A stretch of 64,000 nt of DNA from Marsupella aquatica (taxonomy: Eukaryota > Plantae > Marchantiophyta). Below the pieces are notes generated by a model, which made no database searches, was not told where the DNA came from, and worked only from the letters and a program-made list of their open reading frames with translations. The DNA lies in NCBI GenBank assembly GCA_973895155.1, contig OZ316893.1, positions 26,896,798 to 26,960,797 on the forward strand, in the 5' to 3' direction. Made by a program: the position numbers and the translations under genes. Of the stretch, positions 1-64,000 are shown piece by piece (position 1 is the first letter of the stretch; every line of letters starts with the position of its first letter).

Positions 1-1153
1 TAGTCATGCTGGTGGACTATTAAAATCTTTAGAAGAGAAATCAGAATATTACAGGACACTCTGCAACCTGTCGACAACGCCATAGATTGGGGTGACGTGA
101 CCAAGCTCCTCAGAAATCAATCAGTGAGCATGCTCCTGAGGATTAACCACGTGGCACCAACATTTTATGCAGGAAACACAAGCAACATTTTGCGCTCTCC
201 TCTGCTCCCAAATGAAACAATCACCATACACCCATGATGTAGATTGGAATTGTTTAATAAAATTCGTACAACTGCCAACTACATCATGAATTGTAGCCTC
301 ACATTGAGTTACAGGGCCTCAAAGGCACGAAAGGAACGTGTGTTTACATTATTGTTGCAACATGATCGGATCTGCTATGCTTTGATCTATGCTGCTCGTC
401 TCTCCTCCCATCGAAGGAAGGAAGAGAATTGCTGGCTTGCTTTTCAGGAAAGCGGTGCGTTGGCTGGGTTATGGATTTCCAGACCGCTTCTTCAGCCAAC
501 GCCCGTTCTGTAGCTCTGTTGTGAAGCTCAGGTGGGTTTTGTTTCCTTCTCCAGAAACAAATTGAAAAACTTTAGAGCTTGAGTTTTACATCGATTTCAT
601 GGAATATAACAACTTGATTTATTGCTTCTTTCTTTCGGATGGCTTAGGCTGGTTCGACATCAATATCCTGATCTGTCGACCCACCGCCGTTTACTTTGGC
701 TTTCTTGTTTGGTGTCTTGGAATTTCATTACAGACATTCGTCCATGCTTTCGTCTTGGACAGGATCATTATTTCCGTCCGGTACGGGTGAAAAGCTGAGA
801 GAAGAAGCAAGCACTACCTTGAAAGGGATAAATGAGTTGGATTACGACACATATGGGATGTCCTAAAATCTTCCTGACCTCCAATATATTCTGCCCGTGT
901 TCATCACAGATGTGGGATTTTTTGGCACCCGTATGAGCAGCAGTATTCCACAGCGTCAGCCAACTTCAAAATGGATGTCGCTGCCTTGCTAACTTTTGGC
1001 AGAAGCTGTCTCATCACCGTGGCAGACAGCCTGTAGTGATCGAGAAGTGATCTTTCACCTGGTCTTTCTTCAGAATCTGCAGAATCTGAAACGGCTCACA
1101 AAGCACTTGTCTTTCCTGAATGTTTTGGTCAAGATTCAATTGAACTCCAAAAC

Positions 1154-4100
1154 ATGGATATACTGGAACTTTGGCCGGTTATCTTGTCTGTGGTGCTGAT
1201 TTGTGTTTTTTTTATCCTTGGTATTGTTCTCATCTTATTGCATGAGTTTCCTAGAAATAAGCTTGAGGGAGAGCACAAAGAAGTGGAAGAGTTTTCTGCC
1301 AAGGTAACCGAGAACCCGATAGTTCTGAGAAAAGAGACATGGCAGGCATGGGCTGGTGCACTACACCCAAGCTGGTTACTGGGGCTTCGACTTCTCGCAT
1401 TCCTCTATATGTTGGGATTGTTGATTACAGTGAGACTTCAAAGAGGAAGCTGGTTTTATTTTTTCTACTACTATACAGAGTAAGTTTGCTAGCTATTTGT
1501 ACTCCTTTCCACCTGGCTCTTTGTACTAGGACGTCTATTATGTACCAATCACGTTTACTGGAGAAGTTGTTATTCACCCATCCATCATCGTTTTACAATA
1601 ACCCTTCATGAGATTAATTTGGAGCCAGGGGTATGGCAATAACCCTGAATGACACGTTGATTAATTTGTAAGCCAGGGGTATGGCTGATTGCACGAGTGA
1701 TAGCCTAACGTTATCCCTTAGATTTTTTCTGCAGACTGTTCCTTCATTAGTGGATCGATGCGTCAAGGTACTTATGGCCCTAGAAGTTTAGAAGGACTCT
1801 TATGCTTCTCAGCAGCTTCTGAAACACCCACGGTTTCTAGACGTAATTTTAGAGATGAGTTTCCCACTAGACGTGGTTAAGATTCAATCCTTGAAAGACA
1901 CTGGCCAACTTCCTCTCTCTCAAATTGACTGGTCACCTGACTTCAACAATTGCTAAATATTCCACGACATGGTTCGAACATAGCTAGTTGCACTGTTAAC
2001 CAAATCTGGGGTCCATTTACTTGTCACCTCTGACTTGACCGTTGACTCAGGAGTTTTAGCAGAACTTGTTAGAAGGTTAGAAGAGTACTCAGATTGTGTA
2101 CGCTTTTCAGCCAATCTCAATTGTTTTATTCTATGTTAGCGCCAATATAGAGAGAAAAAGATTTCTCATTCACTTACGATAAAATGTTGAATATCCACGG
2201 GGAAAATAGGCATGATCTGGTTTGTCTTCGTGGATAGTATTCAAGTTGTGAGATGGGGTGATTGTGAGCAATGAGAAAGCTCCTTTCGATTCTTACATGT
2301 ATACTTCTCTGACAAGAACTTATACTTTACCTGCGCACTGTGTACTATGAGCAGGTGGTCTCTGACTCTGGTCATTATCTATTTTGGGGTACATGCTCGT
2401 ACTCCTCCATGCCTGTATTACTGTTGCCTTGTGAGGGGAGGTTTAGATGCATTTCTAAGTAAAGATGCTGCTGGTCTTCCTGTGCTGATATATACAACTC
2501 GCCCGGTTTTGGAGCTTAGCAAGGATATTCACCGAGGATACGTTGTTTTCGTGGCAAATAATCTTTGGATTGGATCCAGATTTGCTTTTATTATTCTCGC
2601 TGACATTTTGAGCTTTTGGAACTGAACAGTGTGGAACTGTTGTGAGTATCGTCGGGTACAAGGACAATCTACGCAAACATCAAGGAATCAGTGCTGATCC
2701 GGAAAGTGGTGACTTGCAAGTGGGTCTTTTGAGCGAAAATAGGATTCAAGACGAAAAGGCGGGGTCCTTGGGCTACACTTTGCAAATTCTATTTCAGGTG
2801 TTTTTTCCCAATCCTGTTCTCGTCTGCCTACTGTATGAGTTTTTTCATGCTCTGGTGCTTTGTACATGAAATCTTCCAAATCGCAAGAAAATGCCAACCC
2901 TTCCTAGCTTTGAACTGCGTGCAGTCTAGAAGGAGTTCAATCAAGTTGAATCCAATTACTAAACCAAGAAACTCTCAGAAGCAGAATGGGTAGAATATCT
3001 TAACTCCATCAGCTACATAAAATCCTTACCAGGGAATCAGAGTTGCGCGAAAGCTTAGTTCTGTCATGTCATCACATTGCAATATATACCGTGATATTAA
3101 CATGGTGTTGCGTTGATGCTCTTAGGAAGGTTGGTAGGAAGTGTAAGGAATCAGGGATTACAGAAATTTCTCCCTGGCTGAAAGTTTTTGAGGTATAGTT
3201 AGGTCGTAGGCACTGGATCTGGCCCTAACTGAATTCAAGAAAAGCATCATAATTATGCTTTTTGAAGTTTAAGTTTTTGCTGGATAGTCCTGCACATCTA
3301 TAGCATTCCTTCGAGCTATCTTATTCTTAGCTAGATTCTCACAGAAGTTTTATCTTTATTTTTGAGACAGGATCAGAAAGTCGTCAGACTAAAAGTTGAA
3401 AGTATGCGCTCTGGTTGTGCAGACTGTAGTTCCAGTAGTGTTTCTCACAGATGGTGTTTACTGGACGTTTCTGTATCCATTCTTTCCGGACGACTTTCCC
3501 CACACATTTGTGAGTTTTCATGAGGTTTTCCACGCATGGAGCGCTTGACAATAGAGAAGTTCTTACAGACTCTAATTCCTTGATTTGCCTTCTTCTGAGG
3601 TTGCAATAATCTGTTGAAGGTTTTCATCTTACATCATGATGCTTATGGAAAGGGACCAATTACCTTTAACCTTTATAAAAGCTGGCATGGAGAAGAGTTG
3701 AGCCTAACAGTTTAGAAAATAATTGTTGTAGACAAATGCCTCTCTACACAGCACTTTTATGCCTGCTTTCGTCGCATGACACAGAAACATCCAGACTGGT
3801 TTTGAGCTTCATAAGCTGGTTTCATAAACTTCCGAGCTAACCTTTTCAGTCACTCATGGAATTGTCTATGCAGTCGGAGTTTAATCTGCATGCTTTAAAT
3901 GCTGTGTTTGTGGTTGTTGAGCTCTTTCTAAATTCCATGGTAAGCACCTGCGCCTCATATATTTCTTCAATACTTCCGCTCTCAATTTGTGACCAAACAT
4001 CCGTTGTTTGATCGTTGGCCATGGTTGGATATGACGAGGGTGTCCAGTAAGTTGTTTTCACTACTGGTGCAGAGATTCCCATGGTTCAGGGCAGCATATT

Positions 4101-4990
4101 TCTTCGTCTGGAGCTGTCTATATGTCTTTTTCCAATGGTCTATGCATACATTCGGACTACTGGAGGAGTAAGTTTTTCAGGATCTCAAGGCTGTCCAATT
4201 CCGAATGTACTTTAACTGCTATTCATATTTCTCTGGATCAGCTGAATCTTATCAGGGCAATCATTAGATCCAAGCTCTTGTCTGCCGGCAAGAAGTGAGA
4301 GTTCACGCCAGAGTCTAGATGGCCTTACTGAGCTAAATAGTTTGTTGACGTGGTTATTATTTTGTGCAGAGATGTATGGCCATACCCGTTTATGAACATC
4401 GCCAGCACATATGCTCCCCTCTGGTTAGATCTTGCACCTACCTGATTTGCTGGTCATTTAGGTACACTCAGTTTGCAAAAAGGACTCCGATCGTTAGTCC
4501 AAATCTAAACTCAAATTAGGGAATGGTCAGATGTCAAATGAGCAAGTTTTCTAGAGGTGACAAGCATCACACTTGCAGTGAAATCCAGGTCAATTTATGT
4601 GGGTGGTAAAACCTTCTCATCCACAAGCGTTTCGTTTTCCTGTGAAGAAAACATCTGCTCTTGTGGGCTTTGAGTTTGTCTACTTTTATTCATCAATTTC
4701 GTCAGCATGAATGTGGTGTATGTAGCAAGGGCTTCCCATCCTTCTGAGCCTCAATATGAAGAGTTGATCTTCAATCACAGAGACGAATCAGAAAACCAAA
4801 ACTGACATTGAAATCACGTACTGTTTGTTGCAGGTACCTAGTTATAGGGGTTCTTCACATCGCCGCTTATGCAATTTCAGCCTTCCTTAACAGACTGAAA
4901 CTATGGCTCCAGGATACTGATGCGTCCATGTCTACAACGGCGAGGCTGTGGTCCTTAGTTACGTCTTTGTTGCCAGGATGCATGTCATGA
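1154..4990 (+). CDS. Multi-pass membrane protein, rolling stone / FAR-17a-AIG1-like plant family; 8 coding exons (1154-1479, 2355-2388, 2630-2797, 3423-3509, 3874-3939, 4073-4167, 4370-4423, 4834-4990)
   Basis: GT-AG boundaries join in frame: ...FFYYYTE|WSLTLVIIYFG|CGTVVSI...LQILFQ|TVVPVVFLTDGVYW...|SEFNLHALNAVFVVVELFLNSM|RFPWFRAAYF...|VWPYPFMNIASTYAPLW|YLVIGVLH; YTxW, LTDxVYW, HxxN and WPYPF motifs typical of the family. Confidence 0.8.
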
Positions 4991-5314
4991 GAAATGCCAA
5001 AAGCCTTTCTGGCGTAGCTCCTAGATTAGATGATTGATCTTTGTCATCCAATTGCAATCGTCTATTGAGTTCATTCCTAGTAGTACTAGTAGGTCGAGAA
5101 AAAACCCCTGGCGTTACTTCAGAAATATAATCCCTACCTTCAATACAAAGGATTGTGTCGAAAATAGTTGTGAATTCTAAATGCCCAGAGTTAACGGGTA
5201 AGGGTTTTGAATTGAACTTTGAGTGCACGGATCTCCGAAACTGACGATGGACAAACTTTTGAGTAGCAGATGCAAAAAAGCGACGAACACGTGTCTTTAT
5301 GATAACAACACAAA

Positions 5315-5775
5315 CGGTCTACATGGAATTGAATTAATCGAATTACTTTCACAAGGAAGCCGGAGAAAGAATGAGCTCACATGTAGCTAGCAAAGGATAG
5401 TTCATGGAGTATCCGGTAGCTCAGTTTATCGTGGGTCTTTGATATCGGTCTAAATGGGATTGAAATAATCGATTTACTTTTGCAAGGACAAGGCAGAAGG
5501 AGTGAGATCACACGTAGCTAGCAAATGATAGTTTAGAGAGTATCCAGTAGCTCAGTTACTGTGGCTGTCTGATATAGTAGTGTTTTAGCTCAATCAAAGA
5601 TTAACAGAAGCGGTCTATATGGAATTGAATTAATCGAATTGATTTTACAAGGAAATGGCAGAAAAAATGGCATCACAATTAGCTAGCAAATGATAGTTCA
5701 TGGAGTATCTAGTAGCTCAGTATAGTGGGTGTGTGATATGATATTGTTTGAGCTCAAACGAAGACACAGGACAAC
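5315..5775. repeat. Three diverged tandem copies of a ~130-165 bp unit
   Basis: GGTCTA..TGGAATTGAATTAATCGA...TAGCTAGCAAA.GATAGTT...GAGTATC..GTAGCTCAGT recurs near 5315, 5447 and 5612. Confidence 0.8.
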
Positions 5776-8504
5776 AACTTCGCAGAAAGTCCAAGAAAGA
5801 CCGTCCAGTTGGGTGGAGTGAAATTTGGATTCTCATCAGTATACTAGCTTTGGTTAGTTTTAACAAAACGGAGGAAGGCAAGTATCTACTGTAGTCTTTC
5901 TAAATGGTCTAAAGAGGTTACAAATTGGACTGATGACCATTAGTTCCCATATGAAATCACATCTCGTGCTTGTAAGGCAAGCCGAGCTTCATTAGAAATG
6001 AGATGGCAAAGTGTACCACATTCCAAAATACATCAACGGAGCCACTTACAATACAACGCTGTGCACGCACTTGCCTCTTTGGGTTCAACAATATTGGTGC
6101 TGAGCACTGGATAGCCACACTAATTTGAGCATCACTTGTATCACCAAGAATTGGAATGAGGATTGCCTGAAGGAACACCAATGTTCAGACTGATGGTTCA
6201 CACTACCCTCCAATAACTAAAAGCCACTCTAAGTATCAACATAATATTCTTCCAGGTTTGATCAATGCGACTCAACCGTCCAACCCTCAAATGTTCATGT
6301 TCAATATGGTGGTGCGCTCTTGAGTTTCAACGGTCCGTGTCGCTGTCCGAGACATCACGGACAATGTCTTCAATTTCTTCAAATTCTTCGATCAATAGCT
6401 CAAATCCTTTCTAAATGTAGAAAATTACATGATATCTACATGTACCGAAAGTATGGTCATCATCCACAGAGCCGTGCGCTATTTTGAGACTATGACTTGC
6501 TTTCTGCATCATAGAGATCAGTTCTATACACCTCTTGTCAAGGACGAACGAGACTGAACTATTGAAAAATAGAGTGAGGGCCAATGGAGGTGCATGAACC
6601 GACAAAGAAAGTAGCAACAAGAAACAAAGATTGAACCGAACATGGCACGATTAGGATACACCAGGTAACCACCATGCAAGAGAGCCGCAGCCAGCACCAC
6701 AGTAAAAACTCGGTCCCGTAGAACAGGCTGCTTCCTCAACCCTATTCTGACTGCGCCAGAGACAATTTTCCTTCGTGTCATATAGATAGCAATCTCACAA
6801 CAACTGAACCACTGTAAATTGCAATCACCATACAGATTGTGCTTTATAGTACCGTAAATAAATATCAAACACACCTTGCAAGATCCAAGGTGCATCCTAA
6901 ATTAAGTAGATCTTGTTATATTGTGGACTAATTGACCGAGCCACTTACAGCTGTTCAGCTCTGTTCAATTATGAGAAAAATTCGCATCAACTAAATATTT
7001 TGATCGCCGCAAAAGGCGCATAATCGAGACATGGGCCTGTGATTTGAAAGGGTTGCAAAGTAACTTACTTAGAGGTAATATTGGAGCGTAGACCAATGGC
7101 ACGAGAAATTTGAAAGGTGGCTTTCGTGGCCCCCGCTTGTGCTCTTCATCCCTGCCAAATAAATAACCTAATGATTGTTATCGCCAAGATCTGTCCTTCA
7201 TTGGTGAGCGAGTTCAGCCATTACGAAACTAACGGCAATAACCAGTCGTTAGGCCATCCATGGAGCGTGGCACAGGGAGTGGTTTTGTAAAGATCTTTCC
7301 CATCAGAGAGCTTATACAGTTGTAAAACAAGAGCAAGAACAACAACTTCCATAGATCCCTCTGAATCTAAGGATGTTTGGAACGAAGCGAGGGATACCTT
7401 GGCATTGACGAAATTTCAAACCTATCACAAAGGTGCCAATAGCGAGGCCCAAGTAAAGCTAATACCTCTGGTTCCTTTCATACATCGTTAGGATCTTTGT
7501 TACATTTCATCAGCCTTAGGTTTGTTTACCCTTGGCTATCCTTCTGACAATAATGGGAGGGATTAAGGGGTCTGACAAAGCTCCCTTGTTAGTGATAAAA
7601 TTCAGCCCCTGCGAAAAGAAGCCACAACAGCCAGCAGACCATGCATGGTGGCCCACTAAACCCTATACCCCTAACTCTGCACCGACTTATCCTCGTTAGG
7701 ACACAAAATAAATTCATCGTGAAATTAAAATACTGATTCCTCTGCCATTCGCAAAAGGCAAATTGGCTGTAGGAAAGCCATTGATCGACAGAAATTCCTT
7801 CTTATTGATAAAAAATCCACCCCTAAGACCTTTCACTGATATTTCCTCCTGAGTGCCCCATAACCTGAAGAAAGCCCTATCCTCGACCTCAATACCTGTA
7901 CGCACTGAAGCTTCTTGCAGCAGTCGCTGGTATCCAGATTGAGACACAACTACAACAATCAAGGCAACCTACATGCAGGCAGGCAGGGAGCTTGTTGTGA
8001 GGGCCATAATCTCGAAGTTGCTCACACCGAGCTATAGACAGATTGCTACAAGCGAGCCCACGAAGGAAACTCATGCACGTCATTTCATTCTCATCGAAAC
8101 CAACTGAATCACTCAAAGTCGCTGACTTGAACGTTTCTAGCCCAAGATTCAAACCACCCACATCAGTTCTCCGCTTCCTGTTTCTGTCCTCCACACCGGC
8201 CTAAGAACAGTTAGCTATTGACGATCCGAACTGGAAATTGATGTCTTACCTTTCTCCTGACATGATGTCTGCGGTAGCGGTCACCATGCTTTGTTCCCAG
8301 CCTGAAATTGGTCCTGCCTGAAATTGTCTCTGATATGTGGCTTCCTACAGCTCGAAGTAGACACGACTGTATGGGTCTATGCAATGGAGCAAATTGTGTG
8401 TAAAGGATGGAAATTTTTCATGAAAGAATAATGGTGTTGTTACTCTCGCTTGTAAAAGTGTGCTTTCATCATGGACAGTCCTCCCTTGTTGTGAGTGAGC
8501 TAGT

Positions 8505-8709
8505 GGCCCTAAACCACACCTGCCCCTACGGGTAACCAGTAGCTCTCATTGTAACATGTTCAAGAATGGACTTTGAGCTCCACAAAAGGTGCTGATTGCA
8601 AAACCTATTTTTGGCAAGTATTCCACAAAAGGTGCTAGTGTTCCACCTTTTATGGTGAATAGTGAGACATGGAATGAGGCTTTCATAGTGGTAGGTGTGA
8701 TTTAGGGCC
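8505..8709. mobile_element. MITE-like element with ~20 bp terminal inverted repeats
   Basis: GGCCCTAAACCACACCTGCC at the left end vs GGTAGGTGTGATTTAGGGCC at the right end; internal sequence shared with 23530-23700 and 50773-51116. Confidence 0.65.
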
Positions 8710-8763
8710 TCTAAAACCTCTGGGTCAACAAGATCTGAGAGTACCAGTTTTGATCTGTGGTGG

Positions 8764-8918
8764 TCACAAGTGTACAGACAAGCTTTTCATTTGCCACAAG
8801 TGTGGGGACAAGCTTTTTCGTGTCTGTCATTTTAGAACAACCTTGATTGTGACGCCACAAGTGTGTGTCAAGCTTTCTCATGTCTGTCATTTTAGTTCTG
8901 GGAAACAACCTTGATTGC
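8764..8918. repeat. Short tandem duplications (30-60 bp units)
   Basis: CACAAGTGT....CAAGCTTT three times; TGTCTGTCATTTTAG and ACAACCTTGATTG twice each. Confidence 0.7.
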
Positions 8919-10768
8919 AAAAGGGCGAGGTTTGAGAGGCCATAATGAGAAGCTACTGTAGTCATGTCTCAACTTGTTAGTACCTCATGACATGGACTCA
9001 TTCTAAAACTAATCAAGCATGGACCCATGGTAAAGCTGGGAGAGCATGGGCCCACTACTAAAATAGAAGAGTGTCAAAATTAGAAATTCAAAGCCCAACT
9101 CGGTGAGATGCAAGTATGAATTTGATGGTAGGTTCTTTGAATTTCTTCTAGTAACTACGTTGCAAATGAGGAGTATTTTTTATTAGGTATTGAATGAATG
9201 CCCTATTATTGTACAGTTTGGATGTTGGGTGAGTTTAATCAATGAGTTAGGTTACATGACATTGTGAGTTAATTTTGATAATGTGGTCTGAACTGGACCT
9301 TTGTCGAGAGTCTCATTCCCATAGTAGTGTCTGTAGAAGATTTTGGATGTTAAGTCCCAGCCAAGCCACCTCAAGGGACCCTCATTTGTTATTTCTGATA
9401 TTATGATTAATCAAGCCCAATGGTTGTGCGTTGCATAGTTGTTTTTGTGACCGTGTTATTATCTCTGTTGTGTTATCTTGTTGCCTTGAAGTGAATGTAA
9501 TATAGTCTAGGTCTCCTGGCAATGTACACTGAGTGAGACTAGAAGCAAACTCTTCTTTGGTGCTGGGGAGGTCACAAACCAAGTCTCACCTTCAGTTCTG
9601 TTGAACAATGCTGAAGGTCATGTCTCCACCACTAAACAGTGCTGACTTTAGGGTGGTGCCTCAAGTTGGTGCCCAGGGCTGTTGTGGGCACAGTCATCTT
9701 ACCACTACTTTTTCAAATTTCTCATTTTTTTAGGATGCTTTATGGTAAGTGAAATTTTGGCCCAAAATGCAGTTTAGTTACAGTAGTACTATTGGCCTCG
9801 AGAATGTACCCAACTCTTTGTTATTGCCCATCATGAGTATTGTTTTACAAGTCACTTTCCAGACAGGTCAACACACCTTTCAATCTGGTCACCAGTAATC
9901 ACCACAAAAATACACACCATCTTCAAAATGGTGAAAACAGTTTCCATCCCTCACTATAATCTTGTGACTGTCTAGTCACCTCAGAAGGTTTGTCCTTACA
10001 CTAATTGGTTCTGCCGGAAATTGTGAATTAGTCCGTAAGCAAGAGCCAACTTCTCATCATGAGAGCAACGAGCTACTGTAGTTCTTGTTCCTCCTCACTA
10101 ATATCACGGAAACTAGCCTTCAGTCCTTCAGTCAATTTATTGAGCCCAACATATATTGCTTCTTGGTGAGAAATACACCCAACAACAAATTCATGGATCT
10201 TCATGGATCTTCTTCTCCGCCTCAGTCCAGCTCTTCCCTGGCTCCTTCTGAACACCTCTCTTTTGCATTGTAAATTCTGTTAGGAAGGCAGGTTACAGGC
10301 ATGTAAACACTTCTGGAGACCCTTGATATTCCCATAATCTGTTGTGCGGAAATAATTTTTTTCCAGACAGTAATTAGGTACATGTCTGGGCAGGGGTTCA
10401 AGCCTGAATCCGGCTCCAGGAAAGTTCTACTAGGTGCTACCATTTCCATAACCCTGTGCCCCACCCCGCCCTGTGTCTGGAAAGTCTTACCTGGTAATTT
10501 TTTCCCAGGCAGGTGTTACTTTATGACAATGCCTTGTGGTACTAGTCTGAAACCTCCTGTTCCCACAAAGCTCAGAAAACTTCCAGGCTGCCTCGGGTCA
10601 GCAACCTCCTGTTCCCACAGCTCAGAAAACAACCTCCTGTTAGCACAAAGCTCAAAAAACTTCCAAGGTGCCTCGGGTCAACATTTCTTCACTTTCTGGA
10701 CCAAAATTGACTAGTAACCCTGGACCAAAATTCTTCACTGGCATGTCACTACTACTGAACCGCTTTGC

Positions 10769-11160
10769 TTAGCCCCTTTGCTTAGCCCTGCCAAGAAGAT
10801 CCACCATGCAGGTAAATTGCACACTGTCAGGCTCGATGCCATAATCTTGTTTCATAACTGAAAAGAGTTTACGACAGTTATCAAGAAGGCCTCCATGACA
10901 ACAAGCTGACAACACTGCTACAAACGTAGTCTCGCTTGGCTTCACAAGGTCCGAATTCATTTTCCCTGAAGAGTGCCAGGGCTTCATGCCCACATCCATG
11001 GTGTGCAAGCTAGTCCACCGATCATTGTGGTCCACGTGACTACATTGCGTTTCTTCATTCTGTCAAAAACTCGTCGGGCTTCATCTATAGTTACTGCCAC
11101 TCTCTGCATACATGTGAACGAGTTCAGTGCCCACACGCAAATCCGACCTCCAGTCTCGAG
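10769..11160 (-). pseudogene. PLS-class PPR gene fragment (C-terminal repeats leading toward the E domain)
   Basis: DEARRVFDRMKKRNVVTWTTMIGG and VKPSETTFVAVLSACCHGGLLD...MKQDYGIEPDSVQFTCMVDLLGRA in broken frames. Confidence 0.85.
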
Positions 11161-11840
11161 CACTGCAATTGAGCCTCGGTTCCCTTCCGTGAGTAGATTA
11201 GAGCAAGACCCGGGACATGAATGCTCCTGAGAATATATTTAGACCAAATTAAGTTCGTCGTATCAACCCTCGAGGTTGTCCAGCCGAGTTCGAAAGCAAG
11301 GACGAAGCCAGTACCCACAGTCAGCATTATCCCAGAGCAGGAAAGAGTACATCTGATCATCGAGACCCAACTCCAAATAATGGGCGACCTGGTTCAAGAT
11401 TTGAAACGAGCTACTTGCGTCGTAAACAACCTCTCCCAAGAACCTCAAACAGAATTTCTTCTACCAATTCAAATCCCAATTCCAATAAGCAGATTGGAGT
11501 GGAATCGAAGAATGTATCCCATAGAGTCTTTGGTTGGATTGAATCAAGTCAAACAAAACACTCACAGCTTGAAAGTGGAACTAGAACTCGTAGTTGACAT
11601 CCCGGTACGTTGACATAAAGCGCATTTAACCAGAAGTACAATAGCGAACAATGTGCTGGAGATTCGAGAGCCGGAACCGTTGTCCGGAGAGGAAGAGGGG
11701 GCAATCTTCAGCTATCCCTGAAGGAGAGGTGACTTCGAATTTAGTAACACAAGACCTGAGAATCGAGGAGCTGCTCAGGAAAGCACCTTGGATGGATGAA
11801 CGGTTAACCCCAGCACGGATGAAGGCAGGGCTCAATTTGA

Positions 11841-13440
11841 TTGCTCCAGGTAGATTGCAATCTCGTGCCAGTTATTGCAGCAGAGTGTGGTCCAGAGACT
11901 CCACAACAGTACGCACATGCACAGCGCTGGTACCCGACTGCAGCAATTGCTGTTTTGCAGAATCGTCTACAACGAGGCATTACTGCTGACTCGTACATGT
12001 TTGTTAGAGTTCTGCACATGTGCTTGAAACAGAAAAACCTTTTAGCAGCCAAGCAGGTTCATGAGTGAATCATCCAGAGTGGAATAGCGAAGAATAAATA
12101 TGTTGTGAGCAGCCTGTTGAATGACTATATCAGGTGCAGGGGATTTTTGGATGCACGGCGAGTTTTTGATGAGCTTGAGAAGAAGAGGGTTGGAACATGA
12201 TGATTGCACTGATCGAGATACGCTAGGAGTGATGTAGCTGAATCCGCACTGGAACTTTTCAAATTAATGTGCCAAGCTGGTCACATATCTGGGCATCCTG
12301 AAGGCTTGTGCCAGGCCATTAGCTTAACATGGGGAAAGCAAGTCCACAAGTGTATTCGACAATGGCGGCTTTGAATCAGATGTTGGTGCATCTGCAAGCG
12401 CGGGGGTTTTGGAGTGGGTGAAGGAGGTTCATGGCCATGCTAACAAAGCGGGACTTGCGAGTCAGATTTGCGTGTGGGCAATGCACCGGTTCACATGTAT
12501 GCAGAGAGTGGCAGTATAGATGATGCCCGACGATTTTTTGACAGATAGGAGAAACGCAATGTTGTCACATGGAATGTGATGATCGGTAACCTTGCACAAC
12601 ATGGATGTGGGCCTAAAGCATATCGACTGTTTCTCCAAATGAGACGTGAAGGCTTCGAACCAGATGCAATCAGTGATTATATGAGCATCCGAATAGCATC
12701 TGCAATTGCGGGATCTTTGGAGCGCGTGAAGGAGGTTCATGGCCATGCTAGCAAAGTGGGACTTAATTGAGAGTCAGAGCGCGTGTGGACAAGTCATATG
12801 TATGTAGAGAGTGGCAGTATAGATCACATCCGACGAGTTTTTGACAGAATGGAGAAACGCGATGTTCAAATGATCATGAATGCAATGATCGGTGGACTTG
12901 CACAACATGGATGTGGGCATGAAGCATGCATATCGTGTTTCTCCAATTAAATGGAACGTGAAGGCTTCGAACCAGATGCAATCACTTATGCAAGTGTGCT
13001 CAATCCATCTGCAAGTGCGGGGAATTCGGAGTGCATAAAGGAGGTTCATGACCATGCTAGCAAAGCGGGACTGGATTCGGATTTGCGTGCACCGCGCTGG
13101 TTCCCTGTATCCAAGGGGTGGCAGTATGGATTAGGCCCCACTGCTTTTTGACGTAATGAGCAAAACGTACTGTAGTCACATGGACTGTAATGAAAGCGGG
13201 ACTTGCAAAACATGGATGTGGGCATGAAATATATCGACGATTTCTCCAAATGCGACGGGAAGGCTTCGAATCATTTATGCGAGTGGTTTGAATATGTACA
13301 TCTGTAATTCGGGGCCTTTGGAGGAGTGGGGGAAGGAGGTTCGTGGCCATTCTAGCAAAGTCGGATTTGCGTGTGAGCATGTATGCAGAGAGCGGCAGTA
13401 TAGGTGATGCCTGACGAGTCTTCGACAGAATGGAGAACCG
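11841..13440 (+). pseudogene. PLS-class PPR pseudogene (N-terminal and central repeats), many stops and frameshifts
   Basis: LQNRLQRGITADSYMFVRVLHMCLKQKNLLAAKQVHE; repeated KEVHGHASKAGLDSDLR, HMYAESGSIDDARR.FDR and LAQHGCG..AY..FLQM.REGFEPDAI units. Confidence 0.85.
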
Positions 13441-13641
13441 TGCACAGCCTCTGCCGTTTCGTCGCTCTGGCATCTCTATAAAAGAGAAGATGGCAAATGC
13501 TTCACATAAGCTTCCATTTAGTATTTTTCTTTTCCAGGAGAAAGCTCCAGCTCCCGCCGATGCGTGCAAAATGCAGTTTACAATTTAGAGGGATGGAAAA
13601 TGGTATTTGCTGTACAATCTAAAGAAGCTACCAAGGAATAT

Positions 13642-13714
13642 GTGTATTGGGGAGTCTTCAAAGTTAATAAGTGTATTGGGGAGTCTTCAAAGTTAATAAG
13701 TGTATTGGGGAGTC
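13642..13714. repeat. 29-bp tandem repeat, about 2.5 copies
   Basis: GTGTATTGGGGAGTCTTCAAAGTTAATAA repeated. Confidence 0.85.
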
Positions 13715-13781
13715 TCAAAGCTTCAAAGTTGCCCATGATGGTTTTTGGCCATAAACATATGGTTGCAGCATTTTCACAGGC

Positions 13782-14044
13782 ATATTATGTAAAAGTTAAA
13801 AATTAAAAAATTCACTAGAAACATATGGTTGTGACATTTTCACAGGAATATTTTGTAAAAGTTATCTTACTTATAAATCTCCAACTACAAGCTAGAGTTG
13901 GGGCCTAGGTTTAATATTATGTAAAAGTTAAAAATTAAAAAATTCACTAGAAACATATGGTTGTGACATTTTCACAGGAATGTTTTGTAAAAGTTATCTT
14001 ACTTATAAATCTCCAACTACAAGCTAGAGTTGGGGCCTAGGTTT
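13782..14044. repeat. Near-perfect 132-bp tandem duplication
   Basis: ATATTATGTAAAAGTTAAAAATT...GGGGCCTAGGTTT starts at 13782 and 13914; one mismatch seen in the aligned part. Confidence 0.9.
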
Positions 14045-14376
14045 CTAGAGTGAAGCCTCTAGACACTAACTCCATGATGTGGAATGATGAGAAAACTGAT
14101 GTCTATGATGTATGTCATGTCAAATGATAATCATGACTGCCTTTTGTTATGATTTCTATTTATATTAAAAACTGATCTCTATGGCCCCACCATATTATAT
14201 GTGCATAAGTGTGATGTAGGATAGAAAAACTAGGGATGTGCATAGAAAAGAGTACTATGGTATGTTATGTTTGATTATTAAAATGATGATATGTATGATA
14301 TTTTTTTTTATCATTTCATTAACCTTCAAAATATGTGAATAAAGAATATATTTTGGTGACATTTTTATTTGTCCTC

Positions 14377-14415
14377 CCCGTTATTCACGTTCAAAGAACG
14401 GGTAGTCGGGGCTAG
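14377..14415 (+). mobile_element. Helitron-like 3' terminus; the AT-rich region upstream is a probable non-autonomous Helitron, 5' end not located
   Basis: Hairpin CCCGTTATT...AAGAACGGG (14377-14402), 9-nt spacer, then CTAG (14412-14415) followed by T. Confidence 0.55.
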
Positions 14416-17400
14416 TAAGTAAATAAAAACTCACTAGCATGTACAGTGACTTAGAGTCATGGCATATGACCAATATTTATATTCCAGAATGAAACTGCTA
14501 TATGGTGAATCCATCTTTCAGTATTTTGTCTTATTCAAACTTCTTTTCTTGTGTATTTTAATTCAATGTGTTTTACCAAGGTGCATCCCTTGTATACTTT
14601 AGATTTTGAATTTAATCTAGCACCCCTCTAAATTTTTCAATCTTTGATATACTTTTGATCATCCACCCTTTAACAAAGCTCACGGAAGTTCTAGCCCTTA
14701 GTAAAGAAGAAATGATCTAATTAAAGTGCACTCCTCATGTCTTTAAGTTCTACTCATGATTTTGTGTCCTAAATTTATGTTTTAATTCATTTGAGTGTCA
14801 TTAACTAAGATAAGTACATAAGTATCTTTACTGGTGTATAGTATGTGCAGAACCCAATATCATAGACTTAAATTTTTCCAGTTCATTATTACTTTTCTTT
14901 ACATGTGTACTTTTAATCTTTTCTTTACATGTGTACTTTTATTCTTGTACCTTATGTGCACAACTTTTCAATGTCACTCTTCCTAATCAATGTTCTATTT
15001 ATATTTGCCACAAAAAATTAGATCAACTGTATTTCACTAAAAAACTTAAACTTTTTGCTAGAGGACAAAATAACTTTTCATGTTCCAGGATGAGTATGCT
15101 ATATACACTGACTTAGAGTCATGGAATATGACCAATATTTATAACAAAAAGTTATGGATTATCAAATGTAATAGGGCGTGTCAAAGTTCTCCCTTAACAC
15201 TTTGGTTACGGCTTAATTTTTGGACATACCACCCTTATGGGGTACATATTTTTGTAACCCACACGATTCTGTTCTGGCCATAAGTGCCTTTTATGACCTG
15301 AACCGTAACTCAGGTATAGCTGTGCTTTCACACACCCTAATGGTCTATAACTTTTTCTGTCCATTACTTTCACTACTAAGTCAAAGTTCATTTAGTTTTG
15401 AGGTTTGCGACCCCCGAGTCCTCTGTGACAATACAGAGCCTCAACATTCTCATGTCTTCCTCTAAACTCACTCCCCTACCTCAAGTGCATCCCTTGCCCC
15501 CACTCATCACTCAAACATATCCCTACCCCTCAACTTGAACATTGGTGAGGGGGTTTGTGGGACACAAAGCCTGGAGGGAAGCTTGCCTGCTCAGGTGCTT
15601 TTTCTGGGGACAATGCCCACCTCCTCAAGTTTCTGGTTGTTGGAGAAAGGCTCTGTAACTCAATGTCCATGTAGTATTGTGTGGCCTCCATTTGAAGCTC
15701 ATGAGTCATGGAACGCTCACAACATATTCTTCAGAAAAAATTAAGAAATTAGTGTCAGCCTTGAGGTAAAAAAAGTTATTTCCAAACGTAATTTTGGGTA
15801 CTGCTCTGTGCTTAGGGTGATTCAGTTTCCAAGATTTTGGAGGCCAAAGAAGTTTTATTATATTTGTTGTTTTGTGATTTCCATGAGCACAGGATGGGCC
15901 GCATGGTGAGAGGTAACAAAACAGCCTGTTCCTAGTGACAAAAATTTGCCAAATTTCACCTTACTGAAAAGTCTGCCACTTTTTGGCGGAAATTCACCAG
16001 AGTTTTTGTCTCCCAGAAGCCAGTTTCATGTAGCCTGACCCCACAAGCTAGAATTTGACCCTGAGTTATCCTCAAATGGGGAGATCTAAGGGTCAGACAT
16101 CAATAAGCCTAGGATGTTTATGTAAGGAATATTCCAAGCATCTTCCCTCACACACAAGGTGACATTTGCTGTCACCGTAGGAAAGAAAAAGCCTTTAAAA
16201 TGACTCTCAAGTGGGGGAGGGGGTAATTATGCTCTCCAAAGCCCCAAGGAGTGTTTCCTTGCTGTGCACTTTTGCTACCAGGTGAAGGGGCTTATTGTTG
16301 GAAAATCTACCATGAGCACAACCAGCAAGCATGCACACACCAAAACCAAGAGATACGGGGTTCACCTCCACTAAGGCTACGTCCACACAAACACACAAGA
16401 GCTTTATTAAACTTTGGACACCATAGTCACACAAAGTCTCATTGTACAAGTTCTCCTACCAACTAGCTAGCTCTCTCAACAATGAGCATGAGTCTCCAAG
16501 AAGAGCTCTCCCTAGCCCCTCTATATGCTAGATGCAAGAGTCACGGCTAATCACCATTAACACCCTAATGACAATTTAGCCTAAGTAATTAGGAGTTAAC
16601 CCAAGACTAGAGTTAACCCTAACACTTACAAATGATACAAAGAGGTTTTTTGAAAAGTTGTACCTACTTATTCTCCAAAATCAGCGGTTATAAGGTGACC
16701 ATACAAATTTTTCTCTTGCTAAACAGAGGCTTCTCAGCTCCGCCATAGGTGCCACCTGCCCAACATAGAGCAGGAAACACTGGCCCCGAGTCTGTCCGGG
16801 ATGACACTATGGTAGAAGGACCTACACTAACTAGGAACTAAAATGAAGCTTCTAGACATAATCCTCCTGCAGTTTTCTTTTTGTATTGCTGTGAATGGTC
16901 ATGAGCCATAAACCCGGTTGCCAGCCTGGCCTGGGGGTTATGAGATTTCAGCCAGCCCACCACAAGGGTTTCCCAATTTCAGGGGCAATTTCCAAGTCTG
17001 AATAGATCTATGGCAACTTGGGGCCATGGCTGTAACCCCCTCAAGCAAGCTGCCCTCAGGTTTACATCAAATTGATTAACCTCCTTGGATCGATGGATTA
17101 GGGACATGGGTTACCCTACACAACATTGGGAGCCGGGTGCTCTAGTCACTGTGCATGAAGGCCTGTGCACGAATGAATGACCTACGGACTGGAATGAAGC
17201 TTCTGGATTGTGAATATTCTAGTCTGTGATGTGGAGCAGAAGCGACATGGGGGGCATTTTCTGCCGAAAGAACTGGAGTGGCACGGGCACTGGAGAACTA
17301 ACTGGGTCGCAGAACAGAATGCCCACCAAACTGATGGCACAGCTGAGGCTCCAAGTGTCCAAACGACTATCAGAACTGTGAAAGAGGCAGAGGAGGATGA

Positions 17401-20167
17401 CAGCCCCTTCATGCACATTGAAATTCTGCCGCTACCAGCCGTGAATTGCGTCCCAACGGACTAAAGCACTGTGGAGGATTCAGCCTTGAAGTTAGCGCTA
17501 TCAGATCAGGGCATTTGAACCTTGACATCTCCATACTGATCAAGAACAGAACAATGTGGAGTACCGAGGTCAAACCTATTAAGAAGAGAATAAAATGTCC
17601 GTTGCAGCAGAAGGAGGTCTTCTGAACCACGAAGTTGCATGGTTTACAAATCAAGGTAAGCATTCGATTCGCGATATAACTGTAGATAATAAACTCCAAT
17701 TGAAAAACCTGTAGGTCGTAGCACTAGCTTTCCGTTTCAAGAAATAAATTCAGTCCAAAGAACCCCTGCTTCGTCTTGCCGGTGACGAAGTGCTTCCATA
17801 AATCCACTGAGATCCAGGCCGATGCTGTAGCATGCTTCCGAACTTGAGCAGAAAGCGATCATTTGTGCAAAAGTTACTTCAGCTAGTTGAGTGAACAAGA
17901 TCAAGTGCTTGATCATTAGTCTTTCTCCCGAACTGATAGCTCGCCGATATCGGCAGTTTGGTGAATGTGTGAACATAAATGTAATCTCACCACAGACCAA
18001 GCGCTGATTCAGGTCAAACCTCCATAGAAGTTGGAAAGCTGCTAAATGCATGAAGAGAGAGAGAGAGAGACCGTGTGATACGGAAAAAAATTGCTCAAAG
18101 TAGTTCTCCTGTCGCTAGTACCCTCTTCGATGTTTCATCCACGAGTCAAGTAACAGTTGATAAGCTTAACTACAAGTTAAGCCGTGAGAGTGTTCTTCTT
18201 GCGCTGTTTTTTAATTTCTTGCTTCTCAATATTCTGTTTCTCAAATTCTAGAATCCTTTATTGATTTATAAATCCGGTATCTATTCCAGCAATTTCTTGA
18301 TCCTGATTGATTGTGAAACAGCACTCGCTAAAAATTGTAGACCATCATCAAAGAAAGTCACTATCATACTTCATGTTTAATGCATTTCCTTTAAGTAACT
18401 TTGGAAGGAAGAAAGTTCAAAAAATGAATTCCTCTAGATTACTAACTAAACCGAAATTTTAAGAAGATTTGTGAAAAATGCGCAGGAGTCCTACAGATAT
18501 AGTTTAAGAAAAGTCGAAACTAACTAGTTAGTCGATGTGAATGTACGATTTTTAACTTTATTCTACGAGAGTAATTCAAATCACTGTCTCATAATAAATT
18601 CAGACAACTCTCTTAGTACCTCAAGATTGGATGTGTTCTCCCTTAGGAAGCTTCTCTTTGATTCCTTTCCTTCCTTGGTGAATGTTGATTACCATGTTGC
18701 TATCGATTCTCAGATCCTTACTTCTCCTTCCCGCAATTGGTACCGACGTTCAATGCTCTCCTTCAGCTGATTGGCACAGGTCGCTTTGTTGAGGGAGCTC
18801 GTCGTAGAGCGTTACAGACATTTAAGACCTTATTCTTTGTGAATCCAGTACTTCGAGGAGTTGACTACTCCAACAGTTAAGCCTGGTAGAATTCTCTGTC
18901 CATACATCCATGTGAGTTATATGCCTTGCAGTCTTCTCAGAACTCTTTTAAGAATGATCTTCACTTTAGCTCTTCCTGCATCTAGTGACATATCTTCTTT
19001 CTGCATCAAACCTGCATTCGATCAGTCTACTTATGACCGAGTGTGCAGTGTCTCTTTAATCAAAGTACACAGAACAAATGGTTCTTAGAGTACTATCGAT
19101 ATTGTCGAGGGTTTTACATTCTTTGATAGATTAGTGAAGGAGTCAAATAGCAGGGCGGGAACGCTCAGGAAGCTTTACAGTTCTTGGTCCAGCCTAGGAG
19201 TATTCTGAGAGTGGAGTCGTGTTTCCTACTGAGGATCCTCCCAGTTCCCAAGTGGCATCCCCAATGGGATTAGGAGTCACATACAACCAGACCGGAGAAC
19301 AGTGTGAATTGGTTGAAGAATTCATGTGATTACGACCCCTTGAAATTTGATGGAAGGTCGTCTCGAATTTCATTGATCCTACACAGAATGTGAGCGATTT
19401 AGGAGATGTAATCTACAGACTCACGCCGCTTTGTTTATGTGAAGTGGAATTCCAGAATTGGAGGGGACGCTTCCCATCACTTACAATGAAATGTGTGACT
19501 AATTAGAGGAAGAAAGAGAACGTTCTATCCAGAGATGGCGCACGTTAATTTCTGTTTATTAATCTGACCGGGTTGAGTTTGGTTGCACAGGACTTATCGT
19601 TGAAGGCGGACAGATGGATGCACGAATTCACGATTTCTTTGCCCAAGCTAGTTGAGAGACAAAACAGGCAGAACCGGGAGGAACGGACAGATGGATCAAT
19701 GCATGCACGGAGGCGTTTACCACGCTTGATGACTTTGGTCAACAGACAAACAGGCGGAAGGGGGAGGAACTGTGCAGTAATGCTGCCAGATCTCTCCATT
19801 GGGTCGATTTGGTTGTGATCTCAGAGGAAGAAAATAATCGTCGATGGAGTAGTCCCAGAGTTTCCTGTTCTCTCTGCTGACATGGACAGGGTGCTCCTTC
19901 CTCTCTTGCCCCTGGGTAAGACAACGAGATATCCGAGGCTTTTGTGGGCAGCATGGAGAAAACTGTGAATGAACAGAGGTCTGGATCCAGAGAAGCAACA
20001 GATTGTAGGGGTCTGGATGGCGTTGACTGAGAGGTTTGATGAACCGGCAACTCACATACTTGGAAGCCGTTGCGGATGAGGTATTAGTGGTGATTTCAAA
20101 GGAAGGAGTTAAGATTGATTAATTATCCGGGTGCAGAGGAATCCAGGCTCAGGATAGGCTTCTTGAC

Positions 20168-22939
20168 ATGGCGCAAGCTAGGTCCAAGCTGAGGAGCTTT
20201 ATTGGAATAGTAAGGTATGGAATTCAGAGGCACAGTGGAGAGATTGTTTCCTCCCCAAAGGTTTTTGAATCTTCTCATATTTGGCAGGCAAATCCGAAAG
20301 GCTTCAGCTCCTCGTTGTTGAGCCGTGGAGTATCTCCAGGGGAGCAGTTGGGCAATGCTATCAAGTCAGGGGGCAGTGCTCAGTATTTGTTGGTCTCCAA
20401 TGTAGCAAAAGCTATTGGTGGCGCTAGGGCAATTTCCTTTTCTGCCCAAGGCGGCTTGAAGATTTTAGCCACCAGAGAGCTCTCTGGCTACAGATCTGCT
20501 CACTTCCGTGGAATACAAAGAAATGGCTTTGATTCTAAATTACAACGCCGAATCTGGTCCAGTCATTCTAAGGTCAAACATGAGGTGAACTTGCCGATGA
20601 AAGGCAGCGGAGGTGTTTTTCTAGGGCGGAGGACTTATTATGTTGACAGACAAGGAATACACCATTTCAAGAGGAGAGGACCAGCCTCCTGGTCGGAGAA
20701 GTTTGCCACTCAGCGACACATGGGAATGCTTTTGGTTTTAGCTGGAGGTGGGTTGGTTCTTTATGTGACAAATCTACAAGTTGTCCCCTACACGCACAGG
20801 AAGCACTTCGTGTTGATCTCTCCCGGACTTGAGAGGTCGATTGGCGACCAAAGCTATGAAATGGTAAGGACCGAGTTGCAAGTGATGTTTTTGAGATTAG
20901 GTAGTCTATTTTCTACACCGGAATCTGGTGATTTTGGAGCTTTAATCACAAATTCAAGTCCGTCTAAATCCGAGTTGCTTGAAACATCCCTTAAAGAACG
21001 AGCATGATACATGCCAACGAGGTGCAGTCCCCTTGGTCCCCATGACAGCAAGCGTCAATTATATGGGACTCCCAGAGATATTTTGTATGGCTGTAGAAAG
21101 TTAGACCAGCCCAGAAATTTTCGAGGTGCATGATGAGTAGAAGATACCTACGACAGCCTTTCTTCTGTAGATCACAAACACTGACTCGAAGATGAAGACA
21201 CTCCAGAACAAGCGAAGGGACGATATAGGCTCACCGGTATCGCAGTTGGCTGACAATATATCTCCTGTATGGCAGCTCTAGACCAGCAACATACCCGCTT
21301 TTAATTGCTTTTTCCATAACGCTGCTCTGTAAATGAGGAGCGGAAGGCATCCTGCGCAAAATTGGTCTTACTCAGGACTTGTACACTTCCATCTCGATCT
21401 ACATTGACTGTCTGTCGTGTCCATTTACAGATTATGAAGGAGTACAAAGGAAGGTTATTGCCTCCAAATCACCCTCAAAGTGTGCGTGTGCACAAAATTG
21501 CAGATCAGATCATAGAAGCTCTTATGGTAGGAGTGGGAGCATCCGATTGGAGCAAAGCGGACAATGGTAGCCTAGATGTCACAGATATGTCCAAAGGTTG
21601 GGACCGGGATCCACATTACAAGACTTCAGAAAAGCCTCTATTGGAACCATATTGTAGTCATACTCACTCAGGCGATGAAACACTGGATGAGATGTTTGTC
21701 GACAAGAGTAGGCAACATGGATTGGAAACAGGCCAACGTGGGTATACCAAACACCTCGAAGGCATGAAGTGGAAAGTAGTGGTGGTGGATGATGAGATAG
21801 TGAATGCTATCTGTATACCAGGTGGAAAGATTGTGGTGTTTACTGGGCTACTAAAGAAGTTCCGTGGTGATGCCGAAGTGGCAACCGTTGTTGCACACGA
21901 GGTGTGCAAATTTCTGTTGTTGTCCCTTGTTTAGGTTGCACAGTTGTGTAGATTAGGAACACTTGTTAATATACACTCCAGACAAGCAGTCAGCACATGC
22001 TGTTACTGGTTTAGGTTTGAAAGAATCCTTGTTGATCAATTTTAGCACTTGGGGATAAATTTGGAAAATGGAGTGTGGGGATCAATGCTGTAGATGACTT
22101 CTAGCTTTAAACTCTAACACAACCATCGTGCTTTGCAGATTGGGCATGCTGTAGCACGGCATTCAGCAGAAGCCCTCACTCATAATCTCTTCATCGTTGC
22201 TCTTCAACTGATTGTTCTTTCAGTTTTCTTTGTTCCTCAACTTGTGAACTCAGTTTCAGAGCTTCTCTTGAGGCTCCCATTTTCAAGAAGGTAACTCAAG
22301 CTCTCAAGCTTTGTGATCTGATCTGGAGCTGGTGACGATTCTTCCTATCTCCTCTCAAAACTTTTTAGGCATGAAGCATTGTTCACTTCTTTCGTGAAAC
22401 TGTCGACCGAATTTTTCACACTTTTGATAAGAGGCTGATCAAATTGAAGGCATTGTGCTGTTTTAAAATAACTATCGTAGCTCGTTTAATTTGGTTGTCT
22501 GGTATGTAACAAGACTTATTTGAAGAACCCAGTGACCATACAATTTAGAAAGTAGGTCAATCCGGGGCCCCTCATATTGAAGATAGATAGACAACTCGTA
22601 TATTCTATCAAAAAGTACCAGGAAAATGTTGCCTCGAAAATTAATTGGTTCGAAAATTCTGAATAACCTTTGATGTCACTTGGCTACAGGATGGAGATTG
22701 AGGCCGATCACGTTGGTCTTATCTTAATGGCTGCAGCGGGATATGACCCAAGGCTGGCTCCTGGATTTTATGAGAAGCTGGGTAAATTAGAAAGTACACC
22801 AGAGTATGCGCAGTACTTGTCCACACATCCATCTGGGAAACGACGAGGTGAATTGCTTAGCAAGACAGCTACTATGCAGGAAGCCTTAGCATTATACCAG
22901 CAGAAAATGTCAGGGCAAGGTACTGAAGGATTCTTTTGA
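20168..22939 (+). CDS. OMA1: Mitochondrial metalloendopeptidase OMA1-like (peptidase M48); exons 20168-20863, 21431-21901, 22139-22290, 22690-22939
   Basis: Arg/Ser-rich presequence, VPYTHRKHFVL, NAICIPGGKIVVFTGLL, HE|IGH zinc motif across intron 2, PFSR|MEIEADHVG, LSTHPS; GT-AG junctions in frame. Confidence 0.92.
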
Positions 22940-23529
22940 AGTTCTGTCAAGAATCAGGCTAGTTGACGTGTGAATTGGATATGATTTGTCATAATTTCTC
23001 AAAAACGAGGCAAACATCTAGTACCTCCTGCAGATGTTTGTGGCATTTCAACTGGTGCTTTCGGATGTGGGGATCCCATGCCCTTCCATCGAGATAAAGG
23101 ACGACTGGAGTCGACAATATCAAATTTAGAGTGATAGGTCTTGGCGTGATTGGACCTGCTAAGTTTGTTCCGCGTTCACAGTTTTACATCCAAATATGTG
23201 CACAGCAATGTCAAGTGAAGACGTTTTGCTGTCTATTGCGATGGAGGATTCATGTCTTTGAATGGTTCACCTGCTGCAGCTAGAGTATAACTCTCCTCTG
23301 TATCAGCTTCTATCCAGCATACTCGCTTGCCATTGCTCTACTCACAAATAAAAGAGATAGTGAGGTGTGTAAACCTTTGAAAGGTGCCTTTGATTAAGGC
23401 ATATTACAACACAAAAGGAATTCGTGTAGAATTTCCTCTACGGAACACCAGACTATTCACTACATAGAGTCTGGGCAGGGCAACACTATCAGTAACGCCC
23501 CAAAAATGCAGCAATGAAAGCCCCATTCT

Positions 23530-23700
23530 CTTCCTCACTACTCATTCCTATCCTGTGGTGAATAGAGTCTCACCACAAGAGATGAGCACTTGCCAATAAA
23601 AGGTTTTGTGCTCACCATCTTTTGTGGAACTCAAGCCCATTCTTGAATTTATTATAATGAGAGCTAGCTCTTTATAGGGGCAGGTGCGGTTTAAAGTAGT
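23530..23700 (+). mobile_element. Degenerate copy of the MITE-like family
   Basis: TATCCTGTGGTGAATA...CTCACCATCT.TTGTGGA.CTCAAGCCCATTCTTGAA...ATAATGAGAGCTAG...GGCAGGTGCGGTTTAAAG matches 50773-51116 and the reverse complement of 8505-8709. Confidence 0.6.
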
Positions 23701-24985
23701 CTGGACAAGGCTGACTACAGTATTAGGGACATCCAAAAATGGGGGGTAGTTTGAACTAGTGTTGCCACTGTGGGCTAGAATGAGCCGGTGGAAGGGAACC
23801 CTACCTCTACCCAGAACCTAAACTAATTTTGACCAATACTTATAGTCTTGGTTATAGTGCACCAAGACTATATTTGTAGTTGGGGCGGTCATGTCATAAA
23901 GATTGACAAACACACCATGAAAGTGGTATGAGTTCATGATTTCCAGAAGATAGGCTAAGGTGAAGTTGGGCAACGTTGCCATTTGGGCAGGGGCATTAGA
24001 AGTTTTCAACACATTCTCTCCTTCCACTTCTTTCATCAGCCAATTAAAGGGCTCCAAGATCATGGAACATTTAACTACAAATGGGAATTAGCAGCAGTTG
24101 GCAGAAAGAAGGTTTCATGACCTCTTTTTGTTGTTTGGAGATGGCTAATGCTGTTGACAAAACTTGTGCTAATATGCATCCTACGGATGCTGATAGTCCT
24201 TGCTTTGAGATATGGTTGGCCTAAAATCAACTCTTTGTGAAGAAGGTGCAAGATACAACAAGGCTGTCTGATGCTAAAAACGAGGGAGAAGACTTTGTAA
24301 AAGAAACAATATATGGCCTCATAGCTGGTCGGTACTTTTTTTGGGTAGCACTTTTGTTTGTGGTTAGCTCAGTCTCGTGTGACAACTGCTTTTGGTCATG
24401 GGACCTGGTTGGCTGAAGTGAAGCAAATGTGCTGAGGGACCCCACCAACCCCCCTCTGTATTTGGGGTGTTGAGTATGTGGGGGGAGGGTATGAGATTTG
24501 TATAGAAACATAGTATAGTACAGGAACATACCAAGTGTACCAGCTGTCACAAGCTTATTGGAGAGGAAGGACAAGCATACTGGTACCAGTATACTAGAAG
24601 GAGTGCATGAAGTTACTCTTCAGGCATTTATGACTAAAGGTGTTGCCTTCAGAGTAAGTGCACCTAAAAGGATGGCCAGGAAGTACATCCACTAAGTGAT
24701 TTTGTACATTCAATCTGGGATTTTGTACATCCATCCTATAATCAGTGTCATACTTTGATTACAGGTTTTAGGTCACAGACCTAATATTTGACTGAATCAA
24801 GTGAAATGAGAATTGGTTGAACTAGGGTTTTGGACAATCAACTACCAACTTGCAATTGGAAGCTACACTCTGGATCCCATGATCTAGATTGAACTCTAGA
24901 TTGGGATAAGTTTTGGGGCCACAACAGGTGGGGATGGCAATTGGGGGCCTAAGGGCATATAGGCTAGTATGCAGCCAAAATATAA

Positions 24986-25188
24986 GACTAGGATAGCACA
25001 GAGTAAATTGTGGTTGAATCTCAAAATTGGAACCTGTATGTGAGGGTAGCTTAGACCATAATATTGTGACCAAAGTTTTTGAGAAGATACAACAAAACCA
25101 TAAAGCTAGGATGGTACAGAGTAAATTATAGTTGAATCTCAAAATTGGAACCTATATCTGAGGGTAGCTTAGTCTATAACATTGTGAC
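24986..25188. repeat. Two copies of a ~120 bp tandem unit
   Basis: CAGAGTAAATT.T.GTTGAATCTCAAAATTGGAACCT.TAT.TGAGGGTAGCTTAG..ATAA.ATTGTGAC twice. Confidence 0.8.
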
Positions 25189-26241
25189 GGCATGTTCCTG
25201 GTCGCCTACAAACCTCTGTATTCCTTTGATCCCCTGAGAAGCTTTGATTGTGGTTTCTCTTGGTCTCATTTAAGGTTTCTCCCATGATCCAAGTTTGATA
25301 GGTTTAAATTGCTTTCAGAGATTTTCTCTCTACAATTCTTAATCCTCTTTGGCTTTTCATCCTGGGACAGTTGTTCAGATTTTGGGTCAGATTTTAGTGT
25401 GACTTCCCTCACTCCTCCAGCCCTCAGATTTGTGGTTTCGCTTTGTTAGTTTTTCTTGGTGGGTGACATATTGTCACTTTTCACTGTTGCTCCTGTTTTG
25501 ACCTTGACCTTGTGACTGCATGAGTTTGGACTTTCCCTGACTTCTGGTCCTTGATTTTTTTGAAATTAGGCTCCTTTTACTCCCTGCTTTACTGGGGTTT
25601 GTTTTTCTGACCAGAGTTTTGAGACTATACAACAAAAAATGTAGAGCTGGGATGTACAGAGTATAGCATGAGAAGGGTGCAACCTGGCTCTTTCTTTTTC
25701 TTGAAAAGAGCACTTTACTCATAAGGAGGAAAGTAAAACCCAATAAAAACGGGAGTCACCGGTCAGCCCAGACGGGTCAAGGACCAACAACCACTCAAGG
25801 GCCAAGACACGTCCAAACAAGTCCGGGTTTGGACTTGCCCGGCAAATAGAGGCTTTAGAGTCCGTCAACCGGCAACTTGTCACCCGGACCGTCCCGGCCA
25901 TGACCTCCCGGCTCTGGCTGGCTCACACCCTGTCGTGCGCATACACATCGCTACCCAACATACATCGCTTGTCACACATATCCAAGCATAGTCACAATCT
26001 AACGACACAAACCTAAGAGAATGATCTACAAATGGAACCCATGTCCATACATGCCCAAAACCCACAATCGCCCCCCTAGCTGGAAGTGAGGTCCCCTAAC
26101 TCTAGCTAGCCATGAGTTCTACAAGGTTGATATACACCTTTTTAGGTGTGAAGATCAGGAGGCCGGGTGCAAGTGAGCCCCATCGATCACCTACCTGCAA
26201 TCTATATCTTCCACGAGAACACAAATGATAACTAGTCGGCA

Positions 26242-27573
26242 TCACCGACATTGAGGACACAACCATGATCCACTAGGAATCATGTGCAAGGGTGGTGTCA
26301 AACACGACATGTGCCATCCTCTAGAACACCGATCACAAATCAACATAGTAGCTGCTCCCTGAGCAGACCCACACAACATACACTTCAAGCCAGCACAAAC
26401 ATGTGCCAAGCTTGGATCCACAGTACCATCAATGTTTGGAAGATGACATGGCGCACAGTTACGCACATGATCCTTCCAAACCATACCATCACGTCCTTCC
26501 AATATAAGGACTCCAGAAGGCAACACTTCACGCACACGTAAGATTGTCCGCCCTGCGGTCACATCAAGCGTTGTTGGTGCTGTCTGCTGCAAATAAACAT
26601 AATCGCCAGGATGAAATCTTCTAATCCTCGTGCGATAACCTCCTCCACGAATAGTAGCATACCGCAAAGTATCACGATGTTGGGCAATAGCAAGGTTGTC
26701 AAAGGCCATGGGCATGACTCTCTCAAAAACTCGTGCCCTGTCTGAACAAACCTTGACCCAAACATCTGGATCATCCAAATCCACAATAGTTGCAACATCA
26801 CGACGAATAGCCGCTGGCAAATCTGGTTCTCTACCATAGAGCAAGAAATAAGGTGAAAAGGATGCAAGTGATGCTTGTCGACTAAAACGATAGCCCATAG
26901 CTAACCAAGGTAGTTGGAGATCCCAGTCTCCCAAATGACCAACCTGCAAGCCATACTTACGCAATCCTCTCTTCACAGTTTGTACAACTCTCTCTACCAA
27001 TCCATCTGCCTCAGGATGATCGCGAGAAGTAGTACGATGATCAATCAGAGCTTGCGCACACAAACTCTCAAAATCTCCACGGAATTCCGTGCCCTGATCA
27101 GTCAACACCTCAGCTGGTGCTCCAAAGTGACTGAGTACTCGATCCAAAAATGTGGTAGCCACTCCTCCACTAGCTTTATCTGGCAATGCCACTAGTTCAA
27201 TCCACTTGGAGAAGTGCTCCACCATAACCAAAACATACCGATTGTGACGTTGGGTAAGAGGCAATGGACCAGCAAAGTCCAAACTCCATCGATATCCCAA
27301 ACCCATGATCGGTAGCGGATGCAACTGGGGAGTGGGAGCATTGAACGATGCTCGCACTCGATCACAAACCACACACTTAGCTATCAATTGTTGGACATCA
27401 GTGTGCATACCACGCCACCAATATTGTGTCTGCAGCAAGCTATAAGTGCGCTTTACACCAAAGTGCCCTAACTCTTCGTGCGCATGTCGCACCAAATGTA
27501 CTCGTTGTGACGGTTTTGGTACAACCAACACCTTCCCATCACGTAGTACCCTCAAAAGATGGTTTCCTTCCCA
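26242..27573 (-). pseudogene. Outer element integrase plus C-terminal PHD finger
   Basis: HEELGHFG...CVVC zinc motif, WSLDFAGP, LTDQGTEF, DGLVER (DDE); C4HC3 PHD CMLC...CDRCSRGWHMSCLTPPL...WLCPQC; in-frame TGA at 27574 separates it from RNase H. Confidence 0.93.
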
Positions 27574-29366
27574 TCAAAATCTCTTGGCTCGTTGTAGAAC
27601 CCTATCACGCTCCTTAGCATCAACATTGCCACCAATGGAGCCACCATGCAAATATTCCAACACTCTCACATCGTTGTGAATATCTTGCTGTCCAAAAACT
27701 ACATCACCAACATCCATATCCGAAGACTCATCATCTACTCCATCCAATGAAGTAAAGTCTACAGATCCACTGCATGCTGGCACCCAACAAAGGAAAGCAG
27801 ATGCATGCCATCCTGGCACCATCTCCTTATCTGTCTCATCATGCCATCGAGCTCCAGTCTCATCCTCTTGACTGGTACATGGATTGCGGCTCAACCCATC
27901 CGCATCCAAATTCACTTTTCCAGGTCTATGCACAACCTGAAAATCATACTCCTGCAACAACAATGCCCATCGTGCAAGCTTCCCTTTAAGCTTATCAGAC
28001 TCCATTAACCACTTGAGAGGTTGATGATCAGTGATCAAGGTGAACAAATTACCAAATAAATAGCAACGGAAATGTGCCACAGCCCACACTGCTGCCAAAC
28101 ACTCTCCCTCATAAGAGCTATACTTAGCCTCTGCTGAATTGTTGGATCTACTGGCATACGCCACAACAAACTCATTCCCCTCATCATCCTTCTGAGTCAA
28201 CACTGCTCCAAGTCCTACTCCACTCCAATCAGTGTGAAGCTGAAATGGTCGCCCTGAAATGGGTCTTCTCAAAATAGGTGTTGACGCCAGTCTTTCCTTC
28301 AATTCTTGGAAAGCATGCTCCTGGTCGTCTCCCCAAATCCACTCCTGATCCAACTTAGTGAGTATAGTTAAAGGTTTAGCAAGCTGGCTAAATCCTTTAA
28401 CATACCTCCTATAGTAGCTCGCCAATCCCAAGAATGCACGAACTCTGCTCACATCAGTAGGACGAGGAATCTGTGTAATGGCCTCCAGCTTAGTCTGTTG
28501 CACACCCAATCCTCCTGGGTAGATAGTGTGGCCCAAATACTCAATCTTCTCTTGAAAGAACTTACACTTGCCGGGATGGAGCTTCAATCCATGTTCCCTC
28601 AATCTCTCAAACACAATCTGCAAGTGTCTAAGATGTTCTTCCACAGTAGAAGAATAAACCAAAATATCATCAATATAACATCTGACAAAATCCAAACCTG
28701 CAAGGATTCGATCCATGACTCTCTGGAACTCAGCTGGTGCATTCTTCAACCCAATGGTAAGAACAACCACTGATACAAACGATCTTTGCCATAAGAATCA
28801 ATCCCCCAGAATGCTATCTTGGACCTGTCAGAATGCCTAATTGGCAACTGATGGTACCCCGCTCTGAGGTCCAACGAACTAAAAATCCTTGCATGCCCCA
28901 CTGCATCAAAGATCTCCTCCGGTGTAGGCATGGCATATCGATCAGATTTTGTCTGACGATTAATAGGCCGGTAATCACCGCACATTCGCCTATCCATGTA
29001 ATTGCCATGCACATCCTTCTTGGCTGGCATCATTGTGGCAGATGCATACTCTCCGTATGAAATCTCCACCAAACCAGCTTCCAACAAATCTTGAGTTCTA
29101 CTCCGAATCAACGCCCTCTCCATATCACTATATCGGTATGGTCGTCGAAAGATTGGCGCATCACTAGCCAATTCAATCTGAATACCAGGGCCCTTCAATG
29201 TTCACAAATCCTTCATGCTAAATGCAAAACAATTCCAATAACTCTTCAAGAATTGATGCATTCGATGTCTCTCACCCCCTGTCAACTTAGGGCCAATTTA
29301 TGGCTCCCAACTCTCCATCAAAGCTGTGATGTCTTCCTTTGGTGTTGAAGAGATAGTCGGTGGTTG
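27574..29366 (-). pseudogene. Outer element reverse transcriptase and RNase H
   Basis: RMCGDYRPIN, LDLRAGYHQ, (F)GLKNAP, CYIDDILV, YLGH, LHTDWS, VAYASR, YEGECLA, TDHQPL, NLDADGLSR; frameshift near 28755, stops at 29202 and 29298. Confidence 0.93.
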
Positions 29367-29559
29367 CTATTTAGCAACAATTTGAGCAGTCCCAACCTGC
29401 TCAACAATCTGTCCTGCCTTGGCCAATCCTGCCATAGGTCCATGGGCTGTCTGCTCGCCCCCAGCTGTGGTCGCTACTGTCTCAGTAGACCGCAAGCTCA
29501 CCAACGGACGATCAGTAACACCAAAAGAGCGCATCCGCAATTGTTCAGCTAATCCCAAG

Positions 29560-30326
29560 CTGATAATCCAAGTCAAGCAATTCAAATCCATGGCTTGACC
29601 AAGGACTTGGCGGCGTGAACTCTCTAACACAGAGGCAACCGTAGTGGTGCCAGTCAAAAATCCCATAGCGCGCTCTCTTTTATCAGCAGTAGGTTCCACT
29701 AACTGCTGTAGAGTTGTATCCCATACAAGTCCAGGCCCACTTGCTCTGAATGCATATGAAGCAGAATGGCTCACAAAAGTGGGTAATGCACAACGTGGGC
29801 GACCAACTACATTGACCACTGCCAATGGAGGTCTATCAGGCTGGGTCACACCTTGTGCACGACGCCCTGGATCCAAAATATCATCCACCACCAAGGCTGT
29901 TGAGCGAGGAATGCTATCAAATGCTCGCTTCAACACCTCACAAGGTAACAAATTAGTCCACCACAAGCGTGGATGATGTGCACGAGAACCCACACGTGCA
30001 GCATCCAATAACACAGCAGGTCCAATCCAAGACTTAACCTGATGAACGCTGGCAACAAGTCAATGACGATCATCACCCAATAATGGCACATTCTCCAAAA
30101 TGTAGGCAGGGGAATGTGTCTGATGCAACTGAAGATGACGCAATACCCGTAACATCTCCCAAAACAATGCAGATCTTGGATCATGAAGTCCATGTCCAAC
30201 TCCACCTCTAGATTGACCCTGACATGGCCAACCCGCAATCATCAAATCAATGGGGCCAACGCGATCCACATGATCCGCCCCCACCAATGAAATATCAGCT
30301 GGCAATGCATGTTGATAACCACGAAC
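29560..30326 (-). pseudogene. Outer element C5 DNA methyltransferase, C-terminal part (motifs III-X)
   Basis: ADISLV, DLMIAGWPCQGQS, DPRSALF, ILENVP, AHHPRLWWTNL, RERAMGF, RRQVLGQAMD; in-frame TGA at 30060. Confidence 0.9.
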
Positions 30327-30546
30327 GACATGTCGTGACATATAGTATCGTAGCCATAGTGTATCGAAAACATACAAGTCACTGGCAATGCATATGTGCA
30401 AGCTGCTAGCAACCAACATCCTGAGAAAAAAGTCCAATCACATTCACAAGTGCCAAGAAAAAGCAACTGAGATGGTATGTACGTAGTGGAGGTGTAAACC
30501 TCTGTATCCCCCCCAGACCATAGTCAAAAGGAGGGCAGAAGAAAAT

Positions 30547-31850
30547 TCAGGTAGCACGTGGAGCACAGGAAGGGCAAAACCATAACCCTTTTGGCACCTG
30601 GGTAAGTTCAGGCCGAAGGCAGAAAAGATGGTACCCTCCATTGCAATTGTCACATAGCAGCATCTGGTCAGCATCATCAATTCGCAAACACACTTTGCAA
30701 GGGTAGTCCACAGGTGGAATCCAAGTAGAAGTCACAATGGTGGGATCCAGGTTAGGCAGATGACAAGGGGCGTAATTCTTGGCATTGTCAGCAATTGTGC
30801 GCCCATCTGCCCCTTGTAACTCTAGCACTCCAGACGGTCGAATAGCTTTGACCCTGAGAATAGTGCGACTGGTAGAGGTGTCCAGGGTGTCGTTAGCTTG
30901 CCGCTACAAGTACACAAAATCTCCCACTTCAAACTTCCTGACCTTGGGCTGAAAAGTGCCCCCTCGTGTGTGTGCATAACGCAGTGTGTCCCTGTGCTGT
31001 GCAATGGCCAAATTCTCCATGGCCATGGGCATAACCCTCCTGAATAGGGCAGCCCTCTCAGAGATCACATCAGACCAAGTCACAGCTGAATCCAAGTCCA
31101 CCACCTGAAGCATGTGAGAAGCAATAGCAGAAGGTGGAACTGGGTGACGACCAAACAACAAGAAGTAGGGAGAAAAGTTAGACAGTGATGCATGTCTAGA
31201 CATCCTATACCCCATGGCAATGTAGGGTAAGGCCAGGTCCCAATCCTCCTTGTTTTTGGTGAGGCAGATCTTCCGAAGGCCCTTCTTGCATGTCTGAACC
31301 ATGCGCTCTGCCAAGCCATCTGCCTGTGGGTGATCTCGTGATGTCCGGCGATGATCAATGAGAGCCTGATCAAGCAGCTCCTGGAACTCTCCTCTAAACT
31401 CTGAGCCCTAGTCAGTGAGACATTCTGCACAAGCTCCAAAGCGGCTGAGAACTTGTTGCAAGAATGCCTGGCTGGTGCTACGGGAGGTCTTATCCGGCAA
31501 TGCCACAAGTTCTATCCACTTGGAGAAATGCTCTATCATGATCATGATGTAGAGATTACCCCGAGATGTTAGGGGTAATTCTCCAGCCAAATCACATGAC
31601 CAACGATAAAACATGCCCTGAATAGGGAGTGGATGAAGTGTGGGTTGCCGAGATGTGAAAGAAGTCCTTACCCTATCACACTGCTCACACCGGGCAATAA
31701 CATCTCGAACCTGGCCATGCATGCCTCTCCAATGATAATGGGGGACCAAGAGGCTATAAGTCCTCTTAACACCAAAATGACCAAGCTCAGAATGTACCTT
31801 ACGGATAAGGCCAACCCTCTCATGAATGGGTGGAACCACCACTTCCCTGT
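30547..31850 (-). pseudogene. Inner element integrase plus C-terminal PHD finger
   Basis: HSELGHFG...CEQC, WSCDLAG, LTD*GSEF, DGLAER; PHD CKVC...CDNCNGGYHLFCLRPEL...WFCPSC; in-frame TAG at 31408 and 30904. Confidence 0.93.
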
Positions 31851-33540
31851 CTGGCAAGCATCGCACAAGATGATCTCCCTTCCACAAGTAGCGCTTGGAC
31901 CTTTGCTGAATTCGGTCTCTCTGGGCAGCAGTAACATGGGTGGGGTACTCCCCATCCTGCAGAAATCTCAGAGTGTCGCTGTCCTCCCATATGTCCACCA
32001 CAGGTTGGTCAACAATGTAGCATGGCAGCAAAGCAAGATAGGTAGATGCATGAAATGTAGGCAGGATGGAAACCTGGTCAAAATCCTGCCGTGCATCTGA
32101 GGGATCATCAGAGGCAATCAAAGGGCTGCGGGACATAGTGTCAGCATTTTGATGTGTCACACCAGGCCTATGAATTACCTCAAAATCATACTCCTGGAGT
32201 ATGAGTGCCCAACGAGCAAGCTTGCCAGTAAGCTTGTCGTTGGTCATCAACCACTTCAAGGGCTGGTGGTCGGTGTAGAGAACAAACCTGGTCCCATAGA
32301 GGTAGGGCCTGTAATGTATGACAGCCCACACAACAGCAAGGCATTCACCCTCATAAGAAGAATAATGACTCTCTGCCTGATTGTTGCTCCTGGATGCATA
32401 GGCAATGACGTACTCTTTACCTTCCTCATCATGCTGGCCCAGAATGGCACCAATCCCAAGGGCACTCCAATCTGTGTGTAGCACAAAGACCTTGTTGAAA
32501 TCAGGTCTTCTCAGCACCGGGTATTCTGAGAGCTTCTCCTTCAAAGTGGCAAATGCTGCCTCAGCATCTGTACTCCATGTCCAAGTCACATTCTTTTTCA
32601 ACAAAGCATACAATGGGTGTGCAATGGTACTGAAATCTTTGATGTAGATCCGGTAGTAATTGCACAACCCAATAAAACTCCTCAAAGTGTGAACATCGGT
32701 AGGAGTGGGCATTTCCAAGATGGATACCACCTTGGCCCAGTGAGCCATGGTTCCATTTGGAAGAATGCGATGCCCAAGATATACTACTGATCTGACAGCA
32801 AATTCACACTTCTTGGGGTGTATCTTTAGGTTCACCTTCTTAAGCCTCATGAATAGCTCCTCAAGGTCAAGTAGATGCTGGTCAAATCCTTTGCTGTGGA
32901 CCAACACATCATCAATGTAGCATTTCAGAAACTCAGCACCTTGCAGAACCTGGTCCATGACTCTTTGAAAGAATATGGGCGCATTCTTCAAGCCAAATGG
33001 CATCACCAACCACTCCCATAGTTGGTTACTACCATGGAAAGCTGTTTTCTTGCGATCCTTTGCAAGCAGCAAAATCTGGTTGAAGCCTTGCCTTAGATCC
33101 ACAAGAGTGAAGATGTCTGAGTCTCCAATGCTGTCAAATATCTCCTCTGGCCGCGGCATGGGGTACCTGTCCTGGGGTGTGACCAGGTTCAATGGCCTAT
33201 AGTCCCCACACATGCGCTTCTCTGTCCACAATCCATTGGAATCCTTCTTTGCTGGCATCACTGTAGCTGCCGCAAAATCTGATGTAGATGGTTGAATAAG
33301 ACCAGCTTCATAAAGCTCTTGGCACCTCTCATCCACCAGCTGCCACTCATGCTTACTCAAACGGTGTCTCTGCCTAAAGATAGGTGTTTCATCAGCCAAC
33401 TCAATGGAGAACTGCATAGTCTTGCACTTACCCAAGTCCTTCATAGAGAAAGCAAACACATTCTCATGCTTGAGGAGCAAATTCAGCAGCTGGTCCTTCT
33501 GTCTTTTACTCAGGTGGTTGCCCATGATAAATGTGTAGTT
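31851..33540 (-). pseudogene. Inner element reverse transcriptase and RNase H (uninterrupted within the 969-aa ORF)
   Basis: RMCGDYRPLN, VDLRQGFNQ, MPFGLKNAP, CYIDDVLV, YLGH, LHTDWS, IAYASR, TDHQPL, NADTMSR. Confidence 0.95.
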
Positions 33541-33869
33541 AGCAACACTAGGAATAGGACCTGATGTACTCGTGCTTGAAGAGCCAGAAGTGCCAGCCTC
33601 TCCACTGTCCAAGCTGCTAGCATGCTGCTGATAAGGTAATGAGGCCTCTCCAAGGCCTGTTGTATTTGTTGCTCTGGTCTGATCCACACTATGAAACTCA
33701 GAAATAATGTCAGCCACATTACAAGGGACCTCCTCCCCCCCAACACTTGGACTGAAGCGGTGAGTGTTGAATAGAGGTAAGTGCACCTGGTCTGGATGCC
33801 ATGTAGCAGCACTGTGGAGGGGTAGGGCTGGAGCTCCTAATGCTGGAGGAATGTACATCTGAAAAAGGA

Positions 33870-34825
33870 TGCAAGTGACCAGAAGCCAAGTGAGAGCATT
33901 GAGATCCATTACCCTGCCAAGTAAAGCAGTCCTGGCCAGCCTGGTGATTTTGGTGTGACCTGTAGTACCGGGTTGGAAGCCCATAGCCCGTTCTCTCTCC
34001 TCAGGACTAGGTTCATCCCATGTACCGGTAGAATGTCGATAAACCAGCCCAAGACCATCACCCTGAAAAGCATGTGCACCTGGAAAGGACACAAATGTAG
34101 GCCAAGCAGCACGGGGTTGTCCAATGGTATTAGCTGGATACCAAGGTGCTGGCTCTTGCCGTGTAACTGGTTGGCAAGAACTGTCAGGATCCAAAATCTG
34201 GTCCACTGTAAGGTTAGTGTCCCTGGATGTGTGGTAAAGAGCCATCTCCAGCAAGGAAGGTGGTGCAAGGTTAGTCCAAAAGTTACGAAGACGATGTGCA
34301 TAAGAACCACAGTGCACTGCATCAATGAGAAGGGTGGTCCCAAGTAGTGCTGGACCACACTGAAATCCTCTTTGACCTGTGGACGCTGGTCAAACTGAGA
34401 TGGAGTATTCTCAATGATATAACCAACAGCAGGATAAAGGGATTGAGCCCAGGTGAGAATCTGAACCAATGCTGTAAAAAGGCCAGAACGAGAATCATGC
34501 AGTCCAGCATCGTGACCAGCAGCTGAAAACCCTTGGCATTCCCAACCAGCTATGATCAAATCAAGGGAGCCAAGAAGGGTTAAGTGCCGGTGCTGGACAA
34601 GCTGGATATCTGGAGGAAAGAAAGAAAATGCAGACTTCCATGCACTGTGTGAAAACTGCTGAGGAAATCGCTCTGAAAATTCCAGCAGACGGGATTCAGC
34701 CACTTGCCTTGCACTTGGATCAATATCCACATAGATGTACTGCTTCACCACCATGCCAGACTTTAGGAGAGCTTCCAAGCCTGTAGAAATGCCACCAAAA
34801 AGCTCAAGCAATGTAAGGCCATCTG
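33870..34825 (-). pseudogene. Inner element DNMT3-like C5 DNA methyltransferase domain (motifs I-X; frameshift near 34328)
   Basis: LELFGGISTG, YVDID, PDIQ, LIIAGWECQGFS, DSRSGLF, IIENTP, YAHRLRNFWTNL, ERERAMGF, RTALLGRVMD; the C-terminal half shares one ORF with RT-RH-INT. Confidence 0.9.
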
Positions 34826-34883
34826 AAGGAGGAGTCCAGGTAATTGGTGCGCTCAAGATTGGGGCTATTGGTTGTCCATTATG

Positions 34884-37800
34884 CTACCCAAGGTCCTCAA
34901 ATTTGTGCAATGCAGCCACCAAAGGTCCATGGGCTGCTTGGAGCCGTTGTACCACCTCTGGTTGATGATCCACGTTGCTGGAAAGTGCTGCTATACGTGC
35001 AGCAGCATGTGCAATAGCCACCTCATCATCATCCTCCTCAATCCAATCCTGCAATGGGTGGTTGACATAGGTAGCTGTGTGCACTGCTTTCAACACACAG
35101 TGGTGAGCCATAGGGGTATGGGCACCATGCAAATCAAGTGGAATGTAGCCCAAGTGTGAGCCATCCGTATGCCAATCAACTCTGTAGTATGCATGCTCAT
35201 GCCAGTTGTCAATGGTAAAACCTGGTGGGAACAAAGCCTCCTGGCCAATGAGCACATCATACGTAGTGGCATTGGTAACCAAACATCTGACTGGGAAATG
35301 CAGTTCCTGATCTGTACCTCCATTAAAAGTGAGAGTGAGTAAAGTAGAACTCTCACCCAGCACATCCTCCACAGTGCCACTAGCAGTCCGAATGTGCCAC
35401 CTGGATTGTTGTAAATGATCAGTCAGCAGTCCCATCTTCTTGGCAAACTGAATGCCCAAGATCACTGGTTGAGCGCCTGTGTCTAGCATGACCACTTGAG
35501 GAGTGTGACCCTCCAACTTGACTGCTGAATTCCTGTTGTCAACAATGGCAATGGTGGTGGAAACTAAAGTCCTGTCACTAGGCACCACTTTTGGCAAATG
35601 ATGAGGTACCTTGTGAAGGGAGTTAGTGTCCACGGTCTTCCCACTCAACAGCATAGCTAGGAAAGATGGAGCAGCATGACCAGAATCAAGTGTAGCTCTG
35701 GTCACACAATCTGCAGCAATAATGTCATCTCTACCACTGGAAATCGGTACTGGGATAGCCAAACCAGTGGAAGCATGCAGTGGAGAAGAAGAAGGTCCAG
35801 TATGTACATGAGATTGGACCTCCAAAACCGGTGTCACAGGGGCTGATGAAGAATGCAGTGAGCCCTCTAGCGCTCTGATGACAGCTCTAGCATCCAGCTG
35901 TAAATCCTGGCAACTGAAAAGTGGAGTGGTAAGAATCCTTTGTGCCATACCGGAGGTGAAATGCTCAAGCAGCTCAGGAAAGACAACTCCCTGTGAAATG
36001 TCAGCAGCACCTGGTGGTGGAATGGATGTAGCTGCAGCTCCCTCCCCCCTCGCCAACAAGGTGCGCTCTTCAGCAAGTGTGAGTGGCTGAAAAGATTGGG
36101 GCATGACAGCCCGAGCTCCCCTGGCTCTAGTCATAGGACCAGCAACAAGACCATCAGCCTGTACAATGCGGCGTGTGGGAGCAATACGGGAGGCAGCACT
36201 GGCCTGCTGGTAAGCAAAATAGGAAGGGCAGAATGAATCTGAAAATTCTGTTGTAAGGCCAGGCTGTGTAGCAGAGGAGAGCACACACACTCACCCATAT
36301 GAGCATCAAATGGCAAGCCATAGAAAGAGCGGGGTATGGGTGCTGAACTGTCAGTGGTGCCTGGGCCAGGGATGGGTTGCACGTGACCAGCCGGTTGAGA
36401 AGGACCAGTAGAGGTAGTGGACTTGCCTTTGATGTTGGCAAGTTGGGCACGTAATGACTCAACCTCATGAGTCAGAGACTGGAGTTGAGTTGCCTGTGCG
36501 TTGTGAGCCTCCTTCTGAGCTGGTTGCTTCTGTTGTTGCTTGGGCAATTTGTGAGCACTAGATGCTTTGCCACTGGAAGGAGGAGCAACTGATGCAGTAG
36601 GAGCCCTCCTAGCTGGTGGGGGAGTGGAAACAGGAGCAGGATGGGTGGCCTGCTGTCGTAGCTGCTTCCTCTCGGGGAATTTAGCAAAACAAACTGCCTC
36701 CAAGTGGCCCACTTTCCCGCAAAAATCACAAGATAGGTCCTCAGCAACAATATCACATTCATTAGCCTTGTGATTGGGGTTACCACAGTAGTTGCAAGAT
36801 GGCAGCATGAAAGCAGCATGGGCTGGCTTGGTCTTGGAACCATACTATGGCACACGGGAAGGAGTGGCCAATGTAGGGGCAGCAGCCTGGTACCTGGATC
36901 GCGGTGGATGCGCAATACTGGCCTCATAATGTGCATGGGCCAACTCAAGTTTCTCAACAGTATCATAGACATTGAGCAGGGTGTAGCTGTCTCCAAACTC
37001 TGAGAATACTTGCTGCAACACTTGCGAATGGAGAGCTGGTGTGCCCTCCAATGCGCGAAGATAGCGATGAGCAGCTTCCAGGTCAGTGATGCTCTGGGTG
37101 TCTTCCTTCAGCTTGAGAAGCCGGCGATACAGCATCTTCAATGTTTCATCGCGCTGCCTCACAAAGGTGGCCAACTGCATGATTTTGTCAGCACTCTTGA
37201 TTGGGAATTCCAATTCAAGAACCTGGAAAAACTCAGCCACGGGATCAGCAAAGGCAGGGGAATCAATGGTGGGAGAAATGCCTGATGTAGCCTGTGCCAA
37301 GACAGTGGGAGTAACTGGTGCAGTGGTGGGAATTGGAGTAGGAGGGGAAGTGGCAGGAGCAGCAGCATGGGCTGCAATGGCATTCTGTAATGCCAGTTGT
37401 GAGGCAGCCGCAATTGCAGTGGCATAGGCAGGGTTAGGCATTTGTGTGACAGCAAGCAGCCGTTGAGAATGCTGCTCATACACATCCAAAGCCTCGTGGT
37501 GCACATACCTGGCTAGCTACTTAAATGCAAAAGCATTTGTGAAATTGCTGCCATACTTCAACTCCAATTCGTAAACGACAGTGTAGAAAGTGGATTTGAA
37601 CTCACGCAAAGAAATAGTGCCTGGCCGCCCGCTGAAGCGTTCAATGCGGCCAGATGAGTGGTTGACGTCCATGCTGTATGTCGGTGAAGCAGGAACAACC
37701 ACGGATGCAGAAGGAGTAAAGGGCAAAGATGTAATAGCAGGCTTCAGGGTAGTGGTGAAGCGACCGCCAAATGTAGCAGAAGGGTTGCGTGGTGTGGGTG

Positions 37801-37936
37801 CTGCTGTTGTCTGCTGACGCCGACGAAATTGTCGAGACTCCAATGAAATTGGCACCAACGGTCGTGGATCACTCCGCAAGTGGTACCTGGGTGTCGGTGG
37901 CGATGAGCTGCTACGAGTCGGCTCCTCTGCTGACAT
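34884..37936 (-). pseudogene. Inner element Gag (two CCHC knuckles) and aspartic protease
   Basis: ERFSGRPG, F.RQRDETLKMLYRRL, CNYCGNPNHKANEC and CDFCGKVGHLEAVC, MLDTGAQP...YDVLIG; in-frame TAG at 37517, 36845, 34884; (TG)n slippage frameshift near 36285. Confidence 0.9.
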
Positions 37937-37946
37937 GCTGCATGCT

Positions 37947-37960
37947 CACCTGGGGTGCCA
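37947..37960 (-). promoter_or_regulatory. PBS-like sequence TGGCACCCCAGGTG just upstream of the inner gag ATG
   Basis: Starts TGG, is preceded by CA-T, and ends 10 nt before ATG 37936; from memory it resembles the complement of a tRNA-Arg(CCU)-type 3' end, not verified. Confidence 0.45.
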
Positions 37961-38574
37961 ATGGGAAAGAAACTGACAAGAAAAAGAAATGGCAACCCCA
38001 AGGCTAGGAAATGAAACCCACAAAGGAAACAAACAATGCGAGGCAGAAATGGGTAGAATGTGTAAGCACGGAGAAACCGTCACCGGAGAAAAAGGACCCT
38101 TAAAACCACCAAATTTTCCCTTGTCGCACTTACCTATGTGTATACATAAGCAAAGCAAAGAATAAGGGAAAACGGGCCCCTAGAACGTGAAAGGAGGGCC
38201 CCCTTTACATGTATACCTCGGGCCCCTTGTGGACCCGGAAACTGGCAACAAAGGTATGCAAAAGTAGGTGGGACGGTCGTCGCACGGCGAAGGAGCAAAA
38301 AGACCAAAAACTAAAAGAAAAGGACCCCAATTAAGTGTATACACATGGGGGCAGGGCGTCGGCAGAAAAATGGTCGTAGTGGGGACCGGCCACGGTGCCT
38401 ATGCACATGCCCTCATGTGAGTCGAAAGACTCTGCAATCGTCGCGCAGCGGACGAGCAACCATGGGGAAAAAGAAACAGAAGAAAAACGGCTTTGGCAAG
38501 GGCGAAAGGAATAGACGAGACCCAAGGCGAGGCGAGGAAAAAGAAAACGGTCCTTTAAGTGCTCGAGCCCTGCA

Positions 38575-38910
38575 TAGGGCTTTGCGCACCCTCCCCCTCC
38601 TCTAATGCTGCCTAGGGCCTCGTGCCTGGCAGGACTGTGACTCCCGAGAGGAGGGAGTCGAATGTACTCCCCCTCTAATATTGTATTGGGCTTCGTGCCC
38701 TCTCCTGGCAATCTCGCTCCTCTCCTGCTCTAATTAATGCCTCATAGGCCTTCGTGCCTGGCAGAAAGACTCCTGTGGGAAGGAGTCGTATGTACTCCCC
38801 TTCCCCCTCCTGTTAATGCAACATGGGGCTGCGTGCCCTCTCTTGGCACTCGCTTCCCCCTCCCCTCTTTAATGTGTCATAGGGCCTCGTGCCCTCTCCT
38901 GGCACTCGCC
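38575..38910. repeat. Degenerate ~65-bp tandem array in the inner element leader
   Basis: TAGGGCCTCGTGCC(TGGCAG / CTCTCCTGGCA) variants near 38575, 38613, 38687, 38746, 38824, 38880. Confidence 0.75.
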
Positions 38911-39896
38911 CCCTTCCTCTCCGTGGCTTGTGTTCGGCTCCCCCTCCTCTCCTCGCGCTTGTGCTCCTGCTCGGCTCCCCCTCGCACTGAATTAAATGCT
39001 GGCCGAGATGCTGGCAAAAGCAAGGGAGGAAGAAAAAAACGCCGAAAGGAGGGCGCGCGGCCCTATGCGCGACCCAGGGGCAATGACGAGCCCCGCATGT
39101 GTATACACAGGCAGGACGGGGAGGCCGGTAGGAGAGAAAGAAAACGTCCGGAGTGGGTAACATGGGCGTGCGGCCCTATGTGCGTGGTCGCCCCCTTGGC
39201 CGTGTGCATACACAAAGGTGCGGCCTCCAGCTGCCAGGCGGCAAGAAAAGAAGGATCAAGAGAAGGGGCGAAAAGGCCCCCCTGAAAACGCAAAACCTCC
39301 CGGAAAGTGAGAAGCGCTCCCCTCGTCTCCTCCTGTGTGTACTCCGCTGGTCCGCAAATTTAAGTGTATACACATAAGTGATGTGTATACAAAGAAAAAT
39401 CTAACTCTAACTCCATCACTAGATTTTTCTTCAAAGAAATTGCGCTGCTGTCGACGGAAAGTGTTGACCGTCGCGAGCAATTGAGAAACACAGCGTTTCT
39501 GATCTTCTTCCCTTCACTCGTCAGTTCTTCTTGAATAAAAGGCGTGATAGAAACAAACATACTGAAATCGAATCGAAAACCGGCGAGATGCCAAGATCGG
39601 CCGGGAGCATCTAACAAATCACTGTGTGAATTCCGTGTACGGAACCGACGAGCAGCCTCTGAAAAACTCTGTCTCACAGCGATTCAAGAAGAACTGAAGA
39701 ACGGCAAAGAAAAACATGCCCTAAGTAGGACCGGGTCCAGGTGTCACACTAACAAACCCCTTTTGCTTCAAGAACAGCCCAGACTCGCTACAAGAACATG
39801 ACACTAACTCAAGTAGTACACTAGCCCTAACCATACCTAGCGGGCATGCGAGGGACATGCCGATGTGCACAAGCGGCACTGTCCCTCGGCATGACA

Positions 39897-42861
39897 GACA
39901 TCCACTGGCAACAATTGTGGGTAACGTTCGACCAACAATGCCACATGACGTAATGAGACTCTACGTGCTGTCTCATCAGTCTCCACATACAAATAACGGT
40001 GCTCAGGAATGCCGGCTTGAAGAATGGCAGCCAATCCAGTGCTAATTCCACCAAATAAATCCAACAAACAAATACCCTCATGTGGATATTGCCATGCAAT
40101 AGGAGTAGTATCCAGTGGGGAAAGAGTCACCGGTCCATTTGCAGTTGACTGCTCTGCTCCTGATTGCGGTGTAAAAGCATGATGCCATGCATCATGTATC
40201 AATCGGGCCGCACTTTGTGGCAAGGCCTGTCCAGTACCCCATACTAGTGTCACAACACTATCAATGGGCAATCCATGCATGAAGTGTTCCTCATGTGTCT
40301 CCTCCACCGTAGGAACATCTGCTGCATGTGCGTTACCCTCAATCAAATTATTAGCTCCAGTAATCAAACTACTAAATGCTGCCAAAGATAATGGTGCAGA
40401 TTTGGGGCCTCCAACAGGTCCACTAAATCGCACTGGCAATTGGCTCAATCGAGCATCTCCAGATTGCCAATCGGGTTGATACAACACTGATTCATTCCAA
40501 AAATCAAGAACAAATCCCATAGGATAGAGAACTGTACATCCTACCAAGACATCATATGACTCAGCCTTAGTCAAAATAGCTCGAGCCTGGATCCGTGAGT
40601 TATCCTTTGAATGATCCTCCTGAATTCTAAGTTCAAGTGCTCGTCGAGTAATATGTTGTGTGGGTGTAGGTCCTCCCAATGAAGTCTGAATGGGAAAGGG
40701 ACACTCCTCCAAATCATCAGGACGCAATCCCAATCCTCTTATCGCAGACTTACCCAACATCAAGGGCTGAGCACCAGTATCCAGTAACACTCGCTCTGGC
40801 TGGTATATTGCTCTAGAAGGCCCAACTAATCGGAAGATATCACTCCGATTATCCAATGATATGACGCTAGGTTTAAACCTAGTCCTCTCATAAGCAGGGC
40901 GCGCTGGTAAATCTATCAACCTTGCCGTTGCTGCATGCCATGTCTCATTACTGGCAATAGGTGGATTCAACTCCACTGCTTCAGAATTGGGCGTTGCTTC
41001 TGCACACGAAGCAACAGCTGGAGTGTCCTCGCATAATGTGGCCGCCAATCTGAACACCTCTGCTGGACTAACTCCCAATGTCAGCATATCTGTAGCAGAA
41101 AATAATGGCGTGCGCACTATAGTAGTGGCCGCCCCCAACAGGGTACTTGTCATCCTTGTCACAACATCACTTGAATCCGCCAACTTTCCCCCACCTGGGT
41201 TAGTCCGAACCGGATTCATAGAGGTAGTTTGAACTGCCTCTAACAATGTAAACGATTGGGGAAGCTTCGTTTGACGACAAATATCCCCTCTCTGAGGATC
41301 CAACTCTACCACTGCTCCTCGTGGCTCAAGGGCTTTAACTGCTCCTCGAGTCAAAGCTGCTGATGCATCAACATGCGCAGTGCCACACATAAATCCCATG
41401 GTGGCAAGATCTCCATCAGCTCCATAAGAGGTTGAAGCTCCATAGGATGTAGAAGCCCTATCACTAGCAGTAGGTCTAACTTGAGAACTAGCCATTGCAG
41501 CTAGTTGTTGCTCCAATTGAGCAATCTTTGCATCCTTAGGATCTGTGGTAACGGTAGGAGCAACATCACCTCCCTGTCTTCCTGCATGTGGCATGCCTCG
41601 ACCACGTCCACCACCTCTACCTCCTCTTCCACACGTGGTCCTCCCCGTCGTAGTTCAGGATGAAGTACAAAACACCTATCTTTGGAGTGTCTAGAAACTC
41701 CACAATGATCACACTGTCGTTGATCAGGTGTAGATGCCCCTCCTTGCCCCCTATTATCTGGGCAATATCTTTGTGCATGATCCCCACCACAAGTCCAACA
41801 TCCTGATTGTTGTCCAACATAAGAAGACACAGATCTCTGACTAGTAGATTCCCGTGTTGTAGGCTTCTCTCTCTGGCTCTTACGTGCAGTAGGTTGCGGT
41901 GTGGGCGTCGATGCAACCTTTGGTGCTTCCTTGGCAAATCCAGAAGTCACCACCTTCTCATTCACCATATTGAGCTCAATGCGCTCAGCAAGTGCAAAAA
42001 CTATAGCCAATATGGGATCTGAATCCCTCAATAGAGTGGCATCTCTCACTCTACGACGCAACTCCCTATCCAGAATTGCATACCAAAATTGGACCGCTTG
42101 GGCCTCTGTCACTCCTTGTGTGACCGTAATCAATCTTCGCATACGAGTGTATGCCTCACGTAGGCTCTCTCCAGTCTTGCGCTGGAACTCTTGAAGACCC
42201 TTCAACTTATCGGTTCTCACACCCTGGTAGTTCTGCTTCAATACTTCAAAGAACTTCATCACAGGGTTAAATGTTGGCGCAGCTCCACTCCCAGCCACAA
42301 TCACACCGGTAGGAGTAGCGGTGGATGCTGATGGAGTGCCACTCTGGCTAGTGCTGCTAGAAGAAGCCGCAGCTGTAGCAATGGGTTGGGCAACCGCACT
42401 TGTGCCATAAGTGATGGACACATAGTTTGGTGACCAATGCTGTCTCCATGCCTCAATATCCACTAAATGAGCCTTTTCGAAACTCATGGTAGTCATCCAT
42501 GGGTGGCCCCTCCAAATGCTGAAACAACCCTTTCCAAGCCATGAAAGGTGTGAACAATGTGGCATTACGCATTGGTATCAAACTCTCGGATGAAATCATC
42601 CAAATCAATCGTGCCAACTGCACCAGAGTATCTCCTCGGTTCTTTCGTGGCCCCATACATCTCTTCCATATCCCACAACAATGGCACAGTCACTTGATGT
42701 CGAGGAGAACTGGCTACTAAGTCCTCGTCAGAATCACTATCTGAAACCCCACTTGTGACCACTAACAATGTCGTCGGCCAAAATTGCACTCCACTCCGAG
42801 TGAAACCAGACCGTCGTCCCTCGGGTAGCCCCGTATCACTAGAGGACTTCGTGATGACCAA
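39897..42861 (-). pseudogene. Outer element Gag (two CCHC knuckles), aspartic protease and DNMT motifs I-II
   Basis: RRYSGAVG, FQRKTGESLREAYTRM, CWTCGGDHAQRYC, CDHCGVSRHSKDRC, LLDTGAQP...YDVLVG, LDLFGGISTG, YVETDE; several frameshifts in gag. Confidence 0.9.
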
Positions 42862-42913
42862 TTTTCCCTAAATGGTCACCATCAACTCACCATTCTCAAT
42901 AATCAACCGATTG

Positions 42914-43313
42914 GCGAAACGGTGTTCCGTGGATACCCATCACTCAATTGCGGAACGGTGTTCTATAATGCACCACCACCAATCTCCAAGACAATTGACA
43001 GAACGGTGTTCCGTCAATTGCTTAGTTGCGAGACAATGTTCCGCACCAACCCTTCTTCACAACGTAGACGAGATGTGTAATGGGGCAGACCAATCTTCAA
43101 TATGCACCCACGACGGAATAGTGTTCCGTGGAAAACCAATCTTCCCAAAATTATCACAACAAAATGGTAATCTGTACCCGATCGTTCTCCAATATGCACT
43201 CACGACGGAACAGTGTTCCGTGGAAGACCAATCTTCCCAAAACTACCACGACGGAACGGTGTTCCGCGGTCAACCAATCTCCAATATGCCCTCTCAACGG
43301 AACGGTGTTCCGT
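42914..43313. repeat. Array of about 8 palindromic 17-mers (ACGGAAC-NGT-GTTCCGT) in the outer element leader
   Basis: Copies at 42914, 42950, 42998, 43028 (degenerate), 43113, 43205, 43251, 43297. Confidence 0.85.
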
Positions 43314-46300
43314 GGAAGACCTTCACAACCCTATTGCTGCGAAAACCCCGCCCGCAATTCCCGGACAAAGTCACTGTTCACTCACTTTGTCGTTTTCCTT
43401 GTGTCCTAGGTCGCTGCCGCACCTCGCCTCTTCGCGGTGCACTACATCGCCTCTCCGCGGTGTGCTACGTCGCCATAGGGGACACAATTCGTCAACATCC
43501 AACGTCGCTTTCTTCAAAGAAATGCACTATCCGTCAACATTAAGCTTGACGAATCTCAAATCCGCAAGATACAACTTCAACTATCAACCCCCGATTGGAA
43601 CCATCCCCAACCAGAATCACAAACAATCACAAGTCCGACCAACTTGCCTTCACAAAACCGCAGTGAATACTCTTAGCAATCCGCGCATAACAATCGACGA
43701 CAACTTCTGATCATCGACCACACATTCACTCCTCCAACATGCTGCAATGTCGATCGATGCAAATCGCAACTCCAAACGCGCAACTCAACAACTCAAAGCT
43801 CCGCATTCACTCAAGCTTTCTCAACACCAACTTGTAACAGATCGAGATACCAACAATCCGTTCAACAACAAAACCCGATCCGAGATACCACGAATCGTCA
43901 ACAACAAAACCACAACGAAATCGAACTTCTGTTTGCACAATCCGTACATCAGAATTCGAAGCTGATCTTTCAATGTAATCTTCTTCAATAGTGCAAATCG
44001 AACAACGATCGGTGCTAGTCCAACAACGATCCCATCCGACGCGATCACACATGTATGTCAAGCCCAACGCACCTTGTGCTTCAAGGAATCCACGTTACAT
44101 GCACACAACCTGGTCAGCCACACCATAGCCACCAAGCTCATGCTCAAAGGCTCAACATTGAAAGATGAGGCCTTTGAGCCAACACAAGGGGATAACTATC
44201 CCTCACACCAACTCAAACTAAACACAGTGCTCATATAACACACATACAAAACCTCTATACCTAGATAGTACGATATACTTTACTACCACTCTAAATGGTG
44301 TGACACCCCACCCCGACCCTGTTCTGGCCCGACCCCCGGCTTGTCCCGGCCTCTCCCGGCCTGACCCCTGGCCTGTCCCTGCCTATCCCGGCCTATCCTG
44401 GCCCGGCCCGGGAAATAACAAGGAACATCCGGTATTTGGGTCGATTTTCGCCCGGCAACTCGACAAGTTGCCAATCACTTCAAACCTGGAAACAAGTAGG
44501 CAATGGCAACAAAGGAAGAAGGAACAGCAACTAAAATGGCCACCAGACCAATAAGAAAATTACCTAGGAAATAATCAATTATATTCCAAAGTGTAATTGC
44601 GATAGGATATGGACGGATCGGCTGCAACTGGCAGAATATTCCCTGAGCCACATCCTTCAATTACGAGGAAGGTAAGACGTATCGTACGAAGTACTGTACA
44701 ATACATTATACGGTGTTGTATCTGAAAGGTAAATACGGAGTAAAGTAAAACATAAATACAGCGGTCGGGTGACGGCGATCTGAGGTGCCGTAGAATCGAT
44801 CACGGGTACAGCACTAGGGAGCCCAACGCATTTGGCGTGCGGGAAATCGCCGGAAATCTGATTGTCAGTCAGTTGGGCAGAGGGCCACCCCGTCCAGGCC
44901 CAACCTGATCTTGTCCGGCCCGGCCCTGCCAATGGGCCAGGGCGTCAGGCACTGAGCCGCAGACGAACCCGATCTTGTCCGGCCCTGTCCTGGCCCTGCA
45001 CTTAGCTGAGCTGAAGACGAACGAAGCAGAGTACAAGAGTACACCGATCTCTCTCTAAGTGCACACTCCGTAAGTGAACACCCTGGATAAATGCAAGGTG
45101 CCGAGTTCTTCCCTTTCGTTTCCTACCAGTTTTGTAAGTGCATAGAGGCTTGCACTGAACGATAAATATATGTAAGTGCAACAGTTCCATGAGGGTTATG
45201 CACACTCATGGGTAACCTCACAATTCCTTCCATTTACAATCGATACGTGCAAATTTTTGTGATACAGATTAATTTGCACTTAGGTTGGGGTATACAATTT
45301 ATGAAAGGAGTCATTTTGCCGTCCATAAAATGCAAATTCCAAGTGTTTGCACTTGAGGATTAGTGCAAACCCTCAGTAAATGCACACCAGAGGCTTCTTC
45401 CCGGGAGTGTGCACCTAACGAGAGGTCCCTGTAGGTCTGCAGCCCAAGTCGAGCTCTTCCTTTCCGTCGTTGAAGCTCTTGGGTCGGCGAAGAGGCCATT
45501 CGAAGAGTGCTGAATGAGTTTGGTCGTAGATAGAGGTGCGTGAGTGCGTGAGTCAGTGAGTCAGCACGCAGCAGCATTGCAATTTTTTACTCATATTGTA
45601 GTACTGTTTTGCGCCTGTTGGCAGCAGAATTGCAAGCGAGCTTTCGAAGGAGAGAACTGTACAGCAGGAGACGAAGACGGCGATGGCGGAGCAGGGAGTG
45701 CTGGAGGAGGAGGAGTAATAGCAGCGGCAGCAGCACCAGCAGCCTGGAACTGCCGGCCAGCAAGCCAAACGGAGAGCAGCAGCAGAACGAGGAGGAATGG
45801 TGTGACGATTGTTGATGATGACGAGGAGGAGGTGTAATCGATCTTGATCATTTCGTTTCATTTGTCGGCCCAACGAGAAGGCATTCGCTGATTCTATCTG
45901 CCCTAGGCAATCGCTGGTGCCCACGCCCTCCCTTCTATTTTCTACACCCTTGCCCGCCCTTCCTTGCCAGCTTGTTCTCTCGGGCGCGGTCCCTTATTGT
46001 TCTCTCTTGCTACATCTCGTACTAGATTTGCTCGCGCTTCTTCTAGACGTGGTCGATGTCGTCTCGAAGCGACTGGAAAGGAGGATTAGTGCGCAGAAAG
46101 GATCAGTCCGGAGTGGAGGATGCATGAAATGGAAAGAGGGAATGATGTCGTAGGGTTTGGAGATAGATGGATGCAGAGAACGGTGGCGTTTTCGAGGCCG
46201 TGTTCGACCGGTCCTGAAATTTTGATAGCGTCCTGTTGACAGTCATCTTTTTCATTAAAGACGTTCTGTCTGCGGTCGACGTAGCTCTGAAGAAAGGAAA

Positions 46301-47004
46301 GGGAAGGAAAACGGTGAGCAGGCGGCACCGTAGTTTTCGGTTCCAAGGGGGGGTTGGTTTGGAGGAATAATAGATCTAAAGGGAAGAATAGTAAGGACTG
46401 TTGTAGTTCCGGTACCGTACCACGAGGTCTGCAGGAGGGATGGTCGCCTTTTCTCGGGAGGCGACGAAAGAGCAGGTTATTTTCTCACGATGGGAATGTA
46501 GTGGTGCGGTTCTGGAAGTGAACCCCGGCGTAGACGATGGCAGGGGTGGTGCTATTGGTAGGTCACAGGAGGAATGAAAGACAAGGAAAGCATGTGGACT
46601 GACATAAGTGCAGCACGTAAATGATGGCTCGGCTCTTGGGTGTGGTAGGAAGTTACTCTTGGCCAAACGCCACAATCTCTCGGAGAAGAACGAACTGTAT
46701 TGTGAGCGGGCAACGGATTGGGAGGCTTAGGTAGTAAGGGGTGTGGATTAGCTCTACTCCGGATTCCGGTCACCTGTTGTCTCTCAGTTTGATCTTCCAT
46801 CATCTGTCGTTCTACTTCGTTGTCTCAAAACTTGAGACAGTAAAATTTTGCCTCTGCGGACCGCTTGGCACCAGGACCTCCTCTCACTCCTCCAGGGTAC
46901 TTTCCCGCCTGTCTGATCAAATCCTTCCTCGTACTTCCTATTCTACGTCTTTTGTCCTAATGCCCGGTATTATCTGATCAAAGGGGAGCCGAGACTCAGG
47001 GGAA

Positions 47005-49623
47005 ATGATGCGTGGGGCATTCTGGGATGTGGGGGGTCTGAAGAACAAGCCAGCGCGGATAAGAGTGTGTGCCTTCGTTGGGTCTCTTATTTACGTCTGC
47101 CTAGTGTTCTGGTCATACCGGCCTGTTCTTGTTGGTGGAGCTGTTGTGAAGGGTGATTTGGATTATCTCTTAGCTATAAAGCACAGTATTACTTGTGACT
47201 CTGACAACTTGCTCGGCGACTGGAACGATAAGGATTCAGACCCTTGTTCCTGGTCTGGTGTGCAATGCGATCCTGATTCTCTGCGGGTTGTGTCCTTGAG
47301 GATAGTGGGAAATCTGGCACGCAGTGCTTCTGAGGTCCCATCCAAACTCTCTGATCTGGAGGATGGTGGTTCGAAGGGGCTTTCGTGTGGGCTGCGTGGG
47401 ACTTTATCACCGGCACTCGGGAAGCTTTCAGAGCTGCGGCTGTTGTCTATAAAGTTCAACAGGCTATCAGGGGAACTTCCAAAGGAGATTGGAGACCTGA
47501 AGGCGTTGCAAATCTTGGACCTTCGTTCTAATCTACTAACAGGACAGATTCCGTCGGAACTCGGGAAGTTACCGCATCTTCGGGTCCTCAACTTGGACAA
47601 CAACGCTTTGCAGGGACACATTCCAAGCGAACTTTCTTCTTGCCAGGAACTGCGTAGATTGAGCGTCTCTGGAAATGTGCTCTCGGGAAGCATTCCTCCT
47701 TCCCTTGGAAACCTTCCCCGCTTGCAACGACTTTCCTTGTCTAAGAACAATCTAGTCGGCTCAATACCCAGAGATCTGTTCTCAGGTGTGTGCACGTTAA
47801 TTTACTTTGACCTCTCAGGCAATCAACTTAGTGGCAGCATCCCTGCTGAGATTGGAGTATGTACTCAGCTGAGATGGCTTCTTTTGAATTTCAACTACTT
47901 TGTGGGCAGCATTCCTGCAGAGATCGGAATGCTTTCCAGGTTGAAGTCATTGCAGGTTGCCGGGAACCATTTGAGTGGGTACATCCCTCCCAAACTCACC
48001 CGGTGCACTATGCTCGAGTATCTTGTCCTATCTAGTCACCACAGTTGGTCTTCTTGCCTTCACCGAACGGAGCGAAACAATTTTGTTGGAGACCTTCCGC
48101 CTGGGCTTGCTTTACTGCCCAATCTGCGTGCATTGTGGGCTCCTGATGCTGGTTTGAGTGATCGATTTCCCTCAGACTGGGGTCCCTGCACAAGGCTCGA
48201 GGGTGTGAACTTGGCACAGAACTCATTTGCCGGGGAGCGATCAGCGGATTTGAGCAATTGCAAAGGTCACATCTTCCTGGATCTCAGTTCCAATCAGCCG
48301 ACTGGTAGTGCCCTGGTCGAGCTTCCAGTTGGGCGCAGTAGGTTCTTTAGTACAAATTCTCCGCTTAGCAGGATACCTGAGGTCCATAATGACGTCTCTA
48401 GCCGTCCACTATCGTGCAGCGTTCACTTTCGCGGAGGGTTGTGGATGAATAGGGCTGCCTCTCAAGTGGTCCTTGACAAGAGTTCTGACAACTCTAAGGA
48501 TGATTTCTTACTTTCCAGCTTGCGAAGGAGACTATTCGCAGATGTGACTACTGACTCAAAATCCTCACAACGTAAGCTGAACTCCATTTTGGTGGCTGCT
48601 ATCACCTCAGGGTGTGCTATAGCCGTTGTCCTATTCGTTTTGGGGTTCCTCTTTCAGTGTTCCAGGTTTCGTAAGAAAAGAGCACCCCCTCCCCAGCCAG
48701 GTCGGAAGGTTGTCGTAACATTCGTGAATGTCAACCATAGCTTGACTTATGAGAACGTCGTCAGGGCGACTGGCAATTTCAGCATTGATAATCTCATCGG
48801 GAGTGGTGGTTTCGGAGCAACCTACAAGGCGGAGGTGAAGCCTGGGTTGTTGGTAGCGGTGAAGAGACTTGCTATTGGGAGGTTTCAGGGGGTGCAGCAA
48901 TTCGATACTGAGATTCGAACTCTAGGGAGGATACGACATCCCAATCTGGTGACATTAATAGGCTACCATGCTAGCCGGGATGAGATGTTTCTCATTTATA
49001 ACTTCTTTTCTCAGGGAAATCTGGAAACACTGATTCACGACCATAAGGAGCACATGGATTGGAAGACTAGACATAACATTGCCCTTCGAGTTGCAGAAGC
49101 TCTTGCATTTCTGCATGACGATTGTGTACCTAGAGTGCTGCATCGTGACATCAAACCGAGCAACATTCTCCTGGATGATGATTTCAATGCACATCTGGCT
49201 GACTTCGGATTGGCACGACTCTTGGGGGCGTCTGAGACTCATGCGACAACAGATGTTGCAGGCACCTTTGGATATGTTGCTCCCGAATACGCCATGACGT
49301 GCCGAGTCACGGACAAGGCTGACGTGTACAGCTACGGGGTGGTTTTGTTGGAGCTAATATCAGGCAAGAAAGCTTTGGATCCCTCCTTTTGTGAATATGG
49401 CGATGGCTTCAACATAGTCAGTTGGGCATGTTTACTTATCCGGCAGGGGCGAGCTCCTGAAGTTTTCCCCACCATGCTGTGGGAGATAGGGCCTGAAAAG
49501 AGTCTGCTGGAGACTTTGAAACTCGCAGTATTATGTACAGTAGACCAACTTCAGATCAGGCCAACCATGAAGGAAGTGGTTGTTACTCTCCAAAAGCTTC
49601 GACCCGGGTTATCGACTGCTTGA
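47005..49623 (+). CDS. RPK2: Intronless LRR receptor-like kinase, RPK2/RPK1 (LRR-XV)-like, 872 aa
   Basis: Signal region, LRRNT (WN...PCSWSGVQC), plant LRRs, TM ([19 protein letters not shown]), kinase [70 protein letters not shown]. Confidence 0.9.
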
Positions 49624-50772
49624 AAAATGCAGCTCCCCTTTATATCGCCATTTTGTCAGCATGAAGACAATCTGCTTGCTTTCTCTCCTCTGTCATGTGC
49701 CCCACTCCTTTAATCCTAGTCAGTTTTGAATGAAGATCATTGGGCGCTTTTTGTTGAGGGGGGGAGGAGGTGATTTTTCAGAAGGACAATGGTCACTCCT
49801 CTTCGAGCAATATTTTGGCGTGGTTCTCACTATCCAGCGTTAATTTAGGAGTGAGCTGGATAGATAGATGTCGTTCCTTGTCCCACACGTCCATTTGTAT
49901 CTAGTCATTCACAATATCAGTAGCTTGTTCGTTCTGCACTCACAAGCACTTGTATCCGTAGAGTGCTGTTGACCATAATCTAGAAAGTTACATCTGTAAG
50001 TACCTCACAAGGTCGCTTACCTTGGCTTTTCGTTCGGAATTTCGCGAGCCGACTCTTCCCCTCGCTTTTGCGGAGATATAATTGAAGGAGCGTTTCTTGT
50101 GGTAATTGCTGTCTCCTCCGGACAAATCTGGGCCTGGGTTAGGTTTCAAAAAATTGATCGGAGAGTTGGGAAGAAGTCGACCGTGTGGAGTACTTTAGTC
50201 GATCGACTATGTCGCAACACTTACGAGGAATGTTCCCGACACCTTATTAATGTCCCGAATTCTTCTGGTGGTTCATAATTTCGTTGTGACAAGGCTGAGA
50301 CATGTGCTTTAACTTGGTGCATTCCCCTAGCAAGGTAATCGAGCTGCACTAGGATTCCTTGAAGGATCTGTACGAGGGCCAGTTTCCAGAGCCACCTGAT
50401 GAGACCTTGCTAGGAAAGAAAGGTAGTTAATTCGCTCACCGAATCTCCAGCTCCTTTGTGTTCTTGTCACATGAATACAGGCGCTGTTGCATTGTCTTCT
50501 GATTCGGGTTGTCTTGAAATTTGGATTCATCAATGAGCCTGCTGGGACCGGCGTTCTCCTCTGGTGTAGAGAAGTGATACTTTTACTGAATTTCTGCGTG
50601 AGTGAGTCGTTGGATGCAGCTTAGGAGTTTTGTAGGTGAAATAGTCAGGGTCCTTGGGATTACTCCTACCTAGGTTGCAGGAATTGACATCAAACTTTTC
50701 TAAAAGTGCCAAGTGTTGGCAAAGACGTGCGTAGTCCATGTCAACAAAGTAGGGGCAATGTGGAGGACATCT

Positions 50773-51116
50773 CTTAAACCACACCTGCCCATATAGTAAC
50801 CTCATTCACTCCTTCACAACTCCTCACTCATATCCTGTGGTGAATACTCTTTTACCAGAAAAGGTAAAGCACTCACCATCAACTCCTCACTCATATCCTG
50901 TGGTGAATACTCTTTTACCAGAAAAGGTAAAGCACTCACCATCTGTTGTGGAGCTCAAGCCCATTCTTGAACATGTGCACTTTATAATGAGAGCTAGGGG
51001 TAACCTTTATAGGTGCACAAGTCCATTCTTGAACATGTGCACTTTATAATGAGAGCTAGGTTAACTTTATAATGAGAGCTAGGGGTAACCTTTATAGGTG
51101 CAGTTGTGATTTTAAG
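50773..51116 (+). mobile_element. MITE-like family copy with internal tandem duplications
   Basis: Ends CTTAAACCACACCTGC / GCAGTTGTGATTTTAAG are inverted; ~62-bp duplication in 50817-50943 and repeated ACTTTATAATGAGAGCTAGG. Confidence 0.65.
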
Positions 51117-51454
51117 CCCCATTGTTTGTCCACAAAACCTGGATGCACCAGGTTTCACCATTTTCAGTACCATTTTCTTGAAATTGTGGAACAAAGTATC
51201 ACCCTAGAGAAGAGTAATGTGAAAAAAGAGATAAGTTTTGGACACTTCTCTTTTTATATGGACAATGGTGGTTTAAGTAGACCATGAGAAATGAGAAAGG
51301 GGATTGCATATTGTGGTGTAGTGCTTACAATGGTGGGTCACAAACTGTGAGTCACCATGCATTCTTGAATCAAGTTTCAGTAAACAACAGTGAAATTGTT
51401 CATGTTTTTAGTTCAAAATCACACCTGTTCAGAATCACACTGGAACAAGCACGG

Positions 51455-51972
51455 TTGGTAACATTTTATTATACAAATAACAATAGAAGATTAGAATTTT
51501 TGGTGTGCTTTGCACCTTAGTGTCAATGAGGGCCTCTTTGTCGCGATTTTAATTTAGCAGATGCAAAATCACATTGGGACATTCACTGTTGGTAACATTT
51601 TATTATACACGAGCCCTATGCCAGTGAGTTGCTCTTCTGTGCAAGGAGGGCCGGTCCATAGGGAGTCGGGTCGGGGCATTTATGGGGCAGCGTGAAGCAC
51701 ATATGTGCCATGGGCGTGAAGCACATATGTGCCATGGGTGCACATTTATTCGATCAAAGTCAAGGAAAACAGTTAATCAAATTAGATGGCTGTTGATCCT
51801 TCCTGCCCAAGAGACTTTTTGTAATGGAAAGAAGTACTAAAAAATGTGGGGATCCCTTATTATTATAGTTGTAGATTTTATTTTATTTTACAAATACAAA
51901 ATTAGAGATTTTGGTGTGCTTTGCACCTTAGTGTCAATGAAGGCCTCGTTGTGGCGATTTTAATTTAGCAGA
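51455..51972. repeat. Local direct duplications upstream of the HOZ-like gene
   Basis: TTTTGGTGTGCTTTGCACCTTAGTGTCAATGA...GCGATTTTAATTTAGCAGA near 51498 and 51909; GCGTGAAGCACATATGTGCCATGGG twice near 51690-51738. Confidence 0.75.
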
Positions 51973-52051
51973 CGCCATTGCAATTGAAAGAAAAGGGCGA
52001 TTTTGAAAGCATTTCGTTCCATTGTGGTCCGCTCACCTCTGTACAGCAGCT

Positions 52052-55000
52052 ATGGCGGTCGCACGCGGAATGCTTCCCCTCTCGTCGGTCTTCATCCATT
52101 CTCCGAAATTGGGCGCATCGATCGACTTCGCCCCGACTGTGGGAACCTCACTGAAATTCTCAGGAATTTCCGCTCTCCTTTCTGCGGGTGGAGCCAGTCG
52201 TTTGGAAGCAGGGCACGGGAGGGACTGGACGACTCTGTGGAGCTCAAGCAATTCGGGGAAATTCGTCAATTGGAGTGACAGTTCTTCGAACTCGGGAGCG
52301 GTTTTCGGACAGAGAAGGGGGAGGGGTTTCTTTTCCATGGCAGCAGCTGCTTCTGAGGTGCGTTCTGCTGCAGGGCTGGGTGAAATTCCTGAACGGCGAA
52401 CGAATTGAGGATAAATTCTGCACTGTCTGATTTTCCCTTACATTCTATGTTGCATGACCGTCCTCTCGAAATTCAAATTGCGAAGCTCCGCCAGAAGGGA
52501 GCCCTGTGACGGTCCGCTCAAAAATTGCAGCCACGTCGAAGTAACTCAGTTTGACTCTTCGTCTTGATAACTTGGTTTTAGATTCCGCTGTTCACACAGT
52601 CGGGGTGAAGTCGATCGGAGAATGGATGAAGCCCTCACATGGATTAACACCAAGTTCTGCATAGACTTCCTTTATAAGACTCAAGGAATCTACGCGTGCA
52701 CTAATTTCCACTTTCTATTTTCCACTTTCTAATTTCCATTTTCTAGAAGCAATTTGAAATTCAAAGCCATAAGGGAGAGCTAACAAGTGATGAGGCCCGG
52801 CATCCGAGCAATCCAGATACTGGAAGGGCATGAACTGACGGATCAGTGATGCTACCGGGTCTCTCTGTTTGACATGACTGAGGATATAACCAACCTTAAG
52901 ATCAAAACGAGGTTTGGAGGAACTTGGTGGTGCCTATGGACGTGATGTGGCATTGAATAATTGTCAGGATCCCAATTTTTTACACAAGAGTCCTACTGAA
53001 TTGCGACTTTGGTTATATTTCTTATATTGTGGAGGACATTGGATGCCTTTGGATGGAACCTAACCTAAAGCAATATTTATGATGCTAATTCTCTTTCCAT
53101 GTAACGGAATAGCACTGCATTTTGGTTCTCGAACAGCTTTGGTCTAATGTGAATTCTCACTTAGTAGCATGGAAGGATGCTGGCAGTGTCTGTGCACTTC
53201 CTTCAGCCATGGTTATCTGACATTATAGACTCATATTCTTCATTCACGATATTGATATTTTGGTGGGCTTTGGATGCTGAGAATGATCTGATTTGCATCA
53301 GGATTGTTAGGAGGGCTGCCCTTGTGAAGCTCACAAAAAAAATTCGCTTTACGCAGGCTTTGGGGGTCTTTCGATAAGGCGAGGAGACATGTTTTGAGGA
53401 ATATGACTGAAAAGTTGTCCTTTATGATGCATGTGCAGACGTTGTCTCCAGCAGATGAAGCTGAATATAAGATACAAGAACAGATCCTTGCTCACCAGGT
53501 AGTTAATTACATTGGCGTTAATTTCTCGTCCTTATCTCAGTGGAAATTCAGTGCTGTGATTGGTCTGCCCTGTTGTCTTCAACTCTTCTTATATCTGTCG
53601 CCTCCTTCAATGTCTTCTTTGTCCACGGGATTGAATCTTGCTTCGGGGGTGCAGAAAGCAGCGGCAAAGCTGTCGCAACTAGAAGAAGCACGAACCCTAG
53701 TGCATCAAACCACGCTTGGGACACTATCGACGATTTCTCAGGTCTGGGTGTTTTTTTTCTGGTTTTTCAATTACTGAGATGGCTTCAGCCAAATGTAAGA
53801 TACCGATAGGAAAAGAATCTAAAATGACCTTCACTGCACCTGTGATGGCCCTGGTCGCGTCGTCTTGTTGGAGGGAGGCTTTTTTGGGGTCACTTGCAAC
53901 TGGGCTCTTTAAAGTCTATATGAATGTGTGACAGTGTGGTTTTGAAACGTTTCCTCATCTCTTAACGCTAGTGACCCTCCCGATTGCTCACGGAGTATCA
54001 TTTATGATGTCATTTGTTGATGTTTCTCGATGCTTGTATGGCCGGTTTCAGAAATATGATGGGTTTCCGGTTGCATCCATGGTCACTTACGCTACAGATG
54101 AGGATGGAAGTATAATTCTATGTATCAGCGCTTTATCTCCGCACACCAGAGTAAGTCTCGAACAAACACGATTACTTTCCCTTTTATGGTTTAGTATGGT
54201 ATTTGCTGATGGGGGAACTGCACCCGGATAGCTTTGCATCAGAGAATTGGATACATAGCTTCACTCTGAGTCTTTGACATGCGTTTGGTCTTGTAGGATT
54301 TGGAGCTAAATCCAAAGTGCTCCCTGCTGGTACCGAAAGATCCAACTGACAAAAGTGATACAGTTGTGACTATTGTTGGCGAGGCTCTCACGGTAGTACT
54401 CTAATCTTTCTACAATGGTGGAATGGTTTTCATTCATAGAATTCTTGATCTACTAAAGTAGCTATCCACAGGATCTCTTCTGGTTACATGCAAAGCATTC
54501 TCAGTTTTCTGTACAATCGTTCGGCGACTTTGAGTGAGAGGAAGCTTGGTAATATGGAAAGATTTTATCACGGAAAGTTTAGTTGCAGAAGGTTGAGTGA
54601 AGGTTTGTACACCGGCTAGTTGACGTTCTAAAATAACACGAACAAAGTCGTCCACCACTGTTGTTATATACCGCTGCTCTTCTCCACCGCTGTTCTTTGG
54701 CCCTCTTATAGATCCTTTCAGTTCAGTCCCCGAATGTGGCTTGTCGTGATATCCAACTTATGCAAAATTGAACTTTCCCTCACATATAGGTGTCTGACCA
54801 AGATGAAAGTTCTGTGCGTGCTGCCTTTCTGAAAAGGCATCCTGGGGCTTTTTGGGTAAGATTGGACATGCCTAAACTTTTATCATATGGAACTTTTGGT
54901 CTACTCCTGTCACTCTGAAGCTATCGGTTCTGAACGCTGTTCCTCGTAGAATGCCTTTCATTTTTGAATCCGCAAATGCTGAATTCCGATCTGTTTGATG

Positions 55001-56913
55001 AGAAATGATCAAAATTCCTTGGTTTTATAGAACGGATATGCACTGTGATGGCCAAGGCTAAGGCCAAAAAGTGTGTTTTCAATTTGGCACTTTGGTTTTC
55101 AATCTGCAGGTTGACTTTGGGGACTTCAGATTTGTTCGTATTCAACCCAGGAAGGTTCGATATGTGTCAGGAATAGCGACAGGTTTTGCCGCTGTTGGAG
55201 GTCAGTTTACTTGTTCTATCAGGTTGATTTTTTAGATATGAGGTTTGCACAGATACAACGAAGAAAATTCCACTATATTTGTACTGGCAATAAATGTTGA
55301 TACTGGCAGATCATTCTACTTGGATTGGGTAGAACTACGCATCCAAAAGCATGTACTAGACACATCCATCCTGCCCACAAAAACATTGGATACTCTCACC
55401 TCGCCGTCCCTGCAAGTTCTAAAGAGCCTGATGACCAAGCGCGGGCTCATACTCTTTCCTAAGTGCTCACGTATTTAATTGTGGGCAGTGCGGATAGAGC
55501 ACGGGGTCACTGTCAAAGAGAGTTTCCCTGCACCGTTCTCTTTGGAGGTTCACTTTTTATGTCACCCTTTGAAATGAAAGCCAAATGTGGACTGAACAAA
55601 TTGTGTTCTCCATCCGGTCATTGCAGAGTTTACAGGTGAACTGTACCAAGCTGCAAATGTTGACCCCATCTCTCAATTTGGAGCAGCAATTGCAGTTCTG
55701 TGTTGCTTTCTGTCTCGCCCTTGTTTCGCAGCTATTTCATTCCAGCAGTTTGTTCCCGGAGAGACGTCAGTTTTTATTTCTGAACTTGCGATCTAGAATT
55801 TGAAAGGTTGAGTCCGCTGACGCAGTGATATACTGATGACTATGATTATACAGGGTCACATGAACAGGGATCATTCTGATCAAACTGCACAAATTGTGGG
55901 GAGCAGTCTTGGAGTTAAGGTACAGTCATTGCAATCCAAAGTTCTCAAAGAAAAGTTTTCAGATTCTTCATGACCAGAATCATGTATCTTGACGGTTAAT
56001 CTCGTCCATGCAATTTTGTAAGCGGATGTGTTGAATGGTGGGACGGTCTTTATCAGTTGGTATCTCTCAGCCTCCAGTCATACAGAAATAGTGAGTAGAA
56101 AGTGGGTAGGACATGGTCGGGTCTACGTCTACTCAGTTCCAGTAGGTGAAAACCGTACTCACAACGCAATTGTTTTCTCAGGTAGATTCTGCTCTGATTC
56201 AAGACGTGGACAAGTACGGGTTCGGTGTTCTGGTAATCACAAACAATCATTCTTTGTTAGGGGGATGGCACCCTTGATTGTCATGTGTGCATCCATGGTT
56301 AGAGAGGCCTATGGCTGGAAGTCAGATGTTCCCGAGTTATTGTTTTTTAGATTAGTCGAGGAAGAGCGTATTAGCACTTGTGGAATTCTTGACAGGGGGC
56401 ACTTGGAGAGCTAGAGATAATTGTGCAATTTTCTTGATACGCATTTTACAAACATGATGAATTATATCTCGGCTGTGTTGGGATTCACGCTAATGCAAAG
56501 TATGTAGAACGGCCATATTCATCGTTATTTTGGGATGTGCAGGCAAAACGTCAAGGGAAACCTATCAAGCTACGTATTCCATTCCCTCGACCTGCTGAGG
56601 ACCGGAAGTAAGTCTCTGAACGCCACACCCACTTCCTGTATGCACTTCCTGTATGGGTTGTAAAGTCATTGCAACTCAATTGTGGATGCTTCTTTTGTAC
56701 CTCGTCTCTTCAAAACTAATTTGTCATACCAGTTCTACCAGGAATTGCACAACTTACAAAACCACCACTCTTAGTGCGGCAGATAATTATTTTCATCTTT
56801 CATGTCTTTTGAATTGGATTTTGATACACTGTTGTTCTCTGATATGTACCTTTTGTGCGCACAGAGCTGTGAAAACACTTATAGTTGAAATGTTGACACC
56901 AAAGGACAGCTAA
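52052..56913 (+). CDS. Plastid-targeted pyridoxamine 5'-phosphate oxidase-like split-barrel protein (HugZ homolog, HOZ-like), multi-exon
   Basis: Transit-peptide exon 52052-52357; spliced product ...AHQ|KAAAKLSQLEEARTL...LSTISQ|KYDGFPVASMV...SPHTR|DLELNPKCSLLV...HPGAFW|VDFGDFRFVRIQP...HMNRDH...LRIPFPRPAEDRK|AVKTLIVEML; GT-AG junctions. Confidence 0.88.
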
Positions 56914-57204
56914 ACCATCTACACCAATGAAATATTTGGATGGTTGGATCTTTCAATTTAGAGGCGTGGTATAATAGATGCCATTATGCTTCAAGTGTAC
57001 AAAAGAAGGGTACAGCGATTCATGGCCTTCAGGCGAGTGCTGGAGTCCAATGCATGGAAGTGGGTTGCAGCAATTTATACCATTGGGCAATTAAACCCTT
57101 CTTTCCAAATTTGCTTGTCATTTTATTACAAGAGACAACTTGGTGATTATAAGATCTCCCTCCATAGCAGATGCACATATTAAAACAACAGATAAGCCGA
57201 GCCA

Positions 57205-57303
57205 ATATTGACCCGGTTGTACAAAAAGAGTCCAAAAAAGCCAGTATTGACCGGGTTGTACAAACAGAGTCCAGAAAAACCCAGAATTGATGGGTTGTAT
57301 AAA
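57205..57303. repeat. ~40-bp tandem repeat, about 2.5 copies
   Basis: ATTGACC.GGTTGTACAAA.AGAGTCCA.AAAA.CCAG repeated. Confidence 0.75.
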
Positions 57304-57554
57304 AGTAGGGCCCTTGACCTAACTATAACAGTAGATATGCATTCCTCTTAGGAGAATCAGCTGATATTACTGATTAGTCCAAAAATGGGGGGTTAATTCC
57401 TCTCAGGAGAATCAGGATGAAAATCAGTACCAGTCAGATTTTTCTTGAGCAAAATGAATCCAATTTTTCATTTCAGAACAAAGCCCAAAATATGAAGAAA
57501 AAATGCTTCAAATTTAGAAACAGATACAGTGAACTTTCTCCTTTCTCTTTCCTC

Positions 57555-60500
57555 TCACAATTCTCCTGGAACTTGTAGTGACAACTGAGGTGGTGCAATC
57601 ACCAAATTTTTCTACCCACACACACCATTTACTAGTGTAATTTGTGACAACTTCCGTGCAATTTCGGATCTTCTTATCTTCTAATGAAACTGGACTATGG
57701 ATACGAATAAATATACTGCATCAGACTCACATGATACATCTATCTCCTTGGGATTGAAATATTGAAATCTACAACCACAACTACCGTTTTGAGGAAGGTC
57801 TGATGACCTTAGTCAAGAAGCCTAGTCATTCATGATTGTACCTCTTCTGAGATAGGATGATAAAATTCCAACTGCCATGCATGTAAGAGATAACCAGTGT
57901 CACCTGGCAGTGCTGTGCTTGGTCTTGTGTACCCCCTGGATGAGATGAAATGTACATCAGTTTGCATTCTTAGACAACATTGAGTGCGGTATTCACCTAA
58001 AACCACAGACTGACGATTCATCAGTAAAGACTAACACCACAGGACACAGCAAAGCGATTTCTGCTTGTGAAGAGAGTATGCTCGTGCAATCTAATCCGCA
58101 TTTGAACCCTTGCAAATTAAGGTATTACTTTCCTCCTACTGGAACCACTATGCAAAGTAAATGACAGTCAAATCCGCACCACTCACCCATCATCTTCAAG
58201 GGTGGAACTCTGATGAGCACTTTCAGTAAGACTGCCTTCCAAGTGTTCAGAGGGTCTCCCACCAGCAACATAAAGAGGATCACCTGTATGGCAAACAACA
58301 AATGAGGTAGCAGCAACATATTATGCGCTCTTAATATAAACATCCACTTCTTTTTCTTAAATGGAAACCTCAAGCGGTGCAATTGGCTTGAAAGGAACAC
58401 CCTCAGTTTTAGTATTTTTTGTAATACTTCAATAAAGGTCCCATAGTATCAACAACAGATAAGCCACTAAGGGCCCTACACTAAGATTTGAACAGGAGGC
58501 CCGCTAAAGAGCAGGACTAGTGAGAATGAACATCCACTTTTGCAGATACCAGGAAAATACCTTCCTATCTACCTTTCATAATTGAAGGGCAGAGGTCATG
58601 GTTAGGCAACCTTGCCAAGATAAAAGAACTTGAAGACAAACCTAACAGTGGATGACCTATACTGGCCAGATGTATTCGAATCTGATGGGGTCTTCCAGTC
58701 AAAATTTCCACCTGAACAGTACAGACGACGACTCATTGCTCATCTGACAATCCATAGAAAGCAAAAATTATGCACTATTAAATCAATAACTATATTCAAA
58801 GAATTTTGATCAGAAAGATGGGGGCTATGGGCGGAGTGAATTGCAAATGCACAGGGGCTACAAGACATGAGAGCAAAATTCAGGGGATAATATTTGAACT
58901 TGAGAAGGACAGAATCACAACCATAACGTTGACATACCTGAACTAAAGTACAGTTGTCTTGTTTGTTGCACTGGAGAACAACTAATGTGGAAAGCGATGG
59001 CTTTCCTGGAAGTTTTTAAAAATGCCAAAGATGTCCCAAGTGATGAATATGGAGAATCTGAACCAAATCCCAACTCAACCAATGATCTTACAAATACAAA
59101 AGCAAAAGAAACTGCCTTGATATTACACTGATGTTGACACAAAATATATGCTATTGCTTAAGGATCAGTCTACATTCATTCGGAAGGGAAATCTTTTGCA
59201 TCACCTGTTGTGGAGGCCATATACAGTCCTCTTGCAACTCCCAGATATGGAACCCGTCCTATTGGTTGATTGATGGTGATCTGCAACGACGCGGAAATGA
59301 CACACACCATTCCATGTCATGTTGACAATGAAGGGTCAGACTCTTGAATAAGGGACCCAAAAACTTTGTGAAGTTATCAGTCCAAAGCAAACACTTGGAT
59401 ATTCACAAACTTCATCGGGTTTTTAAGAAACGCCTTTCACTCACATCCAACAACTTCTTTGGGCAATTCTGGTATGATTCTACTCACAAGTACTTTGTAT
59501 AGGCACGTTTGTTTCATGGAGAGCCTGTTCTCACTGTCAGTGCTATATAAATCAGATTGAGAGCACCAGTACATATATTGGCTGTCAGTAGCAGCTATTT
59601 CATGCTTTCTAACGTGATTCAAGCTTCTCAAACCCCGCCATTTCATCCTTAGCCTGTTAAGATTGTCAGCATGTGTGAATATGCTCACCTGCCTGAGGTG
59701 CTTTCCGTTCCTTCTGCTAGGTCAACTGCAAGTTTGGATTTTGCTTGAGGTGTTTTTGCACATAGAAGTACTCCTGATGACAGGCAAATTGATACATCAA
59801 CCTAGAATAAATGGCATCCTACAAAGTGTTCAATGTAGACAGAGATAAACGGATCACACAAAAGTGTGCATGGAGCATCCATTCATAAGTAGTATGGCAT
59901 GATTATATTGATAATAATGGCAGTTGTATGAACATATTTTAACGAGCTAACCAGATGTGCCTCTCCCCAAACGGGTCCCCAAACTATGAATTGGAGAAGT
60001 AGTGCATGGTCCATTAGAAGCTGGTGAAGGACTGGGGCATTCAAACTTTGCAACATTATAGTCTCTCCATTGGAGTTGTGTCAATACAGTTCTTTGCTGG
60101 AAAAGACTGCCTGGTAGAACCTGAAGCCCTAGTAGCTTGTTCAGGACAACTGGTATCAAATTCAAGATCACAGCTGCTAATTAATGTGTGAGAGCAGAAA
60201 GCGGCCAATTCAGAGAATTTATTCGCCTGAAGTGTGTTTGAAGAAAACAACAGCTCACTACCCTGTCTGTTTTTCCAAATCCCCAACATCATCACATGAG
60301 CTATTGTGGTCATGTGATCTTTCATTAAATCCCCATCTCATTAGTGAGTAGCTTACGCACATAAAGTACAAGTATTATGTATCAGCATAAGTTCCAAAAG
60401 TTTCCATCTGCCTTAAACCAAGGTGCAATTCCTACCAAATCATTGTTTTCATGAACAACTTGCAACACATGCGGTGCAGCAGGTTCTCTCCAGGGTAGCC

Positions 60501-60801
60501 AATGAAACTTGAGAGTAGCTCCCAACTTGCCAGCGCAACAATAGATATTTAGCTAATTTAGCTCATTAAGAATGCTTGTGAAGGAGGAAACCTACACAAT
60601 ATACAACCCTGGTTTGGTGGATACCCAACACTAGAATCTATTATGTGAATGGGTAAAGGAAATGCACTTTTTCCAGCAGAATCATTGACTCGTGGCAATA
60701 TACAATCACGCATTCAAGGAGTAACATACAAAACATAAATGTTGAGGCTGGGATGACCTTAGAGTGACATTTGGTTCACTGGCAACCACTCCATCCACCT
60801 G
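57555..60801 (-). pseudogene. RluA/RPUSD-family RNA pseudouridine synthase (plant PUS5-like), probably pseudogenised; 5' exon not found
   Basis: Exons give IQVDG..., HWLPWREPAAPHVLQVVHENNDL, LNKLLGLQVLPGSLFQQRTVLTQLQW, RLGRGTSG|VLLCAKT, INQPIG, GKPSLS, TGRPHQIRIHLASIGHPLL|GDPL, GYLLHAWQLEFYHP; exon 58187-58258 has no AG acceptor and is out of phase with the next exon. Confidence 0.75.
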
Positions 60802-60883
60802 TATCTGCTGACACCAGGGTCCACTAATCTTTATTTATCTAGGAATCTAAACTCTTCAAATGGAAACAAGTGACACCAACAGA

Positions 60884-60929
60884 AGGCACTTGATTCATAA
60901 GGCACTTGATTCATAAGGCACTTGATTCA
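60884..60929. repeat. 16-bp tandem repeat, about 3 copies
   Basis: AGGCACTTGATTCATA repeated. Confidence 0.85.
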
Positions 60930-63476
60930 ATGGATTCAGTGGCTTAGGTCCAACTGGCCTAGGTCCAACTGGCTCAGGTCAGTTGGCTAGGTCTAGTAAC
61001 TTCACATAACAATATGATATATGCGGTGTATCATAAACCTAACTATTTTCTTTAAATCAATGAGTGCACACCATATATGACCACATTTTAATGTGTGATT
61101 ACCGGCATGGCAATTGGCTAGGGGATTAGCCCAGAACTGAAAGGTACCAGGTTGAATCCTATGTGTGTGGGGGGATGGGTTTTGTGAGTAGTGGGTGAGA
61201 GTTCTAATTATCTCCTCAGCCCCTGGTTGTCCACTTTGCGGCCCTGGTCTAATTCTCCTTCCCTCCTGGTGCTTTCCCTGTTGCGTCCATGAGGACTCAC
61301 CATGGAATGGGTTCACTACAATGAATGTATGTTGCTATTGGGCGGGCTATTGGGGTGGGGAGAGACTACTAAGTTTTCCTCCTCATTTCCATTCAAGACA
61401 ACAAAAAATAGATAATCAATTGGCTTGAAATGCATCTGGGAAGTGTCAAATGGTAATCCTCAAGAACGTGGCATTTTTCTTCTCATCCCTCTCAAGTATA
61501 TGGCTATGTTGTAATTTCTAAATCAGTGCTTAGTTTTCCAGTTAGGAAGATATTTTGGATTCCCAGATTCCCATACCTTATCTTCCACAAAACTAAATAT
61601 GGTCCTAGTAAAGTTGGATGAAAGTGTGACACTAGTTACGGATCCCCATCAGAAGTGTATTCCAAATTTCCTGGCTCCATGTGCGACCACATCAACCCTT
61701 TTCATCACAAACAGGGATGTCTATGTTTGCGACAAGATACATATCAATGTGTGTGTTTGACTCAAGGCCACAAAAACAGTTACACCTAGAAATTGTAAGA
61801 AACAACCTGTGACAACAAACAGCAATAAGAAAAAAATAACAGCATAAATAAGTTGTCAAATTTTTGAGATTGATGGATGGGATCTGTTGATGATTAACAG
61901 TACGCATGCACATTGAACTAACGGTACTTTAAGTTTGTCAGGTATTTTTTAAATTTTCATGGGGTTCTTTCTGTGATACGTGGGTACGTCATCATCCTAA
62001 GTAGCATCAAAAGAGTGTTTCAGCCCTAACTTTGTAGACTCAAGTTTGTATGGTGCTACCTAGCTTGCGGACCTACTCACCATACAAAATTGAAGAAAAT
62101 GGATTGCCAAAACTTTCCAATGGTCCTTATCGAACCAATCAGATGGAAAAGAAAAAAAGTGGGACCGTGGGAGTCAGGGAGGAAAAAACACTGCAACTCT
62201 GCTGATTGACATGAAATTAATGATTTGGCACATTCATTTGTATCCAAACAGAATTAATTGAGGGCAACTTGAATGGATCACCAGTGAAAGGTTGTGTAAG
62301 AGACAAATGACAATGAGCACCTACCTTCTACAACATACTAACACCACTATGAGTCAGTGAAAATAAATCACTGACCAAAGATGAGAAAAATAGACTTTGA
62401 GTGTAAATATGAACTCGTTGTACCCCCCGTTGTACCCTATCTACATGATTACTGGATTGATGACCCTTAGGTGGCTGACCCTTATCCACTCTCGGCCAAG
62501 GCTGTTTGTTGGCAATCCGGGGGTCCATTGGGCAGGTTTTTGGCATTGGATTGTTGTGTTCTCTGGCCCTTGGGTTTATTTTTCTCTATGCCTTGCTAAA
62601 GTACAGGGGGCCCATTGTTGCCTTTACTGGAAAATTAAGATTAACAAATGTACATTTTCAGAAAGTTGTATCTTAATTATCTATATTTAAGTTCCTATGT
62701 GTATAGCTGTCATCTCTTAGTTCTCAAATATACTTTTCACTTGGCAACCTACTTCTGATCAAAGATACTGAATTTTTAAAAATATTTTGTTTTGACATTA
62801 AACTAGGAAACTTTTGGCTTTTCCCTGCACCTCTTGCTTCTCCCTCTGGACGTATATCGTGTGCCGAGAGCCCCACTAGCTCAAGATGATTGGAGATCAA
62901 TTGGTACAGACCTAGTGAGGCCCTAGACATACAATAGTTCCTCCCAATTTATCCAATTTTCCAATTTATGTTAATCTCCGATCACTTTTCATCTTCTATT
63001 TATTGAGGTGACACGTGTACCAAAGAAAATTATGCTTTAAGATGAATCATTTTTTGTAAAACAAGTGTGGACTGTACAATAACTTTGTTATTACCTCTAG
63101 GGTAAAGGCCGGGTACCAAAGGCTTATGATTGTAAGCCACTCAATCCCCAAGGGCAGGGGCCCAAGGAGTGTAGCTCTGGCTTGTCAACCTCCACTTCTT
63201 CAGATTTACTGTGCATAACATCAATAGAAGATCTTCACTTTGATTCAATTTGTGACAGATTCTTGTTGAAATGGTTGCTGTGTCATCATTAAAGTGGATC
63301 ATATTTGTAACTTTCTCAATAAGCCCTGGTAGGGGGGCATTACATTTGTAAGGCCTGATCCTTGAGGACTGGAGCCCTAGGGGAAGGGTGGGCTACAACC
63401 ATCAGATTCTATAATTCCGGGTTTAAGATAAAAACGTAAGGTCATTGAAATTAGCCAAAACAAAGTGTATCATCAA

Positions 63477-63648
63477 TATGGATAATGGTGGTCCTATGGA
63501 ACCCATGATGTCTCGAGCTAACTATCCAAAGACCCCAACAAACTTATGATTCTCCCTAATATCAGTATGGATAGTGGTGGTCCTAGGGAACCCATGATGT
63601 CTCGGGCTACCTATCCAAAGAGCCCATCAAACTTATGAGTCTCCCTAT
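63477..63648. repeat. 89-bp tandem duplication
   Basis: TATGGATA.TGGTGGTCCTA.GGAACCCATGATGTCTCG.GCTA.CTATCCAAAGA.CCCA.CAAACTTATGA.TCTCCCTA twice. Confidence 0.85.
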
Positions 63649-64000
63649 ATAGCATGCTCATCCTGGAACATGCTTTATTTTTTGTCTTGTAGTGATCTGA
63701 AAGTAAATAAAATATGAGAGCATAGAAGTGCTGTTATATAAGTAAAGTGTCTACCAAGAAAAGCAGAGTGACCAAGAAAAGGTACAGTCAAACGATGCTA
63801 CGATGTGTGCAGTTACCTCAGGGTGGGTGCCTTATGAATGACACTCCTTTCAATAAAAACCATAAACCTAGGAAATAAAAACATGAGGAGAACTTAAGAG
63901 GCTATGCATTCATGTTCTTCAGCATCATTTCTCTCACTCGTGGTGGTGGAGCCATTGGTTTCATCTCTAAGAAAACTCATACTGTGAAAGGGGGCTGCCA

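Follow-up and report, generated by a model that had tools for sequence, protein, structure and literature searches.

The two nested elements in the window, a 64,000-nucleotide stretch of Marsupella aquatica contig OZ316893.1, are probably decayed, single-repeat copies of Gypsy-like retrotransposons carrying a DNA methyltransferase (DNMT) and a PHD finger; their inserted ends would lie at a palindrome inside the long terminal repeat (LTR), and their cDNA was likely joined end to end, then likely cut at this palindrome by the DDE integrase. In the textbook view, retroviral-type integrases act solely on the ends of linear cDNA, and circles of LTR DNA count for the most part as dead ends. The clade described here appears to insert routinely by cutting inside a permuted LTR. 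The original prediction held that both elements lack LTRs and follow a non-standard route of replication or integration. The first part stands for both window copies but not for the family, whose other copies have split direct repeats: the family is not LTR-less and possesses one LTR equivalent (B+A, A and B being the two repeat parts) split at an internal att palindrome. As for the route, integration is indeed unusual, while replication looks standard, with a polypurine tract (PPT), a self-priming primer-binding site (PBS) and homogenized repeats.

The inner element occupies 39896..30331 on the minus strand, with ends TGTC|TGTCATG...CACGACA|TGTC. Its target-site copies, TGTC at 39897..39900 (5') and 30327..30330 (3'), match at 4/4 positions when read as a 4-bp target site duplication (TSD), at 0/3 for 3 bp and at 0/5 for 5 bp; a 5-bp TSD was rejected, since the reading ATGTC requires the element to end in GAC, not CA. 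Repeat A (39535..39896; 362 bp, starting with TGTCATG) is delimited by an A|B joint, 30507-39535, found in contigs of 4/4 public runs (depth 5086 in run X1). Its start is also backed by 39897-30331 joints with a 2-bp spacer, and 13 contigs of run X4 have unlike flanks at 39896. The joint coincides with the predicted self-priming PBS at the end of A (39521..39536), a 16-nt perfect complement of the predicted self-primer within A (39682..39697; 0/2000 shuffles). A tRNA-like TGG near 37960, before gag, was ruled out as the PBS because the joint puts the end of A 1.57 kb upstream, at the self-complement. A non-coding leader with tandem repeats (37946..39520) precedes the coding region (30547..37945), in which open reading frames and domain matches identify gag (zf-CCHC), aspartic protease, C5 DNMT, reverse transcriptase (RT), RNase H, H2C2/rve integrase and PHD, interrupted by stops and frameshifts. 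The G-run PPT (30508..30514) lies immediately 5' of repeat B (30331..30507; 177 bp, starting with ATAC and ending with CACGACA), which the joints and the PPT delimit and which would represent the 5' part of U3.

The outer element, also on the minus strand, spans 44305..25931, with ends GGGG|TGTCAC...CACGACA|GGGT. Its target-site copies (GGGG, 44306..44309, and GGGT, 25927..25930) match at 3/4 positions, which says little by itself, since the G-rich flank yields three matches at other lengths too. Repeat A (43977..44305, starting with TGTCAC) would comprise the 3' part of U3 with R and U5; its end is placed, within 1 nt, by a 26067-43976 joint in 3/4 runs (depth 454-1025). An additional joint at 44029 occurs in two runs for this family. 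Immediately 3' of A, the predicted PBS (43965..43976) is complementary to the predicted self-primer, the putative RNA 5' end (44155..44166), over 12 nt that form the longest perfect inverted repeat of the leader (1/2000 shuffles). By open reading frames and domain matches, gag, protease and the 5' half of the DNMT occupy 39897..42660, with frameshifts; the 3' half of the DNMT, RT, RNase H, DDE integrase and PHD, supported in addition by a tree, occupy 26242..30326, with an in-frame TAG at 29367-29369. The PPT (AGGGGGG, 26071..26077) lies 3 nt 5' of repeat B (25931..26067; about 137 bp, ending with CACGACA), which is again delimited by joints and PPT.

These boundaries bear out the original claim of TG...CA ends with 4-bp TSDs, and that of inner ends fixed by the duplication and by frame restoration. 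Indeed, the outer DNMT frame halts on a codon boundary at the inner element and continues in frame 0 past the second TSD copy, and the DNMT piece beyond the insertion matches PF00145. Furthermore, empty sites for both insertions were found in other copies among the public-run contigs (joints 30326-39897 and 25930-44316). Neither window copy contains an LTR pair, as had been claimed. The best local score of the inner tail against its own leader is 33 (p = 0.02 from 200 shuffles, one among 12 comparisons), from a 42-nt, low-identity patch remote from the ends, that of the outer tail is 28 (p = 0.37, 200 shuffles), and no match between tail and leader turns up with blastn at word size 7.

Both window elements share the order gag-protease-DNMT-RT-RNaseH-DDE integrase-PHD, and in both, as in element L147 of a third lineage, PF00145 sits between protease and RT. 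In a quick RT-RNaseH tree, from which 7 short rows were dropped and which held no DIRS rows, one clade of 88/122 rows (SH-aLRT 98) includes both window elements and four Klebsormidium nitens proteins. The closest named proteins are from liverworts, and homologs occur in liverworts, Klebsormidium, Closterium and chlorophytes. The nearest solved relatives of the DDE integrase are those of Ty3 and PFV; its D-to-E offset is 35 in 124/124 motif-bearing proteins from the top 77 Pol matches and the integrase search, lower matches mixing 35 and 36. No tyrosine recombinase was detected in the scanned open reading frames (15 and 8 of the window elements, 2 of L147), no chromodomain match was obtained in these elements, and no named Ginger protein appears among 120 listed of the 326 integrase-search matches.

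The architecture of the family emerges from a second plant host, represented by metagenome-assembled contigs with loci picked by Pol. Among 55 PPT-adjacent B records from 80 loci, 19 distinct ends are B-A-B, 18 are single-B and 3 are cut or truncated. A 4-bp TSD flanks 9/9 complete A-coding-B-A-B copies (7 exact, 2 at 3/4). The sole complete single-B copy (L080) has none (TAGC/ACTC), so the TSD-bounded A-coding-B form rests on the two window copies. Normal paired LTRs in other copies, which the original prediction named as its refuting case, did not appear: B precedes A1 in 0/16 distinct copies, and the form A-B-A-coding-B accounts for 0/16 5' ends, against an expected share of up to 0.45 (P = 7e-5 to 0.01). 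The repeats are homogenized within elements, the best match being the element's own A2 in 7/9 cases and its own B2 in 9/18, and B1 and B2 carry common private variants. In 4/18 elements B1 falls 15 bp short of B2, and in 1 it is the longer of the two; one such length difference disagrees between two assemblies of one insertion (L092, L135). In the public-run contigs, the depth of A is about the same order as that of the coding region, depth not being copy number and too coarse here for counting solo copies. Searches of viral contigs yielded nothing, or else no more than unrelated elements and other RT viruses.

B and A are connected by CACGACA-GC-TGTCA, the GC being missing at inserted ends, so that a 10-letter palindrome, GACA-GC-TGTC, sits inside the predicted LTR. 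Such B-GC-A joints exist for the inner family (depth 2450 in run X2, with variants GT and AC) and, in one listed row, for the outer family; the third lineage supplies a B-GC-A-B arrangement (L148) as well as L147, with the same palindrome, a PPT 5' of B and, following A, a self-complement of 13 nt. The circularity of L147, an assembly overlap, was not taken as a physical circle, since collapsed repeats are expected to give it. The same end points recur in both window families and across three hosts or lineages, the spacer measures 2 nt in 23/23 palindromes (GC 12, GT 5, AC 4, AA 1, AT 1), and target sites vary, with TSD sequences differing between copies. By contrast with the palindrome (0/22), the A|B joint carries indels in 8/19 copies (Fisher p = 0.0008, with indels judged by eye). 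For the second-host family as for the two window families, this joint falls at PBS- and PPT-defined points: the G-run PPT adjoins B, and the end of A is adjoined by a sequence complementary to a stretch farther upstream in A, in a Tf1-like manner. The self-complement occurs in four sequence-distinct families (16 and 12 nt in the window, 13 nt in L147, and the second host). Among the A1 copies of the second host, it lies some 30 nt downstream of a TATA box in 11/14 and off the expected place in 3/14, and it is better than 99/100 shuffles in just 8/14.

A mechanism can be read from these inserted copies, its circle, RNA start and cleavage being predicted. The RNA would start within A1 and stop within A2. 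Reverse transcription, self-primed as in Tf1 and primed again at the PPT, would then produce linear B-A-coding-B-A, rebuilding the LTR (B+A). The tips of this cDNA (ATAC... and ...AAT/TAT) would not be employed as att ends; they would be joined imprecisely, before or during insertion, and the integrase would cleave after CA on both palindrome strands to leave CA-3' ends with a 2-nt overhang, as retroviral 3' processing does. A two-LTR form cut at the PBS-side palindrome would yield fertile A-coding-B-A-B, which is the form expected to replicate. If the substrate were a one-LTR circle, or if both palindromes were used, A-coding-B would result, a predicted dead end because it has no second R. 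Since a two-LTR circle contains two identical palindromes, the missing A-B-A-coding-B form calls for a bias that the model does not explain. A further, speculative proposal that we think unlikely is that the lineage dropped tip-based integration: its DDE integrase would be a site-specific endonuclease for the U3 palindrome, the tips would be end-joined for the fertile copy, and the element's own DNMT would mark the AGCT/CAG core of one palindrome so that only the PBS-side cut occurs. If true, this would explain both the missing form and the retention of the DNMT, and would give a retrotransposon-borne DNMT a testable job.

With the same att chemistry, the window copies might instead have arisen after insertion, from A-coding-B-A-B through B1/B2 recombination, as in solo-LTR formation. 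This is a possibility of some weight, though not the origin we favor; it concerns only the single-repeat form and is compatible with end joining followed by cleavage at the palindrome. B1 and B2 are 88-96% alike and about 470 bp apart in the second host, their recombination would preserve both ends and the TSD, and in the tree, single-B and B-A-B copies intermingle. Yet single-B copies are not older: divergence is similar (p = 0.42-0.56, 17 versus 18 copies), a comparison of low power because the copies stem from one burst. Moreover, a single B at 18/37 resolved ends is high for a 177-bp repeat, and the retrieved loci, all Pol-selected, contain no solo A-B. We find it rather less probable that a free circle is dispensable, the integrase cutting palindromes of linear B-A-coding-B-A. 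Cutting both would give A-coding-B; cutting the PBS-side one alone would insert both pieces, whose tips host repair would join in the chromosome. The existence of both forms, their similar ages and the scars at the A|B joint would all follow, and a linear substrate could tell left from right more easily, which fits the 0/16 A-B-A starts. However, the complex would have to retain the 177-bp B piece, and repair of a double-strand gap would have to be precise in 11/19 cases.

The A1-B1-A2-B2 order is also that of PAT, Ngaro and VIPER in the available text of PMC4157794 and PMC6681497, and copying as in PAT and Ngaro would run from A1 into B2 on an RNA that templates the A|B joint, with repeat jumps closing the circle and the DDE enzyme serving insertion only. 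We give this little credence: the A|B joint lies at PBS/PPT-defined points and varies between copies, B1 and B2 share private variants, and RT-RNaseH groups with Gypsy-like sequences in the tree described above. Least credible, and largely refuted, is the view that these are ordinary LTR retrotransposons cut down by deletions, or Ginger-like DNA transposons with RT cargo. TGT...ACA ends, a 4-bp TSD and a PHD finger are known in Ginger1 (PMC2836005, in the text available), but the window elements have no terminal inverted repeat (TIR) beyond 4-7 bp, RT, RNase H and integrase lie within one Pol, PPT and PBS are conserved, TSDs vary, end points recur across families and hosts, and B never precedes the 16 A1 copies.

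Compared with canonical Ty3/gypsy elements (Metaviridae), the family has gag-PR-RT-RH-INT, a DDE integrase, a PBS after the 5' repeat (predicted, of self-priming type) and a PPT before the 3' repeat; it differs in having its termini at the internal palindrome, not two full terminal LTRs with att at the outer tips. If true, end joining and cleavage at the palindrome would be a natural instance of 2-LTR-junction cleavage, which HIV and foamy virus show as a side reaction. Foamy virus integrase reportedly cleaves the palindrome of the 2-LTR junction internally. According to the text available, HIV-1 integrase does so too (PMC1905944), and 2-LTR circles are able to feed integration (PMC4372172). 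The inferred cut would likewise be made by a DDE integrase in an att-att palindrome within double-stranded DNA. As those sources present it, though, the viral reaction is a side route at a true tip-to-tip junction, whereas here the palindrome is templated within U3 and apparently the sole site used.

Tf1/sushi and plant Tcn1 elements (PMC6317226, available text) similarly combine a PBS that can pair with the predicted 5' end of the RNA, a PPT and the order PR-RT-RH-INT; they have two full terminal LTRs, whereas here the termini lie within the LTR and PHD and DNMT occur without a chromodomain match. PAT, TOC, Ngaro and VIPER share the order A1-coding-B1-A2-B2, as described in the text cited above, but insert by means of a tyrosine recombinase, whereas the elements here have an H2C2/rve DDE integrase, 4-bp TSDs and TG...CA ends. 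The suggested link to Ginger survives as a resemblance in ends. In the accessible text of PMC2836005 and PMC6839031, Ginger1, Ginger2 and GingerRoot have TG...CA ends and an integrase-like enzyme obliged to cut embedded ends, and Ginger1 has a 4-bp TSD and occasionally a PHD; however, Ginger1 has 40-270 bp TIRs and CCGG/CCGT targets, GingerRoot a 6-bp TSD, and all three are without RT. Troyka was rejected, its CG...CG termini and 3-bp TSD (PMC12440569, text available) differing from those of the window elements.

The closest precedent is KnitGypsy-Dnmt3 of Klebsormidium nitens (de Mendoza et al. 2018, PMC5890265), with a Dnmt3-like DNMT within a Gypsy Pol, a repeat arrangement called DIRS-like in the legend of Fig. 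4c and, by that of Fig. 1e, A-coding-B-A-B, as in our family (the window copies being A-coding-B). The hosts here are land plants, and kinship shows in the four K. nitens proteins of the RT-RNaseH clade, which may correspond to the named elements. The available text of that paper mentions no TSD, PBS, PPT, att palindrome, mechanism or form with a single repeat ("target site" and "PHD" occur 0 times), though its figures and supplements may hold more. Across a mostly index-level survey of openly available papers, the structure was found only there and the mechanism nowhere. The repeat order was already known, from one 2018 figure legend, and the mechanism appears new as far as this literature goes.

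If true, the mechanism would bridge Gypsy, Ginger-type and split-repeat DIRS elements. For integrase assays, the palindrome offers a defined substrate of 10 bp, and A1/A2 or B1/B2 pairs could serve to date the family. A high-copy family of this kind would evade LTR-pair finders, in keeping with the expectation that LTR-based tools would miss it; indeed, the REXdb survey demanded two LTRs at element termini.

The two window copies are single-repeat members of the Gypsy-DNMT3 clade, which copies like an LTR retrotransposon, has the layout of a split-repeat element, and appears to insert via a DDE integrase acting at an internal palindrome. The feature itself is real. Both elements lie on the minus strand, the inner (39896..30331, TGTC-TGTCATG...CACGACA-TGTC) nested in the outer (44305..25931, GGGG-TGTCAC...CACGACA-GGGT), and their TGTCA...CACGACA ends and 4-bp target site duplications (TSDs; TGTC/TGTC and GGGG/GGGT) are those of the original prediction. 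Its observation that neither element has a pair of LTRs also held, since the similarity of each tail to its own leader is within chance, as did the proposed frame restoration around the inner element, which interrupts the outer DNA methyltransferase (DNMT) in frame. Empty sites for both insertions were found in other copies among run contigs. Both elements carry gag, aspartic protease, C5 DNMT, RT, RNase H, H2C2/rve integrase, and PHD finger domains, and no tyrosine recombinase was found among the scanned element ORFs. Stops and frameshifts break both coding regions; the DNMT catalytic Cys motif is kept (GWPCQG in the outer element, GWECQG in the inner).

Contigs of four public runs (three studies) were aligned to the region, and our joint figures come from the best-supported 15 of 285 joints. 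Among these, leader position 39535 is joined to tail position 30507 in the inner element in 4/4 runs, and 43976 to 26067 in the outer element in 3/4. Because these joints delimit them, we distinguish a segment A at the element 5' end and a segment B at the 3' end. Joints with letters between were drawn from the best-supported 12 of 157 rows; there, the inner family shows its 3' end followed by its 5' end with a spacer of 2 bp between them, GC (run X2, depth 2450) or the variants GT and AC, and the outer family has one such row with a GC spacer among those listed. Position 39896 is an insertion end, since 13 contigs of run X4 (agreement 0.4) and 3 of run X6 leave it into dissimilar sequence. 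A weaker second outer joint (44029/26068), falling short of the main joint by 53 nt and seen in 2/4 runs, is a candidate subfamily or resected joint.

Inner B begins right after a G-run (the PPT) that is the longest purine tract of the inner tail, and outer B begins 3 nt past a G-run. At the A end, 16 nt in the inner element and 12 nt in the outer are complementary to a segment inside A 160-190 nt upstream (0/2000 and 1/2000 shuffles, respectively), each complement being the longest inverted repeat of its own leader. This arrangement is that of a predicted Tf1-type self-priming PBS. Standard reverse transcription from the PPT and a self-priming PBS would make B+A the LTR and place the inserted ends mid-LTR. 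Self-priming is described for Tf1/sushi and Tcn1 in passages of PMC6317226.

For a second host, a clade-specific scan of metagenome contigs gave at least 601 stretches, 537 relatives among them; the best 80 relatives, which were kept, show 76-85% identity in RNase H. There were 55 PPT-adjacent B records, 2 of them cut by contig ends; the remainder were grouped by 3' flank. Scripted grouping gave 20 B-A-B, 18 single-B, and 4 B-A ends, or 19, 18, and 3 after hand-merging of duplicates (L129=L120, L132=L131). All 9 complete A-coding-B-A-B copies have a 4-bp TSD (7 exact, 2 at 3/4), and B precedes none of the 16 distinct first A copies (A1). A TATA box is present in 14/14 A1 copies, with a self-complement ~30 nt 3' of it in 11/14. 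The B-A spacer is 2 nt in 22/22 distinct cases and in the third-lineage locus L147 (GC 12, GT 5, AC 4, AA 1, AT 1), variants that would be expected if GC in a CAG/CTG setting decayed by C-to-T change. Indels occur at 8/19 A-B joints versus 0/22 palindromes (GACA-GC-TGTC, at the B-A junction; p=0.0008, eye-scored and partly against subfamily norms); they are 1-2 letters lost or gained, plus one 150-bp deletion. An element's own repeat is the best match in 7/9 A pairs and 9/18 B pairs, which would fit LTRs rebuilt each cycle. The B terminus is a tandem 15-bp unit; of 18 elements, 4 lack one unit in B1 and 1 lacks one in B2 (L083, L092, L098, L102, L122).

The anatomy alone (forms, ends, TSD, spacer, PPT, and complementarity) we hold with high confidence. 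For integration, we favor, with rather less assurance, imprecise tip joining combined with DDE integrase cutting of the internal palindrome. The RNA would run from A1 to A2, and reverse transcription would give a linear B-A-coding-B-A whose tips would be joined imprecisely, either before or after cutting. The integrase would cut GACA^GC-TGTC on both strands, leaving CA-3' ends with 2-nt overhangs that would insert with 4-bp spacing. A PBS-side cut in a two-LTR form would yield A-coding-B-A-B, the sole form with a second R; A-coding-B, as in the window, would come from a double cut or from a circle with one LTR. Single-repeat copies may also arise from later recombination between B1 and B2. Single-B and B-A-B copies are equally diverged and intermixed on the tree (18/18 and 17/19 copies, nested pair L083 excluded), and the sole complete single-B copy (L080) is without a TSD. 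More speculatively, the element's DNMT could methylate the palindrome, accounting for PBS-side-only use in the palindrome-cutting pathway.

KnitGypsy-Dnmt3, the Klebsormidium nitens relative, combines DIRS-like repeats with Gypsy domains according to a legend in De Mendoza et al. 2018 (PMC5890265), and the sections of that paper covered here add nothing more on this element. Split direct repeats are otherwise described, in sections of PMC4157794 and PMC6681497, for tyrosine-recombinase elements, and HIV-1 integrase is reported in parts of PMC1905944 and PMC4372172 to cleave att-att palindromes internally. As portrayed in portions of their sources, Ginger and GingerRoot (PMC2836005, PMC6839031), Troyka (PMC12440569), and DAM-LTRs (bioRxiv 10.64898/2026.05.21.726589) are unlike the window elements. 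In the literature covered, we found no published account of a permuted-LTR reading.

An RT-RNaseH clade (88/122 rows; SH-aLRT 98 in a quick-method tree that leaves out 7 short rows) unites both elements, L147, and proteins of Calypogeia, Marchantia, Klebsormidium nitens, Closterium, and Tetraselmis. At 83%, the Calypogeia fissa protein is the nearest named Pol homolog, and the window is accordingly plant DNA, probably of liverwort origin. The nearest solved integrase structures are Ty3 and PFV, and the D-to-E offset of 35 is typical of the clade. L147 and L148, a third lineage nearer the outer family on the tree, carry CACGACA-GC-TGTCAC and a PPT before B; L148 shows B-A-B, and L147 has a 13-nt self-complement after A. 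These plant-type retrotransposon contigs lie within a cyanobacterial genome assembly, probably as plant contamination.

Between DNMT and RT, the outer element (window 29367-29369, minus strand) and, at the same place, L147 (3489-3491) have an in-frame TAG followed by CAA (K*Q), a candidate for stop-codon readthrough; at this boundary the inner family lacks a stop. A 25-nt 3' untranslated stretch 5' of the PPT, near-identical in the outer element (window about 26150-26185, minus strand) and L147 (about 6760-6790), is a putative cis element. Clade members insert into one another, as with the inner element in the outer, the joint of an outer-type end to position 27512 in X2, and the nested pair L083/L084; the PHD finger may steer such targeting. 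The outer element's target is a GCCGGGA-rich repeat (window 25800-25930 and 44306-44400) with an empty site in other copies (joint 25930-44316). Tandem repeats occupy the leaders (window 38589-38916, inner; 42915-43326, outer, 46-bp units), and second-host leaders also carry large tandem arrays. Elsewhere in the window, degenerate ~305-bp repeats with an inverted partial copy (10981-13447) presumably resemble a PPR pseudogene; a Pfam scan of one ORF there gave no match. An LRR receptor-like kinase (46978-49623, plus strand; a single 881-aa frame) lies ~2.7 kb away from the 5' end of the outer element, and M48 peptidase exons (a fragment; 21320-21934, plus strand) lie on the opposite flank.

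Follow-up and report, generated by a model that had tools for sequence, protein, structure and literature searches.

The 64,000-nt stretch of Marsupella aquatica DNA analysed here (the window) holds two Ty3/gypsy-type elements on the minus strand, the inner one (30331-39896) nested in the outer one (25931-44305), which is wider than the 26242-42861 assigned in the preliminary description. Both share the coding order gag-protease-C5 methyltransferase-RT-RNase H-integrase-PHD. The insertion point of the inner element lies in the outer methyltransferase, with a TGTC copy on each side, and the nesting is exact. The locus is flanked by a PPR remnant and an LRR receptor kinase; these, together with Calypogeia fissa as the closest named relative, fit the land-plant host assumed previously. 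In the following list, A and B denote the two parts of the split terminal repeats.

25931 to 44305, minus strand: outer element, TGTCACACC...GCACGACA, form A-coding-B, 8.8 kb when the inner element is subtracted
43977 to 44305, minus strand: outer repeat A, putative extent from the terminus to the primer site, in size resembling A of the relatives (about 290-310 nt)
43965 to 44166, minus strand: outer predicted self-priming pair, 44155-44166 being a perfect 12-nt complement of 43965-43976
41501 to 42867, minus strand: outer gag with zinc knuckles, broken (Retrotrans_gag, weak match, E 0.027)
39900 to 41654, minus strand: outer protease (DTGAQP near 40781) and start of the methyltransferase (39900-40082, motif I LDLFGG)
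29550 to 30326, minus strand: remainder of the outer methyltransferase (GWPCQ, LENV, AHHPR, ERAMGF, LGQAMD), one in-frame stop at 30060-30062
27574 to 29201, minus strand: outer RT and RNase H, one frameshift
26242 to 27573, minus strand: outer integrase (rve, E 3e-14) and C-terminal PHD finger (E 1.9e-10)
25931 to 26080, minus strand: outer purine tract, then repeat B (26068-25931), ending CACGACA
30331 to 39896, minus strand: inner element, TGTCATG...CACGACA, form A-coding-B, 9566 bp, within the outer methyltransferase
39537 to 39896, minus strand: inner repeat A, putative extent, beginning TGTCATG as A of the relatives does
39521 to 39697, minus strand: inner predicted self-priming pair, 39682-39697 being a perfect 16-nt complement of 39521-39536
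38573 to 38916, minus strand: degenerate short repeats in the inner 5' leader
36275 to 37672, minus strand: inner gag with zinc knuckles, interrupted by two stops and, after them, a frameshift, 61% to Calypogeia CAM6101866.1
35166 to 35528, minus strand: inner aspartic protease (DTGAQP; gag-asp_proteas, E 2.1e-7)
33850 to 34826, minus strand: inner DNMT3-type methyltransferase (LELFGG, GWECQ, IENT, AHRLR, ERAMGF, LGRVMD), frameshift near 34330-34344, 78% to Calypogeia CAM6101866.1
32185 to 33372, minus strand: inner RT (YIDD; RVT_1, E 2.7e-28) and RNase H (RT_RNaseH, E 2.9e-38)
30547 to 31830, minus strand: inner integrase with two stops, and C-terminal PHD finger (30547-30738)
30331 to 30519, minus strand: inner purine tract, then repeat B (30507-30331, 177 nt, ATACA start, CACGACA end), agreeing with B of the relatives in start, end and size

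Pfam PF00145 was matched at 30060-30437 (E 2.1e-10) and 33909-34883 (E 3.4e-7), both exceeding the curated cut-off, and RVT_1, RNase H, integrase and PHD were matched in the outer and the inner copy alike, which bears out the preliminary description of two gypsy-type elements with a C5 methyltransferase between protease and RT. The C-terminal half of the inner methyltransferase does share one ORF (31408-34389) with RT, RNase H and integrase; this ORF measures 993 aa from stop to stop, and the 969 aa reported earlier fits a GTG start. The motif AHRLRNFWTNL, previously attributed to both copies, was found in the inner one only, and the outer copy reads AHHPRLWWTNL. The inner copy has accumulated five in-frame stops and two frameshifts, one of them within the methyltransferase, and the outer copy is interrupted by the inner element and by additional stops. 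No Chromo domain was matched by Pfam in either copy, the post-integrase place being occupied by the PHD finger, and no tyrosine recombinase was matched in the 16 frames scanned. Both copies are decayed members of an old green-plant Ty3/gypsy-type lineage with a DNMT3-type domain between protease and RT. REM1 of Chlamydomonas reinhardtii is likewise a gypsy polyprotein with a PHD finger and LTRs of subparts. Gypsy-7a_cRei of the same alga (bioRxiv 2022.06.16.496473) shares these features, but no methyltransferase is listed for it and the legend puts its PHD finger before the integrase.

Compared with DNMT3A, the window methyltransferase gave a profile E of 3e-31, and profile scores were higher for DNMT3A (112 bits) than for DRM (57) and HhaI (53). 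The predicted structure of a relative, L003 (pLDDT 96.8), matched DNMT3A with a Foldseek E of 7.9e-20 and reached a Z of 29.8 to DNMT3B (rmsd 2.5, 271 aligned) versus 19.9 to DNMT1 and 19.2 to ZMET2. Its fold is complete, with motifs I to X in unpermuted order, and this fold and motif order are shared with bryophyte host DNMT3 (PpDNMT3a/b, PMC6453930) and animal DNMT3A/B. Judged by profile scores and by the similarity of the modelled relative to solved structures, the domain is a DNMT3-type C5 methyltransferase, as had been proposed. The catalytic Cys, the motif VI Glu and the first motif VIII Arg were invariant in all 60 aligned rows; the inner copy retains all three, and in the decayed outer copy the first Arg is replaced by His. 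Of 150 relatives, 45 have Pro-Cys in motif IV, as does the outer copy, and 89 have Glu-Cys, as does the inner copy.

Between the inner copy and the loci of relatives, the two halves of the methyltransferase gave dN/dS values of 0.15 and 0.075, both under a Ka/Ks of 0.2, and the ratio was 0.05 for RT, 0.09 for RNase H, 0.065 for integrase and 0.10 for protease; these ratios are rough, dS of 1.2-2.6 being near saturation, and the ranking of loci by similarity of the C-terminal half biases the value of that half downward. Among the loci themselves dN/dS was 0.35-0.49 in all domains (20 matched loci), as expected of ratios into which post-insertion decay enters, and these values hence carry no weight as evidence of selection. 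From the rough ratios with the inner copy, far below 1 in both halves, the sequences indicate that the methyltransferase is under purifying selection, in agreement with the earlier claim of a selected lineage.

In metagenome contigs, 433 stretches encode a relative of the methyltransferase, so that the domain is indeed present in other copies, and the domain order was the same wherever neighbouring domains were mapped (the 22 longest of 80 kept loci). Intact relatives carry gag, protease, methyltransferase and RT in a single frame, and Calypogeia fissa CAM6101866.1 is an open gag-protease-methyltransferase-RT frame on a 14.8-Mb contig, its intact methyltransferase domain lying at about residues 946-1264. 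A scan of viral contigs yielded no relative of the outer methyltransferase domain, and the ends of the outer family are therefore defined by the window copy alone. In a midpoint-rooted methyltransferase tree of 48 rows, without a host DNMT3 outgroup, the window copies grouped (100/97) with proteins from Klebsormidium, Closterium and Calypogeia that have this domain order. All 19 rows with the methyltransferase before RT, K. nitens GAQ93235.1 and both window copies lay on one side of this 100/97 branch. A large sister group, including one named chlorophyte member, has the domain placed after RNase H; about half of such proteins were left out of the methyltransferase and RT trees, and the RT tree covered methyltransferase-bearing elements only, less seven near-identical rows. 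The grouping of both copies with algal retro-methyltransferases upholds a retrotransposon origin. GAQ93235.1, a zinc knuckle-protease-methyltransferase protein in the order of the window elements, presumably corresponds to the published KnitGypsy-Dnmt3 element, and the window elements are land-plant members of this published kind, not a new kind. Since the lineage is the same as that of the Klebsormidium element, it is older than land plants; of the earlier proposal of an old, selected lineage in a land plant, age, selection and host hold, but its origin predates land plants.

Neither copy has paired LTRs in the window, local alignment scores lying within the shuffle range, an absence that the preliminary description passed over. 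Among the features of canonical LTR elements, the purine tract, the DDE integrase and the 4-bp target duplication are present, and paired TG...CA LTRs are absent. Relatives are laid out as A-coding-B-A-B, of which the window copies represent the reduced form A-coding-B. The termini of the relatives are TGTCA...GACA with 4-bp target duplications, likewise borne by the A-coding-B copies L065 and L069. Of 14 elements inspected, 11 had an exact 4-bp duplication, which corresponds to 8 of the 11 separate sites. The inner window copy is bounded by an exact duplication (TGTC at 39897-39900 and 30327-30330), and the outer one by GGGG (44306-44309) versus GGGT (25927-25930); as these match in three of four positions, the outer 5' end is a likely one, defined less securely than that of the inner copy.

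In the relatives, a purine tract precedes B and a self-complementary primer site follows A. The starting base of B2 is the one with which B1 begins after the purine tract, and the end of A2 coincides with the beginning of the primer site. In a search limited to junctions resembling the consensus, 18 of 20 pattern matches showed a B|A palindrome with a 2-nt spacer, the other two not being junctions. The A|B joints behind these 18 junctions were exact in ten cases, clearly ragged in six, doubtful in one and without B in one. One insertion site is common to an A-coding-B-A-B copy (L007) and an A-coding-B copy (L044); this difference and the ragged joints were observed in metagenome contigs, where misassembly or subsequent deletion could have produced them. 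None of 24 loci, which represent 18 separate sites, had B upstream of A. Between A1 and A2, transitions were mostly CHH (90, versus 31 CHG and 28 CG, with 11 transversions); these contexts reflect host methylation and are uninformative on the element's own enzyme.

A complement of at least 11 nt between the site after A and a position some 30 nt below a TATA-like box was present in 13 of 19 loci, and this self-pairing recurs in both window copies with wholly different letters. No TGG start of a tRNA primer site followed A in the 19 loci or the window copies, the self-complement standing there instead. The outer pair closes the predicted RNA fold; compared with shuffles, the predicted 5' folds were not more stable overall (z -0.8 and, for the outer copy, -1.4, not significant). 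Predicted self-priming in place of a tRNA primer is shared with the Tcn1 / Tf1-Sushi chromoviruses (REXdb, PMC6317226), which are found in mosses but have ordinary paired LTRs and a chromodomain. KnitGypsy-Dnmt3 of Klebsormidium nitens, in the available text of de Mendoza et al. 2018 (PMC5890265), has in common with the window lineage the DNMT3-type domain in gypsy Pol, unpermuted motifs, purifying selection and split DIRS-like repeats. The window elements differ in their land-plant host and in the C-terminal PHD finger, unmentioned in the main text of PMC5890265, and the available text describes for KnitGypsy-Dnmt3 none of the 4-bp duplications, self-priming site or internal B|A palindrome of the window lineage.

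Our overall reading, which we consider rather probable, is that a packaged DNMT3-type enzyme methylates the new DNA copy and that integration proceeds from a circle opened within the terminal repeat. Given the single gag-protease-methyltransferase-RT frame of intact relatives, the enzyme would be made and packaged together with RT and integrase. The RNA would start within A, at 39697 in the inner family, and very probably prime itself on the site just past A, dispensing with a tRNA as the Tf1/Tcn1 group does. Plus-strand synthesis would, with still greater probability, begin at the purine tract, which would make B+A the true LTR and the linear cDNA BA-coding-BA, with ends other than TG...CA. 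Joining of these ends would yield a two-LTR circle, the integrase would cut behind each CA of the B|A palindrome (GACA-NN-TGTC) inside it, and the cut circle would insert as A-coding-B-A-B with a 4-bp target duplication, steps that we judge reasonably probable when taken jointly. Subsequent B x B recombination would quite probably leave A-coding-B, the form of both window copies. A two-LTR circle is a dead end for retroviruses; the circle route, if true, would be a natural case of an integrase taking as substrate LTR circles that other such elements cannot use. The missing mirror product counts against a symmetric circle: A-B-A-coding-B is predicted, and was seen at none of 18 separate sites.

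This absence needs no explaining if copying is of the PAT/Ngaro DIRS-like type, with an A1-to-B2 transcript and template jumps but no end-joined circle, or if A-coding-B derives from linear cDNA cut at both junctions. The A1-B1-A2-B2 layout of split direct repeats is that of PAT, TOC and Ngaro (PMC4157794), DIRS-like is the label given to the Klebsormidium repeats in PMC5890265, and A-coding-B copies also bear exact target duplications. However, PAT, TOC and Ngaro encode a tyrosine recombinase (PMC4157794), which neither window copy has, whereas the window lineage combines a DDE integrase, TG...CA termini and 4-bp duplications; moreover, a B2 start after the purine tract and an A2 end at the primer site make the joint expected from two LTR ends. 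SymbioDIRS-Dnmt3 (PMC5890265) shares the DNMT3-type domain in Pol and A-coding-B-A-B repeats but differs in its dinoflagellate host and in having a tyrosine recombinase in place of the integrase. We regard copying without the circle as possible but not likely.

As to the function of the enzyme within the circle reading, we lean towards a methyltransferase that would mark the cDNA or the fresh insertion to match host chromatin, with a PHD finger that would read the H3 tail. The Glu that replaces the Pro of DNMT3 before the catalytic Cys, in the inner copy and 89 of the 150 relatives, may count against an active enzyme, and the Klebsormidium domain produced no methylation in yeast, a result its authors judge inconclusive (PMC5890265). 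Alternatively, an active methyltransferase may act once the element has integrated: instead of disguising cDNA, it would silence the new copy or the surrounding DNA, which would limit host damage. This option is offered in the Discussion of PMC5890265. The best solved matches of the PHD finger, those of CHD4, WSTF, KDM5 and BAZ2, would suit it. Such fingers, and likewise the DNMT3 ADD domain, read an H3 tail that lacks methylation. CpG is also scarcer in the inner coding region (o/e 0.28) than in the remaining window (0.46-0.62), but such loss follows from host methylation too, and a domain lying within Pol beside RT would be packaged with nascent cDNA, so that we consider action after integration unlikely. 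More doubtful still is an extension in which the two-LTR circle is the normal insertion route across green plants, the element's DNMT3 marks the CpG-rich B end, and strand-specific methylation picks the cuttable junction and shields the chromosomal one. The gating of IS10 by Dam methylation offers an analogy. If true, such gating would explain both the missing mirror product and the keeping of the enzyme since before land plants.

Retention of the domain as a non-catalytic DNA-binding or packaging module would accord with the motif IV Glu and with the yeast inactivity of the Klebsormidium domain (PMC5890265), but the invariant Cys, Glu and Arg across 60 diverged rows, the complete fold and the CG methylation in yeast by related SymbioDIRS-Dnmt3 domains, reported in the same paper, make it improbable. 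Chance capture of a host DNMT3 fragment at the locus, or an assembly chimera, would suit the broken state of both window copies but is practically negligible in view of the 433 stretches with constant order where mapped, the grouping with algal retro-methyltransferases, dN/dS far below 1, and the lack of a Pfam match to DUF3444 after the methyltransferase domain of either copy, since bryophyte host DNMT3s carry DUF3444 (PMC6453930), whereas in the window lineage the domain sits in Pol and its motif IV is often Glu-Cys.

DNMT3-bearing gypsy elements have been placed in Klebsormidium (PMC5890265) and, in the available text of one 2026 preprint, in 'streptophytes'; a 2019 opinion paper (PMC6338049) held methylase-bearing transposons to be absent from land plants such as tracheophytes. 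A kind of domain previously reported, in this available literature, only in algae is now found in two deeply diverged families at one land-plant locus. Because of its split ends, the family would escape surveys that rely on paired TG...CA LTRs, REXdb among them, and the REXdb survey PMC6317226 contains no mention of methyltransferase or PHD. Together with the window elements, the open copy of Calypogeia fissa, a liverwort, and the hundreds of related metagenome stretches move the question why a transposon carries its own silencing enzyme to plants near the tractable models among mosses and liverworts.

The two nested gypsy-type elements share one domain order. A gag carrying zinc knuckles is followed by an aspartic protease (DTGAQP), a C5 methyltransferase, RT, RNase H and integrase, with a PHD finger at the C-terminus. 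The preliminary description had placed a methyltransferase between protease and RT in both copies, and this was borne out by the domain order and by matches of PF00145 to each (E 2.1e-10 and 3.4e-7, both above the Pfam cut-off). We conclude that the window elements are real and constitute a land-plant member of a published, little-studied kind. Their ends, and the end repeats A and B of their relatives, are as follows.

Elements in the window and terminal repeats in relatives
39896 to 30331, minus strand: inner element, starts TGTCATG, ends CACGACA
44305 to 25931 (most likely), minus strand: outer element, starts TGTCACACC, ends GCACGACA; flanks match in 3 of 4 positions
A in relatives, about 290-310 nt: TGTCATG...CAAT
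B in relatives, about 165-175 nt: ATACATGAG...CACGACA

The inner element lies within the outer methyltransferase, flanked by TGTC on either side, and two of the four occurrences of CACGACA on the minus strand of the window are the 3' termini of the two elements. A search of the window for an LTR pair found none. Both copies are dead: the inner one has five in-frame stops, every one TAG, and two frameshifts, while the outer one is disrupted by the inner insertion and several stops. Since the outer element is bordered on both sides by GCCGGG-rich sequence of the same kind (44306-44420, 25700-25930), its target was likely an older small repeat. The 5' leaders of both elements contain short degenerate repeat arrays of unrelated sequence (42910-43326 and 38573-38916), and the first 60 nt of the inner A (39838-39896, minus strand) resemble a long hairpin, as judged by eye.

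The methyltransferase had been likened to DNMT3, and both profile and fold support this assignment. Among the 58 hits scored with a profile built from 17 methyltransferase rows, DNMT3A led with 112 bits (E 3e-31), followed by DRM (57), HhaI (53) and DNMT2 (45); DNMT1, MET1 and CMT were absent from these hits. The metagenome locus L003 encodes an intact domain with identities of 66% and 78% to the two halves of the inner methyltransferase; its fold was predicted from a 60-row alignment with a pLDDT of 96.8. This model matched DNMT3A with an E of 7.9e-20 and, of the structures compared, was nearest to DNMT3B (Z 29.8, rmsd 2.5, 271 aligned), with lower Z for M.MpeI (26.0), HhaI (23.5), DNMT1 (19.9) and ZMET2 (19.2). 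All 60 rows keep the catalytic Cys, the Glu of motif VI and the first Arg of motif VIII. Directly before the Cys, the outer copy and 45 of the 150 best relatives have Pro, whereas the inner copy and 89 of the relatives have Glu; the Glu is therefore a lineage trait rather than decay.

Furthermore, comparison of the inner copy with metagenome loci gave dN/dS values of 0.15 (65 loci) and 0.075 (80 loci) for the methyltransferase halves, at dS of 1.2-2.6, which is near saturation; this agrees with the earlier proposal that the domain is selected and not neutral. The other domains yielded 0.05 for RT (37 loci), 0.09 for RNase H (38), 0.065 for integrase (27) and 0.10 for protease (55). The two families are indeed clearly diverged, with 44-49% identity between inner and outer methyltransferase and saturated synonymous sites.

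The domain is also present in other copies, as at least 433 of at least 598 pattern matches on metagenome contigs encode a relative, and the mapped domain order was the same in the 22 longest of the best 80 loci retained. The closest named relative, Calypogeia fissa CAM6101866.1, lies on a 14.8-Mb contig and has an open frame of 1549 aa that spans gag, protease and methyltransferase and extends into RT; it shares 59-72% identity with the inner copy over the whole frame, and 78% within the methyltransferase. A profile search returned 1075 clusters at E 1e-30 or better. In the best 150 of these (50% identity; proteins P0144-P0287 and six earlier ids), the methyltransferase follows the protease or precedes RT in 13, follows RT/RNase H or directly precedes integrase in 95, and stands alone in 42. 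The before-RT group has Klebsormidium nitens GAQ93235.1 and several proteins from Closterium as its named members; the after-RNase H group has one, Chlamydomonas eustigma GAX86472.1.

The methyltransferase tree (48 rows) placed all 19 before-RT rows, with both window copies, on one side of a 100/97 branch, leaving the base of this group unresolved, and the RT-RNase H tree (29 rows) gave the same split (SH-aLRT 99), neither tree having an outside root. The simplest reading of these trees is one old capture of the methyltransferase, with the domain later changing its position in Pol; alternatively, the before-RT and after-RNase H groups may stem from two separate captures. The after-RNase H group, set apart from the window's group in both trees, is a large sister family of it, likely chlorophyte. 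The inner methyltransferase joined metagenome copies, not Calypogeia (99/91, 48-row tree), and the inner RT-RNase H (32185-33372) is 86% identical to the metagenome copy P0001. Should their hosts prove to be distant bryophytes, this may point to horizontal transfer.

Relatives are arranged as A, coding region, purine tract, B, A, B. Exact 4-bp duplications flanked the TGTCA...(G/A)ACA termini in 11 of 14 examined elements (8 of 11 separate sites), the remaining three comprising one duplication matching 3/4 and two unclear cases; such duplications occur in the full form, the A-coding-B form and solo A-B. At the B|A junction, a 2-nt spacer separates the repeats in 18/18 true hits (GC 9, AC 4, GT 4, AT 1), which fits a decaying palindrome GACAGCTGTC. 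Of the A|B joints behind these hits, 10 were exact, several of them being one site seen in different contigs, and 6 were clearly ragged (+1, +1, +5, -2 and two large deletions); one further joint was doubtful, and one lacked B. No tRNA-type primer site was found 3' of the first A. In 13/19 loci, the post-A sequence is complementary over at least 11 nt to a stretch some 30 nt downstream of a TATA-like box; the window copies have the same pairing with unrelated letters (16/16 and 12/12 nt), which closes the predicted folds of both. In two loci, L014 and L017, the first A is inverted (4475-4765). The last 40 nt of B contain 3 and 4 CpGs in the window copies (30331-30370, 25931-25970) and 4-6 in five of eight loci checked, about 0.7-1.1 being expected from their own coding regions; possible explanations are sites for integrase or methylation, or enhancer motifs of the ACGT type.

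Because the purine tract and primer site delimit the LTR as B+A, reverse transcription would yield a linear BA-coding-BA cDNA with ends other than TG...CA. The integrated ends correspond to an internal B|A junction, and the joint between the second A and the second B is what two LTR ends produce. We propose that the cDNA ends join into a circle and that one B|A junction is cut after each CA, which would open the circle as A-coding-B-A-B with ragged A|B joints, matching the observed form; recombination between the two Bs would then give A-coding-B. LTR circles are considered dead ends. The loci L007 and L044 show A-coding-B-A-B and A-coding-B forms at one insertion site, although a collapsed assembly would give the same picture. 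The circle route is weakest in that its mirror product, A-B-A-coding-B, is missing: B preceded the first A in 0/24 loci with 5' flank (18 sites). Released from Pol next to RT, the methyltransferase would be at hand during cDNA synthesis, and its predicted activity would most likely methylate the cDNA or the newly inserted copy. The PHD finger is similar to the CHD4, WSTF, KDM5 and BAZ2 fingers, which are readers of an unmethylated H3 tail.

According to the passages available, KnitGypsy-Dnmt3, a K. nitens gypsy element with a DNMT3-type domain in Pol, has DIRS-like repeats, is under purifying selection and was inactive in yeast (PMC5890265); relatives of the window copies share its split repeats, and the domain of the inner copy shares the purifying selection. 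Such methylase-bearing elements are stated, in the text accessible, to be absent from land plants such as tracheophytes (PMC6338049), and Gypsy-DNMT3 is placed in 'streptophytes' in passages that name no land plant (bioRxiv 2026.05.21.726589). REXdb was derived from paired TG...CA LTRs, and the available portions of its description mention neither methyltransferase nor PHD (PMC6317226). In the accessible parts of the literature outside subscription papers we found no account of the element in a land plant or of the circle route, nor, in that on these elements, a description of the after-RNase H family. New here are the host range, a sister group, likely chlorophyte, in which the domain has changed place, and a testable explanation for the origin of the split ends.

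The inner coding region (30547-37945) is poor in CpG (0.28) and not in CHG (1.19), whereas five metagenome loci (L003, L007, L044, L046, L054) are depleted of CpG (0.34-0.42) as well as CHG (0.53-0.77), a hint that host methylation regimes differ.

Genes flanking the elements in the window
10769-11238, minus strand, and 11841-13450, plus strand: broken PPR genes with a LEWVKEVHGHA repeat
20123-23300, plus strand: spliced peptidase M48 gene (Oma1-like)
46978-49623, plus strand: LRR receptor kinase, single frame, 881 aa stop to stop

We take the LEWVKEVHGHA repeat to be typical of bryophyte PLS-class editing factors, and the kinase is presumably RPK2-like. The host is likely a bryophyte. A short repeat family has three dispersed copies (8510-8619, 23535-23693, 50817-51005), one of them with a 63-nt tandem duplication.
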